Shown here: one piece after another, positions 1-64,000 of the stretch
Position numbering within the stretch: position 1 is the first letter of the stretch
How the letters are laid out: each line of letters begins with the position of its first letter
Origin: Yuukianura sp. NJ FZ-2021
Taxonomy: Eukaryota
Reading direction: 5' to 3'
Length of the DNA stretch: 64,000 nucleotides
NCBI GenBank assembly: GCA_046563655.1
Contig: CM102285.1
Span: 5,518,001-5,582,000, forward strand
Made by a program: the position numbers and the translations under genes
The notes under the pieces: generated by a model
Told to the model about the DNA's origin: nothing
Database searches by the model: none
What the model saw: the letters and a program-made list of their open reading frames with translations, nothing else

Positions 1-56
1 AAAGTCGTATCAATAGTCTTCTTCAGCATTTCGTAGACATGCGTCTCCAGGAGACT
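1..56 (-). mobile_element. 5' end of a DINE-1/HINE-like element (continues left of window)
   Basis: Reverse complement of the family 5' terminus TTTT-AGTCTYCTGGAGACGCATGTCTACGA..TGCTGAAGAAGACTATTGATACGAC seen at 11752, 12203, 49646, 60387. Confidence 0.8.
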
Positions 57-387
57 AAAAAGCATGAATTTCGAAATAAAATAAAAGTTCGAATTTACTA
101 CGAACGGATTTTGAAAAACGTCCTAAAATAATGGAGCAATATGGTGAGGTTTATGTTGCCTATTTTTTGCTTGAAATTTCCCATATTCTAAAGTTTCAGA
201 TTTAACGGAAATGAATTTGGACTCTGATTGGACTATTTGACTCTTTGGACTAGATTTTAAGAAACTTTTTTATTTTTGTCACTACATACCAATTGGTTAA
301 GGATATATGAGACTTATTCCTTATTCGTTAGACCTTTCGTTCGTAGTAATTTCGGATACTTGTTATATTTCGAAATTCGTGCTTTTT
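57..387. mobile_element. Putative MITE/foldback with ~50-bp imperfect terminal inverted repeats
   Basis: AAAAGCATGAATTTCGAAATAAAATAAAAGTTCGAATTTACTACGAACG (57-105) is an imperfect inverted repeat of 338-387. Confidence 0.45.
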
Positions 388-389
388 GA

Positions 390-552
390 AATCGGCTCTT
401 TTTGAAGTAGACTCTTTCTGAAACTGGCTCTTTTCGCATAGGCTCTTTTTAAAATTGGCTCTTATGGCATCGGCTCTTTTGCCATAGATTCTTTTCGAAC
501 TTGGCTCTTTTTGACTGGCTCTTAGGGCATAGGCTCTTTTTGATTTGGCTGT
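390..552. repeat. Degenerate short tandem repeat (GGCTCTTTT core, ~15-16 bp period)
   Basis: About ten recurrences of GGCTCTTT/GACTCTTT. Confidence 0.6.
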
Positions 553-774
553 TATGACCTGCTACGTTGTAAATTAATCGTTTTTGTAACAGTACAGATT
601 TCGTCCAAATAAACATGGTTTCCATAAAACTCAAACATGTTAAATTTAACTTTTAGTATTAATCGATTTGGCTCTATAGTTCAGCGAACAGCAAAATTGT
701 TGAGCTTGTTTTACGTTTACGTTTACCGCGTTTGTTACGGCTAGCGTTGAAGATGGAAAAAGAAATAAGCTGAC

Positions 775-1114
775 CTGTGGATGTGTTGATTGTATTTGGC
801 GGTGAGCGAGACGGGGAACGTGGTGAAAAAGAGTTTGGAGATTGGACACAGTTTGTATTTTTGTTCTGAAGAGGGATGTGGTGCTGTGTGATGTGAGGTG
901 TGGGCGGTTGCTGCTGAGATGGGATCAGCAGGGGCCTTAGCGCTTGAGCTAGTAGAGGATCTTGTGCTGGCGGTGCGTCGGTGCTGCCTGACAATACAAA
1001 TCCGTGTTTCGGATCTGTACTACACATCGGCAGACTGCTTCCACCAGGAACCCGTTCGTCAATATCACCGGAGATACTATGCAGGTCATTTTGGGAGAGA
1101 GAAAGTCCTTTAAC
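775..1114 (-). CDS. BTB-domain transcription factor, third visible coding exon (VKGL... plus Pro/Gln-rich linker)
   Basis: Acceptor TTTCTTTGCAG| then in-frame VKGLSL completing the canonical LQVKGL end of ttk-type BTB; probable donor ACAG|GTCAGC at 775 (otherwise reads to stop at 674). Confidence 0.75.
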
Positions 1115-1780
1115 CTGCAAAGAAATCAGCAGCCATTAACGTTACAAAACGTGGTTGCTAGTTTACCTATAGACATAGTAAGTGTAAGAAGTAAATATAA
1201 GTAAATGTTACTGTATTTCTTTCAGGGGTATGCGCTATGGTTTATCAGATTCAACATGTGTTTGTATCTGTCGTGATCTTTGTGCGGGACGTACTACCAA
1301 GTTCAACTGCGACTACCAGGTGTACTGCCACTGAAATGTAACTTCAGAGAGAGCGTGTACAGTGTACACTGTACACTGTATTAGAGTGAAAACCGAAAAG
1401 ACGTCGGCGGTTTTCATTCGCGTCAATATGCAAGGAATTATTTATTGTAATGGGTTTAGAATTTTTTTTGGAGAGTTATCTTTCAGGGCCGTTTGGAGGC
1501 AAAAGTTATCTAACAATAAAAGTTCACCATCGTACCGAGTGTATTTACCGCTGTTCTATACAGACTCTTTTTTAGGAGTCGTGTTTCCTTGATGGTTCAA
1601 TACCATTGCTTCGAATAGAAATGTTTCGAACCGAATTGTTGACAACAGCTCGGCTTTCAAGTTTCAATAACAATTGTGAGTCAAATACCATGTCAAATAG
1701 TTACTGCCTGTTCTTCCTCTCAATGCGATTTTAGGAGATGATAGTTTATATATTATTTACTTCTGTGATACGGTACATAC

Positions 1781-1998
1781 CTGAAGCCTCTTGGCGGTTT
1801 GAAGAAATGTGTTGAGATTGGCGTCGTCAATGTAGACTTCACCTTTGTACATAAATTCGAGCAAAGCCCTAAGATTAGCCGCCAGTGTTCCGTCCAAGAT
1901 TACCACCAGATTTTGAGCCGTGGAGCACTGCTCGAATAGCTCTTGGAAATGGACACTGCTTGCTGCCAAAACGACGCGGTGAGCTCGGTAGCTCTCAC
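1781..1998 (-). CDS. BTB-domain transcription factor, second coding exon
   Basis: ESYRAHRVVLAASSVHFQELF...LRALLEFMYKGEVYIDDANLNTFLQTAKRLQ; acceptor TTCCACTAG|, donor CAG|GTATGT; phases match flanking exons. Confidence 0.92.
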
Positions 1999-2416
1999 CT
2001 AGTGGAACAAAAAAGTTTTGGAGTGACCATAATAACAACATAATAATAACATGCGACGTACTTGTAAAAGTAAATAAATTATCAATTTCAACGACGATGT
2101 GTAAAAATCTATCGGTTTTAGAGCTAGTCAGAGTATGGGAATAAATTAAAATAGATAATGCGCACAATTTCTGGCGGATTCTGACCAAAATTTTCCGCAC
2201 CATATTAAGGCATTGTGGTGTAACTTATGCCTTCAGCATAGTAATTATCTCGCAAGAACATGCATTACGTAGTACCTAGTTACAGTTATTAGTTCACATG
2301 CATTTGTCGGCCTTCCACAGTAGTCCATAGTTTTAAAATATAACATACGCAGCATTCTTAAGTTGGAATTCTGACTTTGGGTACGAGAAGAGACTCAGAT
2401 GGATGATTTGACTCAC

Positions 2417-2540
2417 CTTCGCAGAAGAGCGTTACGTCCGATAAACTTTCAGATTCAAAGAGGCGGAGAAACGAATTTGCCAGGTTCTGGCCGTAGTTGC
2501 TCCACCGCAAATGAAACTGATGGCGCTGCTGTTGACTCAT
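2417..2540 (-). CDS. BTB-domain transcription factor (Tramtrack/Broad/Bric-a-brac type), first coding exon
   Basis: MSQQQRHQFHLRWSNYGQNLANSFLRLFESESLSDVTLFCEG with the ttk-type F.LRW.N motif; donor GAAG|GTGAGT; upstream acceptor TGTGTTTCAG| at 2624-2626. Confidence 0.92.
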
Positions 2541-5500
2541 CGTAGCACACTCCAAAGTCGCTTCTACGGCAAATGCACAATTACTTAGCTCAAGATCACA
2601 TCGTTAGCACCGTAGGTCCCAGTCTGAAACACAAAATGAACAAGCCAAAAATAAGTCACTTTCTTTGGCTATTACAAAAAGTAAATTAAAGCGTAAATTG
2701 ACAATAAACCACAAAAGAGTAATACTCTACTAAAATATCTTGCCAATAACAAATGTACAACATTAATAGAGATTATTGAATTTCGTGTTAACGCCATATG
2801 TATGATTTTTTTTTTAAACAAACCGATGAATCTAGGAATTAACAACAATGTAAGTGAAAATTCATGACAGCAAAAGTACCGTGGCTACGTACAAACTTAT
2901 TATATTTATCGTACACATCAAAATTATTTGCCGGTTTCTATTAGAAATTTGTAATGTTTAGGGGATTAATTCACTATATTGCATGAGTAGTAAGTACAAG
3001 CCGTTGAAGGATTGAGTATAACGTAATTGGTAAGTAGGGAATGTTTTCTGGCCATTTCACCTGCTACGATATTGAAACTAGTTTAGTTACTTTTAAAATT
3101 GTATTTTTGCTTCCCAAATTATGAAATCTTCTCCAAAAAGTTTGTTTCCATACGAACGCGCATACAGAGACAACAAAAATACCACCTTACTTACGGAAAA
3201 AGAAACACATCTCAGCATTTTTATAATTGCATTGTTAGATTTTGACGCAGAATCCACTAAAGTGTTGTCCACTACGTCCATCGTTGCTGAAAACAAAAAA
3301 TTTAGGGTGTTCCGTTTGTGCCACCGCCACTGTATTTATGCAACTTACAATACTACTTAGAATTCCAGGCTTCTCCAGAAAGAAAAAGCCAGCCAGGTAA
3401 GAGATAATTCGTATCGCTTTGCAGAAATCTTGATTTTGACGGATTTTTATTTAAAAATCCAGATTTAAATCTGGATTCCAGAACATGTAGGATTTTGAAT
3501 AAGTCTTAGTTTCTCAAAATTATCAACAACGTTGGTTTTAAGCTCCAAAGTACCATAAAAAGTTGAAAGAGGAACTCAGGAGTGCATTTTTTGATTAACT
3601 TGAATTCAAAAGCATTTCCTATTTAAACTCAATTGTTCGATTTTCGATATAACTTTTCCAATTGCCTATGAAATGGACCGAAAAATCCGTAAAATTCGGA
3701 TTCGATTTGTTTGAAATCCGAATCCGTCAAAAATACGGAGTTACACCCCTGGGTAAGCGTAAGTAAATAAGAGTAAAGTAGGTCAGTGAGTAAATATGCT
3801 GACAGGAACATTCACTAATTTCATTTTTACATCGAAAATCAGTGGAAAATAGTTACAAAATTATTTTCTTCAGGGAAATCAGAATAGGATTTTAACCTAA
3901 CGTAACCTTGCTGTTATTTTCATTACCATAAACTGGAAATTAGGCCAAGAGAAGGGAGGGTGCTTGTATGCCTATGACTGAAAGAGAAATGCTGCAAATT
4001 CATTTTTCAAAGTAAAAAAATGTAAAAACTGTTCAATCCTTCTTTCGTTCGTTCCTGCTGGAGAGCTTTTGGGATTGTGCTATCAACATGTCGTAGTAAG
4101 AAGATGAGAGGGACGGAGGGACCTTATAGGAGATGAAATTTCATACGCATTATACCTGAAGAATTCGGAATTAAAAGTTTAATGTTGCAAACAGACCTGA
4201 CAATAGAAGTAATTTTGGAATAATGGACTATTCACGTTCATTGATTTTATTTTTATGAAAACGATATGTATAGGGTACCTTAACTGCCGGGCACAGAGTT
4301 AACGTAACCCTAACTAAACTACTCCCAAAACTTCAGTCAATACCATATTTTTTGCTCAGTTTTAAAAGCTTCTGTAGTAAGAAAGTAGTATAAGACAATA
4401 TAAGACATTCACATAGGAGACAAGCGTTTTTGCCACTAGAACTCGTATTTTGAAGAAATCGATATTTGAACAAGAAAGTGCGTATGAACGCAGCGCAGTA
4501 GAAAAAAGAACGCTTGCGTGCGACCTCTATTTGCAGATTCTGTTTAATAATGCTACACTTTACCTTCGGGTTTCCCAAACGAAAACAAAAGCACTGCTAC
4601 CACAACCAACTAAAATGCACAAATCAGATTCAGTTAATTTTATTGAATTTAGCAGAGCCAGAGAAAATGCAATGACACTTTTCCACCTTCACTGATTCTT
4701 ATGTTGAGTAAAAAACACAAGACAAGAGCTGGGGATACATACAGGATACAGACTGCAATTCTCATTGAAAGAGACTATGATGCTTATATGCTTCTGCATC
4801 CTCCAGAAGTTCTCCCTTTAACCTTCTTAATTCACATCAGTTACCGCAAAAAAAAAACCATGCAAGTCTAATAATTTTTATGTCTAACGCCTACTCCGAA
4901 TAATTTTTACTTTAACACCTACTTCGGCTTAATTAATTATTACAACCAAACACACTATGAGAAACGTTCTATGTTAAAAAATTATTCCAATCGATTTATT
5001 TAGACCAGAAGCTTAAAATTCAATTACTCAATACAAAAGAAAAAAACAACGATTGGAGTTAGAATTTGAATGAGCTTAATTTGAATATCATTCCGAATCA
5101 AATCGCTTCGGGTTAGGACGTTAATTGATACTTTAATTGGTGGGACTTTCCGTTGTGGTAAGAATTGAGTGCGAGTGCGAATATGCGAAAAGTGGATGAC
5201 TACTATGGAAAGACGCCTATAGAACCTTGGCACTGGGGTATATAGTAGGAAGTTCTGTTTATTGCAAAGTGCAACTTTGATCAAGCGCCATCATGCACAA
5301 GTACAAAGTAAGCTTACTGAACTACTCCCAGTTATTCCATCCAATGAAAATGCTTCCTCCATTCCCAGCCAGAGTGAGAGTGGGTGGGTGAGTGAGGAGA
5401 GTTGCCAAAACTGTACCGTGTTTTCTGCTCAGCATTCACCATTTATTTATTCAACCGACATTACGTAACGCACCAGGCACACAAGGAGATCGACTTGGAC

Positions 5501-8500
5501 TCGTCTGTCGTAGACGCACCACCACCGCAACCTTCTCGTCTGACGGAGATTACACTCCGCATCCTTAAGAGAACATAAAGGGTTCACAAGAATAATCTAA
5601 TAGTTTCAACCTCAAACTTTCCAAACGTACGACTCATTGGATTCATATAGTTTTAACTACTAATTCCTAATTCATGCCAAACAGAAGTTTAAAACACTGC
5701 AATCCGATGCTGATTTGACTGGATGGAAAGGAGTGCATAGAAACAAAATTCTATGGCAAACATGTATGATGGCTGTGCCAATTTTCCTTCCTCTTAAGCA
5801 GAACGCAACCCGGAGTCAAGTCGTCCTGTTTTACCCATTTAGCAATGCAGTTCTTTTAACCATAAGTGGAACACACGCTTATCCCCCAGCGCACATTTTG
5901 CAATTCTAAAAACTTTCAAAAACAAACACCCTGTGAAAAAAATAATATGATAATGAATTCAATTTTTATGCAAATTATCCGTAGTTTTTTTTCTCAATTT
6001 CAAACGTTTTTCGCATTCCAGCACCATCAGTCGAGAGTTACTCAAAGTCTCAGTCAAGAATCCAATCTTCAATATATTGTTGGGTCATCGGTCATCATCA
6101 CATTTCGGATTTGCATTTGGGTTTTGTACATATAACTTGAGATCTATACTTGTATTTTATGTCATCCAATGTAGCCGTTACAAAAACGGCATGACGTCAG
6201 TGGAAGTTGAAAACCGAATTTGAGTTTGAATCGTTGCACTGAGAAAGCTCCACCGATTGTCCTTTCTACAGTCCGCATAGCGATCCAGGCTTTTGCAGTT
6301 TTGGAAGAAATAAGGACGTGTGCAGAGTGAAAGGATCGATTGCATGTGCAGTATCCGACCGAGAGGAGAAACGCTGCAGCGGAGAATGGACATCTTTCCC
6401 TTTCACTTTTCTACGAATGAAAACGCAGATTACTAAAAAAAACTTTCTTTTAGCCTACACGCACATCGATCCGTTTCCTTCACCCACGTTTCTCCTGTAA
6501 CCCGAATTCCTTTCACTCAAGGCCCAAACACAAAGTTTACACTTCAGTCCCATTCTAACTAAAAACAACCAAAATGTAGACGCATTTTATAGGAATCTTT
6601 CCTTATTTGTATCATTATTTACTTTCACTACCAGATCGTTTCAGCAGCCGTTATTTGGTGTTACGCCTTAAAAAAAAAAGGCTAAATTGACAATAGTCTG
6701 ATTTACAAATATTGTACACGATTAACCCAAACAAACATTTCTCAGCAATCCACAGATTTCAGAATTTCCAAATTGCAAGCTGCGGTTCTACTACTATACA
6801 TCTTTGTATCACAAAATCGCTTGGGAAGGTTTCTACAGTGTACACACGCCCAGCAATAACACATTACACTACCATTTTATAGTTGTCATGTTGAAGAAAA
6901 TATAAAATATTTTGAAACAAAATTATTAGATTCTTTTGTATGGAGAATTGCCTTCATGCACACGATCCTGGAGAATGACTAAAATTAGATTTACATGAAA
7001 TATGATACATGCTCCTTCTACCTTCTGCGAATTTTGTACGATTTAATGATACCACTGTATTAAATTTTTCGGGGCAAAGGTCATTTTTGCATTATTCATA
7101 AAATTCGTAAAAGGCCAAACGTTAGCGGTGGTTTATTTCAGTCAAAATTTAAATCCCATTTAAAGTTCGTGAAAAGTTTTAAAAACTGAAACTTTCAAAA
7201 CGGAAATTTTGGAACGTTTGAACCATTCAAATCGTGTGCTTCACGAATCAATAGATCTCAATATACCACAGATCGCACAACGGTTATCGGAACAGAATGG
7301 CTCTTAAACAACCGTGCCCCCGAGTTCAGTAGTCTTAACGAATTTGGTATAAATTATTTTGACTTAATATTCTAGATTTGTTTTGGTATAGGTTCGGAGT
7401 TATAAATCGTAGGTAAGTTAGGCACTGCAACTGCAACCTGAAGAACTGCAGAATCCCTGCATTAGAAGTCGGAGTTTTAAGTGCGTGGACACCTATTCAA
7501 TCGGTACCGTATTCTGCAGGAGAAAGTGTATTATAAATATGTAAAATACGTTTTCGCTTTAAATTGTGAATTTTTTTTTTTTTAGAATGGGAGCTGTCTA
7601 TACCAATATTTAGTGATTAATTATGTAATAATTATTTATATTTTAAATTCTATACTTGTTTACTTAATTGTACTTGTAATATTTGGAGTGAGATTCAGAA
7701 GTGTCGTCAATGTATCGGGGAAACTGGTTAGAGGGTATGAACTTCATTTCCAGTTCAAAAACGAAAATTGGGGAAAGTTTTCACTTTCCTCGCATCAACT
7801 TTTAAAACGAATATCATTCAAGATACATGAGCATTTCAATTGCAGAAACGGATAGCGATGGATCTGATTTTGATTTCAGAGTTTCTATATATTTATTTAT
7901 ATATTCTGCAGCAACGTTAGTATCACATCCTCCTCATCAAACTAGTAAACACACGAGTCGTTGAGGCTGATACGATTATGATATACTAAAAGATATTGTA
8001 TCATGAACATGGAGCTTAACGGAATTTCTGTTAATGGCATCTTCGCTGCATTGCATTTTCAAATGCAATAAAAAAAAATTGTAATTCAATTCATCAACTC
8101 GAAATTGAAAGTGGAAAGCGGAGTGACAGGAATTAGATGGCATGGACTCGGAACTCGAATTAGTATTCAGTTTGCTGGAACAGAGAGCACCGAACCAATT
8201 GAATCTAGGAAACCTCACCTAGTGGAACAGAATTTTCATTTGCTACCCTAATTTTCAATTTCTTGAGTTAAATTAAATGGGAATTTATTTTGTATAATTT
8301 GTCGCGTGATATGGCGGCAGTATTACCGCATTTTTTTATGAAAGTAACTCCCAATCCCAACGTAAATGCTAATTTCAGATTTCAAACTAACTCGTTTGCT
8401 AGGTGGCATTACTTGGACTTACACTGTGAGAAGATTATGTAAGTCGTATAAGAATCACACAACAATTGTTCCTTTACTTCAAGTTTTTCATTGTCAAGGG

Positions 8501-11500
8501 CCAAAAGGAAGCCAAAAGCCGCCTAAGTTGTCGTTTTATTTTAAAAACGTGAACTATACAAGGTAGTGTCAATTCTATTCTTTTATGAGATTATACAAAG
8601 TTGTTATGTGACACCCAAACTGGTCCTACATTTAATTTTATGCAATTTGTGATGAGAATTTCACAGAAAAAAGAAGATTTGCAACATCCTTAATCCACTC
8701 TAGTTTAATTATACATTTATGAGAAATCGAAAAACAAAAAGAAACCTGGAAATCCCTTGAGGAATGAGATCTGATACAATCGGGCCACTCCTGAGTCATT
8801 TTAAAATTGTTTTCGTATATTTAAATTCAAATAGTTTTAGCAAACAGCTATGTTACTTACCCTTTCCTTGCGACTTGCGAAAGTTAGCGTTCCAGTGTTG
8901 CAAAACTTCACATAAACTGATACTGATTTCGGTGTCGCAGGAAAAGTCCTCCGTAGCGTCAATTTCTCACAGTGTAATTACATGCACCTTTGATCACATG
9001 TGGAAGCAGCGAATTATTGTCACTAATTCTTGAGACAGTTTGCAGCACGTGGATTGCCCAGATTGCTAACTGGAGCCAATGCAGTGACAATGACGAGGGT
9101 GAAGTGTTAGTTGCGGATGAGTGATGAATGGGTAATTATTGTTCTTGCACTTCCTTCGTGCCTTTGCCTAGCCTAGATTAGATGCTAAAAGTTCTAAAAC
9201 GGAACCAGCAAACTCTTGCGGCCGAAAAGTGTGTACCAGAACCCATGATGCAAGTGCGAATATAAGTTGGATTTACTCTGACTCTGCGTTGTTGCTGTGG
9301 GGGTTGCAGCAGCGCTAAAAGTGTTAGCGTAGTAAGCGCACCAACATGTGTAATTTGTTCCCTACTTTTTGATAGAACTGAACTCCACTGAGAGAGGAGA
9401 TTGACTCTACTACATAGACATAGCAAATGAATCTTCGTTTCGATTAATGGAGTGTGAGTGCAGGCAGCCGCTGGATCCCTGTCAATCCCTCGCTCCCACA
9501 AACCGAACAGTGAGCAACCTATAGTGCCAATAGTACTATGCCATTTCCATTGTAACTGTAAGGTGGGACTAGAAGTGTTCGTGGATTTTGGCACTCGGAT
9601 ATACTTTCTCCTCGTGGCGGCAGTGCTTACGTTGTGCTTAAGTTGGTTAGCGCAGTTGCAGTCCAGAGTATAGGATGCTTTTGCACACTTTGCAAAATAA
9701 TACCATTCTTGAGTGCTGTGCTCAAAAATACAACGCAGAAGAGCCCATTTTCATGACACGCCACGCAGAACCCGGAAGAGCGTCGTACCACCCCTTTGTC
9801 CCCACACAGCCCCTATTCCAAACGAAGCTAAGCAAGCATCCTTTTGTTTATGTGTGGAAATGTGCGAATTCCATAGATGCATGGTTCTGCAAAAACAACA
9901 AATTTCCCCACTGTATGAATGCAGTTGAATTGAACGAAATTCAGAATAAAAAATACGACGCAATTAACATCACTCAACTACTCGTGAATGGAGCCAACTC
10001 AATTAAACGGCATGGAATGTTATCTAAATTATTAGCAGAGTATGACTATTAATCGCATTTCAAGTATTTGGAAAACTCATATTCATTGACTAAATTTGTT
10101 CGAGAAAAATTTTCATTTTATCAAACTGTTTTTTTCTCGTTCACGAAACCGCAATTTGACTTTCTCCGAATTAATTTTTCAAAGTGTCAGGGCCTTCAAA
10201 ACTTGTATTTCCCTTTATTTCTAGCGTTTGTGTTTCCCTTGAATTAGTTGCAGAATTGGATTTAAGCAACCCCACTAAAATGTTTTTGCAGTATTGCATG
10301 GAAGGTGACGTGGCAAAAGCATGGAGTAAACAAAGCAGCGGATAGTTTCCCTCCCTATTCCATTCCAAAAGTGTGTTAGTATGAAGTGATATGAGAAACC
10401 CATCTGTTTTCTATACAATGTATGCACCTCATTTTAGCTGGACAAGTCTTTTTGCTAAAATGATGATTGGCACAGGGAAAGAGAGACGAAAGGTTGTTGC
10501 AAAAACATGAGGAAAAAAACCATATGATCGTATGAACTTGCATATTCTCAAGAACTGCCACACATAACTCCAAGGTGTACTACTTATTTAATGCTTCGAC
10601 CTCGCCAAATTTAAGGTTAAGGTTCATTTTTTTTAGTTCCAGATGAACATAAAACAAATACCTGTAAATTACTATATCTTCGCATTCGGTTATTTATTGC
10701 TTCGGTGTTTCCGATTTTTTATTAATGGCTAGCATGATGATGGTCCGCCACCTTCAGTGAATGTCGACATCACATCCAGTACGACAATTTCCGGAGAGAT
10801 ATACGCATAGCCTTACGAGTTCCAGCTTCGAAGTGCAATTTTGTTTGAGTGGCGAAACATTACGCAACTATATACTTACTCTAATCGCCAATTGATTGAA
10901 AAAGTTGTCTGATTTTGAGGGAAGAACAAATACGAGAAAGTGAAGTTAAGCGAAGGGAAACACGGAATAAGTTGTAATTAGTAATATGAAATAATAAATA
11001 TTTTTGTGATAGCGGAGGTAGTAAACTCTTATAGTATAAACCCTGCTGGTTGTAAAATCATCATTTTTAGATTCAAAGATGATTTATTTGATTTCATTTA
11101 TAATTGCAATTTCCATCCATCCATGTACTTTAAATGGAGATGGCTGAAGTAACCAGGCAATTCAATTTGAGAAAGCTTATCAGAAATTATTCACTAAAAA
11201 CTTACTTCCAAATATATAAATATTGTAATTTCAAATCAACAGTATGGGAAAGTAAAGTTTAGTAATTAAATCAATAAGGTAATAAAATAAGAATCAAATT
11301 GTTTTATTAAGCAGCGAAATGTACTTCATGGACTAGTTTATTTTTAAAATTTTATATATATTAAGTGGAAGCAGTAATCCGTAAAAAGCGCTTTTTAAAA
11401 CCTTGCTTTGCTTTTTTGTGGTTTTTGCTATAGTTGCTTTTTTGCTTGAATTCCTGAAAATTCATATATGCCGCTGTACAAGCGGAAAAATCCACAGAGA

Positions 11501-11593
11501 ATTAAGCCTAGAGCTATTGCGTTGATGCATATTAGGGTCTGAGCTATATCTACCACTAAGTATAGCTGGTCTGGATAATCGAAGTATCTAGCT

Positions 11594-11706
11594 TAATTCT
11601 TAAGCACAGTCAATTCCTAAGCATGGAGAATTCGTAAGTAGAAAATACGAAAGCATGGCAAATTCTTAAGCACGGTCAATTCGTAAGCATTCTCCATTCG
11701 TAAGCA
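11594..11706. repeat. Degenerate short tandem repeat (AATTCNTAAGCA core)
   Basis: About seven copies of AATTCTTAAGCA/AATTCGTAAGCA. Confidence 0.55.
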
Positions 11707-11751
11707 AAACCTTTCGGATGGTTGTGTTTTCGTTTCGTAGGGTTAGGTTTT

Positions 11752-12070
11752 AGTCTTCTGGAGACGCACGTTTACGACATGCTGAAGAAGACTATTGATA
11801 CGACTTTGTCTGTCTGTCTGTGTGTCACACTTTTTAGGACTTTTTGCACTGAAACATTAGCCCCATTATTGACGAGGGGTTCTGTATCGCTCAAGTGTTT
11901 TCATTATGTCTACATTCCACTCAAAGTGTTATATTAACAACGGAGAAGTCGGCGGCTACTTCCCACTGCCGACTCTTCTGACTTAAATTTTTTGACACCT
12001 CTGCATTGCACTCAAAATATTTTTAAACAACGAAGTTTTGACCTGGTCATTTTCTTACAGTATGTTTATT
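11752..12070 (+). mobile_element. DINE-1/HINE-like element, 5' fragment
   Basis: Family 5' terminus, (GTCT)n microsatellite and homologous body up to ~12070. Confidence 0.8.
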
Positions 12071-12202
12071 TCAGGGTTCGCTGAATCAAACATACATATA
12101 CGAAACATACGTTTTAAACGTCGTTTTAAACGTAGAGGAAAAAGACGTACGTCTTTTGCTTCTGTTTCACAAGGGCTAAATTTGAATATTTTTGACCGTT
12201 TT

Positions 12203-13161
12203 AGTCTTCTGGAGACGCATGTCTACGCCATGCTGAAGAAGACTATTGATACGACTTTGTCCGTCTGTCACCTTTTTTAGGACCCTTTCCACTAAAACAT
12301 AAGCTCCATCGCAGTAGGGGGGTTATCTACGGCTCAAGTGTTTTCTCTACCTGTGCATTGCACTCAAAGTGTTACGTAAACAACGCAGAATTGGGCGGCT
12401 ACATTACGTTTCTGATTCTTAAGTCCTCAAAATTTTTGTGTTAGGTCTGCATTGTACTCAAAATATTTTTAAACAACGAACTTTTGATCTTCTGATTTTC
12501 TGACATTATGTTTAGTTACGATGTTAAATTAAGCTTTGTTAGAGGATAGAAATTCCGGCTTAAATTCGTAATACGTAAGCAGTGCTTGGCAGGGTTTAAG
12601 TTCGCCTGTGCAAGAAAATTATATAATTTTGATTTTAAACAAGTGATATTCGACGGAATAACTTATGCACTTAATTTGACACATGGAGCATGTATTTGAA
12701 CCGATTTTGATTTCAAAGAAGGGATATTCGACCCTACCTCCTCAGCGTTCAATTTTGTGCATCATGCACAATGCTCAATTTCGATATTATTTTGATGCCG
12801 TTTGGTTTACGCTGTTTACGGTAATAGTACATTGCCACGGCAACACAGAAAACACACTATGTGCATCTTGATCAACAAATTAAGAACATCAATTCAGTGC
12901 AAATGTTTTGGGGCTCAAAACTGAAATATGATATTGGTGCAATTAAATGGTAGAAGTGCCAACCCAATTTTGGTGCAACGTATGCACCAAATAGGACCTC
13001 ACATCCGTACTGAGTATTTTGAGCGACGCTTTGTTGCTTCAACTCCATGAAAACGGGTTTACTATATTTTGTTCACCGGCGTTAGAGTGATTTAAGTCGT
13101 ATCAATTGTCCACTCCCTCCAAAAGACCTATGCTCAACCCTTGAGCATTGCCCCTACCTTG
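12203..13161 (+). mobile_element. DINE-1/HINE-like element, full-length copy
   Basis: 5' AGTCTTCTGGAG...AGAAGACT inverted repeat, GTCCGTCTGTC, 3' subterminal IR CTCCAAAAGAC, hairpin ATGCTCAA-CCC-TTGAGCAT, ends CCTACCTTG; flanked by T runs. Confidence 0.85.
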
Positions 13162-13689
13162 TTTTAGTCTTCTGGAGACCAGACATGGGAAAGGGTATCA
13201 ATTTTCGATACCCACCCTCCCAGCTAATTTTTAAAAAATACCATACCCTACCCTACCCTATTGGAAATTCACAAAAAAAAATACCCGCCCTCCCAATAGG
13301 GTCCCATCAAGGCCCGGAAATAAACTGGTCGTATTTTTTCCCTAGACATCTAAGATGTTAATGTACTAGAAGTTAACAAACAATAATAACATAACATATA
13401 ATAAAATACGTATAAAATAATAATCCACATAGTATATAATATTACTACGTAATATAAGTATAAAATATAATAATAATAAATAATTATTATATAAAAAATG
13501 TAATAATAGTATCTTTTACGAGTATACACGGAGAAAAAACATGTCATGGACTTATGCTACACAAATATATTTAGGCAGATGTATGAAACAAGGTAAATAT
13601 GATACATTTCTATGGCGCCGCATTGACTTTCTACTCTTCAACTCAAGGGCAGAAGGAGAAATTGGAAAAAATAAATTCAACAGGGTATT

Positions 13690-16600
13690 TCGTTTCAAGT
13701 ATTTTGAACCTAGCGTGCTAATTTCTGGAATGTTGTCGCTCAGTGGAACTACGCTGGTTTTCCGTCTCGTTTTGCCTTAGCTTAATTGCTTTTATGTTCA
13801 GCGCGTCCGCTTCAATTAAAGTTTATTAAGGTGCTCAAGTATGACAAGTCTCGACAGCCTTTTCAACTCGGCTAAGAAATTTTTGTTCTAGTTCTCCAAC
13901 CCTTACAACGTTCATTTCAAGTATTTTGAACCAAGCGTGCTAATTTCAGCAATGTTGTCGTTCAGTGGAACTGCGTTGGTTTTCCGTCTCGTTTTGCCTT
14001 AGCTTAGTTGCTTGTATGTTCAGCGGGTACGCCTCAATCAAAGTTTATTAAGGTGCTCAAGAATGACAAGTCTCGACAGCCTTTTCAACTCGGCTAAGAA
14101 ATTTTTGTTCTAGTTCTCCAACCCTTACAACGTTCATTTCAAGTATTTTAACCTAGCGTGCTAATTTCTGGAATGTTGTCGCTCAGTGGCACTACGCTGG
14201 TTTTCCGTCTCGTTTTGCCGTAGCTTAGTTGCTTGTATGTTCAGGGAGTACGCTTCAATTAAAGCTTAGTAAGGTGCTCAAGTATGACAAGTTTCGACAG
14301 CCTTTTCAACTCGGCTAAGAAATTTTTGTTCTAGTTCTCCAACCCTTACAACGTTCATTTCAAGTATTTTGAACCTAGCGTGCTAATTTCAGCAATGTTG
14401 TCGTTCAGTGGAACTGCGCTGGTTTTCCGTCTCGTTTTGCCTTAGCTTAGTTGCTTGTATGTTCAGGGAGTACGCTTCAATTAAAGTTTATTAAGGTGCT
14501 CAAGAATGACAAGTCTCGACAGCCTTTTCAACTCGGCTAAAACGTTCTTGTTCTAGTTCTCCAACCCTTACAACGTTCATTTCAAGTATTTTGAACCTAG
14601 CGTGCTAATTTCTGGAATGTTGTCGCTCAGTGGAACTACGCTGGTTTTCCGTCTCGTTTTGCCTTAGCTTAGTTGCTTGTATGTTCAGCGGGTACGGCTC
14701 AATCAAAGTTTATTAAGGTGCTCAAGAATGACAAGTCTCGACAGCCTTTTCAACTCGGCTTAAACGTTCTTGTTCTAGTTCTCCAACACTTACAACGTTC
14801 GTTTCAAGTATTTTGAACCTAGCGTGCTAATTTCTGGAATGTTGTCGCTCAGTGGAACTACGCCGGTTTTCCGTCTCGTTTTGCCTTAGCTTAGTTGCTT
14901 GTATGTTCAGCGTGTACGCTTCAATTAAAGTTTATTAAGGTGCTCAAGTATGACAAGCCTCGACAGCCTTCTCAACTCGGCTAAAACGTTCTTGTTCTAG
15001 TTCTCCAACCCTTACAACGTTCATTTCAAGTATTTTGAACCTAGCGTGCTAATTTCTGGAATATTGTTGCTTAGAGGAACTACGCTGGTTTTCCGTCTCG
15101 TTTTGCCTTAGCTTAGTTGCTTGTATGTTCAGGGAGTACGCTTCAATTAAAGTTTATTAAGGTGCTCAAGAATGACAAGTCTCGACAGCCTTTTCAACTC
15201 GGCTAAAACGTTCTTGTTCTAGTTCTCCAACCCTTACAACGTTCATTTCAAGTATTTTGAACCTAGCGTGCTAATTTCTGGAATGTTGTCGCTCAGTGGA
15301 ACTACGCCGGTTTTCCGTCTCGTTTTGCCTTAGCTTAGTTGCTTGTATGTTCAGGGAGTACGCTTCAATTAAAGTTTATTAAGGTGCTCAAGAATGACAA
15401 GTCTCGACAGCCTTTTCAACTCGGCTAAAACGTTCTTGTTCTAGTTCTCCAACCCTTACAACGTTCGTTTCAAGTATTTTGAACCTAGCGTGCTAATTTC
15501 TGGAATATTGTTGCTTAGAGGAACTACGCTGGTTTTCCGTCTCGTTTTGCCTTAGCTTAGTTGCTTGTATGTTCAGGGAGTACGCTTCAATTAAAGCTTA
15601 GTAAGGTGCTCAAGTATGACAAGTTTCGACAGCCTTTTCAACTCGGCTAAGAAATTTTTGTTCTAGTTCTCCAACCCTTACAACGTTCATTTCAAGTATT
15701 TTGAACCTAGCGTGCTAATTTCTGGAATGTTGTCGCTCAGTGGAACTACGCTGGTTTTCCGTCTCGTTTTGCCTTAGCTTAGTTGCTTTTATGTTCAGCG
15801 CGTCCGCTTCAATTAAAGTTTATTAAGGTGCTCAAGTATGACAAGTCTCGACAGCCTTTTCAACTCGGCTAAGAAATTTTTGTTCTAGTTCTCCAACCCT
15901 TACAACGTTCATTTCAAGTATTTTGAACCTAGCGTGCTAATTTCAGCAATGTTGTCGTTCAGTGGAACTGCGTTGGTTTTCCGTCTCGTTTTGCCTTAGC
16001 TTAGTTGCTTGTATGTTCAGCGGGTACGCCTCAATCAAAGTTTATTAAGGTGCTCAAGAATGACAAGTCTCGACAGCCTTTTCAACTCGGCTAAGAAATT
16101 TTTGTTCTAGTTCTCCAACCCTTACAACGTTCATTTCAAGTATTTTGAACCTAGCGTGCTAATTTCTGGAATGTTGTCGCTCAGTGGAACTACGCTGGTT
16201 TTCCGTCTAGTTTTGCCTTAGCTTAGTTGCTTTTATGTTCAGCGCGTCCGCTTCAATTAAAGTTTATTAAGGTGCTCAAGTATGACAAGTCTCGACAGCC
16301 TTTTCAACTCGGCTAAGAAATTTTTGTTCTAGTTCTCCAACCCTTACAATGTTCATTTCAAGTATTTTGAACCTAGCGTGCTAATTTCAGCAATGTTGTC
16401 GTTCAGTGGAGCTGCGTTGGTTTTCCGTCTCGTTTTGCCTTAGCTTAGTTGCTTGTATGTTCAGCGGGTACGCCTCAATCAAAGTTTATTAAGGTGCTCA
16501 AGAATGACAAGTCTCGACAGCCTTTTCAACTCGGCTAAAACGTTCTTGTTCTAGTTCTCCAAGCCTTGCAACGTTCGTTTCAAGTATTTTGAACCTAGCG

Positions 16601-19600
16601 TGCTAATTTCTGGAATGTTGTCGCTCAGTGGAACTACGCTGGTTTTCCGTCTCGTTTTGCCTTAGCTTAGTTGCTTTTATGTTCAGCGCGTCCGCTTCAA
16701 TTAAAGTTTATTAAGGTGCTCAAGTATGACAAGTCTCGACAGCCTTTTCAACTCGGCTAAGAAATTTTTGTTCTAGTTCTCCAACCCTTACAACGTTCAT
16801 TTCAAGTATTTTGAACCTAGCGTGCTAATTTCAGCAATGTTGTCGTTCAGTGGAACTGCGTTGGTTTTCCGTCTCGTTTTGCCTTAGCTTAGTTGCTTGT
16901 ATGTTCAGCGGGTACGCCTCAATCAAAGTTTATTAAGGTGCTCAAGAATGACAAGTCTCGACAGCCTTTTCAACTCGGCTAAGAAATTTTTGTTCTAGTT
17001 CTCCAACCCTTACAACGTTCATTTCAAGTATTTTAACCTAGCGTGCTAATTTCTGGAATGTTGTCGCTCAGTGGCACTACGCTGGTTTTCCGTCTCGTTT
17101 TGCCTTAGCTTAGTTGCTTGTATGTTCAGGGAGTACGCTTCAATTAAAGCTTAGTAAGGTGCTCAAGTATGACAAGTTTCGACAGCCCTTTCAACTCGGC
17201 TAAGAAATTTTTGTTCTAGTTCTCCAACCCTTACAACGTTCATTTCAAGTATTTTGAACCTAGCGTGCTAATTTCTGGAATGTTGTCGCTCAGTGGAACT
17301 ACGCTGGTTTTCCGTCTAGTTTTGCCTTAGCTTAGTTGCTTTTATGTTCAGCGCGTCCGCTTCAATTAAAGTTTATTAAGGTGCTCAAGTATGACAAGTC
17401 TCGACAGCCTTTTCAACTCGGCTAAGAAATTTTTGTTCTAGTTCTCCAACCCTTACAACGTTCATTTCAAGTATTTTGAACCTAGCGTGCTAATTTCAGC
17501 AATGTTGTCGTTCAGTGGAGCTGCGTTGGTTTTCCGTCTCGTTTTGCCTTAGCTTAGTTGCTTGTATGTTCAGCGGGTACGCCTCAATCAAAGTTTATTA
17601 AGGTGCTCAAGAATGACAAGTCTCGACAGCCTTTTCAACTCGGCTAAAACGTTCTTGTTCTAGTTCTCCAACACTTACAACGTTCGTTTCAAGTATTTTG
17701 AACCTAGCGTGCTAATTTCTGGAATGTTGTCGCTCAGTGGAACTACGCCGGTTTTCCGTCTCGTTTTGCCTTAGCTTAGTTGCTTGTATGTTCAGCGTGT
17801 ACGCTTCAATCAAAGTTTATTAAGGTGCTCAAGTATGACAAGCCTCGACAGCCTTCTCAACTCGGCTAAAACGTTCTTGTTCTAGTTCTCCAACCCTTAC
17901 AACGTTCATTTCAAGTATTTTGAACCTAGCGTGCTAATTTCTGGAATATTGTTGCTTAGAGGAACTACGCTGGTTTTCCGTCTCGTTTTGCCTTAGCTTA
18001 GTTGCTTGTATGTTCAGGGAGTACGCTTCAATTAAAGCTTAGTAAGGTGCTCAAGTATGACAAGTTTCGACAGCCTTTTCAACTCGGCTAAGAAATTTTT
18101 GTTCTAGTTCTCCAACCCTTACAACGTTCATTTCAAGTATTTTGAACCTAGCGTGCTAATTTCAGCAATGTTGTCGTTCAGTGGAGCTGCGTTGGTTTTC
18201 CGTCTCGTTTTGCCTTAGCTTAGTTGCTTGTATGTTCAGCGGGTACGCCTCAATCAAAGTTTATTAAGGTGCTCAAGAGTGACAAGTCTCGACAGCCTTT
18301 TCAACTCGGCTTAAACGTTCTTGTTCTAGTTCTCCAACACTTACAACGTTCGTTTCAAGTATTTTGAACCTAGCGTGCTAATTTCTGGAATGTTGTCGCT
18401 CAGTGGAACTACGCCGGTTTTCCGTCTCGTTTTGCCTTAGCTTAGTTGCTTGTATGTTCAGCGTGTACGCTTCAATCAAAGTTTATTAAGGTGCTCAAGT
18501 ATGACAAGCCTCGACAGCCTTTTCAACTCGGCTAAGAAATTTTTGTTCTAGTTCTCCAACCCTTACAACGTTCATTTCAAGTATTTTAACCTAGCGTGCT
18601 AATTTCTGGAATGTTGTCGCTCAGTGGCACTACGCTGGTTTTCCGTCTCGTTTTGCCTTAGCTTAGTTGCTTGTATGTTCAGGGAGTACGCTTCAATTAA
18701 AGCTTAGTAAGGTGCTCAAGAATGACAAGTCTCGACAGCCTTTTCAACTCGGCAAAACGTTCTTGTTCTAGTTCTCCAACCCTTACAACGTTCATTTCAA
18801 GTATTTTGAACCTAGCGTGCTAATTTCTGGAATGTTGTCGCTCAGTGGAACTACGCCGGTTTTCCGTCTCGTTTTGCCTTAGCTTAGTTGCTTGTATGTT
18901 CAGGGAGTACGCTTCAATTAAAGTTTATTAAGGTGCTCAAGAATGACAAGTCTCGACAGCCTTTTCAACTCGGCTAAAACGTTCTTGTTCTAGTTCTCCA
19001 ACCCTTACAACGTTCGTTTCAAGTATTTTGAACCTAGCGTGCTAATTTCTGGAATGTTGTCGCTCAGTGGAACTACGCCGGTTTTCCGTCTCGTTTTGCC
19101 TTAGCTTAGTTGCTTGTATGTTCAGGGAGTACGCTTCAATTAAAGTTTATTAAGGTGCTCAAGAATGACAAGTCTCGACAGCCTTTTCAACTCGGCTAAA
19201 ACGTTCTTGTTCTAGTTCTCCAACCCTTACAACGTTCGTTTCAAGTATTTTGAACCTAGCGTGCTAATTTCTGGAATATTGTTGCTTAGAGGAACTACGC
19301 TGGTTTTCCGTCTCGTTTTGCCTTAGCTTAGTTGCTTGTATGTTCAGGGAGTACGCTTCAATTAAAGCTTAGTAAGGTGCTCAAGTATGACAAGTTTCGA
19401 CAGCCTTTTCAACTCGGCTAAGAAATTTTTGTTCTAGTTCTCCAACCCTTACAACGTTCATTTCAAGTATTTTGAACCTAGCGTGCTAATTTCTGGAATG
19501 TTGTCGCTCAGTGGAACTACGCTGGTTTTCCGTCTAGTTTTGCCTTAGCTTAGTTGCTTTTATGTTCAGCGCGTCCGCTTCAATTAAAGTTTATTAAGGT

Positions 19601-22600
19601 GCTCAAGTATGACAAGTCTCGACAGCCTTTTCAACTCGGCTAAGAAATTTTTGTTCTAGTTCTCCAACCCTTACAACGTTCATTTCAAGTATTTTGAACC
19701 TAGCGTGCTAATTTCAGCAATGTTGTCGTTCAGTGGAGCTGCGTTGGTTTTCCGTCTCGTTTTGCCTTAGCTTAGTTGCTTGTATGTTCAGCGGGTACGC
19801 CTCAATCAAAGTTTATTAAGGTGCTCAAGAATGACAAGTCTCGACAGCCTTTTCAACTCGGCTAAAACGTTCTTGTTCTAGTTCTCCAACACTTACAACG
19901 TTCATTTCAAGTATTTTGAACCTAGCGTGCTAATTTCTGGAATATTGTTGCTTAGAGGAACTACGCTGGTTTTCCGTCTCGTTTTGCCTTAGCTTAGTTG
20001 CTTGTATGTTCAGGGAGTACGCTTCAATTAAAGTTTATTAAGGTGCTCAAGAATGACAAGTCTCGACAGCCTTTTCAACTCGGCTAAAACGTTCTTGTTC
20101 TAGTTCTCCAACCCTTACAACGTTCATTTCAAGTATTTTGAACCTAGCGTGCTAATTTCTGGAATGTTGTCGCTCAGTGGAACTACGCCGGTTTTCCGTC
20201 TCGTTTTGCCTTAGCTTAGTTGCTTGTATGTTCAGGGAGTACGCTTCAATTAAAGTTTATTAAGGTGCTCAAGAATGACAAGTCTCGACAGCCTTTTCAA
20301 CTCGGCTAAAACGTTCTTGTTCTAGTTCTCCAACCCTTACAACGTTCGTTTCAAGTATTTTGAACCTAGCGTGCTAATTTCTGGAATATTGTTGCTTAGA
20401 GGAACTACGCTGGTTTTCCGTCTCGTTTTGCCTTAGCTTAGTTGCTTGTATGTTCAGGGAGTACGCTTCAATTAAAGTTTATTAAGGTGCTCAAGTATGA
20501 CAAGTTTCGACAGCCTTTTCAACTCGGCTAAGAAATTTTTGTTCTAGTTCTCCAACCCTTACAACGTTCATTTCAAGTATTTTGAACCTAGCGTGTTAAT
20601 TTCTGGAATGTTGTCGCTCAGTGGAACTACGCTGGTTTTCCGTCTCGTTTTGCCTTAGCTTAGTTGCTTTTATGTTCAGCGCGTCCGTTTCAATTAAAGT
20701 TTATTAAGGTGCTCAAGTATGACAAGTCTCGACAGCCTTTTCAACTCGGCTAAGAAATTTTTGTTCTAGTTCTCCAACCCTTACAACGTTCATTTCAAGT
20801 ATTTTGAACCTAGCGTGCTAATTTCAGCAATGTTGTCGTTCAGTGGAACTGCGTTGGTTTTCCGTCTCGTTTTGCCTTAGCTTAGTTGCTTGTATGTTCA
20901 GCGGGTACGCCTCAATCAAAGTTTATTAAGGTGCTCAAGAATGACAAGTCTCGACAGCCTTTTCAACTCGGCTAAGAAATTTTTGTTCTAGTTCTCCAAC
21001 CCTTACAACGTTCATTTCAAGTATTTTAACCTAGCGTGCTAATTTCTGGAATGTTGTCGCTCACTGGCACTACGCTGGTTTTCCGTCTCGTTTTGCCTTA
21101 GCTTAGTTGCTTGTATGTTCAGGGAGTACGCTTCAATTAAAGCTTAGTAAGGTGCTCAAGTATGACAAGTTTCGACAGCCTTTTCAACTCGGCTAAGAAA
21201 TTTTTGTTCTAGTTCTCCAACCCTTACAACGTTCATTTCAAGTATTTTGAACCTAGCGTGCTAATTTCTGGAATGTTGTCGCTCAGTGGCACTACGCTGG
21301 TTTTCCGTCTAGTTTTGCCTTAGCTTAGTTGCTTTTATGTTCAGCGCGTCCGCTTCAATTAAAGTTTATTAAGGTGCTCAAGTATGACAAGTCTCGACAG
21401 CCTTTTCAACTCGGCTAAGAAATTTTTGTTCTAGTTCTCCAACCCTTACAACGTTCATTTCAAGTATTTTGAACCTAGCGTGCTAATTTCAGCAATGTTG
21501 TCGTTCAGTGGAGCTGCGTTGGTTTTCCGTCTCGTTTTGCCTTAGCTTAGTTGCTTGTATGTTCAGCGGGTACGCCTCAATCAAAGTTTATTAAGGTGCT
21601 CAAGAATGACAAGTCTCGACAGCCTTTTCAACTCGGCTAAAACGTTCTTGTTCTAGTTCTCCAAGCCTTACAACGTTCGTTTCAAGTATTTTGAACCTAG
21701 CGTGCTAATTTCTGGAATGTTGTCGCTCAGTGGAACTACGCTGGTTTTCCGTCTCGTTTTGCCTTAGCTTAGTTGCTTTTATGTTCAGCGCGTCCGCTTC
21801 AATTAAAGTTTATTAAGGTGCTCAAGTATGACAAGTCTCGACAGCCTTTTCAACTCGGCTAAGAAATTTTTGTTCTAGTTCTCCAACCCTTACAACGTTC
21901 ATTTCAAGTATTTTGAACCTAGCGTGATAATTTCAGCAATGTTGTCGTTCAGTGGAACTGCGTTGGTTTTCCGTCGTTTTGCCTTAGCTTAGTTGCTTGT
22001 ATGTTCAGCGGGTACGCCTCAATCAAAGTTTATTAAGGTGCTCAAGAATGACAAGTCTCGACAGCCTTTTCAACTCGGCTAAGAAATTTTTGTTCTAGTT
22101 TTCCAACCCTTACAACGTTCATTTCAAGTATTTTGAACCTAGCGTGCTAATTTCTGGAATGTTGTCGCTCAGTGGCACTACGCTGGTTTTCCGTCTCGTT
22201 TTGCCTTAGCTTAGTTGCTTGTATGTTCAGGGAGTACGCTTCAATTAAAGCTTAGTAAGGTGCTGAAGTATGACAAGTTTCGACAGCCCTTTCAACTCGG
22301 CTAAGAAATTTTTGTTCTAGTTCTCCAACCCTTACAACGTTCATTTCAAGTATTTTGAACCTAGCGTGCTAATTTCTGGAATGTTGTCGCTCAGTGGAAC
22401 TACGCTGGTTTTCCGTCTAGTTTTGCCTTAGCTTAGTTGCTTTTATGTTCAGCGCGTCCGCTTCAATTAAAGTTTATTAAGGTGCTCAAGTATGACAAGT
22501 CTCGACAGCCTTTTCAACTCGGCTAAGAAATTTTTGTTCTAGTTCTCCAACCCTTACAACGTTCATTTCAAGTATTTTGAACCTAGCGTGCTAATTTCAG

Positions 22601-25600
22601 CAATGTTGTCGTTCAGTGGAGCTGCGTTGGTTTTCCGTCTCGTTTTGCCTTAGCTTAGTTGCTTGTATGTTCAGCGGGTACGCCTCAATCAAAGTTTATT
22701 AAGGTGCTCAAGAATGACAAGTCTCGACAGCCTTTTCAACTCGGCTAAAACGTTCTTGTTCTAGTTCTCCAACACTTACAACGTTCGTTTCAAGTATTTT
22801 GAACCTAGCATGCTAATTTCTGGAATGTTGTCGCTCAGTGGAACTACGCCGGTTTTCCGTCTCGTTTTGCCTTAGCTTAGTTGCTTGTATGTTCAGCGTG
22901 TACGCTTCAATCAAAGTTTATTAAGGTGCTCAAGTATGACAAGCCTCGACAGCCTTCTCAACTCGGCTAAAACGTTCTTGTTCTAGTTCTCCAACCCTTA
23001 CAACGTTCATTTCAAGTATTTTGAACCTAGCGTGCTAATTTCAGCAATGTTGTCGTTCAGTGGAGCTGCGTTGGTTTTCCGTCTCGTTTTGCCTTAGCTT
23101 AGTTGCTTGTATGTTCAGCGGGTACGCCTCAATCAAAGTTTATTAAGGTGCTCAAGAATGACAAGTCTCGACAGCCTTTTCAACTCGGCTTAAACGTTCT
23201 TGCTCTAGTTCTCCAACACTTACAACGTTCGTTTAAAGTATTTTGAACCTAGCGTGCTAATTTCTGGAATGTTGTCGCTCAGTGGAACTACGCCGGTTTT
23301 CCGTCTCGTTTTGCCTTAGCTTAGTTGCTTGTATGTTCAGCGTGTACGCTTCAATCAAAGTTTATTAAGGTGCTCAAGTATGACAAGCCTCGACAGCCTT
23401 TTCAACTCGGCTAAGAAATTTTTGTTCTAGTTCTCCAACCCTTACAACGTTCATTTCAAGTATTTTAACCTAGCGTGCTAATTTCAGCAATGTTGTCGTT
23501 CAGTGGAGCTGCGTTGGTTTTCCGTCTCGTTTTGCCTTAGCTTAGTTGCTTGTATGTTCAGGGAGTACGCTTCAATTAAAGTTTATTAAGGTGCTCAAGA
23601 ATGACAAGTCTCGACAGCCTTTTCAACTCGGCTAAAACGTTCTTGTTCTAGTTCTCCAACCCTTACAACGTTCGTTTCAAGTATTTTGAACCTAGCGTGC
23701 TAATTTCTGGAATATTGTTGCTTAGAGGAACTACGCTGGTTTTCCGTCTCGTTTTGCCTTAGCTTAGTTGCTTGTATGTTCAGGGAGTACGCTTCAATTA
23801 AAGTTTATTAAGGTGCTCAAGTATGACAAGTTTCGACAGCCTTTTCAACTCGGCTAAGAAATTTTTGTTCTAGTTCTCCAACCCTTACAACGTTCATTTC
23901 AAGTATTTTGAACCTAGCGTGTTAATTTCTGGAATGTTGTCGCTCAGTGGAACTACGCTGGTTTTCCGTCTCGTTTTGCCTTAGCTTAGTTGCTTTTATG
24001 TTCAGCGCGTCCGTTTCAATTAAAGTTTATTAAGGTGCTCAAGAATGACAAGTCTCGACAGCCTTTTCAACTCGGCTAAGAAATTTTTGTTCTAGTTCTC
24101 CAACCCTTACAACGTTCATTTCAAGTATTTTAACCTAGCGTGCTAATTTCTGGAATGTTGTCGCTCACTGGCACTACGCTGGTTTTCCGTCTCGTTTTGC
24201 CTTAGCTTAGTTGCTTGTATGTTCAGGGAGTACGCTTCAATTAAAGTTTATTAAGGTGCTCAAGAATGACAACTCTCGACAGCCTTTTCAACTCGGCTAA
24301 AACGTTCTTGTTCTAGTTCTCCAACCCTTACAACGTTCGTTTCAAGTATTTTGAACCTAGCGTGCTAATTTCTGGAATATTGTTGCTTAGAGGAACTACG
24401 CTGGTTTTCCGTCTCGTTTTGCCTTAGCTTAGTTGCTTGTATGTTCAGGGAGTACGCTTCAATTAAAGTTTATTAAGGTGCTCAAGTATGACAAGTTTCG
24501 ACAGCCTTTTCAACTCGGCTAAGAAATTTTTGTTCTAGTTCTCCAACCCTTACAACGTTCATTTCAAGTATTTTGAACCTAGCGTGTTAATTTCTGGAAT
24601 GTTGTCGCTCAGTGGAACTACGCTGGTTTTCCGTCTCGTTTTGCCTTAGCTTAGTTGCTTTTATGTTCAGCGCGTCGGTTTCAATTAAAGTTTATTAAGG
24701 TGCTCAAGTATGACAAGTCTCGACAGCCTTTTCAACTCGGCTAAGAAATTTTTGTTCTAGTTCTCCAACCCTTACAACGTTCATTTCAAGTATTTTGAAC
24801 CTAGCGTGCTAATTTCAGCAATGTTGTCGTTCAGTGGAACTGCGTTGGTTTTCCGTCTCGTTTTGCCTTAGCTTAGTTGCTTGTATGTTCAGCGGGTACG
24901 CCTCAATCAAAGTTTATTAAGGTGCTCAAGAATGACAAGTCTCGACAGCCTTTTCAACTCGGCTAAGAAATTTTTGTTCTAGTTCTCCAACCCTTACAAC
25001 GTTCATTTCAAGTATTTTAACCTAGCGTGCTAATTTCTGGAATGTTGTCGCTCACTGGCACTACGCTGGTTTTCCGTCTCGTTTTGCCTTAGCTTAGTTG
25101 CTTGTATGTTCAGGGAGTACGCTTCAATTAAAGCTTAGTAAGGTGCTCAAGTATGACAAGTTTCGACAGCCTTTTTAACTCGGCTAAGAAATTTTTGTTC
25201 TAGTTCTCCAACCCTTACAACGTTCATTTCAAGTATTTTGAACCTAGCGTGCTAATTTCTGGAATGTTGTCGCTCAGTGGCACTACGCTGGTTTTCCGTC
25301 TAGTTTTGCCTTAGCTTAGTTGCTTTTATGTTCAGCGCGTCCGCTTCAATTAAAGTTTATTAAGGTGCTCAAGTATGACAAGTCTCGACAGCCTTTTCAA
25401 CTCGGCTAAGAAATTTTTGTTCTAGTTCTCCAACCCTTACAACGTTCATTTCAAGTATTTTGAACCTAGCGTGCTAATTTCAGCAATGTTGTCGTTCAGT
25501 GGAGCTGCGTTGGTTTTCCGTCTCGTTTTGCCTTAGCTTAGTTGCTTGTATGTTCAGCGGGTACGCCTCAATCAAAGTTTATTAAGGTGCTCAAGAATGA

Positions 25601-28600
25601 CAAGTCTCGACAGCCTTTTCAACTCGGCTAAAACGTTCTTGTTCTAGTTCTCCAAGCCTTACAACGTTCGTTTCAAGTATTTTGAACCTAGCGTGCTAAT
25701 TTCTGGAATGTTGTCGCTCAGTGGAACTACGCTGGTTTTCCGTCTCGTTTTGCCTTAGCTTAGTTGCTTTTATGTTCAGCGCGTCCGCTTCAATTAAAGT
25801 TTATTAAGGTGCTCAAGTATGACAAGTCTCGACAGCCTTTTCAACTCGGCTTAAACGTTCTTGCTCTAGTTCTCCAACACTTACAACGTTCGTTTAAAGT
25901 ATTTTGAACCTAGCGTGCTAATTTCTGGAATGTTGTCGCTCAGTGGAACTACGCCGGTTTTCCGTCTCGTTTTGCCTTAGCTTAGTTGCTTGTATGTTCA
26001 GCGTGTACGCTTCAATCAAAGTTTATTAAGGTGCTCAAGTATGACAAGCCTCGACAGCCTTTTCAACTCGGCTAAGAAATTTTTGTTCTAGTTCTCCAAC
26101 CCTTACAACGTTCATTTCAAGTATTTTAACCTAGCGTGCTAATTTCAGCAATGTTGTCGTTCAGTGGAGCTGCGTTGGTTTTCCGTCTCGTTTTGCCTTA
26201 GCTTAGTTGCTTGTATGTTCAGGGAGTACGCTTCAATTAAAGTTTATTAAGGTGCTCAAGAATGACAAGTCTCGACAGCCTTTTCAACTCGGCTAAAACG
26301 TTCTTGTTCTAGTTCTCCAACCCTTACAACGTTCGTTTCAAGTATTTTGAACCTAGCGTGCTAATTTCTGGAATATTGTTGCTTAGAGGAACTACGCTGG
26401 TTTTCCGTCTCGTTTTGCCTTAGCTTAGTTGCTTGTATGTTCAGGGAGTACGCTTCAATTAAAGTTTATTAAGGTGCTCAAGTATGACAAGTTTCGACAG
26501 CCTTTTCAACTCGGCTAAGAAATTTTTGTTCTAGTTCTCCAACCCTTACAACGTTCATTTCAAGTATTTTGAACCTAGCGTGTTAATTTCTGGAATGTTG
26601 TCGCTCAGTGGAACTACGCTGGTTTTCCGTCTCGTTTTGCCTTAGCTTAGTTGCTTTTATGTTCAGCGCGTCCGTTTCAATTAAAGTTTATTAAGGTGCT
26701 CAAGAATGACAAGTCTCGACAGCCTTTTCAACTCGGCTAAGAAATTTTTGTTCTAGTTCTCCAACCCTTACAACGTTCATTTCAAGTATTTTAACCTAGC
26801 GTGCTAATTTCTGGAATGTTGTCGCTCACTGGCACTACGCTGGTTTTCCGTCTCGTTTTGCCTTAGCTTAGTTGCTTGTATGTTCAGGGAGTACGCTTCA
26901 ATTAAAGTTTATTAAGGTGCTCAAGAATGACAACTCTCGACAGCCTTTTCAACTCGGCTAAAACGTTCTTGTTCTAGTTCTCCAACCCTTACAACGTTCG
27001 TTTCAAGTATTTTGAACCTAGCGTGCTAATTTCTGGAATATTGTTGCTTAGAGGAACTACGCTGGTTTTCCGTCTCGTTTTGCCTTAGCTTAGTTGCTTG
27101 TATGTTCAGGGAGTACGCTTCAATTAAAGTTTATTAAGGTGCTCAAGTATGACAAGTTTCGACAGCCTTTTCAACTCGGCTAAGAAATTTTTGTTCTAGT
27201 TCTCCAACCCTTACAACGTTCATTTCAAGTATTTTGAACCTAGCGTGTTAATTTCTGGAATGTTGTCGCTCAGTGGAACTACGCTGGTTTTCCGTCTCGT
27301 TTTGCCTTAGCTTAGTTGCTTTTATGTTCAGCGCGTCGGTTTCAATTAAAGTTTATTAAGGTGCTCAAGTATGACAAGTCTCGACAGCCTTTTCAACTCG
27401 GCTAAGAAATTTTTGTTCTAGTTCTCCAACCCTTACAACGTTCATTTCAAGTATTTTGAACCTAGCGTGCTAATTTCAGCAATGTTGTCGTTCAGTGGAA
27501 CTGCGTTGGTTTTCCGTCTCGTTTTGCCTTAGCTTAGTTGCTTGTATGTTCAGCGGGTACGCCTCAATCAAAGTTTATTAAGGTGCTCAAGAATGACAAG
27601 TCTCGACAGCCTTTTCAACTCGGCTAAGAAATTTTTGTTCTAGTTCTCCAACCCTTACAACGTTCATTTCAAGTATTTTAACCTAGCGTGCTAATTTCTG
27701 GAATGTTGTCGCTCACTGGCACTACGCTGGTTTTCCGTCTCGTTTTGCCTTAGCTTAGTTGCTTGTATGTTCAGGGAGTACGCTTCAATTAAAGCTTAGT
27801 AAGGTGCTCAAGTATGACAAGTTTCGACAGCCTTTTTAACTCGGCTAAGAAATTTTTGTTCTAGTTCTCCAACCCTTACAACGTTCATTTCAAGTATTTT
27901 GAACCTAGCGTGCTAATTTCTGGAATGTTGTCGCTCAGTGGCACTACGCTGGTTTTCCGTCTAGTTTTGCCTTAGCTTAGTTGCTTTTATGTTCAGCGCG
28001 TCCGCTTCAATTAAAGTTTATTAAGGTGCTCAAGTATGACAAGTCTCGACAGCCTTTTCAACTCGGCTAAGAAATTTTTGTTCTAGTTCTCCAACCCTTA
28101 CAACGTTCATTTCAAGTATTTTGAACCTAGCGTGCTAATTTCAGCAATGTTGTCGTTCAGTGGAGCTGCGTTGGTTTTCCGTCTCGTTTTGCCTTAGCTT
28201 AGTTGCTTGTATGTTCAGCGGGTACGCCTCAATCAAAGTTTATTAAGGTGCTCAAGAATGACAAGTCTCGACAGCCTTTTCAACTCGGCTAAAACGTTCT
28301 TGTTCTAGTTCTCCAAGCCTTACAACGTTCGTTTCAAGTATTTTGAACCTAGCGTGCTAATTTCTGGAATGTTGTCGCTCAGTGGAACTACGCTGGTTTT
28401 CCGTCTCGTTTTGCCTTAGCTTAGTTGCTTTTATGTTCAGCGCGTCCGCTTCAATTAAAGTTTATTAAGGTGCTCAAGTATGACAAGTCTCGACAGCCTT
28501 TTCAACTCGGCTAAGAAATTTTTGTTCTAGTTCTCCAACCCTTACAACGTTCATTTCAAGTATTTTGAACCTAGCGTGATAATTTCAGCAATGTTGTCGT

Positions 28601-31600
28601 TCAGTGGAACTGCGTTGGTTTTCCGTCTCGTTTTGCCTTAGCTTAGTTGCTTGTATGTTCAGCGGGTACGCCTCAATCAAAGTTTATTAAGGTGCTCAAG
28701 AATGACAAGTCTCGACAGCCTTTTCAACTCGGCTAAGAAATTTTTGTTCTAGTTCTCCAACCCTTACAACGTTCATTTCAAGTATTTTAACCTAGCGTGC
28801 TAATTTCTGGAATGTTGTCGCTCAGTGGCACTACGCTGGTTTTCCGTCTCGTTTTGCCTTAGCTTAGTTGCTTGTATGTTCAGGGAGTACGCTTCAATTA
28901 AAGCTTAGTAAGGTGCTCAAGTATGACAAGTTTCGACAGCCCTTTCAACTCGGCTAAGAAATTTTTGTTCTAGTTCTCCAACCCTTACAACGTTCATTTC
29001 AAGTATTTTGAACCTAGCGTGCTAATTTCTGGAATGTTGTCGCTCAGTGGAACTACGCTGGTTTTCCGTCTAGTTTTGCCTTAGCTTAGTTGCTTTTATG
29101 TTCAGCGCGTCCGCTTCAATTAAAGTTTATTAAGGTGCTCAAGTATGACAAGTCTCGACAGCCTTTTCAACTCGGCTAGGAAATTTTTGTTCTAGTTCTC
29201 CAACCCTTACAACGTTCATTTCAAGTATTTTGAACCTAGCGTGCTAATTTCAGCAATTTTGTCGTTCAGTGGAGCTGCGTTGGTTTTCCGTCTCGTTTTG
29301 CCTTAGCTTAGTTGCTTGTATGTTCAGCGGGTACGCCTCAATCAAAGTTTATTAAGGTGCTCAAGAATGACAAGTCTCGACAGCCTTTTCAACTCGGCTA
29401 AAACGTTCTTGTTCTAGTTCTCCAACACTTACAACGTTCGTTTCAAGTATTTTGAACCTAGCGTGCTAATTTCTGGAATGTTGTCGCTCAGTGGAACTAC
29501 GCCGGTTTTCCGTCTCGTTTTGCCTTAGCTTAGTTGCTTGTATGTTCAGCGTGTACGCTTCAATCAAAGTTTATTAAGGTGCTCAAGTATGACAAGCCTC
29601 GACAGCCTTCTCAACTCGGCTAAAACGTTCTTGTTCTAGTTCTCCAACCCTTACAACGTTCATTTCAAGTATTTTGAACCTAGCGTGCTAATTTCAGCAA
29701 TGTTGTCGTTCAGTGGAGCTGCGTTGGTTTTCCGTCTCGTTTTGCCTTAGCTTAGTTGCTTGTATGTTCAGCGGGTACGCCTCAATCAAAGTTTATTAAG
29801 GTGCTCAAGAATGACAAGTCTCGACAGCCTTTTCAACTCGGCTTAAACGTTCTTGTTCTAGTTCTCCAACACTTACAACGTTCGTTTAAAGTATTTTGAA
29901 CCTAGCGTGCTAATTTCTGGAATGTTGTCGCTCAGTGGAACTACGCCGGTTTTCCGTCTCGTTTTGCCTTAGCTTAGTTGCTTGTATGTTCAGCGTGTAC
30001 GCCTCAATCAAAGTTTATTAAGGTGCTCGAGTATGACAAGCCTCGACAGCCTTTTCAACTCGGCTAAGAAATTTTTGTTCTAGTTCTCCAACCCTTACAA
30101 CGTTCATTTCAAGTATTTTAACCTAGCGTGCTAATTTCTGGAATGTTGTCGCTCAGTGGAACTACGCTGGTTTTCCGTCTAGTTTTGCCTTAGCTTAGTT
30201 GCTTTTATGTTCAGCGCGTCCGCTTCAATTAAAGTTTATTAAGGTGCTCAAGAATGACAAGTCTCGACAGCCTTTTCAACTCGGCTAAGAAATTTTTGTT
30301 CTAGTTCTCCAACCCTTACAACGTTCATTTCAAGTATTTTAACCTAGCGTGCTAATTTCTGGAATGTTGTCGCTCAGTGGCACTACGCTGGTTTTCCGTC
30401 TCGTTTTGCCTTAGCTTAGTTGCTTGTATGTTCAGGGAGTACGCTTCAATTAAAGCTTAGTAAGGTGCTCAAGTATGACAAGTTTCGACAGCCCTTTCAA
30501 CTCGGCTAAGAAATTTTTGTTCTAGTTCTCCAACCCTTACAACGTTCATTTCAAGTATTTTGAACCTAGCGTGCTAATTTCTGGAATGTTGTCGCTCAGT
30601 GGAACTACGCTGGTTTTCCGTCTAGTTTTGCCTTAGCTTAGTTGCTTTTATGTTCAGCGCGTCCGCTTCAATTAAAGTTTATTAAGGTGCTCAAGTATGA
30701 CAAGTCTCGACAGCCTTTTCAACTCGGCTAGGAAATTTTTGTTCTAGTTCTCCAACCCTTACAACGTTCATTTCAAGTATTTTGAACCTAGCGTGCTAAT
30801 TTCAGCAATGTTGTCGTTCAGTGGAGCTGCGTTGGTTTTCCGTCTCGTTTTGCCTTAGCTTAGTTGCTTGTATGTTCAGCGGGTACGCCTCAATCAAAGT
30901 TTATTAAGGTGCTCAAGAATGACAAGTCTCGACAGCCTTTTCAACTCGGCTAAAACGTTCTTGTTCTAGTTCTCCAACACTTACAACGTTCGTTTCAAGT
31001 ATTTTGAACCTAGCGTGCTAATTTCTGGAATGTTGTCGCTCAGTGGAACTACGCCGGTTTTCCGTCTCGTTTTGCCTTAGCTTAGTTGCTTGTATGTTCA
31101 GCGTGTACGCTTCAATCAAAGTTTATTAAGGTGCTCAAGTATGACAAGCCTCGACAGCCTTCTCAACTCGGCTAAAACGTTCTTGTTCTAGTTCTCCAAC
31201 CCTTACAACGTTCATTTCAAGTATTTTGAACCTAGCGTGCTAATTTCAGCAATGTTGTCGTTCAGTGGAGCTGCGTTGGTTTTCCGTCTCGTTTTGCCTT
31301 AGCTTAGTTGCTTGTATGTTCAGCGGGTACGCCTCAATCAAAGTTTATTAAGGTGCTCAAGAATGACAAGTCTCGACAGCCTTTTCAACTCGGCTTAAAC
31401 GTTCTTGTTCTAGTTCTCCAACACTTACAACGTTCGTTTAAAGTATTTTGAACCTAGCGTGCTAATTTCTGGAATGTTGTCGCTCAGTGGAACTACGCCG
31501 GTTTTCCGTCTCGTTTTGCCTTAGCTTAGTTGCTTGTATGTTCAGCGTGTACGCTTCAATCAAAGTTTATTAAGGTGCTCAAGTATGACAAGCCTCGACA

Positions 31601-34202
31601 GCCTTTTCAACTCGGCTAAGAAATTTTTGTTCTAGTTCTCCAACCCTTACAACGTTCATTTCAAGTATTTTAACCTAGCGTGCTAATTTCTGGAATGTTG
31701 TCGCTCAGTGGCACTACGCTGGTTTTCCGTCTCGTTTTGCCTTAGCTTAGTTGCTTGTATGTTCAGGGAGTACGCTTCAATTAAAGCTTAGTAAGGTGCT
31801 CAAGAATGACAAGTCTCGACAGCCTTTTCAACTCGGCTAAAACGTTCTTGTTCTAGTTCTCCAACCCTTACAACGTTCATTTCAAGTATTTTGAACCTAG
31901 CGTGCTAATTTCTGGAATGTTGTCGCTCAGTGGAACTACGCCGGTTTTCCGTCTCGTTTTGCCTTAGCTTAGTTGCTTGTATGTTCAGGGAGTACGCTTC
32001 AATTAAAGTTTATTAAGGTGCTCAAGAATGACAAGTCTCGACAGCCTTTTCAACTCGGCTAAAACGTTCTTGTTCTAGTTCTCCAACCCTTACAACGTTC
32101 GTTTCAAGTATTTTGAACCTAGCGTGCTAATTTCTGGAATATTGTTGCTTAGAGGAACTACGCTGGTTTTCCGTCTCGTTTTGCCTTAGCTTAGTTGCTT
32201 GTATGTTCAGGGAGTACGCTTCAATTAAAGCTTAGTAAGGTGCTCAAGTATGACAAGTTTCGACAGCCTTTTCAACTCGGCTAAGAAATTTTTGTTCTAG
32301 TTCTCCAACCCTTACAACGTTCATTTCAAGTATTTTGAACCTAGCGTGCTAATTTCTGGAATGTTGTCGCTCAGTGGAACTACGCTGGTTTTCCGTCTAG
32401 TTTTGCCTTAGCTTAGTTGCTTTTATGTTCAGCGCGTCCGCTTCAATTAAAGTTTATTAAGGTGCTCAAGTATGACAAGTCTCGACAGCCTTTTCAACTC
32501 GGCTAAGAAATTTTTGTTCTAGTTCTCCAACCCTTACAACGTTCATTTCAAGTATTTTGAACCTAGCGTGCTAATTTCAGCAATGTTGTCGTTCAGTGGA
32601 GCTGCGTTGGTTTTCCGTCTCGTTTTGCCTTAGCTTAGTTGCTTGTATGTTCAGCGGGTACGCCTCAATCAAAGTTTATTAAGGTGCTCAAGAATGACAA
32701 GTCTCGACAGCCTTTTCAACTCGGCTAAAACGTTCTTGTTCTAGTTCTCCAACACTTACAACGTTCGTTTCAAGTATTTTGAACCTAGCGTGCTAATTTC
32801 AGCAATGTTGTCGTTCAGTGGAACTGCGTTGGTTTTCCGTCTCGTTTTGCCTTAGCTTAGTTGCTTGTATGTTCAGCGGGTACGCCTCAATCAAAGTTTA
32901 TTAAGGTGCTCAAGAATGACAAGTCTCGACAGCCTTTTCAACTCGGCTAAGAAATTTTTGTTCTAGTTCTCCAACCCTTACAACGTTCATTTCAAGTATT
33001 TTAACCTAGCGTGCTAATTTCTGGAATGTTGTCGCTCAGTGGCACTACGCTGGTTTTCCGTCTCGTTTTGCCTTAGCTTAGTTGCTTGTATGTTCAGGGA
33101 GTACGCTTCAATTAAAGCTTAGTAAGGTGCTCAAGTATGACAAGTTTCGACAGCCTTTTCAACTCGGCTAAGAAATTTTTGTTCTAGTTCTCCAACCCTT
33201 ACAACGTTCATTTCAAGTATTTTGAACCTAGCGTGCTAATTTCTGGAATGTTGTCGCTCAGTGGAACTACGCTGGTTTTCCGTCTCGTTTTGCCTTAGTT
33301 TAGTTGCTTTTATGTTCAGCGCGTCCGCTTCAATTAAAGTTTATTAAGGTGCTCAAGTATGACAAGTCTCGACAGCCTTTTCAACTCGGCTAAGAAATTT
33401 TTGTTCTAGTTCTCCAACCCTTACAACGTTCATTTCAAGTATTTTGAACCTAGCGTGCTAATTTCTGGAATGTTGTCGCTCAGTGGAACTACGCTGGTTT
33501 TCCGTCTAGTTTTGCCTTAGCTTAGTTGCTTTTATGTTCAGCGCGTCCGCTTCAATTAAAGTTTATTAAGGTGCTCAAGTATGACAAGTCTCGACAGCCT
33601 TTTCAACTCGGCTAAGAAATTTTTGTTCTAGTTCTCCAACCCTTACAACGTTCATTTCAAGTATTTTGAACCTAGCGTGCTAATTTCAGCAATGTTGTCG
33701 TTCAGTGGAGCTGCGTTGGTTTTCCGTCTCGTTTTGCCTTAGCTTAGTTGCTTGTATGTTCAGCGGGTACGCCTCAATCAAAGTTTATTAAGGTGCTCAA
33801 GAATGACAAGTCTCGACAGCCTTTTCAACTCGGCTAAAACGTTCTTGTTCTAGTTCTCCAACACTTACAACGTTCGTTTCAAGTATTTTGAACCTAGCGT
33901 GCTAATTTCTGGAATGTTGTCGCTCAGTGGAACTACGCCGGTTTTCCGTCTCGTTTTGCCTTAGCTTAGTTGCTTGTATGTTCAGCGTGTACGCTTCAAT
34001 CAAAGTTTATTAAGGTGCTCAAGTATGACAAGCCTCGACAGCCTTCTCAACTCGGCTAAAACGTTCTTGTTCTAGTTCTCCAACCCTTACAACGTTCATT
34101 TCAAGTATTTTGAACCTAGCGTGCTAATTTCTGGAATATTGTTGCTTAGAGGAACTACGCTGGTTTTCCGTCTCGTTTTGCCTTAGCTTAGTTGCTTGTA
34201 TG
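13690..34202. repeat. 222-bp satellite DNA array, main block (~92 monomers)
   Basis: GAACCTAGCGTGCTAATTTC... recurs every 221-222 bp (e.g. 13706, 13928); no ORFs >=60 aa within the array. Confidence 0.98.
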
Positions 34203-34757
34203 TGAGGGGTTGCAACGCCCCGTCGAGCGGCACAAAGGCCACTCCGAATAAATGAGATGATGTGGGGCAGAGGTCACACGAGAGCTGTAAATCAATGCCT
34301 ATTTTATTAGAATAAATTGTGATACAGTTTACGGTCAGAATTAGGCCAAATATGAAGTGGATGTGTGGTGGGGCGTTGGTCCAGAGCAGGATCAACCAGG
34401 TATCTGGTCCAGTGGGGCTTGAGGTCACTCCGGTGGGGCAGTAGAGGATCCGGCGTGGTCCAAAATGTAAATCCAAGATGGAGGAGACGTGGAGAGAGAG
34501 ACGAGACAAGATCCGGGCAGAGTGACGAGTAGGGAGAGACTGTGATGTGGACAGGAGTGAACTGCAGTGACGATGACGAGACGAGCTGCATGTCCAAATG
34601 GATGATGCAACTTCCCGTGCATCCGATTGGTTGGTGAGGGGTTTTGGTGGTGAAGACGTGGAGTTGTTGTTGTGCTGCTGCTGGAAGGACGAAGGGGGAG
34701 AAGAGGGGAAAGGGAACCAAAAGTGGCTATAGTGGTTTGTGGGGAATAACCCCCACA
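34203..34757 (-). repeat. 3' LTR
   Basis: Direct repeat of 44706-45260; no differences seen by eye and ORF-track translations across both are identical. Confidence 0.95.
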
Positions 34758-34809
34758 GGTCCCCAACGACCTGGAGACGTCCCGGCGACATTTGAAGAAG
34801 ACGTGGGGG

Positions 34810-36036
34810 TTATTTTGGTGGAGCTGGAGGATCACGGCGTTTTGGGGAATTCTTCCTTGGCGGAGGTGGAGCATTGGCCGAGTTCAATGCCCACCACCGA
34901 GCACGTCTCTGCTGCCGATTCGGAGCTGGTGGATTTGGTGGGACAGGGGGAAAACGTCCTTGGACAGGAGCTGGGGGAGCTGAGGAAGCTGAAGCTGCTG
35001 GAGCTGAAACTACTGGAGCTGGAACTCCTGGAGCTGGGGTTAAATTTGAAGTTGGTGGGGAGTTGAAAGTGAAAGTAACCGAGGTTGCTGAATTTGGGAG
35101 AAGAGTGTAGTATGGGAAGTATCCAGGGGGAATTGATGAAAATGGGAACTGTGAAGTTGCAGAAGTGACAGGAACGGTAATGGAAGTTGAAGTGGACGGA
35201 ATTGGTGAATTTGAAGAAGTGGCTGGAGAAACTGGACGTGAATTTGGAGAAAGTGGCCGAATTTGGGGAGAAGCTGAGCGATTACGGGGTGGAGCTGGAC
35301 GAGCGTTATACGGAGAAGGCCGATTGGAACGAAATTGTGCTCGAACAGGAGGAACTGATTTTGAAGAAGAGCTGGGTCCAGGGTTTTGGGTGTTTTGAGG
35401 GGTTCTTGGGGACAACGAAACATTTGACATTTTGCGTGTCAAAGCTGTAGGGGAGCTGGATCGCGAACGACCAACTGGGGGAAGTTTTGGGGGTCCATTT
35501 GGAAACTGCAAATCCAGAAGCGAGGGAATCTTCGCAGATCCATGACGCTGAGCCTGTAGCTTGGATTTTGGGGCTGGGTCACGAGGACGACGAAACGTGG
35601 CAGAATCCTGGGACTTGGGGGGAACAACCACGACGACCGAAGCAAGTCTTGGGCGTGGCGCTGGAGGTGGAGCCGAAACCATGTCCTGGAGTGACTTTTG
35701 GGGGGAATTCGGTTGGAAGCTGCTAGAGCTTGGGGAAAACAACTGCCGATTGAGCTTTTTCGGGGATTTTGGAGGGGAAGCAGCAGCAGTGGGCATATCC
35801 CAGTCGTCATCCGGAATCGGTGCAATGGCGGGCGTAGAAATTGGAGCAGCAATGACGGTAGAAGACGCAGACGAAGAGGACGACGCAGACGAAGAGGATG
35901 AAGAAGACGGAGAAACAGCATTATTTTGAGGAGGAGAGTTCAAAAGGTCATCTTCTGCAGCCAAATCGATCACGGCGATTCCTTCAGAGGCATCATCTCC
36001 TTCGTCCATTATGTCATCATCGTGAGGGGGGTCCAT
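34810..36036 (-). CDS. ORF3 of the retrotransposon: 408-aa Pro/Ser-rich low-complexity protein of unknown function (not Env-like)
   Basis: Uninterrupted 1.2-kb ORF between pol stop and 3' LTR; ATG immediately preceded by branch-like TACTGAT, T-rich tract and TAG. Confidence 0.75.
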   Translation of the reverse strand: MDPPHDDDIMDEGDDASEGIAVIDLAAEDDLLNSPPQNNAVSPSSSSSSSASSSSSASSTVIAAPISTPAIAPIPDDDWDMPTAAASPPKSPKKLNRQLFSPSSSSFQPNSPQKSLQDMVSAPPPAPRPRLASVVVVVPPKSQDSATFRRPRDPAPKSKLQAQRHGSAKIPSLLDLQFPNGPPKLPPVGRSRSSSPTALTRKMSNVSLSPRTPQNTQNPGPSSSSKSVPPVRAQFRSNRPSPYNARPAPPRNRSASPQIRPLSPNSRPVSPATSSNSPIPSTSTSITVPVTSATSQFPFSSIPPGYFPYYTLLPNSATSVTFTFNSPPTSNLTPAPGVPAPVVSAPAASASSAPPAPVQGRFPPVPPNPPAPNRQQRRARWWALNSANAPPPPRKNSPKRRDPPAPPK

Positions 36037-36080
36037 CTAAAAATATATAAAAAGAACAGCATCAGTATTTAATTACTGAG

Positions 36081-39000
36081 TCAGCGCTTCTTTGGCTTTG
36101 CGAGGCGGGAAATGCAAGACAGAGCTTTGGTGTGAGCCGCGCGTTTCGTACGACTAGAAATCGGAAGTTTTACGCTGGCAGGGGCGCAAACTATGGGGAT
36201 TTTACTCGCAGCGGGATGCAGGGAATCCTGGGCGGGTAAAATTGGTGGAATTAGGATTTCTGGGTCACGGCTTTGATTTTGGTCATTTAAGTCAACATTA
36301 GGGGGGTCAGAATTTTGGTTGGACGCTACGGGAAGCGTAAGAGGGCCATTTTGCTCAGTTGGAATTGGCAATTTTGGTAAGTTAGAGGACAAATCAGGGT
36401 CAACAACTGGAGGGGGGACAAAATCGTTATCAGACGACTCAGAGGAACTACTGTCTGCATCAGACGTGTCATAAACACGCTGATTGTAGGGTTTAAGGCG
36501 CTGAACGTTCACGACAGTCTCGTGAGGCTGCCGAGGGGGAACCGAAGTAATTCGAACAGTGCCATTATGGAGTACGTCAATGACTTTGTAAGGGCCAATC
36601 CATTTCTTCGTAAATTTGCCGACACGACCTTTTTTCCGCTGAAAGTTCCTGAGCAGAACTTTCATACCAACAACGTAAGTCGGGAAACGGATCTGTAACT
36701 GGGCTCGAACTCTGAGAAGCTGCTGCTCACGGGACAACTCGTGGGCTAAGTTATTCGCAACAAATAATCGGTCCAGGGTATCATCAGGCTCTAAATATTG
36801 CTGGGGAAGGGGAAACAGCCTGTCAACCGGCAAAACCGGCTCCCTACCAAAGACCAGAAAATAAGGAGAAAAATTAGTGACCCGATGTACTGAACAATTA
36901 ATCGAAAATACCGCCCTGGGGAGATGTAGATCCCAATCCTTGTGGTTTTCACTTACGAATTTGGCGATTACTGACTTTACCGTGCCGTTATGTCTTTCAC
37001 AGACACCGTTGGACTTTGGGTTATAAGCAGTCGTGGATCTGTGCTCAATGGCATGGAGGGAAAGGAAATCTTCAAATTCGTCGGAAAGGAAAACCGTACC
37101 ACGGTCTGACAGAATGATTTTGGGAATTCCGTGGCGAAACAGGACATGTTTGTTAAGTACTTTGATCGCTTGAGCAGAATCTGCTGCGGGAACTGGCCAG
37201 GCTTCTACGTAACGGGTATGCAGATCGATTACTGTCAGAATGTACTTGTTCCGTCTTGCTGTGACGGGGAATGGGCCTAAGTAGTCTAGGGCAATGGTGT
37301 GGAATGGAATGGCGGGAACGTCAAGACCGGCGCTATTTGGCGGGAGAGCAAAATTCCGTCTATTATGGATCTGACACAAGTGGCACGACGTGACAAATTT
37401 CACCACATCTCGATACATCCGGGGCCAATAAAACCTGGATCGTAGAAGATGCCAAGACTTGTGTAAGCCGAGGTGGCTAAGGGAGTCGTTATGTACGGAT
37501 TCCATGGACGATTTTCTGAGGGACTTGGGGAGACAAAGACGCCAGAGATTGCCAAATTCCGAGTAGTTCATCCGGTACAAAATTCCATCTCGCAGACTGT
37601 ACTCTCGCAGTTTCTTGGGTTCGGGCAAATTATGGGGAGCACCAGTTTGTTCTGCTTTCAAATACTCAATCACAGGAAGCCATTCTGGCTCTTTAAGCTG
37701 GAGATCTTTCAGTTTTGCATCTCTAACTCTTCGTGGGGATTCAGGGGAAACCGCTAACGCCAAAAGATGATGTTCAATGGCCAAATGGTCTGTGTCAGAG
37801 GGGGCTGGGTCAACTGGGTTACGGGAAAGGGGATCAGCATCGGTGTGAACACGACCACTCTTGTGAACTACGGTAAAATCATAAGGTTGGAGGGCTAAAG
37901 ACCAACGGGAAATTTGGCCATAGGGGTCTTTAAATTTCAGCATGTCACAAAGGGAATGGTGGTCAGTGACAACTTTAAAATGACGGCCGTATAAATACGG
38001 TCGAAATTTCTCCACAGCCCAAACAAAAGCCTTCATTTCCAATTGGGGGGTTCCAAATTTGGATTCGGAGGGGGAAACCGCTCTAGAAGCATACGCTACC
38101 ACTCTCTCTTTTCCGTCCTGAATTTGGCAAAGGGTCGCTCCAAAACCGAGTCCAGACGCATCACAATGCACGGACGTTTCGGCTTCTTCATCGGGGAACG
38201 CAAGGACAGGGGGAGATGTTAATTTGTCTTTAAGCGTCTGAAACGCTGTTTCGGCTTCCGGGGTCCAATGGAACGGGGTACCACGCTTCCCAGCAACAAT
38301 AAGATGTAGCGGACGGGCAATTTCTGCAAAACCCTCGATAAATCGGCGATAGTAACTGCAAAGACCAATGAAGGAACGGACACCTCTAACAGTCGTGGGA
38401 ACGGGGAATTCACGAACTGCTTTTGTTTTGTTGGGGTCAACTGCAATTCCATCTCTGGAAACAATATGGCCAAGGAATTTTAACGAATCCTCGCCAAAGT
38501 TACACTTTTTGGGTTTAAGACTCAGACCAGCTCGTCTAAGGGCACAAAAAATTTGGGCTAAGTGATCCAAATGCTCTTCAAAAGTTCGGGAGTAGCAAAC
38601 CACATCGTCTAAATAAACGAGTGCTATGGACCACTTTAAACGACCTAAGACATTGTCAATTAGGCGTTGCCACGTCGCTGGAGCATTTGTTAGACCAAAG
38701 GGCATTACAACGAACTCATATTGTCCGTCGGGGGTAACAAAACTGGTCTTTTCTCGGTCCGCAGGCTCAACTTCAACCTGGTAATACGCTTGATCACAAT
38801 CCATGGAGGAAAAATACTTGGCGCCATTGAGTCTGTCGAGGGTATCATCAATTCGGGGAAGGGGGTAAGAATCTTTCCGAGTCACTGCGTTGACTTTACG
38901 AAAGTCAACACAAAACCGCCAACTTTCGTCGGGCTTTTTGACCAGAAGGACTGGGGAACACCAAGGACTATCGCTCGGAGTAATAGCATTGAGATTCAAA

Positions 39001-41135
39001 AGACGCTCGACTTGGTTTTGAATTTCCCTCCGCTCAGTAAATCCAGTTCTGTGGGGATGGGAAGCAATCGGTTTAGCAGAACCTGTGTCGATTTTGTGGG
39101 TGGTTAGGTGAGTACGGCCAAGGGTAGCAGGATCAAAATTGAAAACATCCAAATTAGCTACAAGAAAATCTTGCATAATTTGGCGCTGTTCAGGGGTTAG
39201 GGTATTTGAAATCTGGAACGCCTCGATCCTCTTTTGCAGTTTCAGTGTTGCTATTTCAGCGTCATCATTAACCGAAAGTCCTAAGATCTCGTGCGCTGGG
39301 AGGGAAGATTGGGAGGATTTAGGGCTAACATGGTCGAATTCATCAAGGTCACAGAGTACTGAAGACTCTGCGAAGGGTTCGAAGGTGCCAATAGAGACGT
39401 TTTGAAGAAGTTTCACAGGGCGGTCACTCAAATTCCACAAGAACGTAACTCCACTGCCATCTTTAAGCGTAGAAATGGAATTCCCAATGGCAATATGTTT
39501 TGCGTGTTGGAGCTCACGACGAGGGGAAACCAAAATATCTCCTGTGAAAGGTAAATCAGTTTTTACACTGACTCGCTTCATCGTTCTTGGGTTAATGAGG
39601 ATTGACCTGGCCAGTCTCAGGCACGGAGGGGGAGTGGAATTTTGAGATAAATTCGAATTGCTCACGAAGGACGCTTCGGAGTCAAGTAGGGTAGGGGAAT
39701 TTGAAGTATCTTGGGACTGAGATGAATTCAGAGCCATGTCAATAGCTAGAGTATTTTGATTTTTGGGAATGGCCGTACATTTGGGAGTGATCGACTCTGG
39801 TTCAGCTTCCGAAGACTTTGGAATACTGGGGCAATCAGAAACTTCTGCAGTTTCTGACAAAGTTAATTTGTTAAGGACAGGGACTTGGGATTTTGGAATA
39901 CAAACATACTCATTTCTGAGGTCTGTACACGGGAGTTCACCTATTACAAGGCGCTCATTCGCGGGATCCAAAAGAAAATGTTGGGAACGGAGGAAATCTG
40001 AGCCCAAAACGATCTCATTTGAAAGGTGCTGGAAAATGTAAAATGGGTATTGGAAGGAGACGCCAGCAATTGAGAAAGTGATCATTGTAGTTTGGGGGGA
40101 ACCACAACGAACGTAAGAACCAAAAGAAAGTTTGACACGAACAGGTTGAACATCAACCGCTTGGGAAACAATATTGGGGAACCTCCTTAGAAAATCAGGG
40201 TGGACACAACAAAGAGAAGCACCTGTATCACACAGGACTCGAAGAGTCGTAGAACCAAAGACAACATCGGTGTGGAAAGTAGAATGGGGGGTGGAGTCAA
40301 TTCCGGAAATGAACTTTGCAGCTGAGATTCCCGAAGGAAACTCGGAATCATGGCTTGGGGACTTAGGTGGGGAATCAAAATCGAAAGAAGTGGGATCTGG
40401 AACTTTGGAATTTGCAGCTGAGAACTCAGGGGTGGAATAATTTACCCAGTCAGCGACTCGGCTTACATTGGAGGGGCTAATGCCAAATTTGGAAGTTAGA
40501 GAAACGGCTAGTGGGTTTAGTTGAGTAGGGCCACACACAAATTCGGAAGGGCAAGGTTCAGAAGGGCCAACACAAACAGAAACAAACTTTGGTACTGCAG
40601 CAGTAGGTTGAGTAGGGGGAAGAACAGATGTAGTGGAAGTTGTAGTTGTAGGTCCCAGAAGGGAAGTAGGATTAGTAGCGGCGGAGTTACGAAGAGAAGT
40701 GGGGACTGTAGGGACTGCAGCGTCAGAACAAAAGTTTGGGAAAGTTGTAGTAGCCTCCCCAACGACCAAAGGTGAAATAGGGTGGGGGTTAGATTTTGGA
40801 CAAGTTCGGTGGTGGTCAAAAAGAGCTTGTAGTTTGGAAAGAAACTCTTCTGGAATAATGGGAATTTTAGAATTCTGCTTCCTGCCAAAAGCTGAACAAT
40901 TCTTGTGGGTTTGAAATTTAGGTTGTTTGATTTTTCGGGATTTGGGACGTGTGGGACAAACCCTGGGTGGGGCTTGTACCTTAATTTGAGAGACTTGATT
41001 GGGTGGTAATAGAAGCTGACGTCCCTGCAACGGCAGCTCTATTGGTTTTCCGGAGGTTTGGGAAGTACGGCTGATGCGATGTTTGTAAGAAGATCCGTCA
41101 TTGTAGAGAAAGCAGACATCATCGAAGGAACCCAT
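36081..41135 (-). CDS. pol: Pol polyprotein (protease, RT, RNase H, integrase)
   Basis: LCDTGAS protease; WRFCVDFRKVN, MPFGL, YLDD RT; CDASG RNase H; HHCC zinc finger, DYLGPF, SDRG, CERHN integrase core; WIGPY GPY/F motif; 1684 codons without stop. Confidence 0.97.
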   Translation of the reverse strand: MGSFDDVCFLYNDGSSYKHRISRTSQTSGKPIELPLQGRQLLLPPNQVSQIKVQAPPRVCPTRPKSRKIKQPKFQTHKNCSAFGRKQNSKIPIIPEEFLSKLQALFDHHRTCPKSNPHPISPLVVGEATTTFPNFCSDAAVPTVPTSLRNSAATNPTSLLGPTTTTSTTSVLPPTQPTAAVPKFVSVCVGPSEPCPSEFVCGPTQLNPLAVSLTSKFGISPSNVSRVADWVNYSTPEFSAANSKVPDPTSFDFDSPPKSPSHDSEFPSGISAAKFISGIDSTPHSTFHTDVVFGSTTLRVLCDTGASLCCVHPDFLRRFPNIVSQAVDVQPVRVKLSFGSYVRCGSPQTTMITFSIAGVSFQYPFYIFQHLSNEIVLGSDFLRSQHFLLDPANERLVIGELPCTDLRNEYVCIPKSQVPVLNKLTLSETAEVSDCPSIPKSSEAEPESITPKCTAIPKNQNTLAIDMALNSSQSQDTSNSPTLLDSEASFVSNSNLSQNSTPPPCLRLARSILINPRTMKRVSVKTDLPFTGDILVSPRRELQHAKHIAIGNSISTLKDGSGVTFLWNLSDRPVKLLQNVSIGTFEPFAESSVLCDLDEFDHVSPKSSQSSLPAHEILGLSVNDDAEIATLKLQKRIEAFQISNTLTPEQRQIMQDFLVANLDVFNFDPATLGRTHLTTHKIDTGSAKPIASHPHRTGFTERREIQNQVERLLNLNAITPSDSPWCSPVLLVKKPDESWRFCVDFRKVNAVTRKDSYPLPRIDDTLDRLNGAKYFSSMDCDQAYYQVEVEPADREKTSFVTPDGQYEFVVMPFGLTNAPATWQRLIDNVLGRLKWSIALVYLDDVVCYSRTFEEHLDHLAQIFCALRRAGLSLKPKKCNFGEDSLKFLGHIVSRDGIAVDPNKTKAVREFPVPTTVRGVRSFIGLCSYYRRFIEGFAEIARPLHLIVAGKRGTPFHWTPEAETAFQTLKDKLTSPPVLAFPDEEAETSVHCDASGLGFGATLCQIQDGKERVVAYASRAVSPSESKFGTPQLEMKAFVWAVEKFRPYLYGRHFKVVTDHHSLCDMLKFKDPYGQISRWSLALQPYDFTVVHKSGRVHTDADPLSRNPVDPAPSDTDHLAIEHHLLALAVSPESPRRVRDAKLKDLQLKEPEWLPVIEYLKAEQTGAPHNLPEPKKLREYSLRDGILYRMNYSEFGNLWRLCLPKSLRKSSMESVHNDSLSHLGLHKSWHLLRSRFYWPRMYRDVVKFVTSCHLCQIHNRRNFALPPNSAGLDVPAIPFHTIALDYLGPFPVTARRNKYILTVIDLHTRYVEAWPVPAADSAQAIKVLNKHVLFRHGIPKIILSDRGTVFLSDEFEDFLSLHAIEHRSTTAYNPKSNGVCERHNGTVKSVIAKFVSENHKDWDLHLPRAVFSINCSVHRVTNFSPYFLVFGREPVLPVDRLFPLPQQYLEPDDTLDRLFVANNLAHELSREQQLLRVRAQLQIRFPTYVVGMKVLLRNFQRKKGRVGKFTKKWIGPYKVIDVLHNGTVRITSVPPRQPHETVVNVQRLKPYNQRVYDTSDADSSSSESSDNDFVPPPVVDPDLSSNLPKLPIPTEQNGPLTLPVASNQNSDPPNVDLNDQNQSRDPEILIPPILPAQDSLHPAASKIPIVCAPASVKLPISSRTKRAAHTKALSCISRLAKPKKR

Positions 41136-42436
41136 TGGTTTTCCTGAGCTGGTGGTCCAGTTTGTGGATTTTGAAATGACTGCGGCTGATGTGGGCTGGT
41201 TTGTAGTGGTCTTGAATCAACGTTAGGAAAGGGACGTTGAACAGCTTGGCTATAACTAGCCAGCTGCTGGGGTTGTTGATTATTGGGATTGTTTCGGGGG
41301 CGCAGTGGTCTACAGTTGCGGGTCAAAGGGTCAATGCCTTGGCTCCACCACCATTTGTGACAGTATCGAACAATATGTCCAATATTGTTGCAGTAATCGC
41401 AAATTGGCTTTCCATCATCAGAACGACGATTCTGTTGTGGAGGGAAAGGCCGATCGGGCTGGGGAGCAGTTTGAACTGCTGGTTGGGTTTGAGCAGGAGG
41501 GCGTTGGTACTGCTGGACTTGGTAGGGAATAGTTGTAGGGAAATTAGCATTTGGAATGGCGGGAGCCATTTGAGTTTCCAGTCCACGTAGAGAAACCATC
41601 GGATCAGAATTGGGTTTAGAGCGGGTGTGAACATCAGCAACTCGTCTCAGGATCTTCTGGAATTCGGAAGGGGTCTGGATATTCTGCATGACAAATGCTT
41701 GTTCCAGCTTGTGTGGGAGACCACGAACTAATTGTTCAACCTTCCGGGATTCTGGCATCATGGGATCAAGTTTGGAAAGAATTTGGATTTTTTCAGCCAC
41801 ATACTGGTCAATGTTGTCTCCTATTTTGAACCGCAGAGCCTTGCTCTGGGCTTTGAAAACCTCCCGTCGCTCTTTAAGGGAAAAATGGGAAACAAATTCT
41901 TTTTCAAATTTGCTCCAAATGTTTTCTGCATCTGCGTAGGGAACTTGCAACTGCTCACGGAAATGGGGCCAAATAGAAACAAACCAGGCACTAGCAACAC
42001 CCGTCAACACTCTGTCAAAATGACTGAGCGCTCCGAATGCACCAAAGCCTGATCCGCTCAAGTCGTATTTGTATCGGGCCATGTATTCAGCAGGATCGCT
42101 CATTCCATCGTACTGTCTGATGTGTTTGAATATCTTGATGTCCTGCTTGCTTGGATCTGGTGGCGGGAAATTTCGAAAAATTTGGGGAATAGGAGCTTGT
42201 ACAGCTGCAGGGCTAACAATAGTACTTGCTGGGGTGGGGGGTGTAGGAACGAATTGGGCTTGTGTTGGGGCAAAATGAACTGCAGCAGGTTGACCTTGAG
42301 TTGACAAATTGAGAGTAGGAGGAAGAGTCTGGGTAGCAGTATCCATGGGAATTGTTGATTGGGATAAGAGCTGGTGAGTGGGGTGTCCGTCTTGTTGGGG
42401 TGTAGAGGCAAATGGTCTCGCAAAGTATGACAGCAT
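41039..42436 (-). CDS. gag: Gag
   Basis: Retrotransposon capsid-like region (LTGVASAWF...WSKFEKEFVSHF) and CDYCNNIGHIVRYC CCHC knuckle; overlaps pol in the -1 frame. Confidence 0.93.
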   Translation of the reverse strand: MLSYFARPFASTPQQDGHPTHQLLSQSTIPMDTATQTLPPTLNLSTQGQPAAVHFAPTQAQFVPTPPTPASTIVSPAAVQAPIPQIFRNFPPPDPSKQDIKIFKHIRQYDGMSDPAEYMARYKYDLSGSGFGAFGALSHFDRVLTGVASAWFVSIWPHFREQLQVPYADAENIWSKFEKEFVSHFSLKERREVFKAQSKALRFKIGDNIDQYVAEKIQILSKLDPMMPESRKVEQLVRGLPHKLEQAFVMQNIQTPSEFQKILRRVADVHTRSKPNSDPMVSLRGLETQMAPAIPNANFPTTIPYQVQQYQRPPAQTQPAVQTAPQPDRPFPPQQNRRSDDGKPICDYCNNIGHIVRYCHKWWWSQGIDPLTRNCRPLRPRNNPNNQQPQQLASYSQAVQRPFPNVDSRPLQTSPHQPQSFQNPQTGPPAQENQWVPSMMSAFSTMTDLLTNIASAVLPKPPENQ

Positions 42437-42448
42437 TTTTGAGAATTT

Positions 42449-42862
42449 TTACAAACGGCGTCTCGGATCAACACGGGGTTCGGTTTCAAACACTAACCAG
42501 CCTTGGGCATTGGCAAATGCTTTGAACAACCACCGATAAATGGGACCGAAGAAATCCCAGTGGTAGTAGAGGATTCGTACAATTAGGGCTAGGAAGTAGT
42601 AAGTCTCGGTTCCAATGAGAACCCGGAAAAAGTAACGATAAGTTCTCGGGGCTTGTCGTAGGTAGAAGACTGGGATAATGTGGAGGGCGATATAGTCAGA
42701 AACAACCGAAAATGTCGCTATTAGACAGGAATAAGTAATGTGGGAGAGGAATGTTGCGATGAGATATACAGTTTCAAGGACCAAAAGGATGAAGCAGATC
42801 CCAAAGAATGCTGCTAAGCCGAGAAACACGACTGTCTTTAGAAAGGACCAAAAAATTTGCAT
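42449..42862 (-). CDS. sORF-C: 137-aa hydrophobic, probably multi-pass membrane protein upstream of gag
   Basis: MQIFWSFLKTVVFLGLAAFFGICFILLVLETVYLIATFLS...YYFLALIVRILYY...basic tail RVDPRRRL; stop 12 nt before the gag ATG. Confidence 0.6.
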   Translation of the reverse strand: MQIFWSFLKTVVFLGLAAFFGICFILLVLETVYLIATFLSHITYSCLIATFSVVSDYIALHIIPVFYLRQAPRTYRYFFRVLIGTETYYFLALIVRILYYHWDFFGPIYRWLFKAFANAQGWLVFETEPRVDPRRRL

Positions 42863-42908
42863 TTGCAGGGACTTCAAAATAACTTAAATGCTTTTCAGCA
42901 CTTAAGCT

Positions 42909-43025
42909 TTACTCAAGAAAATGTAGGAGAAGGGATACCAAAAAGAAAACGACAATCCGTTGGACAATGACACCAATCGTAGCAATGACAACGATCAAGA
43001 CAATGTAGAGGAATGGGGAGTACAT
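42909..43025 (-). CDS. sORF-B: 38-aa hydrophobic peptide
   Basis: Hand translation MYSPFLYIVLIVVIATIGVIVQRIVVFFLVSLLLHFLE*; first ATG after a strong acceptor (GCTAAC...TTTTTCTAG|) at 43123. Confidence 0.45.
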   Translation of the reverse strand: MYSPFLYIVLIVVIATIGVIVQRIVVFFLVSLLLHFLE

Positions 43026-43232
43026 CGTCTGTTTTCTGGACTGGGCAGGGACTTTCTAGAAATACTTGAAATAAATGGAATTATTAAATATATAATGAAT
43101 ATGAATATTTATAACCTTAAATCTAGAAAAAGAAAGAAATGGGAATTGGAAAATAAATAGGGTATGTGGAGTTAGCTACTGTCTAGGGGCTAGGATTTCA
43201 AAAAGAAATCAAATTCCTCCAAAACAGAACTT

Positions 43233-43355
43233 TTAGAAAAAATAAAGAAACATTCGGACAAGAAGAACAAGAAAAACAAGTCTTACGCCAACCGATGCAA
43301 TGCCAAACCACATTAAGAAACCGACGAGCCAAAGAAACCACTCAATAATTTGCAT
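43233..43355 (-). CDS. sORF-A: 40-aa hydrophobic peptide
   Basis: Hand translation MQIIEWFLWLVGFLMWFGIASVGVRLVFLVLLVRMFLYFF*. Confidence 0.45.
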   Translation of the reverse strand: MQIIEWFLWLVGFLMWFGIASVGVRLVFLVLLVRMFLYFF

Positions 43356-44685
43356 TATTGAGCTTTATTTTCAGAAAAAGAACCGAAAAATTGGAATGGG
43401 AACTTCAATAGGGGAGGGCACGATGTAAAATCGCGTTATCAGAAGAATCGGCGAAGTCAGAGGATTAGGTAGTACCTACTCACACACTGACTAAAAGTAC
43501 ACCGACTTAGAAAGTTTTAAGTTTTTAGAATTTTGGGAAAATCGGGCAGGGGTTTGGGACGAAAAGCCGCTTTGAATTTTTGAAGTTTGGACCAAAATCT
43601 GAATTTAATTAATGTAAAGTTAGAACGTAACGTAATTTAGGAATTAGGAATAGTTTTTAGCCAAATTCTGGAAAATCCGACTATTCAGAGGAATGGGGGA
43701 TATCGCAGTTACGTGCGACTCACGAAATCAGATAAATCGGCTGACTCTGGGAATTAGGTTAGGTAGGGGGCAAACAAAAATCTGAATTTTGCTAAGTGTC
43801 TGAATTCAAGGAAAATTTGGGCAGAGTTCCGTTAAGGGGTAAGGAAAATGTGAATTTGGTAACGTTGTTCAATGGTGGGACTAGGTGGGGCAGGCTCAAT
43901 TCAAAAAAAATTTTTTGAAAACCGAAAAAATTTCAAACTACTTTAATTTTAGAAAAAATTTTGACAGGGGTTGGGTAGGAGTAGGCGTTTTTCGAATTTA
44001 GGTTATGTTTCAAAAATTTTCAGACCAAAATTTCAGAAGGGAGGGAAAGGGGAATAGCCTCTTGACCTTTGCAGGGAAGACTGGGGATACTTTAGTTTAG
44101 GTGGGGCGTTACGCTTTTGGAAAATGAATTTTAAATTTAGGAGGAAACGACTAAGTTTTTGAAAATTTGAAAAATTTTGAACAGGGGGACGTTAGGATTT
44201 TTTGAATTTGAAATTTACGCGGGGCTACTACTTTTCGTTAAAAGAAAACGCTCGCGCAGGGGGGGAAAAACCAAAAAGAAAGCGGCTGACCTTTGTTGAC
44301 CTTCCTCAATCGGTCAGTGACTGCACGGAGGAGGCAGAAGTGAAGAAAAGACGAGATGACGTGGAGGCAGGAAGTGATGAGTTGGAGCGTGGATTTGGAG
44401 CGTGGAGATGGAGAGTGGGTGTGACGTGGCGGTTGTGGCTTTCGTCAGCTCCTCGTGGGCTTTTTGGATGACGATGGCTCGTGGCTCGTGGCTACTGGCA
44501 GGTTGGTGGCTCGCTCAGATCTGAAAAAAATCGAGAAAGGATGAGTGATTTTTGAAACAATGATCTTTTTTCAAAAATTGCTATTTAAAAAAATTTTGAT
44601 TAGTTTTTGGAGAGGTCACGGGGGTCACAGGGCTCCTAGTGGCATGATTCACGTTCTGGTTGTGGTGAGGTCACGGTGGCTCGTT

Positions 44686-44703
44686 TCCCGGCTGAGCATC
44701 CCA
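44686..44703 (-). promoter_or_regulatory. Primer-binding site, tentatively tRNA-Pro-like
   Basis: TGGGATGCTCAGCCGGGA 2 nt inside the 5' LTR; imperfectly resembles the tRNA-Pro-type PBS TGGGGGCTC..CCGGGA. Confidence 0.5.
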
Positions 44704-44705
44704 CC

Positions 44706-45260
44706 TGAGGGGTTGCAACGCCCCGTCGAGCGGCACAAAGGCCACTCCGAATAAATGAGATGATGTGGGGCAGAGGTCACACGAGAGCTGTAAATCAATG
44801 CCTATTTTATTAGAATAAATTGTGATACAGTTTACGGTCAGAATTAGGCCAAATATGAAGTGGATGTGTGGTGGGGCGTTGGTCCAGAGCAGGATCAACC
44901 AGGTATCTGGTCCAGTGGGGCTTGAGGTCACTCCGGTGGGGCAGTAGAGGATCCGGCGTGGTCCAAAATGTAAATCCAAGATGGAGGAGACGTGGAGAGA
45001 GAGACGAGACAAGATCCGGGCAGAGTGACGAGTAGGGAGAGACTGTGATGTGGACAGGAGTGAACTGCAGTGACGATGACGAGACGAGCTGCATGTCCAA
45101 ATGGATGATGCAACTTCCCGTGCATCCGATTGGTTGGTGAGGGGTTTTGGTGGTGAAGACGTGGAGTTGTTGTTGTGCTGCTGCTGGAAGGACGAAGGGG
45201 GAGAAGAGGGGAAAGGGAACCAAAAGTGGCTATAGTGGTTTGTGGGGAATAACCCCCACA
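44706..45260 (-). repeat. 5' LTR
   Basis: TGTGGGGG...CCCCTCA on minus strand, direct repeat of 34203-34757. Confidence 0.95.
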
Positions 45261-46661
45261 TATGTTCAGGGAGTACGCTTCAATTAAAGCTTAGTAAGGT
45301 GCTCAAGTATGACAAGTTTCGACAGCCTTTTCAACTCGGCTAAGAAATTTTTGTTCTAGTTCTCCAACCCTTACAACGTTCATTTCAAGTATTTTGAACC
45401 TAGCGTGCTAATTTCTGGAATGTTGTCGCTCAGTGGAACTACGCTGGTTTTCCGTCTCGTTTTGCCTTAGCTTAGTTGCTTTTATGTTCAGCGCGTCCGC
45501 TTCAATTAAAGTTTATTAAGGTGCTCAAGTATGACAAGTCTCGACAGCCTTTTCAACTCGGCTAAGAAATTTTTGTTCTAGTTCTCCAACCCTTACAACG
45601 TTCATTTCAAATATTTTGAACCTAGCGTGCTAATTTCAGCAATGTTGTCGTTCAGTGGAACTGCGTTGGTTTTCCGTCTCGTTTTGCCTTAGCTTAGTTG
45701 CTTGTATGTTCAGCGGGTACGCCTCAATCAAAGTTTATTAAGGTGCTCAAGAATGACAAGTCTCGACAGCCTTTTCAACTCGGCTAAGAAATTTTTGTTC
45801 TAGTTCTCCAACCCTTACAACGTTCATTTCAAGTATTTTAACCTAGCGTGCTAATTTCTGGAATGTTGTCGCTCAGTGGCACTACGCTGGTTTTCCGTCT
45901 CGTTTTGCCTTAGCTTAGTTGCTTGTATGTTCAGCGCGTCCGCTTCAATTAAAGTTTATTAAGGTGCTCAGGTATGACAAGTCTCGACAGCCTTTTCAAC
46001 TCGGCTAAGAAATTTTTGTTCTAGTTCTCCAACCCTTACAACGTTCATTTCAAGTATTTTGAACCTAGCGTGCTAATTTCAGCAATGTTGTCGTTCAGTG
46101 GAACTGCGTTGGTTTTCCGTCTCGTTTTGCCTTAGCTTAGTTGCTTGTATGTTGAGCGGGTACGCCTCAATCAAAGTTTATTAAGGTGCTCAAGAATGAC
46201 AAGTCTCGACAGCCTTTTCAACTCGGCTAAGAAATTTTTGTTCTAGTTCTCCAACCCTTACAACGTTCATTTCAAGTATTTTGAACCTAGCGTGCTAATT
46301 TCAGCAATGTTGTCGTTCAGTGGAACTGCGTTGGTTTTCCGTCTCGTTTTGCCTTAGCTTAGTTGCTTGTATGTTGAGCGGGTACGCCTCAATCAAAGTT
46401 TATTAAGGTGCTCAAGAATGACAAGTCTCGACAGCCTTTTCAACTCGGCTAAGAAATTTTTGTTCTAGTTCTCCAACCCTTACAACGTTCATTTCAAGTA
46501 TTTTGAACCTAGCGTGCTAATTTCAGCAATGTTATCGTTCAGTGGAACTGCGTTGGTTTTCCGTCTCGTTTTGCCTTAGCTTAGTTGCTTGTATGTTCAG
46601 CGGGTACGCCTCAATCAAAGTTTATTAAGGTGCTCAAGAATGACAAGTCTCGACAGCCTTT

Positions 46662-46909
46662 TGTGGCGTTTGGGAAGAAACCCATTCCCACTCGCCACTG
46701 GATGAGGATTGCATGGAAGAGATAGCTGGGATAGCTGCCTTCCAATTGCTCCATCCTTCGAGAGGTTTGTAGAATGTGGCCTGGTAGCATAAGGGCAGTG
46801 CAGTCTCCCCGGATTGGAGAAAGACGTGGGTTCGAATCCCACTCGGTCACTTATTTTTTCTACACTCTCGTTCTTTGTCTCTCAAGCCATGTGACCCCTG
46901 AACGTCACA
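46662..46909 (+). mobile_element. 248-bp solo LTR (TRIM-like) containing a tRNA-like sequence
   Basis: TGTGGCGTT...AACGTCACA termini (8/9 inverted match), 4-bp TSD CTTT (46658-46661 / 46910-46913) restoring the satellite. Confidence 0.85.
46776..46850 (+). ncRNA. tRNA-like Pol III unit inside the solo LTR (probably not a functional tRNA)
   Basis: A-box-like TAGCATAAGGG, D-stem GCAT/GTGC, stem TCTCC/GGAGA with 7-nt loop, T-arm GTGGG-TTCGAAT-CCCAC (B box), bulged acceptor-like stem GTGGCC/GGTCAC, T6 run at 46854-46859. Confidence 0.75.
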
Positions 46910-47627
46910 CTTTTCAACTCGGCTAAGAAATTTTTGTTCTAGTTCTCCAACCCTTACAACGTTCATTTCAAGTATTTTGAACCTAGCGTGCTAATTTCAG
47001 GAATGCTGTCGCTCAGTGGAACTACGCTGGTTTTCCGTCTCGTTTTGCATTAGCTCAGTTGCTTGTATGTTCAGCGCGTCCGCTTCAATTAAAGTTTATT
47101 AAGGTGCTCAAGTATGACAAGTTTCGACAGCCTTTTCAACTCGGCTAAGAAATTTTTTGGGCGGATCTTATAGGTTTATGGTTACATTACTCAGAAATGG
47201 ATGGAAATGAAAGATTCGTGCTTCATTAGTGCATGTCAATGGTTACTAGTCGCTTTAACTTGACTTTGCGCGCATAAACTGAACAATCGCTGCGCTGGGA
47301 CGCTGCCTGTATACGCTGCGTCCCTCTTACATACTATACTAATACACGTACCCTCGTTGTACCAAAACGTTGTTGTTGTCCGTGCCGTTGATCTCCTCGT
47401 GTGTACTGCTGCGTAGTATGGAGCGAGGGATCTTGACACGATGGCTTCAAGTTGACCTCGGATTGGGGGTCGCCTGTCACGAGTCGTCAATGTAGAGTTG
47501 GCCCTTGTGCCAACTCTAAGGAGGATCTGGAAAGAACGTCTGGCCTCGTGTGAATCGGAAAAGGGCCTGATCTTTATTCTCTGAATAAAGATCTGAATCA
47601 AAAATAAGAAATAAAACTAAAAGCTAA

Positions 47628-48671
47628 CAAGGTAGGGTAATGCTCAAGGGTTGAGCACAGGTCTTCTGGAGGGAGTTGACAATTGATACGACATTTAGAC
47701 CGGCCTACCTCAAAACTGTAGAAGAAATGAGAAACCGTTTTCATGGAGTTGTTGCACCAAAACGTCGCTAAAAAGTTTCAGTGTGGATGCGAGGTCCTAT
47801 TTTGTGCATGAGTTGCACCAAAATTGCGTTGGCTGTTCTACCATTTAATTGCACCAAAATCATGTTGCAGTTTTGAGACCCAAAATATTTGAACTGAATT
47901 GATGTTCTTAATTTGTTGAGCAAGATGCACGTAATGTATTGTCGGGGTTGCCATGGCAATAGACCATTAGCGAAAAGAGCGTAAACCAAACACCCTCAAA
48001 ATAATGATATTGAACTTGAGATTTGTGCATGATGCAAAAAATTTGAACCCTGAGAAGGATGGATCGAATATACCTTCTTTTAAATCGAAATCGGTTCATG
48101 AAGATGCGCATAATGTATTGTCGATGTTGTCAAGGTATGCTCAAGGTAGTTCTCAAACCTGCACAAACCTTCAATTGTGTGCATCATGCACAAAATTGTA
48201 CGTTGTGGGGTGGGGTTCGAATATCGCTTGTTTATAATCAAAATTATAAAAATTTCTTGCAAAGGCAAATTTTAACCCTGCCAAGCACTGTTTCCATATT
48301 ATGAGTTTCAGCCACATTTTCTACCCTCAAGTTAAGTTTTAATTTAACAACGTGATTAAACTAGCTGTCAGAAAATGACAGGATCAAAACTTCGTTGTTT
48401 AAATATATTTTGAGTGTAATCGAAGCCAAAATGTTTCCGAGAAACGACTGCACTTAGGGTGCATAAAGTGGCCGCCCATTTGCACGTTGTTAATATAACA
48501 CTTTGAGTGCAATGTAGACTTAATGAAAACACTTGAGGCATACGTAACCCCCCGCCAAAAATGGAGCTTATGTTTCAGCGCAAAAGATCCTAAAAAAGCG
48601 AACGGACGGACAGACAAAGTCGTATCAATAGTCTTCTTCAGCATGTCGTAGACATGCGTCTCCAGAAGACT
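47628..48671 (-). mobile_element. DINE-1/HINE-like element, full-length copy
   Basis: Both termini present in reverse orientation (CAAGGTAGGG..TGCTCAAGGGTTGAGCA..GTCTTCTGGAG; CTCCAGAAGACT-AAAA). Confidence 0.87.
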
Positions 48672-48936
48672 AAAACTGTGCTGTGCGGTGTGCTCTCCTG
48701 CCTCGTGGCTCTCTGGTCTCCTCCTCCTCCTCCTCGGACGGTGTAGAATACTGCGCCGTCACAAGTTGAGCTTTACCCTGAGCATTATCTGTGCGATTAC
48801 AGGGTGTGGCAGCCAAAAGTAGACACCTCAATTATAAATATTTTGTTTATTTTCATAATTATAGGAGGAAACCTGCACCAAAGCCCAAAAAATTGAGAAT
48901 CTGTGATACATGTACTGATAAGACGGTTCCACGTGA

Positions 48937-49074
48937 TTTGGTCAGAAAGTGAAAAGATCAAAAGTGAAATGATCAGAAAAAAAGGTCAGAAAAGGAAGGA
49001 ACGTAACCAAACCTAACCTGAGATCTTTTGAATTTTGACCTTTTCACTTCTGATCATTTCACTTCTGACCAAAT
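48937..49074. mobile_element. Small palindromic MITE-like insertion
   Basis: ATTTGGTCAGAAAGTGAAAAGATC...GATCATTTCACTTCTGACCAAAT inverted arms around an AACCTAACCT core. Confidence 0.55.
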
Positions 49075-49139
49075 ATTTCTGCCCATATTACCTACTACGG
49101 TTTACGTAATCGGAAGTTAAGCCTCTTTTAGAAAACACA

Positions 49140-49555
49140 CCGGTAGTTATGATGGTTCGTTTTTTCATTTACAAGAAATGTGGCTTCATCAGTGAAACAG
49201 ATCCTAGAAGTCAAAGTCGGATCCCGATCACACATATTTTCTCACAAAATCCCATCCTGTTCTTAGGATTTCCATTTTGTAAAGCGTGTAGAATTTTCAT
49301 TTTGAAAGGGTGAAACTTTTCTTTCTTAATAATTTGTCGGATTGACTGCACAGAAATTCCAGCATGACCGCTCAGCATTTCTCTCAGTGACGAGTGTGGG
49401 TTCAAATAATTATTTCCGCACTCGGTTTCCCAACTGGACTTGTTCTTCCACTGCTGTTTTGAATGTCCGAATCGACGGAATTTGCCGATTCGGATAAAGA
49501 CCCGCTAAATAGACTAGACAATTCTGCTCTTTGAATGGCGGATAATTGTGGCATT
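49140..49555 (-). pseudogene. Transposase remnant (HTH plus first catalytic Asp region)
   Basis: NPHSSLRE..GISVQSIRQIIKKEKFHPFKMKILHAL...RMGFC and, after frameshift, ICFTDEATF; truncated. Confidence 0.7.
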
Positions 49556-49645
49556 TTGAATTTGCAGAAAGAAATTGGAAGACGCAGAAGAAATCGATAA
49601 CTCAAAACTGATTTGAATTTTCGGTTTTTGCCTTTTGACAATTTT

Positions 49646-51128
49646 AGTCTTCTGGAGACGCATGTCTACGACATGCTGAAGAAGACTATTGATACGACTT
49701 TGTCTGTGTGTCACACTTTTTAGGACTTTTTGCACTGAAACATAAGCCCCCTTCTGTTCGGGGGTTATGTATGGCTGAAGTATTTTTAGTAGGTCTACAT
49801 TCCACTAAAAGTGTTAAATTAACAACATGAAAATTAGCGGCGTCTTCCCATTGCCGACTCTTCTGACTTAAATATTTTTGACACCTTTGCATTGCACTCA
49901 AACTATTTTTAAACAACGACGTTTTGATCTGGTCATTTTCTGACAGTATGTTTAGTTACGTTGTTAAAATAATCCTACTTAGAGCGTGTAAATGCCGACT
50001 TAAACTCGTAACATGTAAACAGTGCATGGAAGGGTTCAATTTTGCATTCACGACAATTTTTTATAGTTTTGATTCTAACGCTGTATCTATACTTTTACCT
50101 TTTCCATTTCCGTTCTTCTTCCATTCTCGTCCAATTCCATTACGAATGCATTGTTGTCATCCATACTACAATTGCATTCCAGTACCATTTCCATGACAGT
50201 AGCATTCCATTTTCTATTTCATCAAGCATTCTCGCTGAAAAGTATGGATTGTTCCGTCGATGCACAAATTGGAAGTGCATATTTTTCGTATTTTTCTTTA
50301 ACGTTGGTGCATTTGTGCAAATTTAATTTGCCATAGCAACCCATTTTTCCTCGGTCGTTCCATTGACGGAACAGAACTGAGTTCAATGGCACGATGACAC
50401 TGGCATGGCAATGGAATGTAACAGGAACGGAAAACTCAAAATGCATTTCCGTTCCATTTCCATTCCATGATCGTTCCTCGTGGAAACCACGAAGCAACGA
50501 TGGAAAACAACTATGGATCGCAAAAATGGAAAATGGAATGTAATGCAACGAGAATGTAACGAGAAAACCACGAAGTATACATTCATCGTAAGGAAGCGTT
50601 ATTCGACGCCACCCTTCAATTTTGTGCAGGATGCACACTTATAAGCGGTTGCACACAAATCTCAAATTGTGCATTTACTTGAACCGATTTTGATTTAAAC
50701 GAAGCGATATTCGACCCCTCCTTCGAAGTGTTGTGCATCATGCACAAAGCTCAATTTCGATATCATTATTTTGATGCCGTTTGGTTTACGCTCTTTTCGC
50801 TATTAGTACATTGGTATGGCAACACCGACAATACATTATGTGCATCCTAATTTGTGCAATTTAGTGCAAATATTTTGGAGCGCAAAACTGGAACATGATT
50901 TTGGTGCAATGAAATGGTAGAATTGCCAACCCACTTTTGATGCAACTCATGCACAAAATAGGACCTCACATCCGCACTGCAAACTTTGAGCGAAGTTTTG
51001 GTGCGTCAGCTACATGAAAACGGTTTCTCATTTCTTCTACAATTTTGAGGCAGGCCGGTTTAAGTCGTATGAATTGTCAACACCCTCCAGAAGACCTATG
51101 CTCAACACTTGAGCATTGCCCTACCTTG
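49646..51128 (+). mobile_element. DINE-1/HINE-like element with ~500-bp internal insertion (~50075-50594)
   Basis: Both family termini; internal TTCCATT/AATGGAA-rich segment absent from other copies. Confidence 0.85.
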
Positions 51129-51227
51129 TTTGAATTTGGGATAAATTCTTCCCCCATTATTTACGACTTTTTCGTCGGATACCCATAACAACGGATTTGA
51201 GTGTCTACTTTTGGCTGCGACACGCTG

Positions 51228-53165
51228 TAGTTTAAATTGTGCTACAAAGTACTACCCAAGAGTTGATTGCAGCCTTAGGTGCTGCTCAATGTTTATGACA
51301 AATTTACCAACGTATTGCGACATAAAACTAAAAACCGTTTTTAAGACAAAGACGGACCTAAATGTCATTCAGGTCAACCGTGTGAGTTTCAGTATACTCA
51401 CTTTGTAGGAACAAGCTAAAATGAGCAAATGACATACTGCGGGCTAACACTTGTAAAATACCCATAAAAACAGAGTAGCGAAGGTGTCATTCTTGCGCAA
51501 AACGATTTTCATTCTCAACCGTAGAGCTGAGCTTTACCCCGAAATCCATGCGCATAGTTTAAGTTGCGCTACTAGTACTACCCTAGAGTTGATTGCAGCC
51601 TTAGGTGCTGCTCATTGTTTATTACAAATTTTCCAACGTGTTGCGACATAAAACTAAAAACCGTTTTTAAGACAAAGACGGACCTAAATGTCATTCAGGT
51701 CAACCGTGTGAGTTTCAGTAAACTTACTTTGTAGGAACAAGCTAAAATGAGCAAATGACATACTGCAGGCTAACACTTGTAATATACCCATAAAAACAGA
51801 GTAGCGAAAGTGTCATTCTTGCGCAAAACGATTTTCATTCCCAACCGAAGAGCTGAGCTTTACCCCGAAATCCGTACGCATAGTTTAAATTGTGCTACAA
51901 AGTAGTACCATAGACTTGATTGCAGCCCTAGGTGCTGCTCGTTGTTTATTACAAATTTACCAACGTGTTCCGACATAAAACTAAAAACCGTTTTTAAGAC
52001 AAAGTCGGACCTAAATGTCATTCAGGTCAACCTTGTGAGTTTCAGTAAATTCACAAAGTATGGCCAAGCTAAAATGAGCAAATGATATACTGCTGGCAAA
52101 CGCTTGTAATGTACCAATAAAAACAGAGACGCAGAGGTGTCATTCTTGCGCAAAACGATTTTCATTCTCAACCGTAGAGCTGAGCTTTACCCCGAAATCC
52201 GTGCGCATAGTTTAAATTGTGCTACAAAGTAGTACCATAGACTTGATTGCAGCCTTAGGTGCTGCTCATTGTTTATTACAAATTTACCAACGTGTTGCGA
52301 CATAAAACTAAAAACTGTTTTTCAGACAAAGACGGACCTAAATGTCATTCAGGTCAACCTTGTGAGTTTCAGTAAACTCACTAAGTATGGCCAAGCTAAA
52401 ATGAGCAAATGACATACTGCTGGCAAACGCTTGTAATATATCAATAAAAACAGAGACGCAAAGGTGTCATTCTTGCGCAAAACGATTTTCATTCTCAACC
52501 GTAGAGCTGAGCTTTACCCCGAAATCCGTGCGCATAGTTTAAATTGCGCTACAAAGTACTACCCTAGAGTTGATTGCAGCCTTAGGTGCTGCTCATTGTT
52601 TATTACAAATTTACCAACGTGTTGCGACATAAAACTAAAAACCGTTTTTAAGACAAAGACGGACCTAAATGTCATTCAGGTCAACCGTGTGAGTTTCAGT
52701 ATACTCACTTTGTAGGAACAAGCTAAAATGAGCAAATGACATACTGCGGGCTAACACTTGTAATATACCCATAAAAACAGAGTAGCGAAGGTGTCATTCT
52801 TGCGCAAAACGATTTTCATTCTCAACCGAAGAGCTGAGCTTTACCCCGAAATCCGTGCGCATAGTTTAAATTGTGCTACAAAGTAGTACCATAGACTTGA
52901 TTGCAGCCTTAGGTGCTGCTCATTGCTTATTACAAATTTACCAACGTGTTGCGACATAAAACTAAAAACCGTTTCTAAGACAAAGACGGACCTAAATGTC
53001 ATTCAGGTCAACCTTGTGAGTTTCAGTAAACTCACTAAGTATGGCCAAGCTAAAATGAGCAAATGACATACTGCAGGCTAACACTTGTAATATACCTATA
53101 AAAACAGAAAAGCAAAGGTGTCATTCTTACGCAAAACGATTTTCATTCTCAACCGTAGAGGTGAG
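51228..53165. repeat. 327-bp tandem repeat, ~6 copies
   Basis: TAGTTTAAATTGTGCTAC at 51228, 51555, 51881, 52208, 52535, 52862. Confidence 0.95.
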
Positions 53166-53483
53166 AATGTATTGCGACCTAATACTTATAGCTTTTCATT
53201 TATCTGCTACTCAGACAGCGATCTGTGTTAACAGTTCAGTTCAGTTAGTTTAGTTTCAGTTCTCGTTTGCTTTCATTGAGTTAGGTTGCGTGCATCGTTG
53301 CCCGAGAGCCAGTGTTTTGTATGGATCAATATACTCCACACACTCACATCACTGTTGTTCATGTGTTCCGTTTACTGATCTTTCGGTGGTTTTCTGGTTT
53401 ACTTGGAGCTGGGCCTTGAGCCTAGAGAGAGAGGAGTCTGAGTAGAGGTAATTTTGTACAGTTTTGATTGCCGGAGTGCTATA

Positions 53484-54113
53484 CTAGTTCTCCAACTCTT
53501 ACAACGTTCATTTCAAGTATTTTGAACCTAGCGTGCTAATTTCTGGAATGTTGTCGCTCAGAGGAACTACGCTGGTTTTCCGTCTCGTTTTGCCTTAGCT
53601 TAGTTGCTTGTATGTTCAGGGAGTACGCTTCAATTAAAGTTTATTAAGGTGCTCAAGTATGACAAGTCTCGACAGCCTTTTCAACTCGGCTAAGAAATTT
53701 TTGTTCTAGTTCTCCAACCCTTACAACGTTCATTTCAAGTATTTTGAACCTAGCGTGCTAATTTCAGCAATGTTGTCGCTCAGTGGAACTACGTTGGTTT
53801 TCCGTCTCGTTTTGCCTTAGCTTAGTTGCTTGTATGTTCAGCGGGTACGCCTCAATCAAAGTTTATTAAGGTGCTCAAAAATGACAAGTCTCGACAGCCT
53901 TTTCAACTCGGCTAAAACGTCCTTGTTCTAGTTCTCCAACCCTTACAACGTTCGTTTCAAGTATTTTGAACCTAGCGTGCTAATTTCTGGAATGTTGTCG
54001 CTCAGTGGCACTACGCTGGTTTTCCGTATCGTTTTACCTTAGCTTACTTGCTTGTATGTTCAGCTCAGTCAAAGTTTATTAAGGTGCTCAAGTATGACAT
54101 GGCTCGACAGCCT
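53484..54113. repeat. Detached block of the 222-bp satellite (~3 monomers, last one degenerate)
   Basis: Same monomer and orientation as the main array. Confidence 0.93.
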
Positions 54114-54692
54114 ATTCCAAGGTGGATAAACAAAGAAATACTTTTTCTTTAACAGGTTAGGCAATAACTCGCGTTTTAAGTTTTTTGTAAGAAAAATTTC
54201 AATACTGATTTCACCTAGGTTTAATCGCGGTTGGTATGGTAAACGGAATTTAAAAATTCTGACGGATGGCTTTTGAAAGTGGCATATTCATAGTAGAGCA
54301 GAAGTAAAAGGTAGAAAAAACAAACAAGGTAGGCCAATGCTCAAAGGTTGAGCATTGGTCCTCTGACGGGAGTTGGCAATTCATACGGCTTTCGACGGGC
54401 TGTCCGCAAACCCGTTCAAGAAAAACGTTAATCAATCAATCAATCAATCAGTTTATTTGATCTTGGCCAAAGCCCTATCAATTACATTCCTGCAGCTCGT
54501 TTAAGTTTTAAGAAGAATTTAATCAGTATAACTTAGTTAAGTGGTAAAAAATAAAGATAGAAGAATTAGTGCACAGGCACAGTTGGGTCGAAAAAGTGTA
54601 CAAATTGGAAAGTCAAATTATAATTAAAAAAAAAGAGTACCGTCAAGGGAAATTTAAATTCTCCAGGAAATTCAAGGAAAATTCTCCAGCTG

Positions 54693-57600
54693 TCATTTGC
54701 CTAGCGTTGGCTCGAAGGTTTCCAGTATTTTAGCGTTGAAGTTTTGTAGTTTTCCAAGAAAGGCAGCGTCCATTGCATTTGAGATGGTCCAGAGTATTGG
54801 CCACTGGTTTGGCGGGAGTTTTAATTGGCTTCTCAGGGGTTCTGTTAGCGGACAAGTCCAAAGTGCATGGTAGTATGAGAGTTGCTCGCCACAGAAACTG
54901 CAATTCTTTTCGGTAAACTGGCCAAAGTCAAGCCATTTCCGGTTGAGGTAGAGCTGGTTTGCGTTCAGCCTGATTTGAAGAATCGACGTCGTAAAATAGG
55001 TGGGGTAGCGTTTGGAGAATAGCTCTATCGCTGGAAATTTCTGGCAGATTTCGGCGTAGTGAGGGATGGATTTCGATAGCGCAGCTTTTCTTACATCTGA
55101 TTTTTGATAGAAGTTCCTAAATTTCTGTACCATGGTATGTTTCAAGGCTCTTGTCTCGGTCTCGGCTCCTCTACCATAGACTCCCTCTTGACCAATCTGG
55201 GCGAGAGCGGATCTAACGAGGGATGCTTTTCCACGTGATCTCGAAATTTGGAATTCTAGAGTTATAGTCGAGTTCCTGATGTAAGCACAAACATTTTGTT
55301 GGTAGTTTTAGTTGCGAACGCCAAAAAAAAAAATTCTACCTCAGTATTTGAACCCGCGTTCCCCGCCTCAAAGGACAAAAACCGCCCAGACGCTTTCTCA
55401 CTCGCCGCGCAAGAGAAATTATGGACACCTGGACTGAAAATTCCCCTTTTTGTCGTCGACACAATAACGACTTTTTTCGCGGGTGAAAATTAATTTTAAA
55501 TTTTTCATTTTCTCCTTCACTCTCACTTGAAACCACCCTGCTTTCTCCATGAGATCCTCTGAATTTGAAACTACGCGACGGCTTAGGAGAAGGTTTATTC
55601 GACGACTTTTAACTCGATGTTTTGATTTAAAATTGTCAGCCTAACTTCTACTTGCTCTAAAAAAAATTTGCTTGAATTTCGGTTGCCTTTTGAATTCCCC
55701 ATTGTTGCAGATTTTTTGGCCGGAGGATTTTGCCTGAGTCACGTGAAGCCACGAAATTTTGAAGCACAAACTTTTTAATTTGGCGTAGCTTTTCTCTTCT
55801 TGTTCCTCCTTCCAAAACTTGATTTCTCCAAAAGGGTAGACGAGATTTGGATGGTGAAGTGAAGCACATCCTTTACGTTTTAGTGTAGGTAGGCTGTAGT
55901 TAGGATGTAAGTCAACAAAATCCAGCATTCTTTTCTTTTCGTGTAAAGGGATTTCGTTGGCATCAATACTTTCATTGTCAGATTCAAAATTTTCATCCAT
56001 TTTTTCAAAAAAATGTTTAAAAACAAGGTTGTGGAACGTTTTTGAAATGACTATTGGGAGAAACTTTTGACTTTCCCTTTGTCTTGAGCTAGTAGTATCA
56101 AGTCCTCTTCTTCTTCAAAAACAATGCCATCAAGGAGCTGGAGGAAAGTTGAGTACAACTTGTCTTTGTCAGCAAAAGCGTCTGTACTTTCTCACATAGT
56201 GTTTAAATTATACTCCCCGAACTCATACTCAACAATTTTGACGAACTTTTTCGAAATTTCGATTGGATTTACGTCCATTTTTTGAAAAAAAAATGGAGTT
56301 TTTAAAATTAATGTTAGCTGTGAAAAAGTCGTTTTTGTGTCGACGACAAAAAGGGGAATTTTCAGTCCAGGTGTCCATAGTTTCTCTTGCGCGGCGAGTG
56401 AGAAAGCGCCTGGGCGTTTTTTGTCCTTTGAGGCGGGGGACGCGGGTTCAAATACTGGGGTAGAATTTTTAGAATTTTTTTTTTTTGCATTCGCAACTAA
56501 TACTACCACCGCAATGTTTGTGCTTACATCAGGAACTCGACTATAACTCTAAAATTCAAAATTTCGAGATCACGTGAAAAAGCATGCCTCGTAAGTTGGG
56601 CGCACCAACTGTACTTGGTGTCTGGGTGAACTGAGGTGATTTTACGCAGTTGGTAGTATGCGTTTCTTGTGAGGTCAGAACCCAGGTTGGTGTGGATTTT
56701 TGCATATAGGTACCAAGTTCTTTTGACGACTTCGTATTGCAGTGGTAGAGACTCGGTTTCCAATCTAACAAAGTACCTGGGAGTAGTAAGCGGTAGGTGG
56801 AGAAAACGTTTGAAGTACTTTTGTTGTGCCGTTTCTAAGGTGTCCGTGTATATATGGCCCCAGATTTCGCAGTTGTACAGTGTGGTTGATTTCACCAGTG
56901 ATTGTAGCAGCATCTTAATAGTCCATAGGTTAATGTACTTCTGTTTCTTCAGTATACTCAGGGTACACTCCTTGTGCTGAGGTTCCTTTCTCTGCGGCGT
57001 TCCTTGCTGCTTTTTGGAATGTGCCATTTGACTGGAATATAATGCCGAGGTACTTGTCCTCCGAAACGGTCTCTATCGGGGTTTCGTTCCAGAGAAAGTG
57101 GTCGTCTTTTCGAATTCTTCCTGAGCGACGGAAAGCTATTACTTTTGTCTTGGCCAGGTTGACACTGAGTCCTCTCGCTTTGAAGAAGTTGGAGGCGAGT
57201 TTGATTTTCTCTTGCAGCAATTCTTTAGATTGAGCAGTGATGACAAGGTCATCGGCGTACAGGATAATGTGAACAATTCGAGAACCTAGAGTATATCCTT
57301 TCAGTAGCGATGAAGAGAACTTGGAGACGAGGTCCTCAATAAACAGATTGAAGAGTGTGGGACTAGCAGACTCTCCTTGATGAACTCCTTTCATAATCTT
57401 GACCGGGTTTGTTAAGCCCTCACTGGTGTTAATTTGGGCAGTGGCGTTGTCGTGGAGAGACCTGAATACTTTTAGGAACTTACTGGAGATACCCAGGTTG
57501 CCCAGGACAGCCCACAACAGGCTATGATTTGGTGTGCCGAAGGCTTGAGACAAATCAACGAAGGCGACGTACAGTTCCTTTCTTCTTAGGAGTTGGCACT

Positions 57601-59291
57601 GGATCATGGACATCAAAGTGAATATATGATCTGTACATGATCTTGATTTCCGAAAACCAGCCTGGAAGTCCGAAATTTTATGGTTGACGTTTATCCAGTT
57701 TGTGAGTCTTGAGTTGAGGATTTTGGTGAATACTTTCAGAATGGTGTTCATCGACGATATCGGGCGATAGTTTTCTGGTAGGTCCCTTGAACCCTTTTTG
57801 TAGAGAGGAAGGATTTGCGCACTGCACCAATGTGTTGGTAATACCCCGCTTTTAAATATGGTTTGGAAGAGAGTGACAAGGAATAATAGAAGGTTAGGAG
57901 TGGCAGATTTCCAAACCTCGTTTGGGATTGCGTCTCCACCTGTCGCTTTGTTCGTTTTTAGTTTCTTAGTCGCCAGTCTTATTTCCAGAGCTGTTATGTC
58001 GCAGTCAAGGATCTCGTTTTCTATAGGACGGCTTTCTGGTAGCACATCCCGTGGGACCTGGTTTGATTTGAACGTGTTGGAACCATGTTTCCTTGGGGAT
58101 TTTGTCTTGTACGGTGTGTTGAGTTGTGTGAAATTTGACCGCCTTCCAGAAATTTTTGGGGTCCTTTGAAGCGTGGAGTTGCGAGACAAAATTCGAATTA
58201 AACGTTGATTTCTTGTTTGCTAGTTGTTGTTTGTAGCTCTTTTGGGCTTCAAGGTAGCGTTGGGCATAGACCTCTTTGTTTTCATTATTGCACCTCCGGA
58301 ATTTGCGTATTGCGTTATTCTTTTTCCATTTGAGCGAGTTGAGTTCAGCGTCAGACGAAGTTGGTTTGTTTTTCAAGGATTTCGGTACTTTGTATACGCC
58401 AACTGTCTTGGCAGTTTTTATGTTGTAGGTGAAGGCTGGCTTGATTGGGGTCCTCAATTTCGAAGTTTAGGGAGTCTTCTAACTCCTTGTAGAACTGGTG
58501 CTTTTCATTTTTGTCAGTCGCCATGATTATTTTCTCACGTGGCAATCGTGTGTTGTTAGGAGCTTGATTGGTTGAGCAGTTGACAGGAAGAGAGGGAAGT
58601 GATCAGAATGATGCCAGTCTAGCACTTGTAAGCTTTCGAGTTTTCCGCGATCGTTCGTTGATATGAGAGCCAAGTCGACCACGCTACATCCTGCGTTTGC
58701 TGGGTTTATCATAGTGATTTCTCCGCTCTCGTCTCCTGTTGTTGCTCCGTTACAGATTGCTAGGTCACACTCTGCAGCTATTGTTAGTAAGTTTCTCCCG
58801 TTGGGATTTACCGCCGTGTCCTTGCTTTTCCTTTTGATTAGCGGTGTAGAGTTCTTTTCACCTATTCTTGAGTTTAGGTCGCCCATTACCAGGGCCGGTG
58901 AGTTGGTGTGCTTTACAAATTCAAGTAGTCCTGATACTATTTTTTGATTGGACTTGTCGGGTGGAATATAGGCAAATAACAACTGGAATTGTAATGCGCG
59001 GTTCAGAATGTGTAGAAGGATTGAGTGCTCTGATGTTGCAAGCACTGTTACATGTGCGTCTAATGAGTTGTGCCAACCAAAAATAAAGCCGCCATAAGGA
59101 CGGCCTTTGCCCTGCTTTTTGGCAGGAATTTGATGCATGGAGTAAGACTGTTGTAGTTTGAGGTTTTTGTAATTTTCCCATTGCATTGATTCGGATAAGC
59201 AGAAGATAGAAGGTTGAAGGGAAAGAAATTCATTCCAGAAAGTGGGTCCAAGGTTATTTACACTTTTTGCATTCAAGTAGAATATTGTCAT
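54693..59291 (-). pseudogene. LINE ORF2 (APE endonuclease, RT, C-terminal Cys/His motif), broken by frameshifts and a transposon
   Basis: MGDLNSRIG, VVDLAL, SDHFP endonuclease; NYRPIS, FQAGFRK, FVDLSQAF, GVHQG, LYADDL RT; CSFC...H...C C-terminus, spread over several frames. Confidence 0.9.
55217..56591 (-). mobile_element. pogo/Tigger-like non-autonomous DNA transposon with ~280-bp TIRs, inserted in LINE ORF2
   Basis: CGAGG(G/C)ATGCTTTT.CACGTGATCTCGAAAT long inverted repeats, TA at right end (TAA at left); internal remnant ...LQQWG...FF.ASRS*ADNFKSKHRVKSRR resembling a CENP-B-type HTH. Confidence 0.8.
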
Positions 59292-59445
59292 GTTGTTTAA
59301 AGTTAGTTCGCGGCAGGAGGATGTATTGAAATTTTGAGTTTTATTTAGAAGTGTATTGACGGGGCGGCCGTGTCGTCATTTATGTGCTGGGAAGGAGGGG
59401 CGTTGAGCGGGAGGAAATGATTTAGTAGCTGTTGAGCCAGATGAA

Positions 59446-60076
59446 TTAGGTACGCGGAGAAGACGACTTCCTTGCCCGTTTTGACGTGATTCCCAGTTCT
59501 TGTCTTTCCATTCTGGTTTCAATTGTGAGGTCTTCAGTGATAGAGTAAACATCTTTGTTTTGAATGAAAGACTTCCGCAGCTGGAGGACTTGCATGCGCT
59601 GTGGGTAGTTCGAAACGCGCACCTTAATTGGGCGTGGCTTGACTGAGGACGGGTTGAATTTCCCAATCCTGAAAGCGTCTTCTACATTGACTCGGACTTG
59701 GTAGTGGTTAAGGAAGTCGTTGGTAATGTTCGTTGTGTTCTCATTTGTAGCTTCTGGGAGTCCGTGGATCAGAACGTTGTTTCGTCTTAGTTCGTCAGTG
59801 AGTCGGGAGTTAAGTTTTTTCAGTTGATCGATTTCTTTTTGTTGCTGTTCAGTTTTGGTTTGCAGCTCTTCTATTTGTTCTTGGTATTTCTCGAGTTTGA
59901 GTTCGATTGAATCGCATCTCGTGTCAATCTTTGTTTCCATATTTCCAAACATTTTTGTTATTGCCTCCATCATAACATCGTTCGAGAAGTTTGATCTTTT
60001 CGAAGATGGTTCGACTCCAGCATTAGCATCCGATTCAGCAGCTCGTTTATTTCCCTTGTTTTGTGGGGTGAACGGT
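59446..60076 (-). pseudogene. LINE ORF1 (coiled coil plus RRM-like), N-terminally truncated
   Basis: Coiled-coil IEELQTKTEQQQKEIDQLKK, RRNNVLIHGLPE, RIGK..PRPIKV, ITEDLT motifs typical of L1-type ORF1. Confidence 0.8.
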
Positions 60077-60386
60077 GAAAAACGTTAAAAAACAGTTTTA
60101 ACGAGATTTATGCAACGAAACGTCGCTCATAATTTTTCATAATTCAGTGCAACTGTGGGGCCTTGTGCACAATTGCACCAAAATGTAAAAAAACCGTTTA
60201 CATAAAATTGTTGTGCAACTTGAGCTCTGGACAGTTTTCATTCTCTTCAAAATTATTTTGATGCACAATATGTTTACATCGAATTGTTCAAAGGGCGAAC
60301 AAGATTACAATGCCCTTAAATCTGTTCATGTAAAAGCACAAGTATTCGGATGTAATCACCATTGTAAACGATGTTTGTGCAGTTTT

Positions 60387-60790
60387 AGTCTTCTGGAGAC
60401 GCATGTCTACGACATGCTGAAGAAGACTATTGATACGACTTTGTCTGTGCGTGCGTCTGTCCGTCTGGGGGTCATGTATGGCTCAAATGTTTTTAGTAGG
60501 TCTACATTGCACTCAAAGTCTTACATTATCAACGTCAAAGTATGCGGCTGCTTCGCATTGCAGTTTCTTAAGTCCTTAAAAATTTTTGTGTTAGGTCTGC
60601 ATTATACTCAAAATATTTTTTAAAAACGAAGTTTTGATCTGCTCATTCTCTGACAGTATGTATATTTACGATGTTATATTAAGACTTATGAGGGGGTTAA
60701 AAATCCGGCTTAAATTCGTAATGTGTAAACTGTACATGGCAGGGTTCCAATTTCTATTCACAAGATGCTTTTATAATTTAGATTTAATTA
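60387..60790 (+). mobile_element. HINE-like 5' fragment inserted at TT within the split minus-strand copy
   Basis: Family 5' terminus directly after GTGCAGTT. Confidence 0.8.
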
Positions 60791-61035
60791 ATTAATCTAA
60801 TTAATTACAATTAAATAAATTAATAAATCTTCCCAAGGAGGAGGTGCGACCGCCAAAAACGGATTTCAGATTCAAAATCTACACTGCTGTGTCTACGAAA
60901 TGACGTGCAACGAGTAGACACTGAATGAAACAATGAACAATTGTTTATTCTCGAACTAAGGCCAATTGTGTTATGTACAAACCGGGTCAGGGGTGGGTTG
61001 TGTGTGTAGCACACATTTACGTAGTGCCTATTCTA

Positions 61036-62096
61036 TGGAGACGCATGTCTACGACATGCTGAAGAAGACTATTGATACGACTTTATCTATCCGTCCGTCC
61101 GTAACGTTTTTTAGTACCCTTTGCACTGAAACATTACCTCCATTATTGACGGGGTGTCCTGTATCGCTCAAGTGTTTTCTCTACCTCTACATTGCACTCA
61201 AAGTGTTAAATTAACAACGTAGAAGTTGGCGGCTACTTTACGTACCCGCAGTTTCGTGGCACGGCGAATAAATTTTGGTTTCGTTTACACTCAAAATGTA
61301 TTTAAACAACGAAGTTTTGATCTGGTCATTTTCTGGCAGTATGTTTAGTTACGTTGTTAACTTAAGACTGATTAGAGGGTGGAAAATGCGGCTTAAATTC
61401 GTAACATGTAAACAGTGCATGACAGGTTTCAAATTTTGCAAGTTTCAAACTTTGCAAGAAATTTTTATTATTTTGATTTTACACAAATGATATTCGCCTC
61501 TATTACTTATGCACTTGATTTAACACATGGTGCATGTATTTTGATTTTTAAGAAGCTATAATTTACACCTGCCTCTCAACGTTTAATTTTGTGCACACTT
61601 ATAAGTAGATGCACATAAATGTCAAATTGCGCAGTTATTTTGACGCTGGGTAATGAACGTTGTTATTTCAACATTTGTGCATACTTGAGAACAACTGCAC
61701 ATACATCTTTTAGAATGGTGATTACATCCGAATAATTGTGCATTTATATGAACAGATTTAATGGAATTCTAATTTTGTTCATTCTTGAGCACAATTTGAT
61801 GCAGAAATGTTGTGAATCAAAATAATTTTCAGGCGAGTGAAAACGGTTCAGGGCTAAAGCTGAACACCATTCTTATGCAAACGGTTTTTTCACATTTTGG
61901 TGCAATTGTGCACAAAAAAGCCCCACATCTATCTGCACTGAAAGTTATGAGCGACGTTTCGTTGCATAAACCTCGTGAAAACGGTTTCTTGACGTTTTTC
62001 TTCAACGGGTTTGTGGACAGCTGGTCTAAAGGTCGTATCAATTGCCAACTCCCTCCAGAAGATCTATGCTCAACCCTTGAGCATTCCCCTACCTTG
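61036..62096 (+). mobile_element. HINE-like element, near full length (longer internal variant)
   Basis: 5' GGAGACGCATGTCTACGACATGC..., 3' CTCCAGAAGATCT-ATGCTCAACCCTTGAGCAT-TCCCCTACCTTG. Confidence 0.85.
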
Positions 62097-62098
62097 TT

Positions 62099-62512
62099 CT
62101 TCTCCTTTCGAAAATGTTTGGACCCAAACGCGTTGACCAATGGTGAACTGACGCTGTTTTGACTTTTGGTCAAACTTTTCCTTTTGTTTAAGTTGGGAGT
62201 TGGAGACTGAGGGTTGGACGTCAGGACGAACAAAATCCAACAAGCATTTCAACTTCCTTCCCTGCAATAGTTCGCATGGTGCTACTCCAGTAGTCGAATG
62301 AGGGGTGATACGGTAGTTGAAAAGAAAACGTTGGAGAAAGAGTTCTGCATCTCCTGTGGATTTCTTCAAACTTTCCTTGAAGATACGGACGAAGCGTTCC
62401 GCTTCCCCATTGGAACGGGGCTGGTAGGCGGAGCTTGTGGAATGACGTATTCCATTCGAAGAACAGAATGTTTTGAATTCGCCAGACGTAAATTGACTTC
62501 CGTTGTCGCACG
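62099..62512 (-). pseudogene. Fragment of a second Ty3/gypsy-type integrase
   Basis: CDNGSQFTSGEFKTFCSSNGIRH...SAYQPRSNGEAERFV...FLFNYRITPHSTTGVAPCELL...FTIGQRVWV. Confidence 0.85.
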
Positions 62513-62517
62513 GGTTT

Positions 62518-64000
62518 TATGTTACAAAGCATTTGAACGAATAGAGTTGTAAAAATTAACAAGGACGTTCCGTCGTGTGACAACATGCAGTTTGATAAGA
62601 AATTGTCAAACCAAGTTGGAAATCCGGTGAAACCTCGCTTAACGAATACATTCATCTTGAGACCCAGGGCTATCGCCCCTCGGTAACAATGAATTTTTTT
62701 TTCGGCTGAAATTTCTGATGTTGCATAGAGTTGTATATATCATTGAAAAAAATTCCGCTAGAACGTATGTTACAAAGCATTTGAACGAATAGAGTTGTAA
62801 AAATTAACAAGGACGTTCCGTCGTGTGACGACATGAAGTTTGGTAAAAAAAAATAGTGAAACCAAGTTGGAGATCTGGTGAAACCTCGCTTAACGAATAC
62901 AATCATTTTGAGACCTAGGGCAATCGCCCCTCGGTAACAGTGAATTTTTTTCCGGCTGAAATTTCTGATGTTGCAAAGACTTGTATATATCATTGAAAAA
63001 AATTCCGCTAGAACGTATGTTACAAAGCATTTGAACAAATAGAGTTGTAAAAATTAACAAGGACGTTCCGTCGTGTGACAACATGCAGTTTGATAAGAAA
63101 TTGTCAAAGCAAGTTGGAAATCCGGTGAAACCTCGCTTAACGAATACAATCATCTTGAGACCCAGGGCTATCGCCCCTCGGTAACAATGAATTTTTTTTG
63201 CGGCTGAAATTTCTGATGTTGCATAGAGTTGTATATATCATTGAAAAAAATTCCGCTAGAACGTATGTTACAAAGCATTTGAACGAATAGAGTTGTAAAA
63301 ATTAACAAGGACGTTCCGTCGTGTGACGACATGAAGTTTGGTAAAAAAAAATAGTGAAACCAAGTTGGAGATCTGGTGAAACCTCGCTTAACGAATACAA
63401 TCATTTTGAGACCTAGGGCAATCGCCCCTCGGTAACAGTGAATTTTTTTTCCGGCTGAAATTTCTGATGTTGTATAGAGTTGTATATATCATTGACAAAA
63501 ATTCCGCTAAAACGTATGTTACAAAGCATTTGAACGAATAGAGTTGTAAAAATTAACAAGGACGTTCCGTCGTGTGACAACATGCAGTTTGATAAGAAAT
63601 TGTCAAAGCAAGTTGGAAATCCGGTGAAACCTCGCTTAACGAATACAATCATCTTGAGACCCAGGGCTATCGCCCCTCGGTAACAATGAATTTTTTCTCC
63701 GGCTGAAATTTCTGATGTTGCAAAGAGTTGTATATATCATTGAAAAAAATTCCGCTAGAACGTATGTTAGAAAGCATTTGAACAAATAGAGTTGTAAAAA
63801 TTAACAAGGACGTTCCGTCGTGTGACAACATGCAGTTTGATAAGAAATTGTCAAACCAAGTTGGAAATCCGGTGAAACCTCGCTTAACGAATACAATCAT
63901 CTTGAGACCCAGGGCTATTGCCCCTCGGTAACAATGAATTTTTTTTCCGGCTGAAATTTCTGATGTTGTATAGAGTTGTATATATCATTGAAAAAAATTC
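62518..64000. repeat. ~249-bp satellite with alternating monomer variants, runs off the window
   Basis: GTTACAAAGCATTTGAAC at 62521, 62769, 63019, 63267, 63518, 63766. Confidence 0.95.

Follow-up and report, generated by a model that had tools for sequence, protein, structure and literature searches.

Structure of the element

The window, i.e. the whole stretch of DNA analysed, is 64,000 nt long, and coordinates refer to it unless otherwise stated. An intact Ty3/gypsy LTR retrotransposon of 11,058 bp occupies positions 34203–45260, on the minus strand. It is bounded by LTRs of 555 bp each (5′ LTR, 44706–45260; 3′ LTR, 34203–34757), which have TG..CA ends and are 100% identical to one another. 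A TATG target duplication flanks the element, and the insertion site lies inside a 222-bp satellite. The gag ORF (41039–42436, 465 aa) was found by Pfam analysis to contain a Retrotrans_gag domain. The pol open frame (36081–41216), which is shifted by −1 with respect to the frame of gag, holds a 1,684-aa ORF in which protease (PR), reverse transcriptase (RT), RNase H and integrase (IN) domains follow one another in that order. The LTR termini, the short target duplication, gag and the order of the pol domains are all those of the Ty3/gypsy (Metaviridae) group, and the original prediction that the element is young and intact is borne out by the identical LTRs, the target duplication and the Pfam results.

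A further ORF, ORF3 (34810–36036, 408 aa, minus strand), is situated downstream of pol. It is Ser/Pro-rich, contains no hydrophobic segment detectable by eye and has no match in Pfam; it is not an Env. The element had been described as env-less, and this is correct insofar as no ORF with a transmembrane segment is situated downstream of pol; ORF3, however, does come after pol.

An exon encoding a BTB domain was identified elsewhere in the window (1757–2224), with 87–92% identity to proteins of the springtails Allacma, Orchesella and Folsomia. The host is therefore probably a collembolan and not a fly.

Three small ORFs upstream of gag

The leader that separates the 5′ LTR from gag is 2,269 nt in length. 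It contains three ATG-initiated ORFs of at least 25 aa in the sense orientation, and only three: sORF-A (43233–43355, 40 aa), sORF-B (42909–43025, 38 aa) and sORF-C (42449–42862, 137 aa). All are located on the minus strand, and their coordinates and sequences are exactly as originally predicted. sORF-A and sORF-B share one reading frame and are separated by an AT-rich spacer of 207 nt (43026–43232), which contains the only TATAAA in the element (43108–43113). The interval between sORF-B and sORF-C is 46 nt. sORF-C is in the frame of gag, and its TAA stop codon is followed by four codons (12 nt) and then by the gag ATG (42436). The sequence AATAAA is present at position 450 of the 5′ LTR, and also 14 nt upstream of the sORF-A start codon, where it could terminate some transcripts upstream of the cassette.

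It is apparent that the predicted products are strongly hydrophobic, with GRAVY values of 1.85 for sORF-A, 2.12 for sORF-B and 0.78 for sORF-C, and that all three turn hydrophobic within their first 3–5 residues. sORF-A and sORF-B are hydrophobic along almost their full lengths; each is interrupted by one Arg, and each contains only one or two basic residues. The architecture of sORF-C is more elaborate. Kyte–Doolittle analysis with a 19-residue window places hydrophobic stretches at residues 1–43, long enough for two membrane spans, and 45–66, with a weaker one at approximately 80–100. The second stretch is followed by a basic loop, RQAPRTYRYFFR; the sequence YLRQAPRTYRYFFR also follows a hydrophobic segment, and the basic tail of the protein ends in RVDPRRRL. 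Aromatic residues account for 32 of the 137 positions, and the C-terminal region is rich in them. The two other frames across sORF-C are interrupted by seven and four stop codons, respectively. A model of sORF-C generated with AlphaFold2 without an alignment consisted of two long helices (pLDDT 75.6, pTM 0.39) and was uninformative as to topology.

Start codons are depleted from the leader

On its sense strand the entire leader contains eight ATG triplets, against 21.0 expected, a number as low as this being reached in 0 of 2000 dinucleotide shuffles. Between sense positions 617 and 1905 of the element (window 43356–44644; 1,289 nt) there is none, against 8.8 expected (0/2000), and this ATG-free stretch abuts the sORF-A start codon exactly. 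For the longer interval from sense position 617 to 2824, the figures are six observed and 20.1 expected (0/2000). The depletion begins inside the LTR, which is ATG-free from its position 170 to its end; from that position to sORF-A, two ATGs were observed where 14.5 would be expected (0/500). Both of these open mini-ORFs just past the LTR, one of 16 codons (44649–44699, starting 7 nt beyond the LTR) and one of six codons (44625–44645), both on the minus strand. No depletion was observed in the leader for the antisense triplet CAT or for any of the five remaining orders of the same three bases, and none for ATG in gag (21 observed, 22.9 expected), pol (55 and 62.8) or the ORF3 region (18 and 11.4).

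The six ATGs located between sense position 617 and gag comprise the start codons of sORF-A, sORF-B and sORF-C, two internal Met codons of sORF-A, both in frame, and the start of a 5-codon ORF situated inside sORF-C. sORF-B has no further ATG, and neither sORF-B nor sORF-C has an internal Met. The contexts of the start codons are sub-optimal: none has G at +4 (C for sORF-A and sORF-C, T for sORF-B), and whereas sORF-A and sORF-B have A at −3, the purine at that position is also lacking from sORF-C, which has C there, and from the 5-codon ORF, so that both of these have weak contexts. Moderate and weak start contexts are said to permit leaky scanning (PMC5902531), and the near-absence of internal AUGs from sORF-B and sORF-C, the in-frame placement of those in sORF-A and the sub-optimal starts are the features that such a mechanism calls for.

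A comparable pattern was observed in one distant relative of the element (L005), in which an ATG-free run of 795 nt ends exactly at the ATG of gag. Since the run in the relative stops at gag, these results suggest that the ORF reached at the end of an ATG-free run is the first to be translated; in the element studied here this would be sORF-A instead of gag.

Composition and codon phase

The leader is T-rich on its sense strand, and the original prediction carried the caveat that such a composition favours hydrophobic codons. Shuffled sequences were used to determine how much of the cassette could be attributed to composition. When the leader was shuffled in blocks of 150 nt, an ORF of at least 137 aa arose in 96 of 3000 sequences (3.2%), and at least three hydrophobic ORFs of at least 38 aa arose in 80 of 3000 (2.7%). 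In local shuffles, the frame of sORF-A remained open in 1067 of 5000 sequences (21%) and that of sORF-B in 1561 (31%), but that of sORF-C in only 19. The observed GRAVY values were attained in 612 (sORF-A), 12 (sORF-B) and 202 (sORF-C) of 5000 sequences. On these counts sORF-A is unremarkable when taken alone, while the hydrophobicity of sORF-B and the length of sORF-C are not. The caveat thus applies to sORF-A, and the lengths of both sORF-A and sORF-B are within what composition yields; it fails to account for the GRAVY of sORF-B or the length of sORF-C.

The phase of the T residues provides additional data. T is found at the second codon position in 27 of 40 codons of sORF-A (p=0.007), 26 of 38 of sORF-B (p=0.0006) and 60 of 137 of sORF-C (p=0.015; pooled, p=3e–6), T being clearly less frequent at the first and third positions in each case. 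The ATG-free stretch displays no phase effect for T (p=0.46). A phase-specific enrichment is the pattern expected from coding for hydrophobic residues, and not from a uniform composition.

Similarity among the three ORFs

That sORF-A and sORF-C both begin with MQI had been pointed out previously. This was found to be correct but understated, as 8 of the first 14 residues match. Over residues 2–14 the two proteins have the same residue at 7 of 13 positions (MQI...FL..V.FL), a level reached in 0 of 20000 shuffles anchored at the N-terminus; matches of that size occurred anywhere in the sequences in 13 of 300 shuffles. Because the anchored test was framed after the data had been viewed, its result is treated as supportive only. 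The DNA sequences of the two 5′ ends can also be aligned (5/1000 shuffles), and three of the residues common to the N-termini are encoded by different codons. The common motif suggests that the peptides were probably born within the element. The resemblance between sORF-A and sORF-B that had been proposed did not hold up, since its alignment score was reached in 150 of 2000 shuffles.

Homologues, relatives and other copies

No homologue of sORF-C was detected at E≤10 in a word-indexed search or among 1.84 billion representative sequences, and the ESM Atlas yielded no usable match. Pfam returned no match for any of the three ORFs, and an Rfam search of positions 42300–45300 at E≤1 returned none either.

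The RT–IN region of Pol matches thousands of gypsy proteins, none of them at more than approximately 52% identity. The best of these (approximately 50–52%) are unnamed or derive from a pseudoscorpion, ticks and other organisms, and the names given cite 17.6- and K02A2.6-like proteins. Close relatives of Pol are absent from the viral and prokaryotic contig collections searched. A metagenome scan revealed at least 79 Pol-related loci, all of those listed having 48% identity or less; the protein relatives at approximately 50–52% are not among the matches listed. In the 79 listed loci gag is barely detectable (best E value 1.5e–6), and tblastn searches of them gave no match for sORF-B or sORF-C and only one of E=0.99 for sORF-A. 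Eleven of the 79, chosen by identity and by the length of upstream sequence, were inspected; a comparable cassette was found in none, at a divergence too great for this to bear on conservation, although one of them (L047) has a single hydrophobic ORF of 63 aa located 1.7 kb upstream of its gag.

Copies of the element itself are present in four public DNA runs; three of these share a sample, and the fourth belongs to a different study and carries a different organism label. The contigs from these runs reveal a multi-copy element with diverged subfamilies (386 substitutions and 110 indels in all). One contig from the second organism label spans gag and the whole of sORF-C and differs by 46 substitutions (2.4%) without a gap; another contig is approximately 10% diverged across positions 42326–42604 and has two gaps. 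The 12 best-supported of the 110 indels all lie outside the three ORFs; they include one situated 2 nt past the sORF-A stop codon and a 6-nt insertion in the spacer between sORF-A and sORF-B. The five of these that are located in the leader all avoid the ORFs, which is not significant given that the ORFs make up 29% of the leader.

Comparison with known systems

The original prediction pointed out that Drosophila 412/mdg1 elements carry sORFs ahead of gag, in agreement with what is reported for this lineage (10.1101/2020.09.24.311225), and that a small FAST-like membrane protein has been proposed as an Env-independent route of spread. The latter role is documented by Voichek et al. (2025, 10.1101/2025.03.14.642691), according to whom sORF2 is a single-pass, FAST-like protein of the plasma membrane that is required for Env-independent transfer from soma to oocyte. 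The same source reports 105 sORF2-like ORFs in Diptera, Lepidoptera and Coleoptera, and a 2026 PNAS paper describes sORF2 as conserved across drosophilids.

The present element resembles those of the MDG1 group (412, mdg1, Stalker and Blood, with their sORF1 and sORF2) in that small sense ORFs follow the 5′ LTR and precede gag in a Ty3/gypsy element that lacks Env, and it resembles sORF2 in that at least one product is predicted to be embedded in the membrane. The sORFs of 412 have been shown to reside on the unspliced, full-length RNA, and the same may be supposed here. A juxtamembrane polybasic region and an amphipathic motif in the cytoplasmic tail are further marks of sORF2/FAST-like proteins; in sORF-C one hydrophobic segment is succeeded by a Tyr and then by basic residues, which may be comparable. 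The differences are equally clear. There are three ORFs and not two, and none of them resembles the soluble, nuclear sORF1 of approximately 110 aa; the probable springtail host stands apart from the three insect orders named above. Of the two marks of the 412/mdg1 group considered, sORFs before gag are present and the host is probably not a dipteran; the best named matches of Pol cite 17.6- or K02A2.6-like proteins and not 412, and an affiliation of the element with that group is therefore unsupported.

The published screen for sORF2 (10.1101/2025.03.14.642691) selects ORFs of 60–210 aa with one transmembrane domain in an N-out/C-in orientation, an ectodomain of 10–50 aa that carries MGxxxS/T, and a cytoplasmic tail of less than 150 aa. 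All three ORFs do lie upstream of gag on the gag-pol sense strand, as sORF2 does. Only sORF-C falls within the range of sizes, sORF-A (40 aa) and sORF-B (38 aa) being too short, and none has the hydrophobicity profile expected of a single transmembrane domain: sORF-C has several hydrophobic stretches, and sORF-A and sORF-B are hydrophobic nearly throughout. No sense ORF of 30–210 aa in the whole element begins with MGxxxS/T, let alone with that motif joined to a hydrophobic segment. In lacking the N-myristoylation motif, the ectodomain of 10–50 aa and the single-pass architecture, the three ORFs are set apart from sORF2 by its own published definition. As neither they nor the remaining sense ORFs fit the screen, membership of the sORF2/FAST-like family, one way of reading the original prediction, is rejected. 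A broader analogy, that of an accessory membrane protein encoded ahead of gag by a gypsy element that lacks Env, may still apply.

The FAST proteins of reoviruses are single-pass, N-out/C-in proteins of 80–200 aa with an acylated or hydrophobic ectodomain (as summarized by Voichek et al., 10.1101/2025.03.14.642691). The three ORFs share with them the encoding of small, predicted membrane proteins by an agent that is non-enveloped or lacks Env, and in sORF-C the sequence after hydrophobic segments contains basic and aromatic, possibly amphipathic, stretches that recall those of FAST proteins; none of the three, however, fits the single-pass design. The murine leukaemia virus Glyco-Gag offers another point of comparison, as the segment that anchors it in the membrane is encoded immediately before gag, in the gag frame. 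sORF-C occupies the same position and is likewise in the gag frame, but a TAA, with A as the next nucleotide, separates the two, and a fusion would need readthrough or splicing.

The closest precedent for the AUG pattern is provided by ORFs I and II of rice tungro bacilliform virus (RTBV) and the badnaviruses. These are accessory ORFs located upstream of the polyprotein ORF, in which internal AUGs have been cleared over approximately 900 nt; leaky scanning accounts for their translation (Pooggin & Ryabova 2018, PMC5902531). In both cases a reverse-transcribing element has accessory ORFs before the polyprotein on one RNA, cleared of AUGs and provided with sub-optimal starts. The proteins are unrelated, however, and sORF-A retains its two in-frame internal AUGs. 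Moreover, plant pararetroviruses of the RTBV type shunt over an AUG-rich, structured leader to reach ORF I, whereas the leader of the present element is itself AUG-poor.

In the literature searched, small transmembrane, multi-segment or approximately 40-aa hydrophobic ORFs before gag were not found described outside the work on MDG1 and sORF2, nor were springtail elements containing such ORFs.

Possible expression and roles of the small ORFs

The start-codon-free leader, the T enrichment at the second codon position and the common N-terminus of sORF-A and sORF-C lend weight to the view that these are genuine ORFs, and on balance the cassette is probably real. The best explanation, which is advanced tentatively, is that sORF-A, sORF-B and sORF-C encode lineage-specific small membrane proteins that are translated from the full-length RNA by leaky scanning or reinitiation. 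The RNA would then be polycistronic. Scanning ribosomes would be brought by the AUG-cleared 5′ region, of approximately 1.7 kb, to sORF-A, where some would initiate. The short lengths of sORF-A and sORF-B (40 and 38 codons) and their sub-optimal contexts would allow ribosomes to pass on to sORF-B and sORF-C by leaky scanning or reinitiation, and the weak start of sORF-C, together with the near-absence of AUGs inside it, would let the remaining ribosomes reach gag. A point against this scheme is that an ORF of 137 codons ending 12 nt before gag should exact a cost in gag translation. The products would be small integral-membrane peptides, two of approximately 40 aa and one of 137 aa, the last with three or four hydrophobic segments and with basic residues both in a loop and in the tail, and at least sORF-B and sORF-C may be under sequence constraint.

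Among the alternatives, the one that survives best, although it is considered unlikely, is that the AUGs serve solely as regulatory uORFs. They would meter the flow of ribosomes to gag by attenuation or delayed reinitiation, the peptide sequences would be irrelevant, and their hydrophobicity would be a by-product of a T-rich leader. An AUG-cleared leader in which a few AUGs have been kept fits translational control equally well; the lengths of sORF-A and sORF-B are those of uORFs, and the spacings of 207, 46 and 12 nt resemble reinitiation designs. The hydrophobicity of sORF-A, as noted above, is within composition, and the failure to find homologues in the databases searched is also in keeping with this explanation. 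A uORF of 137 codons would be atypical, however, and the frame of sORF-C stays open in just 19 of 5000 local shuffles. The second-position T enrichment in all three ORFs, the GRAVY of sORF-B (12/5000) and an N-terminal motif common to sORF-A and sORF-C that is partly encoded by different codons are likewise difficult to reconcile with irrelevant peptide sequences.

Slightly less likely again is the possibility that the ORFs are untranslated frames that arose by chance in a T-rich, G-poor leader, gag being reached by way of an internal promoter, splicing or internal entry. The block shuffles do produce comparable ORFs at a low frequency, homologues were not found in the databases searched, and the cassette is absent from the distant relatives inspected; the sole TATAAA of the element, situated between sORF-A and sORF-B, makes an internal start conceivable. 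But a region that was bypassed in this manner would need no selection against start codons, and ATGs are nonetheless depleted between sense positions 617 and 2824; the codon-phase enrichment, the N-terminal identity of sORF-A and sORF-C and the in-frame position of both internal ATGs of sORF-A would be left as coincidences.

It is very improbable that the three ORFs derive by decay from a single larger membrane-protein gene, captured or evolved before gag and later split by stops or frameshifts: although sORF-A and sORF-B share a frame, sORF-C shares that of gag, all three are hydrophobic and the spacers are short, this copy, with its identical LTRs and intact gag and pol, is not a decayed one, the spacer between sORF-A and sORF-B is AT-rich, low-complexity sequence with indel variants and not degraded coding sequence, every piece opens with an AUG in a region otherwise cleared of them, and no homologue of a larger protein was found among the 1.84 billion representative sequences.

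If sORF-A, sORF-B and sORF-C do encode small membrane proteins, these might act at host membranes, in particle assembly or in cell-to-cell passage, a suggestion drawn by analogy; the functional analogy to sORF2 or to viroporins would hold only in a broad sense. The element had been proposed to encode a multi-peptide membrane module with a role in fusion, pore formation or budding. The start-codon, codon-phase and N-terminal data favour the part of that proposal that concerns genuine ORFs, membership of the FAST-like family is not supported, and the specific functions named are purely speculative. A bolder version, that a membrane module of three peptides, unlike sORF2 or FAST proteins in architecture, arose out of the leader of an Env-less springtail Ty3/gypsy element, is expressed from the genomic RNA by RTBV-like leaky scanning and serves a membrane route of assembly or of cell-to-cell (soma-to-germline) passage, is regarded as improbable.

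The possible significance of the cassette lies in what is known thus far of Env-independent spread by a small membrane protein, a recent finding confined to the single-pass, myristoylated sORF2/FAST-like proteins of insects. Were the peptides functional, Env-less gypsy elements would appear able to devise membrane accessory genes more than once and in more than one form, and such invention would extend to a basal lineage of hexapods. Four cistrons would, moreover, be expressed off one RNA by an LTR element of animals, through an AUG-cleared leader coupled to leaky scanning or reinitiation, a design documented so far mainly in plant pararetroviruses. If the membrane-module reading were true, the element would represent a second, independent solution to Env-independent transmission, outside the insects. 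The pattern of an AUG-free leader that ends at the first small ORF could also be used, at little cost and with no need for alignment, to screen other retroelements for accessory ORFs that are translated.

Coding regions downstream of the sORFs

The element carries three small hydrophobic ORFs (sORF-A, -B and -C) between its 5′ LTR and gag. sORF-C and gag occupy a common reading frame, and at their junction (42437–42451, minus strand) they are separated by a TAA codon and four further codons, with nothing else intervening. Termination is strong at a TAA whose next nucleotide is A. A C–Gag fusion protein could conceivably arise by readthrough or by splicing out a short in-frame intron, but this possibility is unsupported.

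Downstream of pol, a 408-aa open frame rich in Ser and Pro, ORF3 (34810–36036, minus strand), begins 45 nt past the pol stop and ends just ahead of the 3′ LTR. It is unlikely that a frame of this length is open by chance. A Pfam search with ORF3 yielded no match, and no hydrophobic segment was seen when the frame was inspected by eye for one.

Putative regulatory motifs and the leader

Two motifs were identified on the minus strand in the vicinity of the sORFs. AATAAA (43364–43369), situated 14 nt upstream of the sORF-A start, is the sole example in the element outside the two LTR copies, and could represent a premature poly(A) site. TATAAA (43108–43113), which lies in the A–B interval, 88 nt upstream of the sORF-B start, occurs nowhere else in the element and could be an internal promoter. 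According to Voichek et al. (10.1101/2025.03.14.642691), a poly(A) site of the 412 element is located between its sORFs.

The element is multi-copy, with subfamily divergence reaching more than 10%. In contigs from public runs, variants were observed in which the ATG-free portion of the leader lacks 218 nt (43937–44156) or 66 nt (44516–44583), as was one with 6 nt inserted into the A–B spacer at 43103. AUG-cleared leaders may be common in the element's group: L005, a distant relative on a metagenome contig, contains a 795-nt run without ATG that terminates exactly at its gag ATG, and L002 has seven ATGs upstream of its first long ORF, as compared with approximately 25 expected.

Host and genomic context

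The host is probably a collembolan, since a BTB/POZ exon (1757–2224, minus strand) shares 87–92% identity with zinc-finger proteins of the chinmo/Broad-like type from three springtails (Allacma, Orchesella and Folsomia). The element is inserted inside a 222-bp tandem satellite, of which at least 11 copies are in view (33000–34187 and 45171–47000). Close to the satellite edge, ARAGORN called a tRNA-Ser(GGA)-like sequence (46776–46851). Other mobile elements were also observed in the window, on the minus strand: a non-LTR (LINE) element (54693–60084) with a coiled-coil ORF1, endonuclease and RT, whose coding region is split by frame breaks, and, near it, a separate integrase fragment (62070–62739) from another LTR element.
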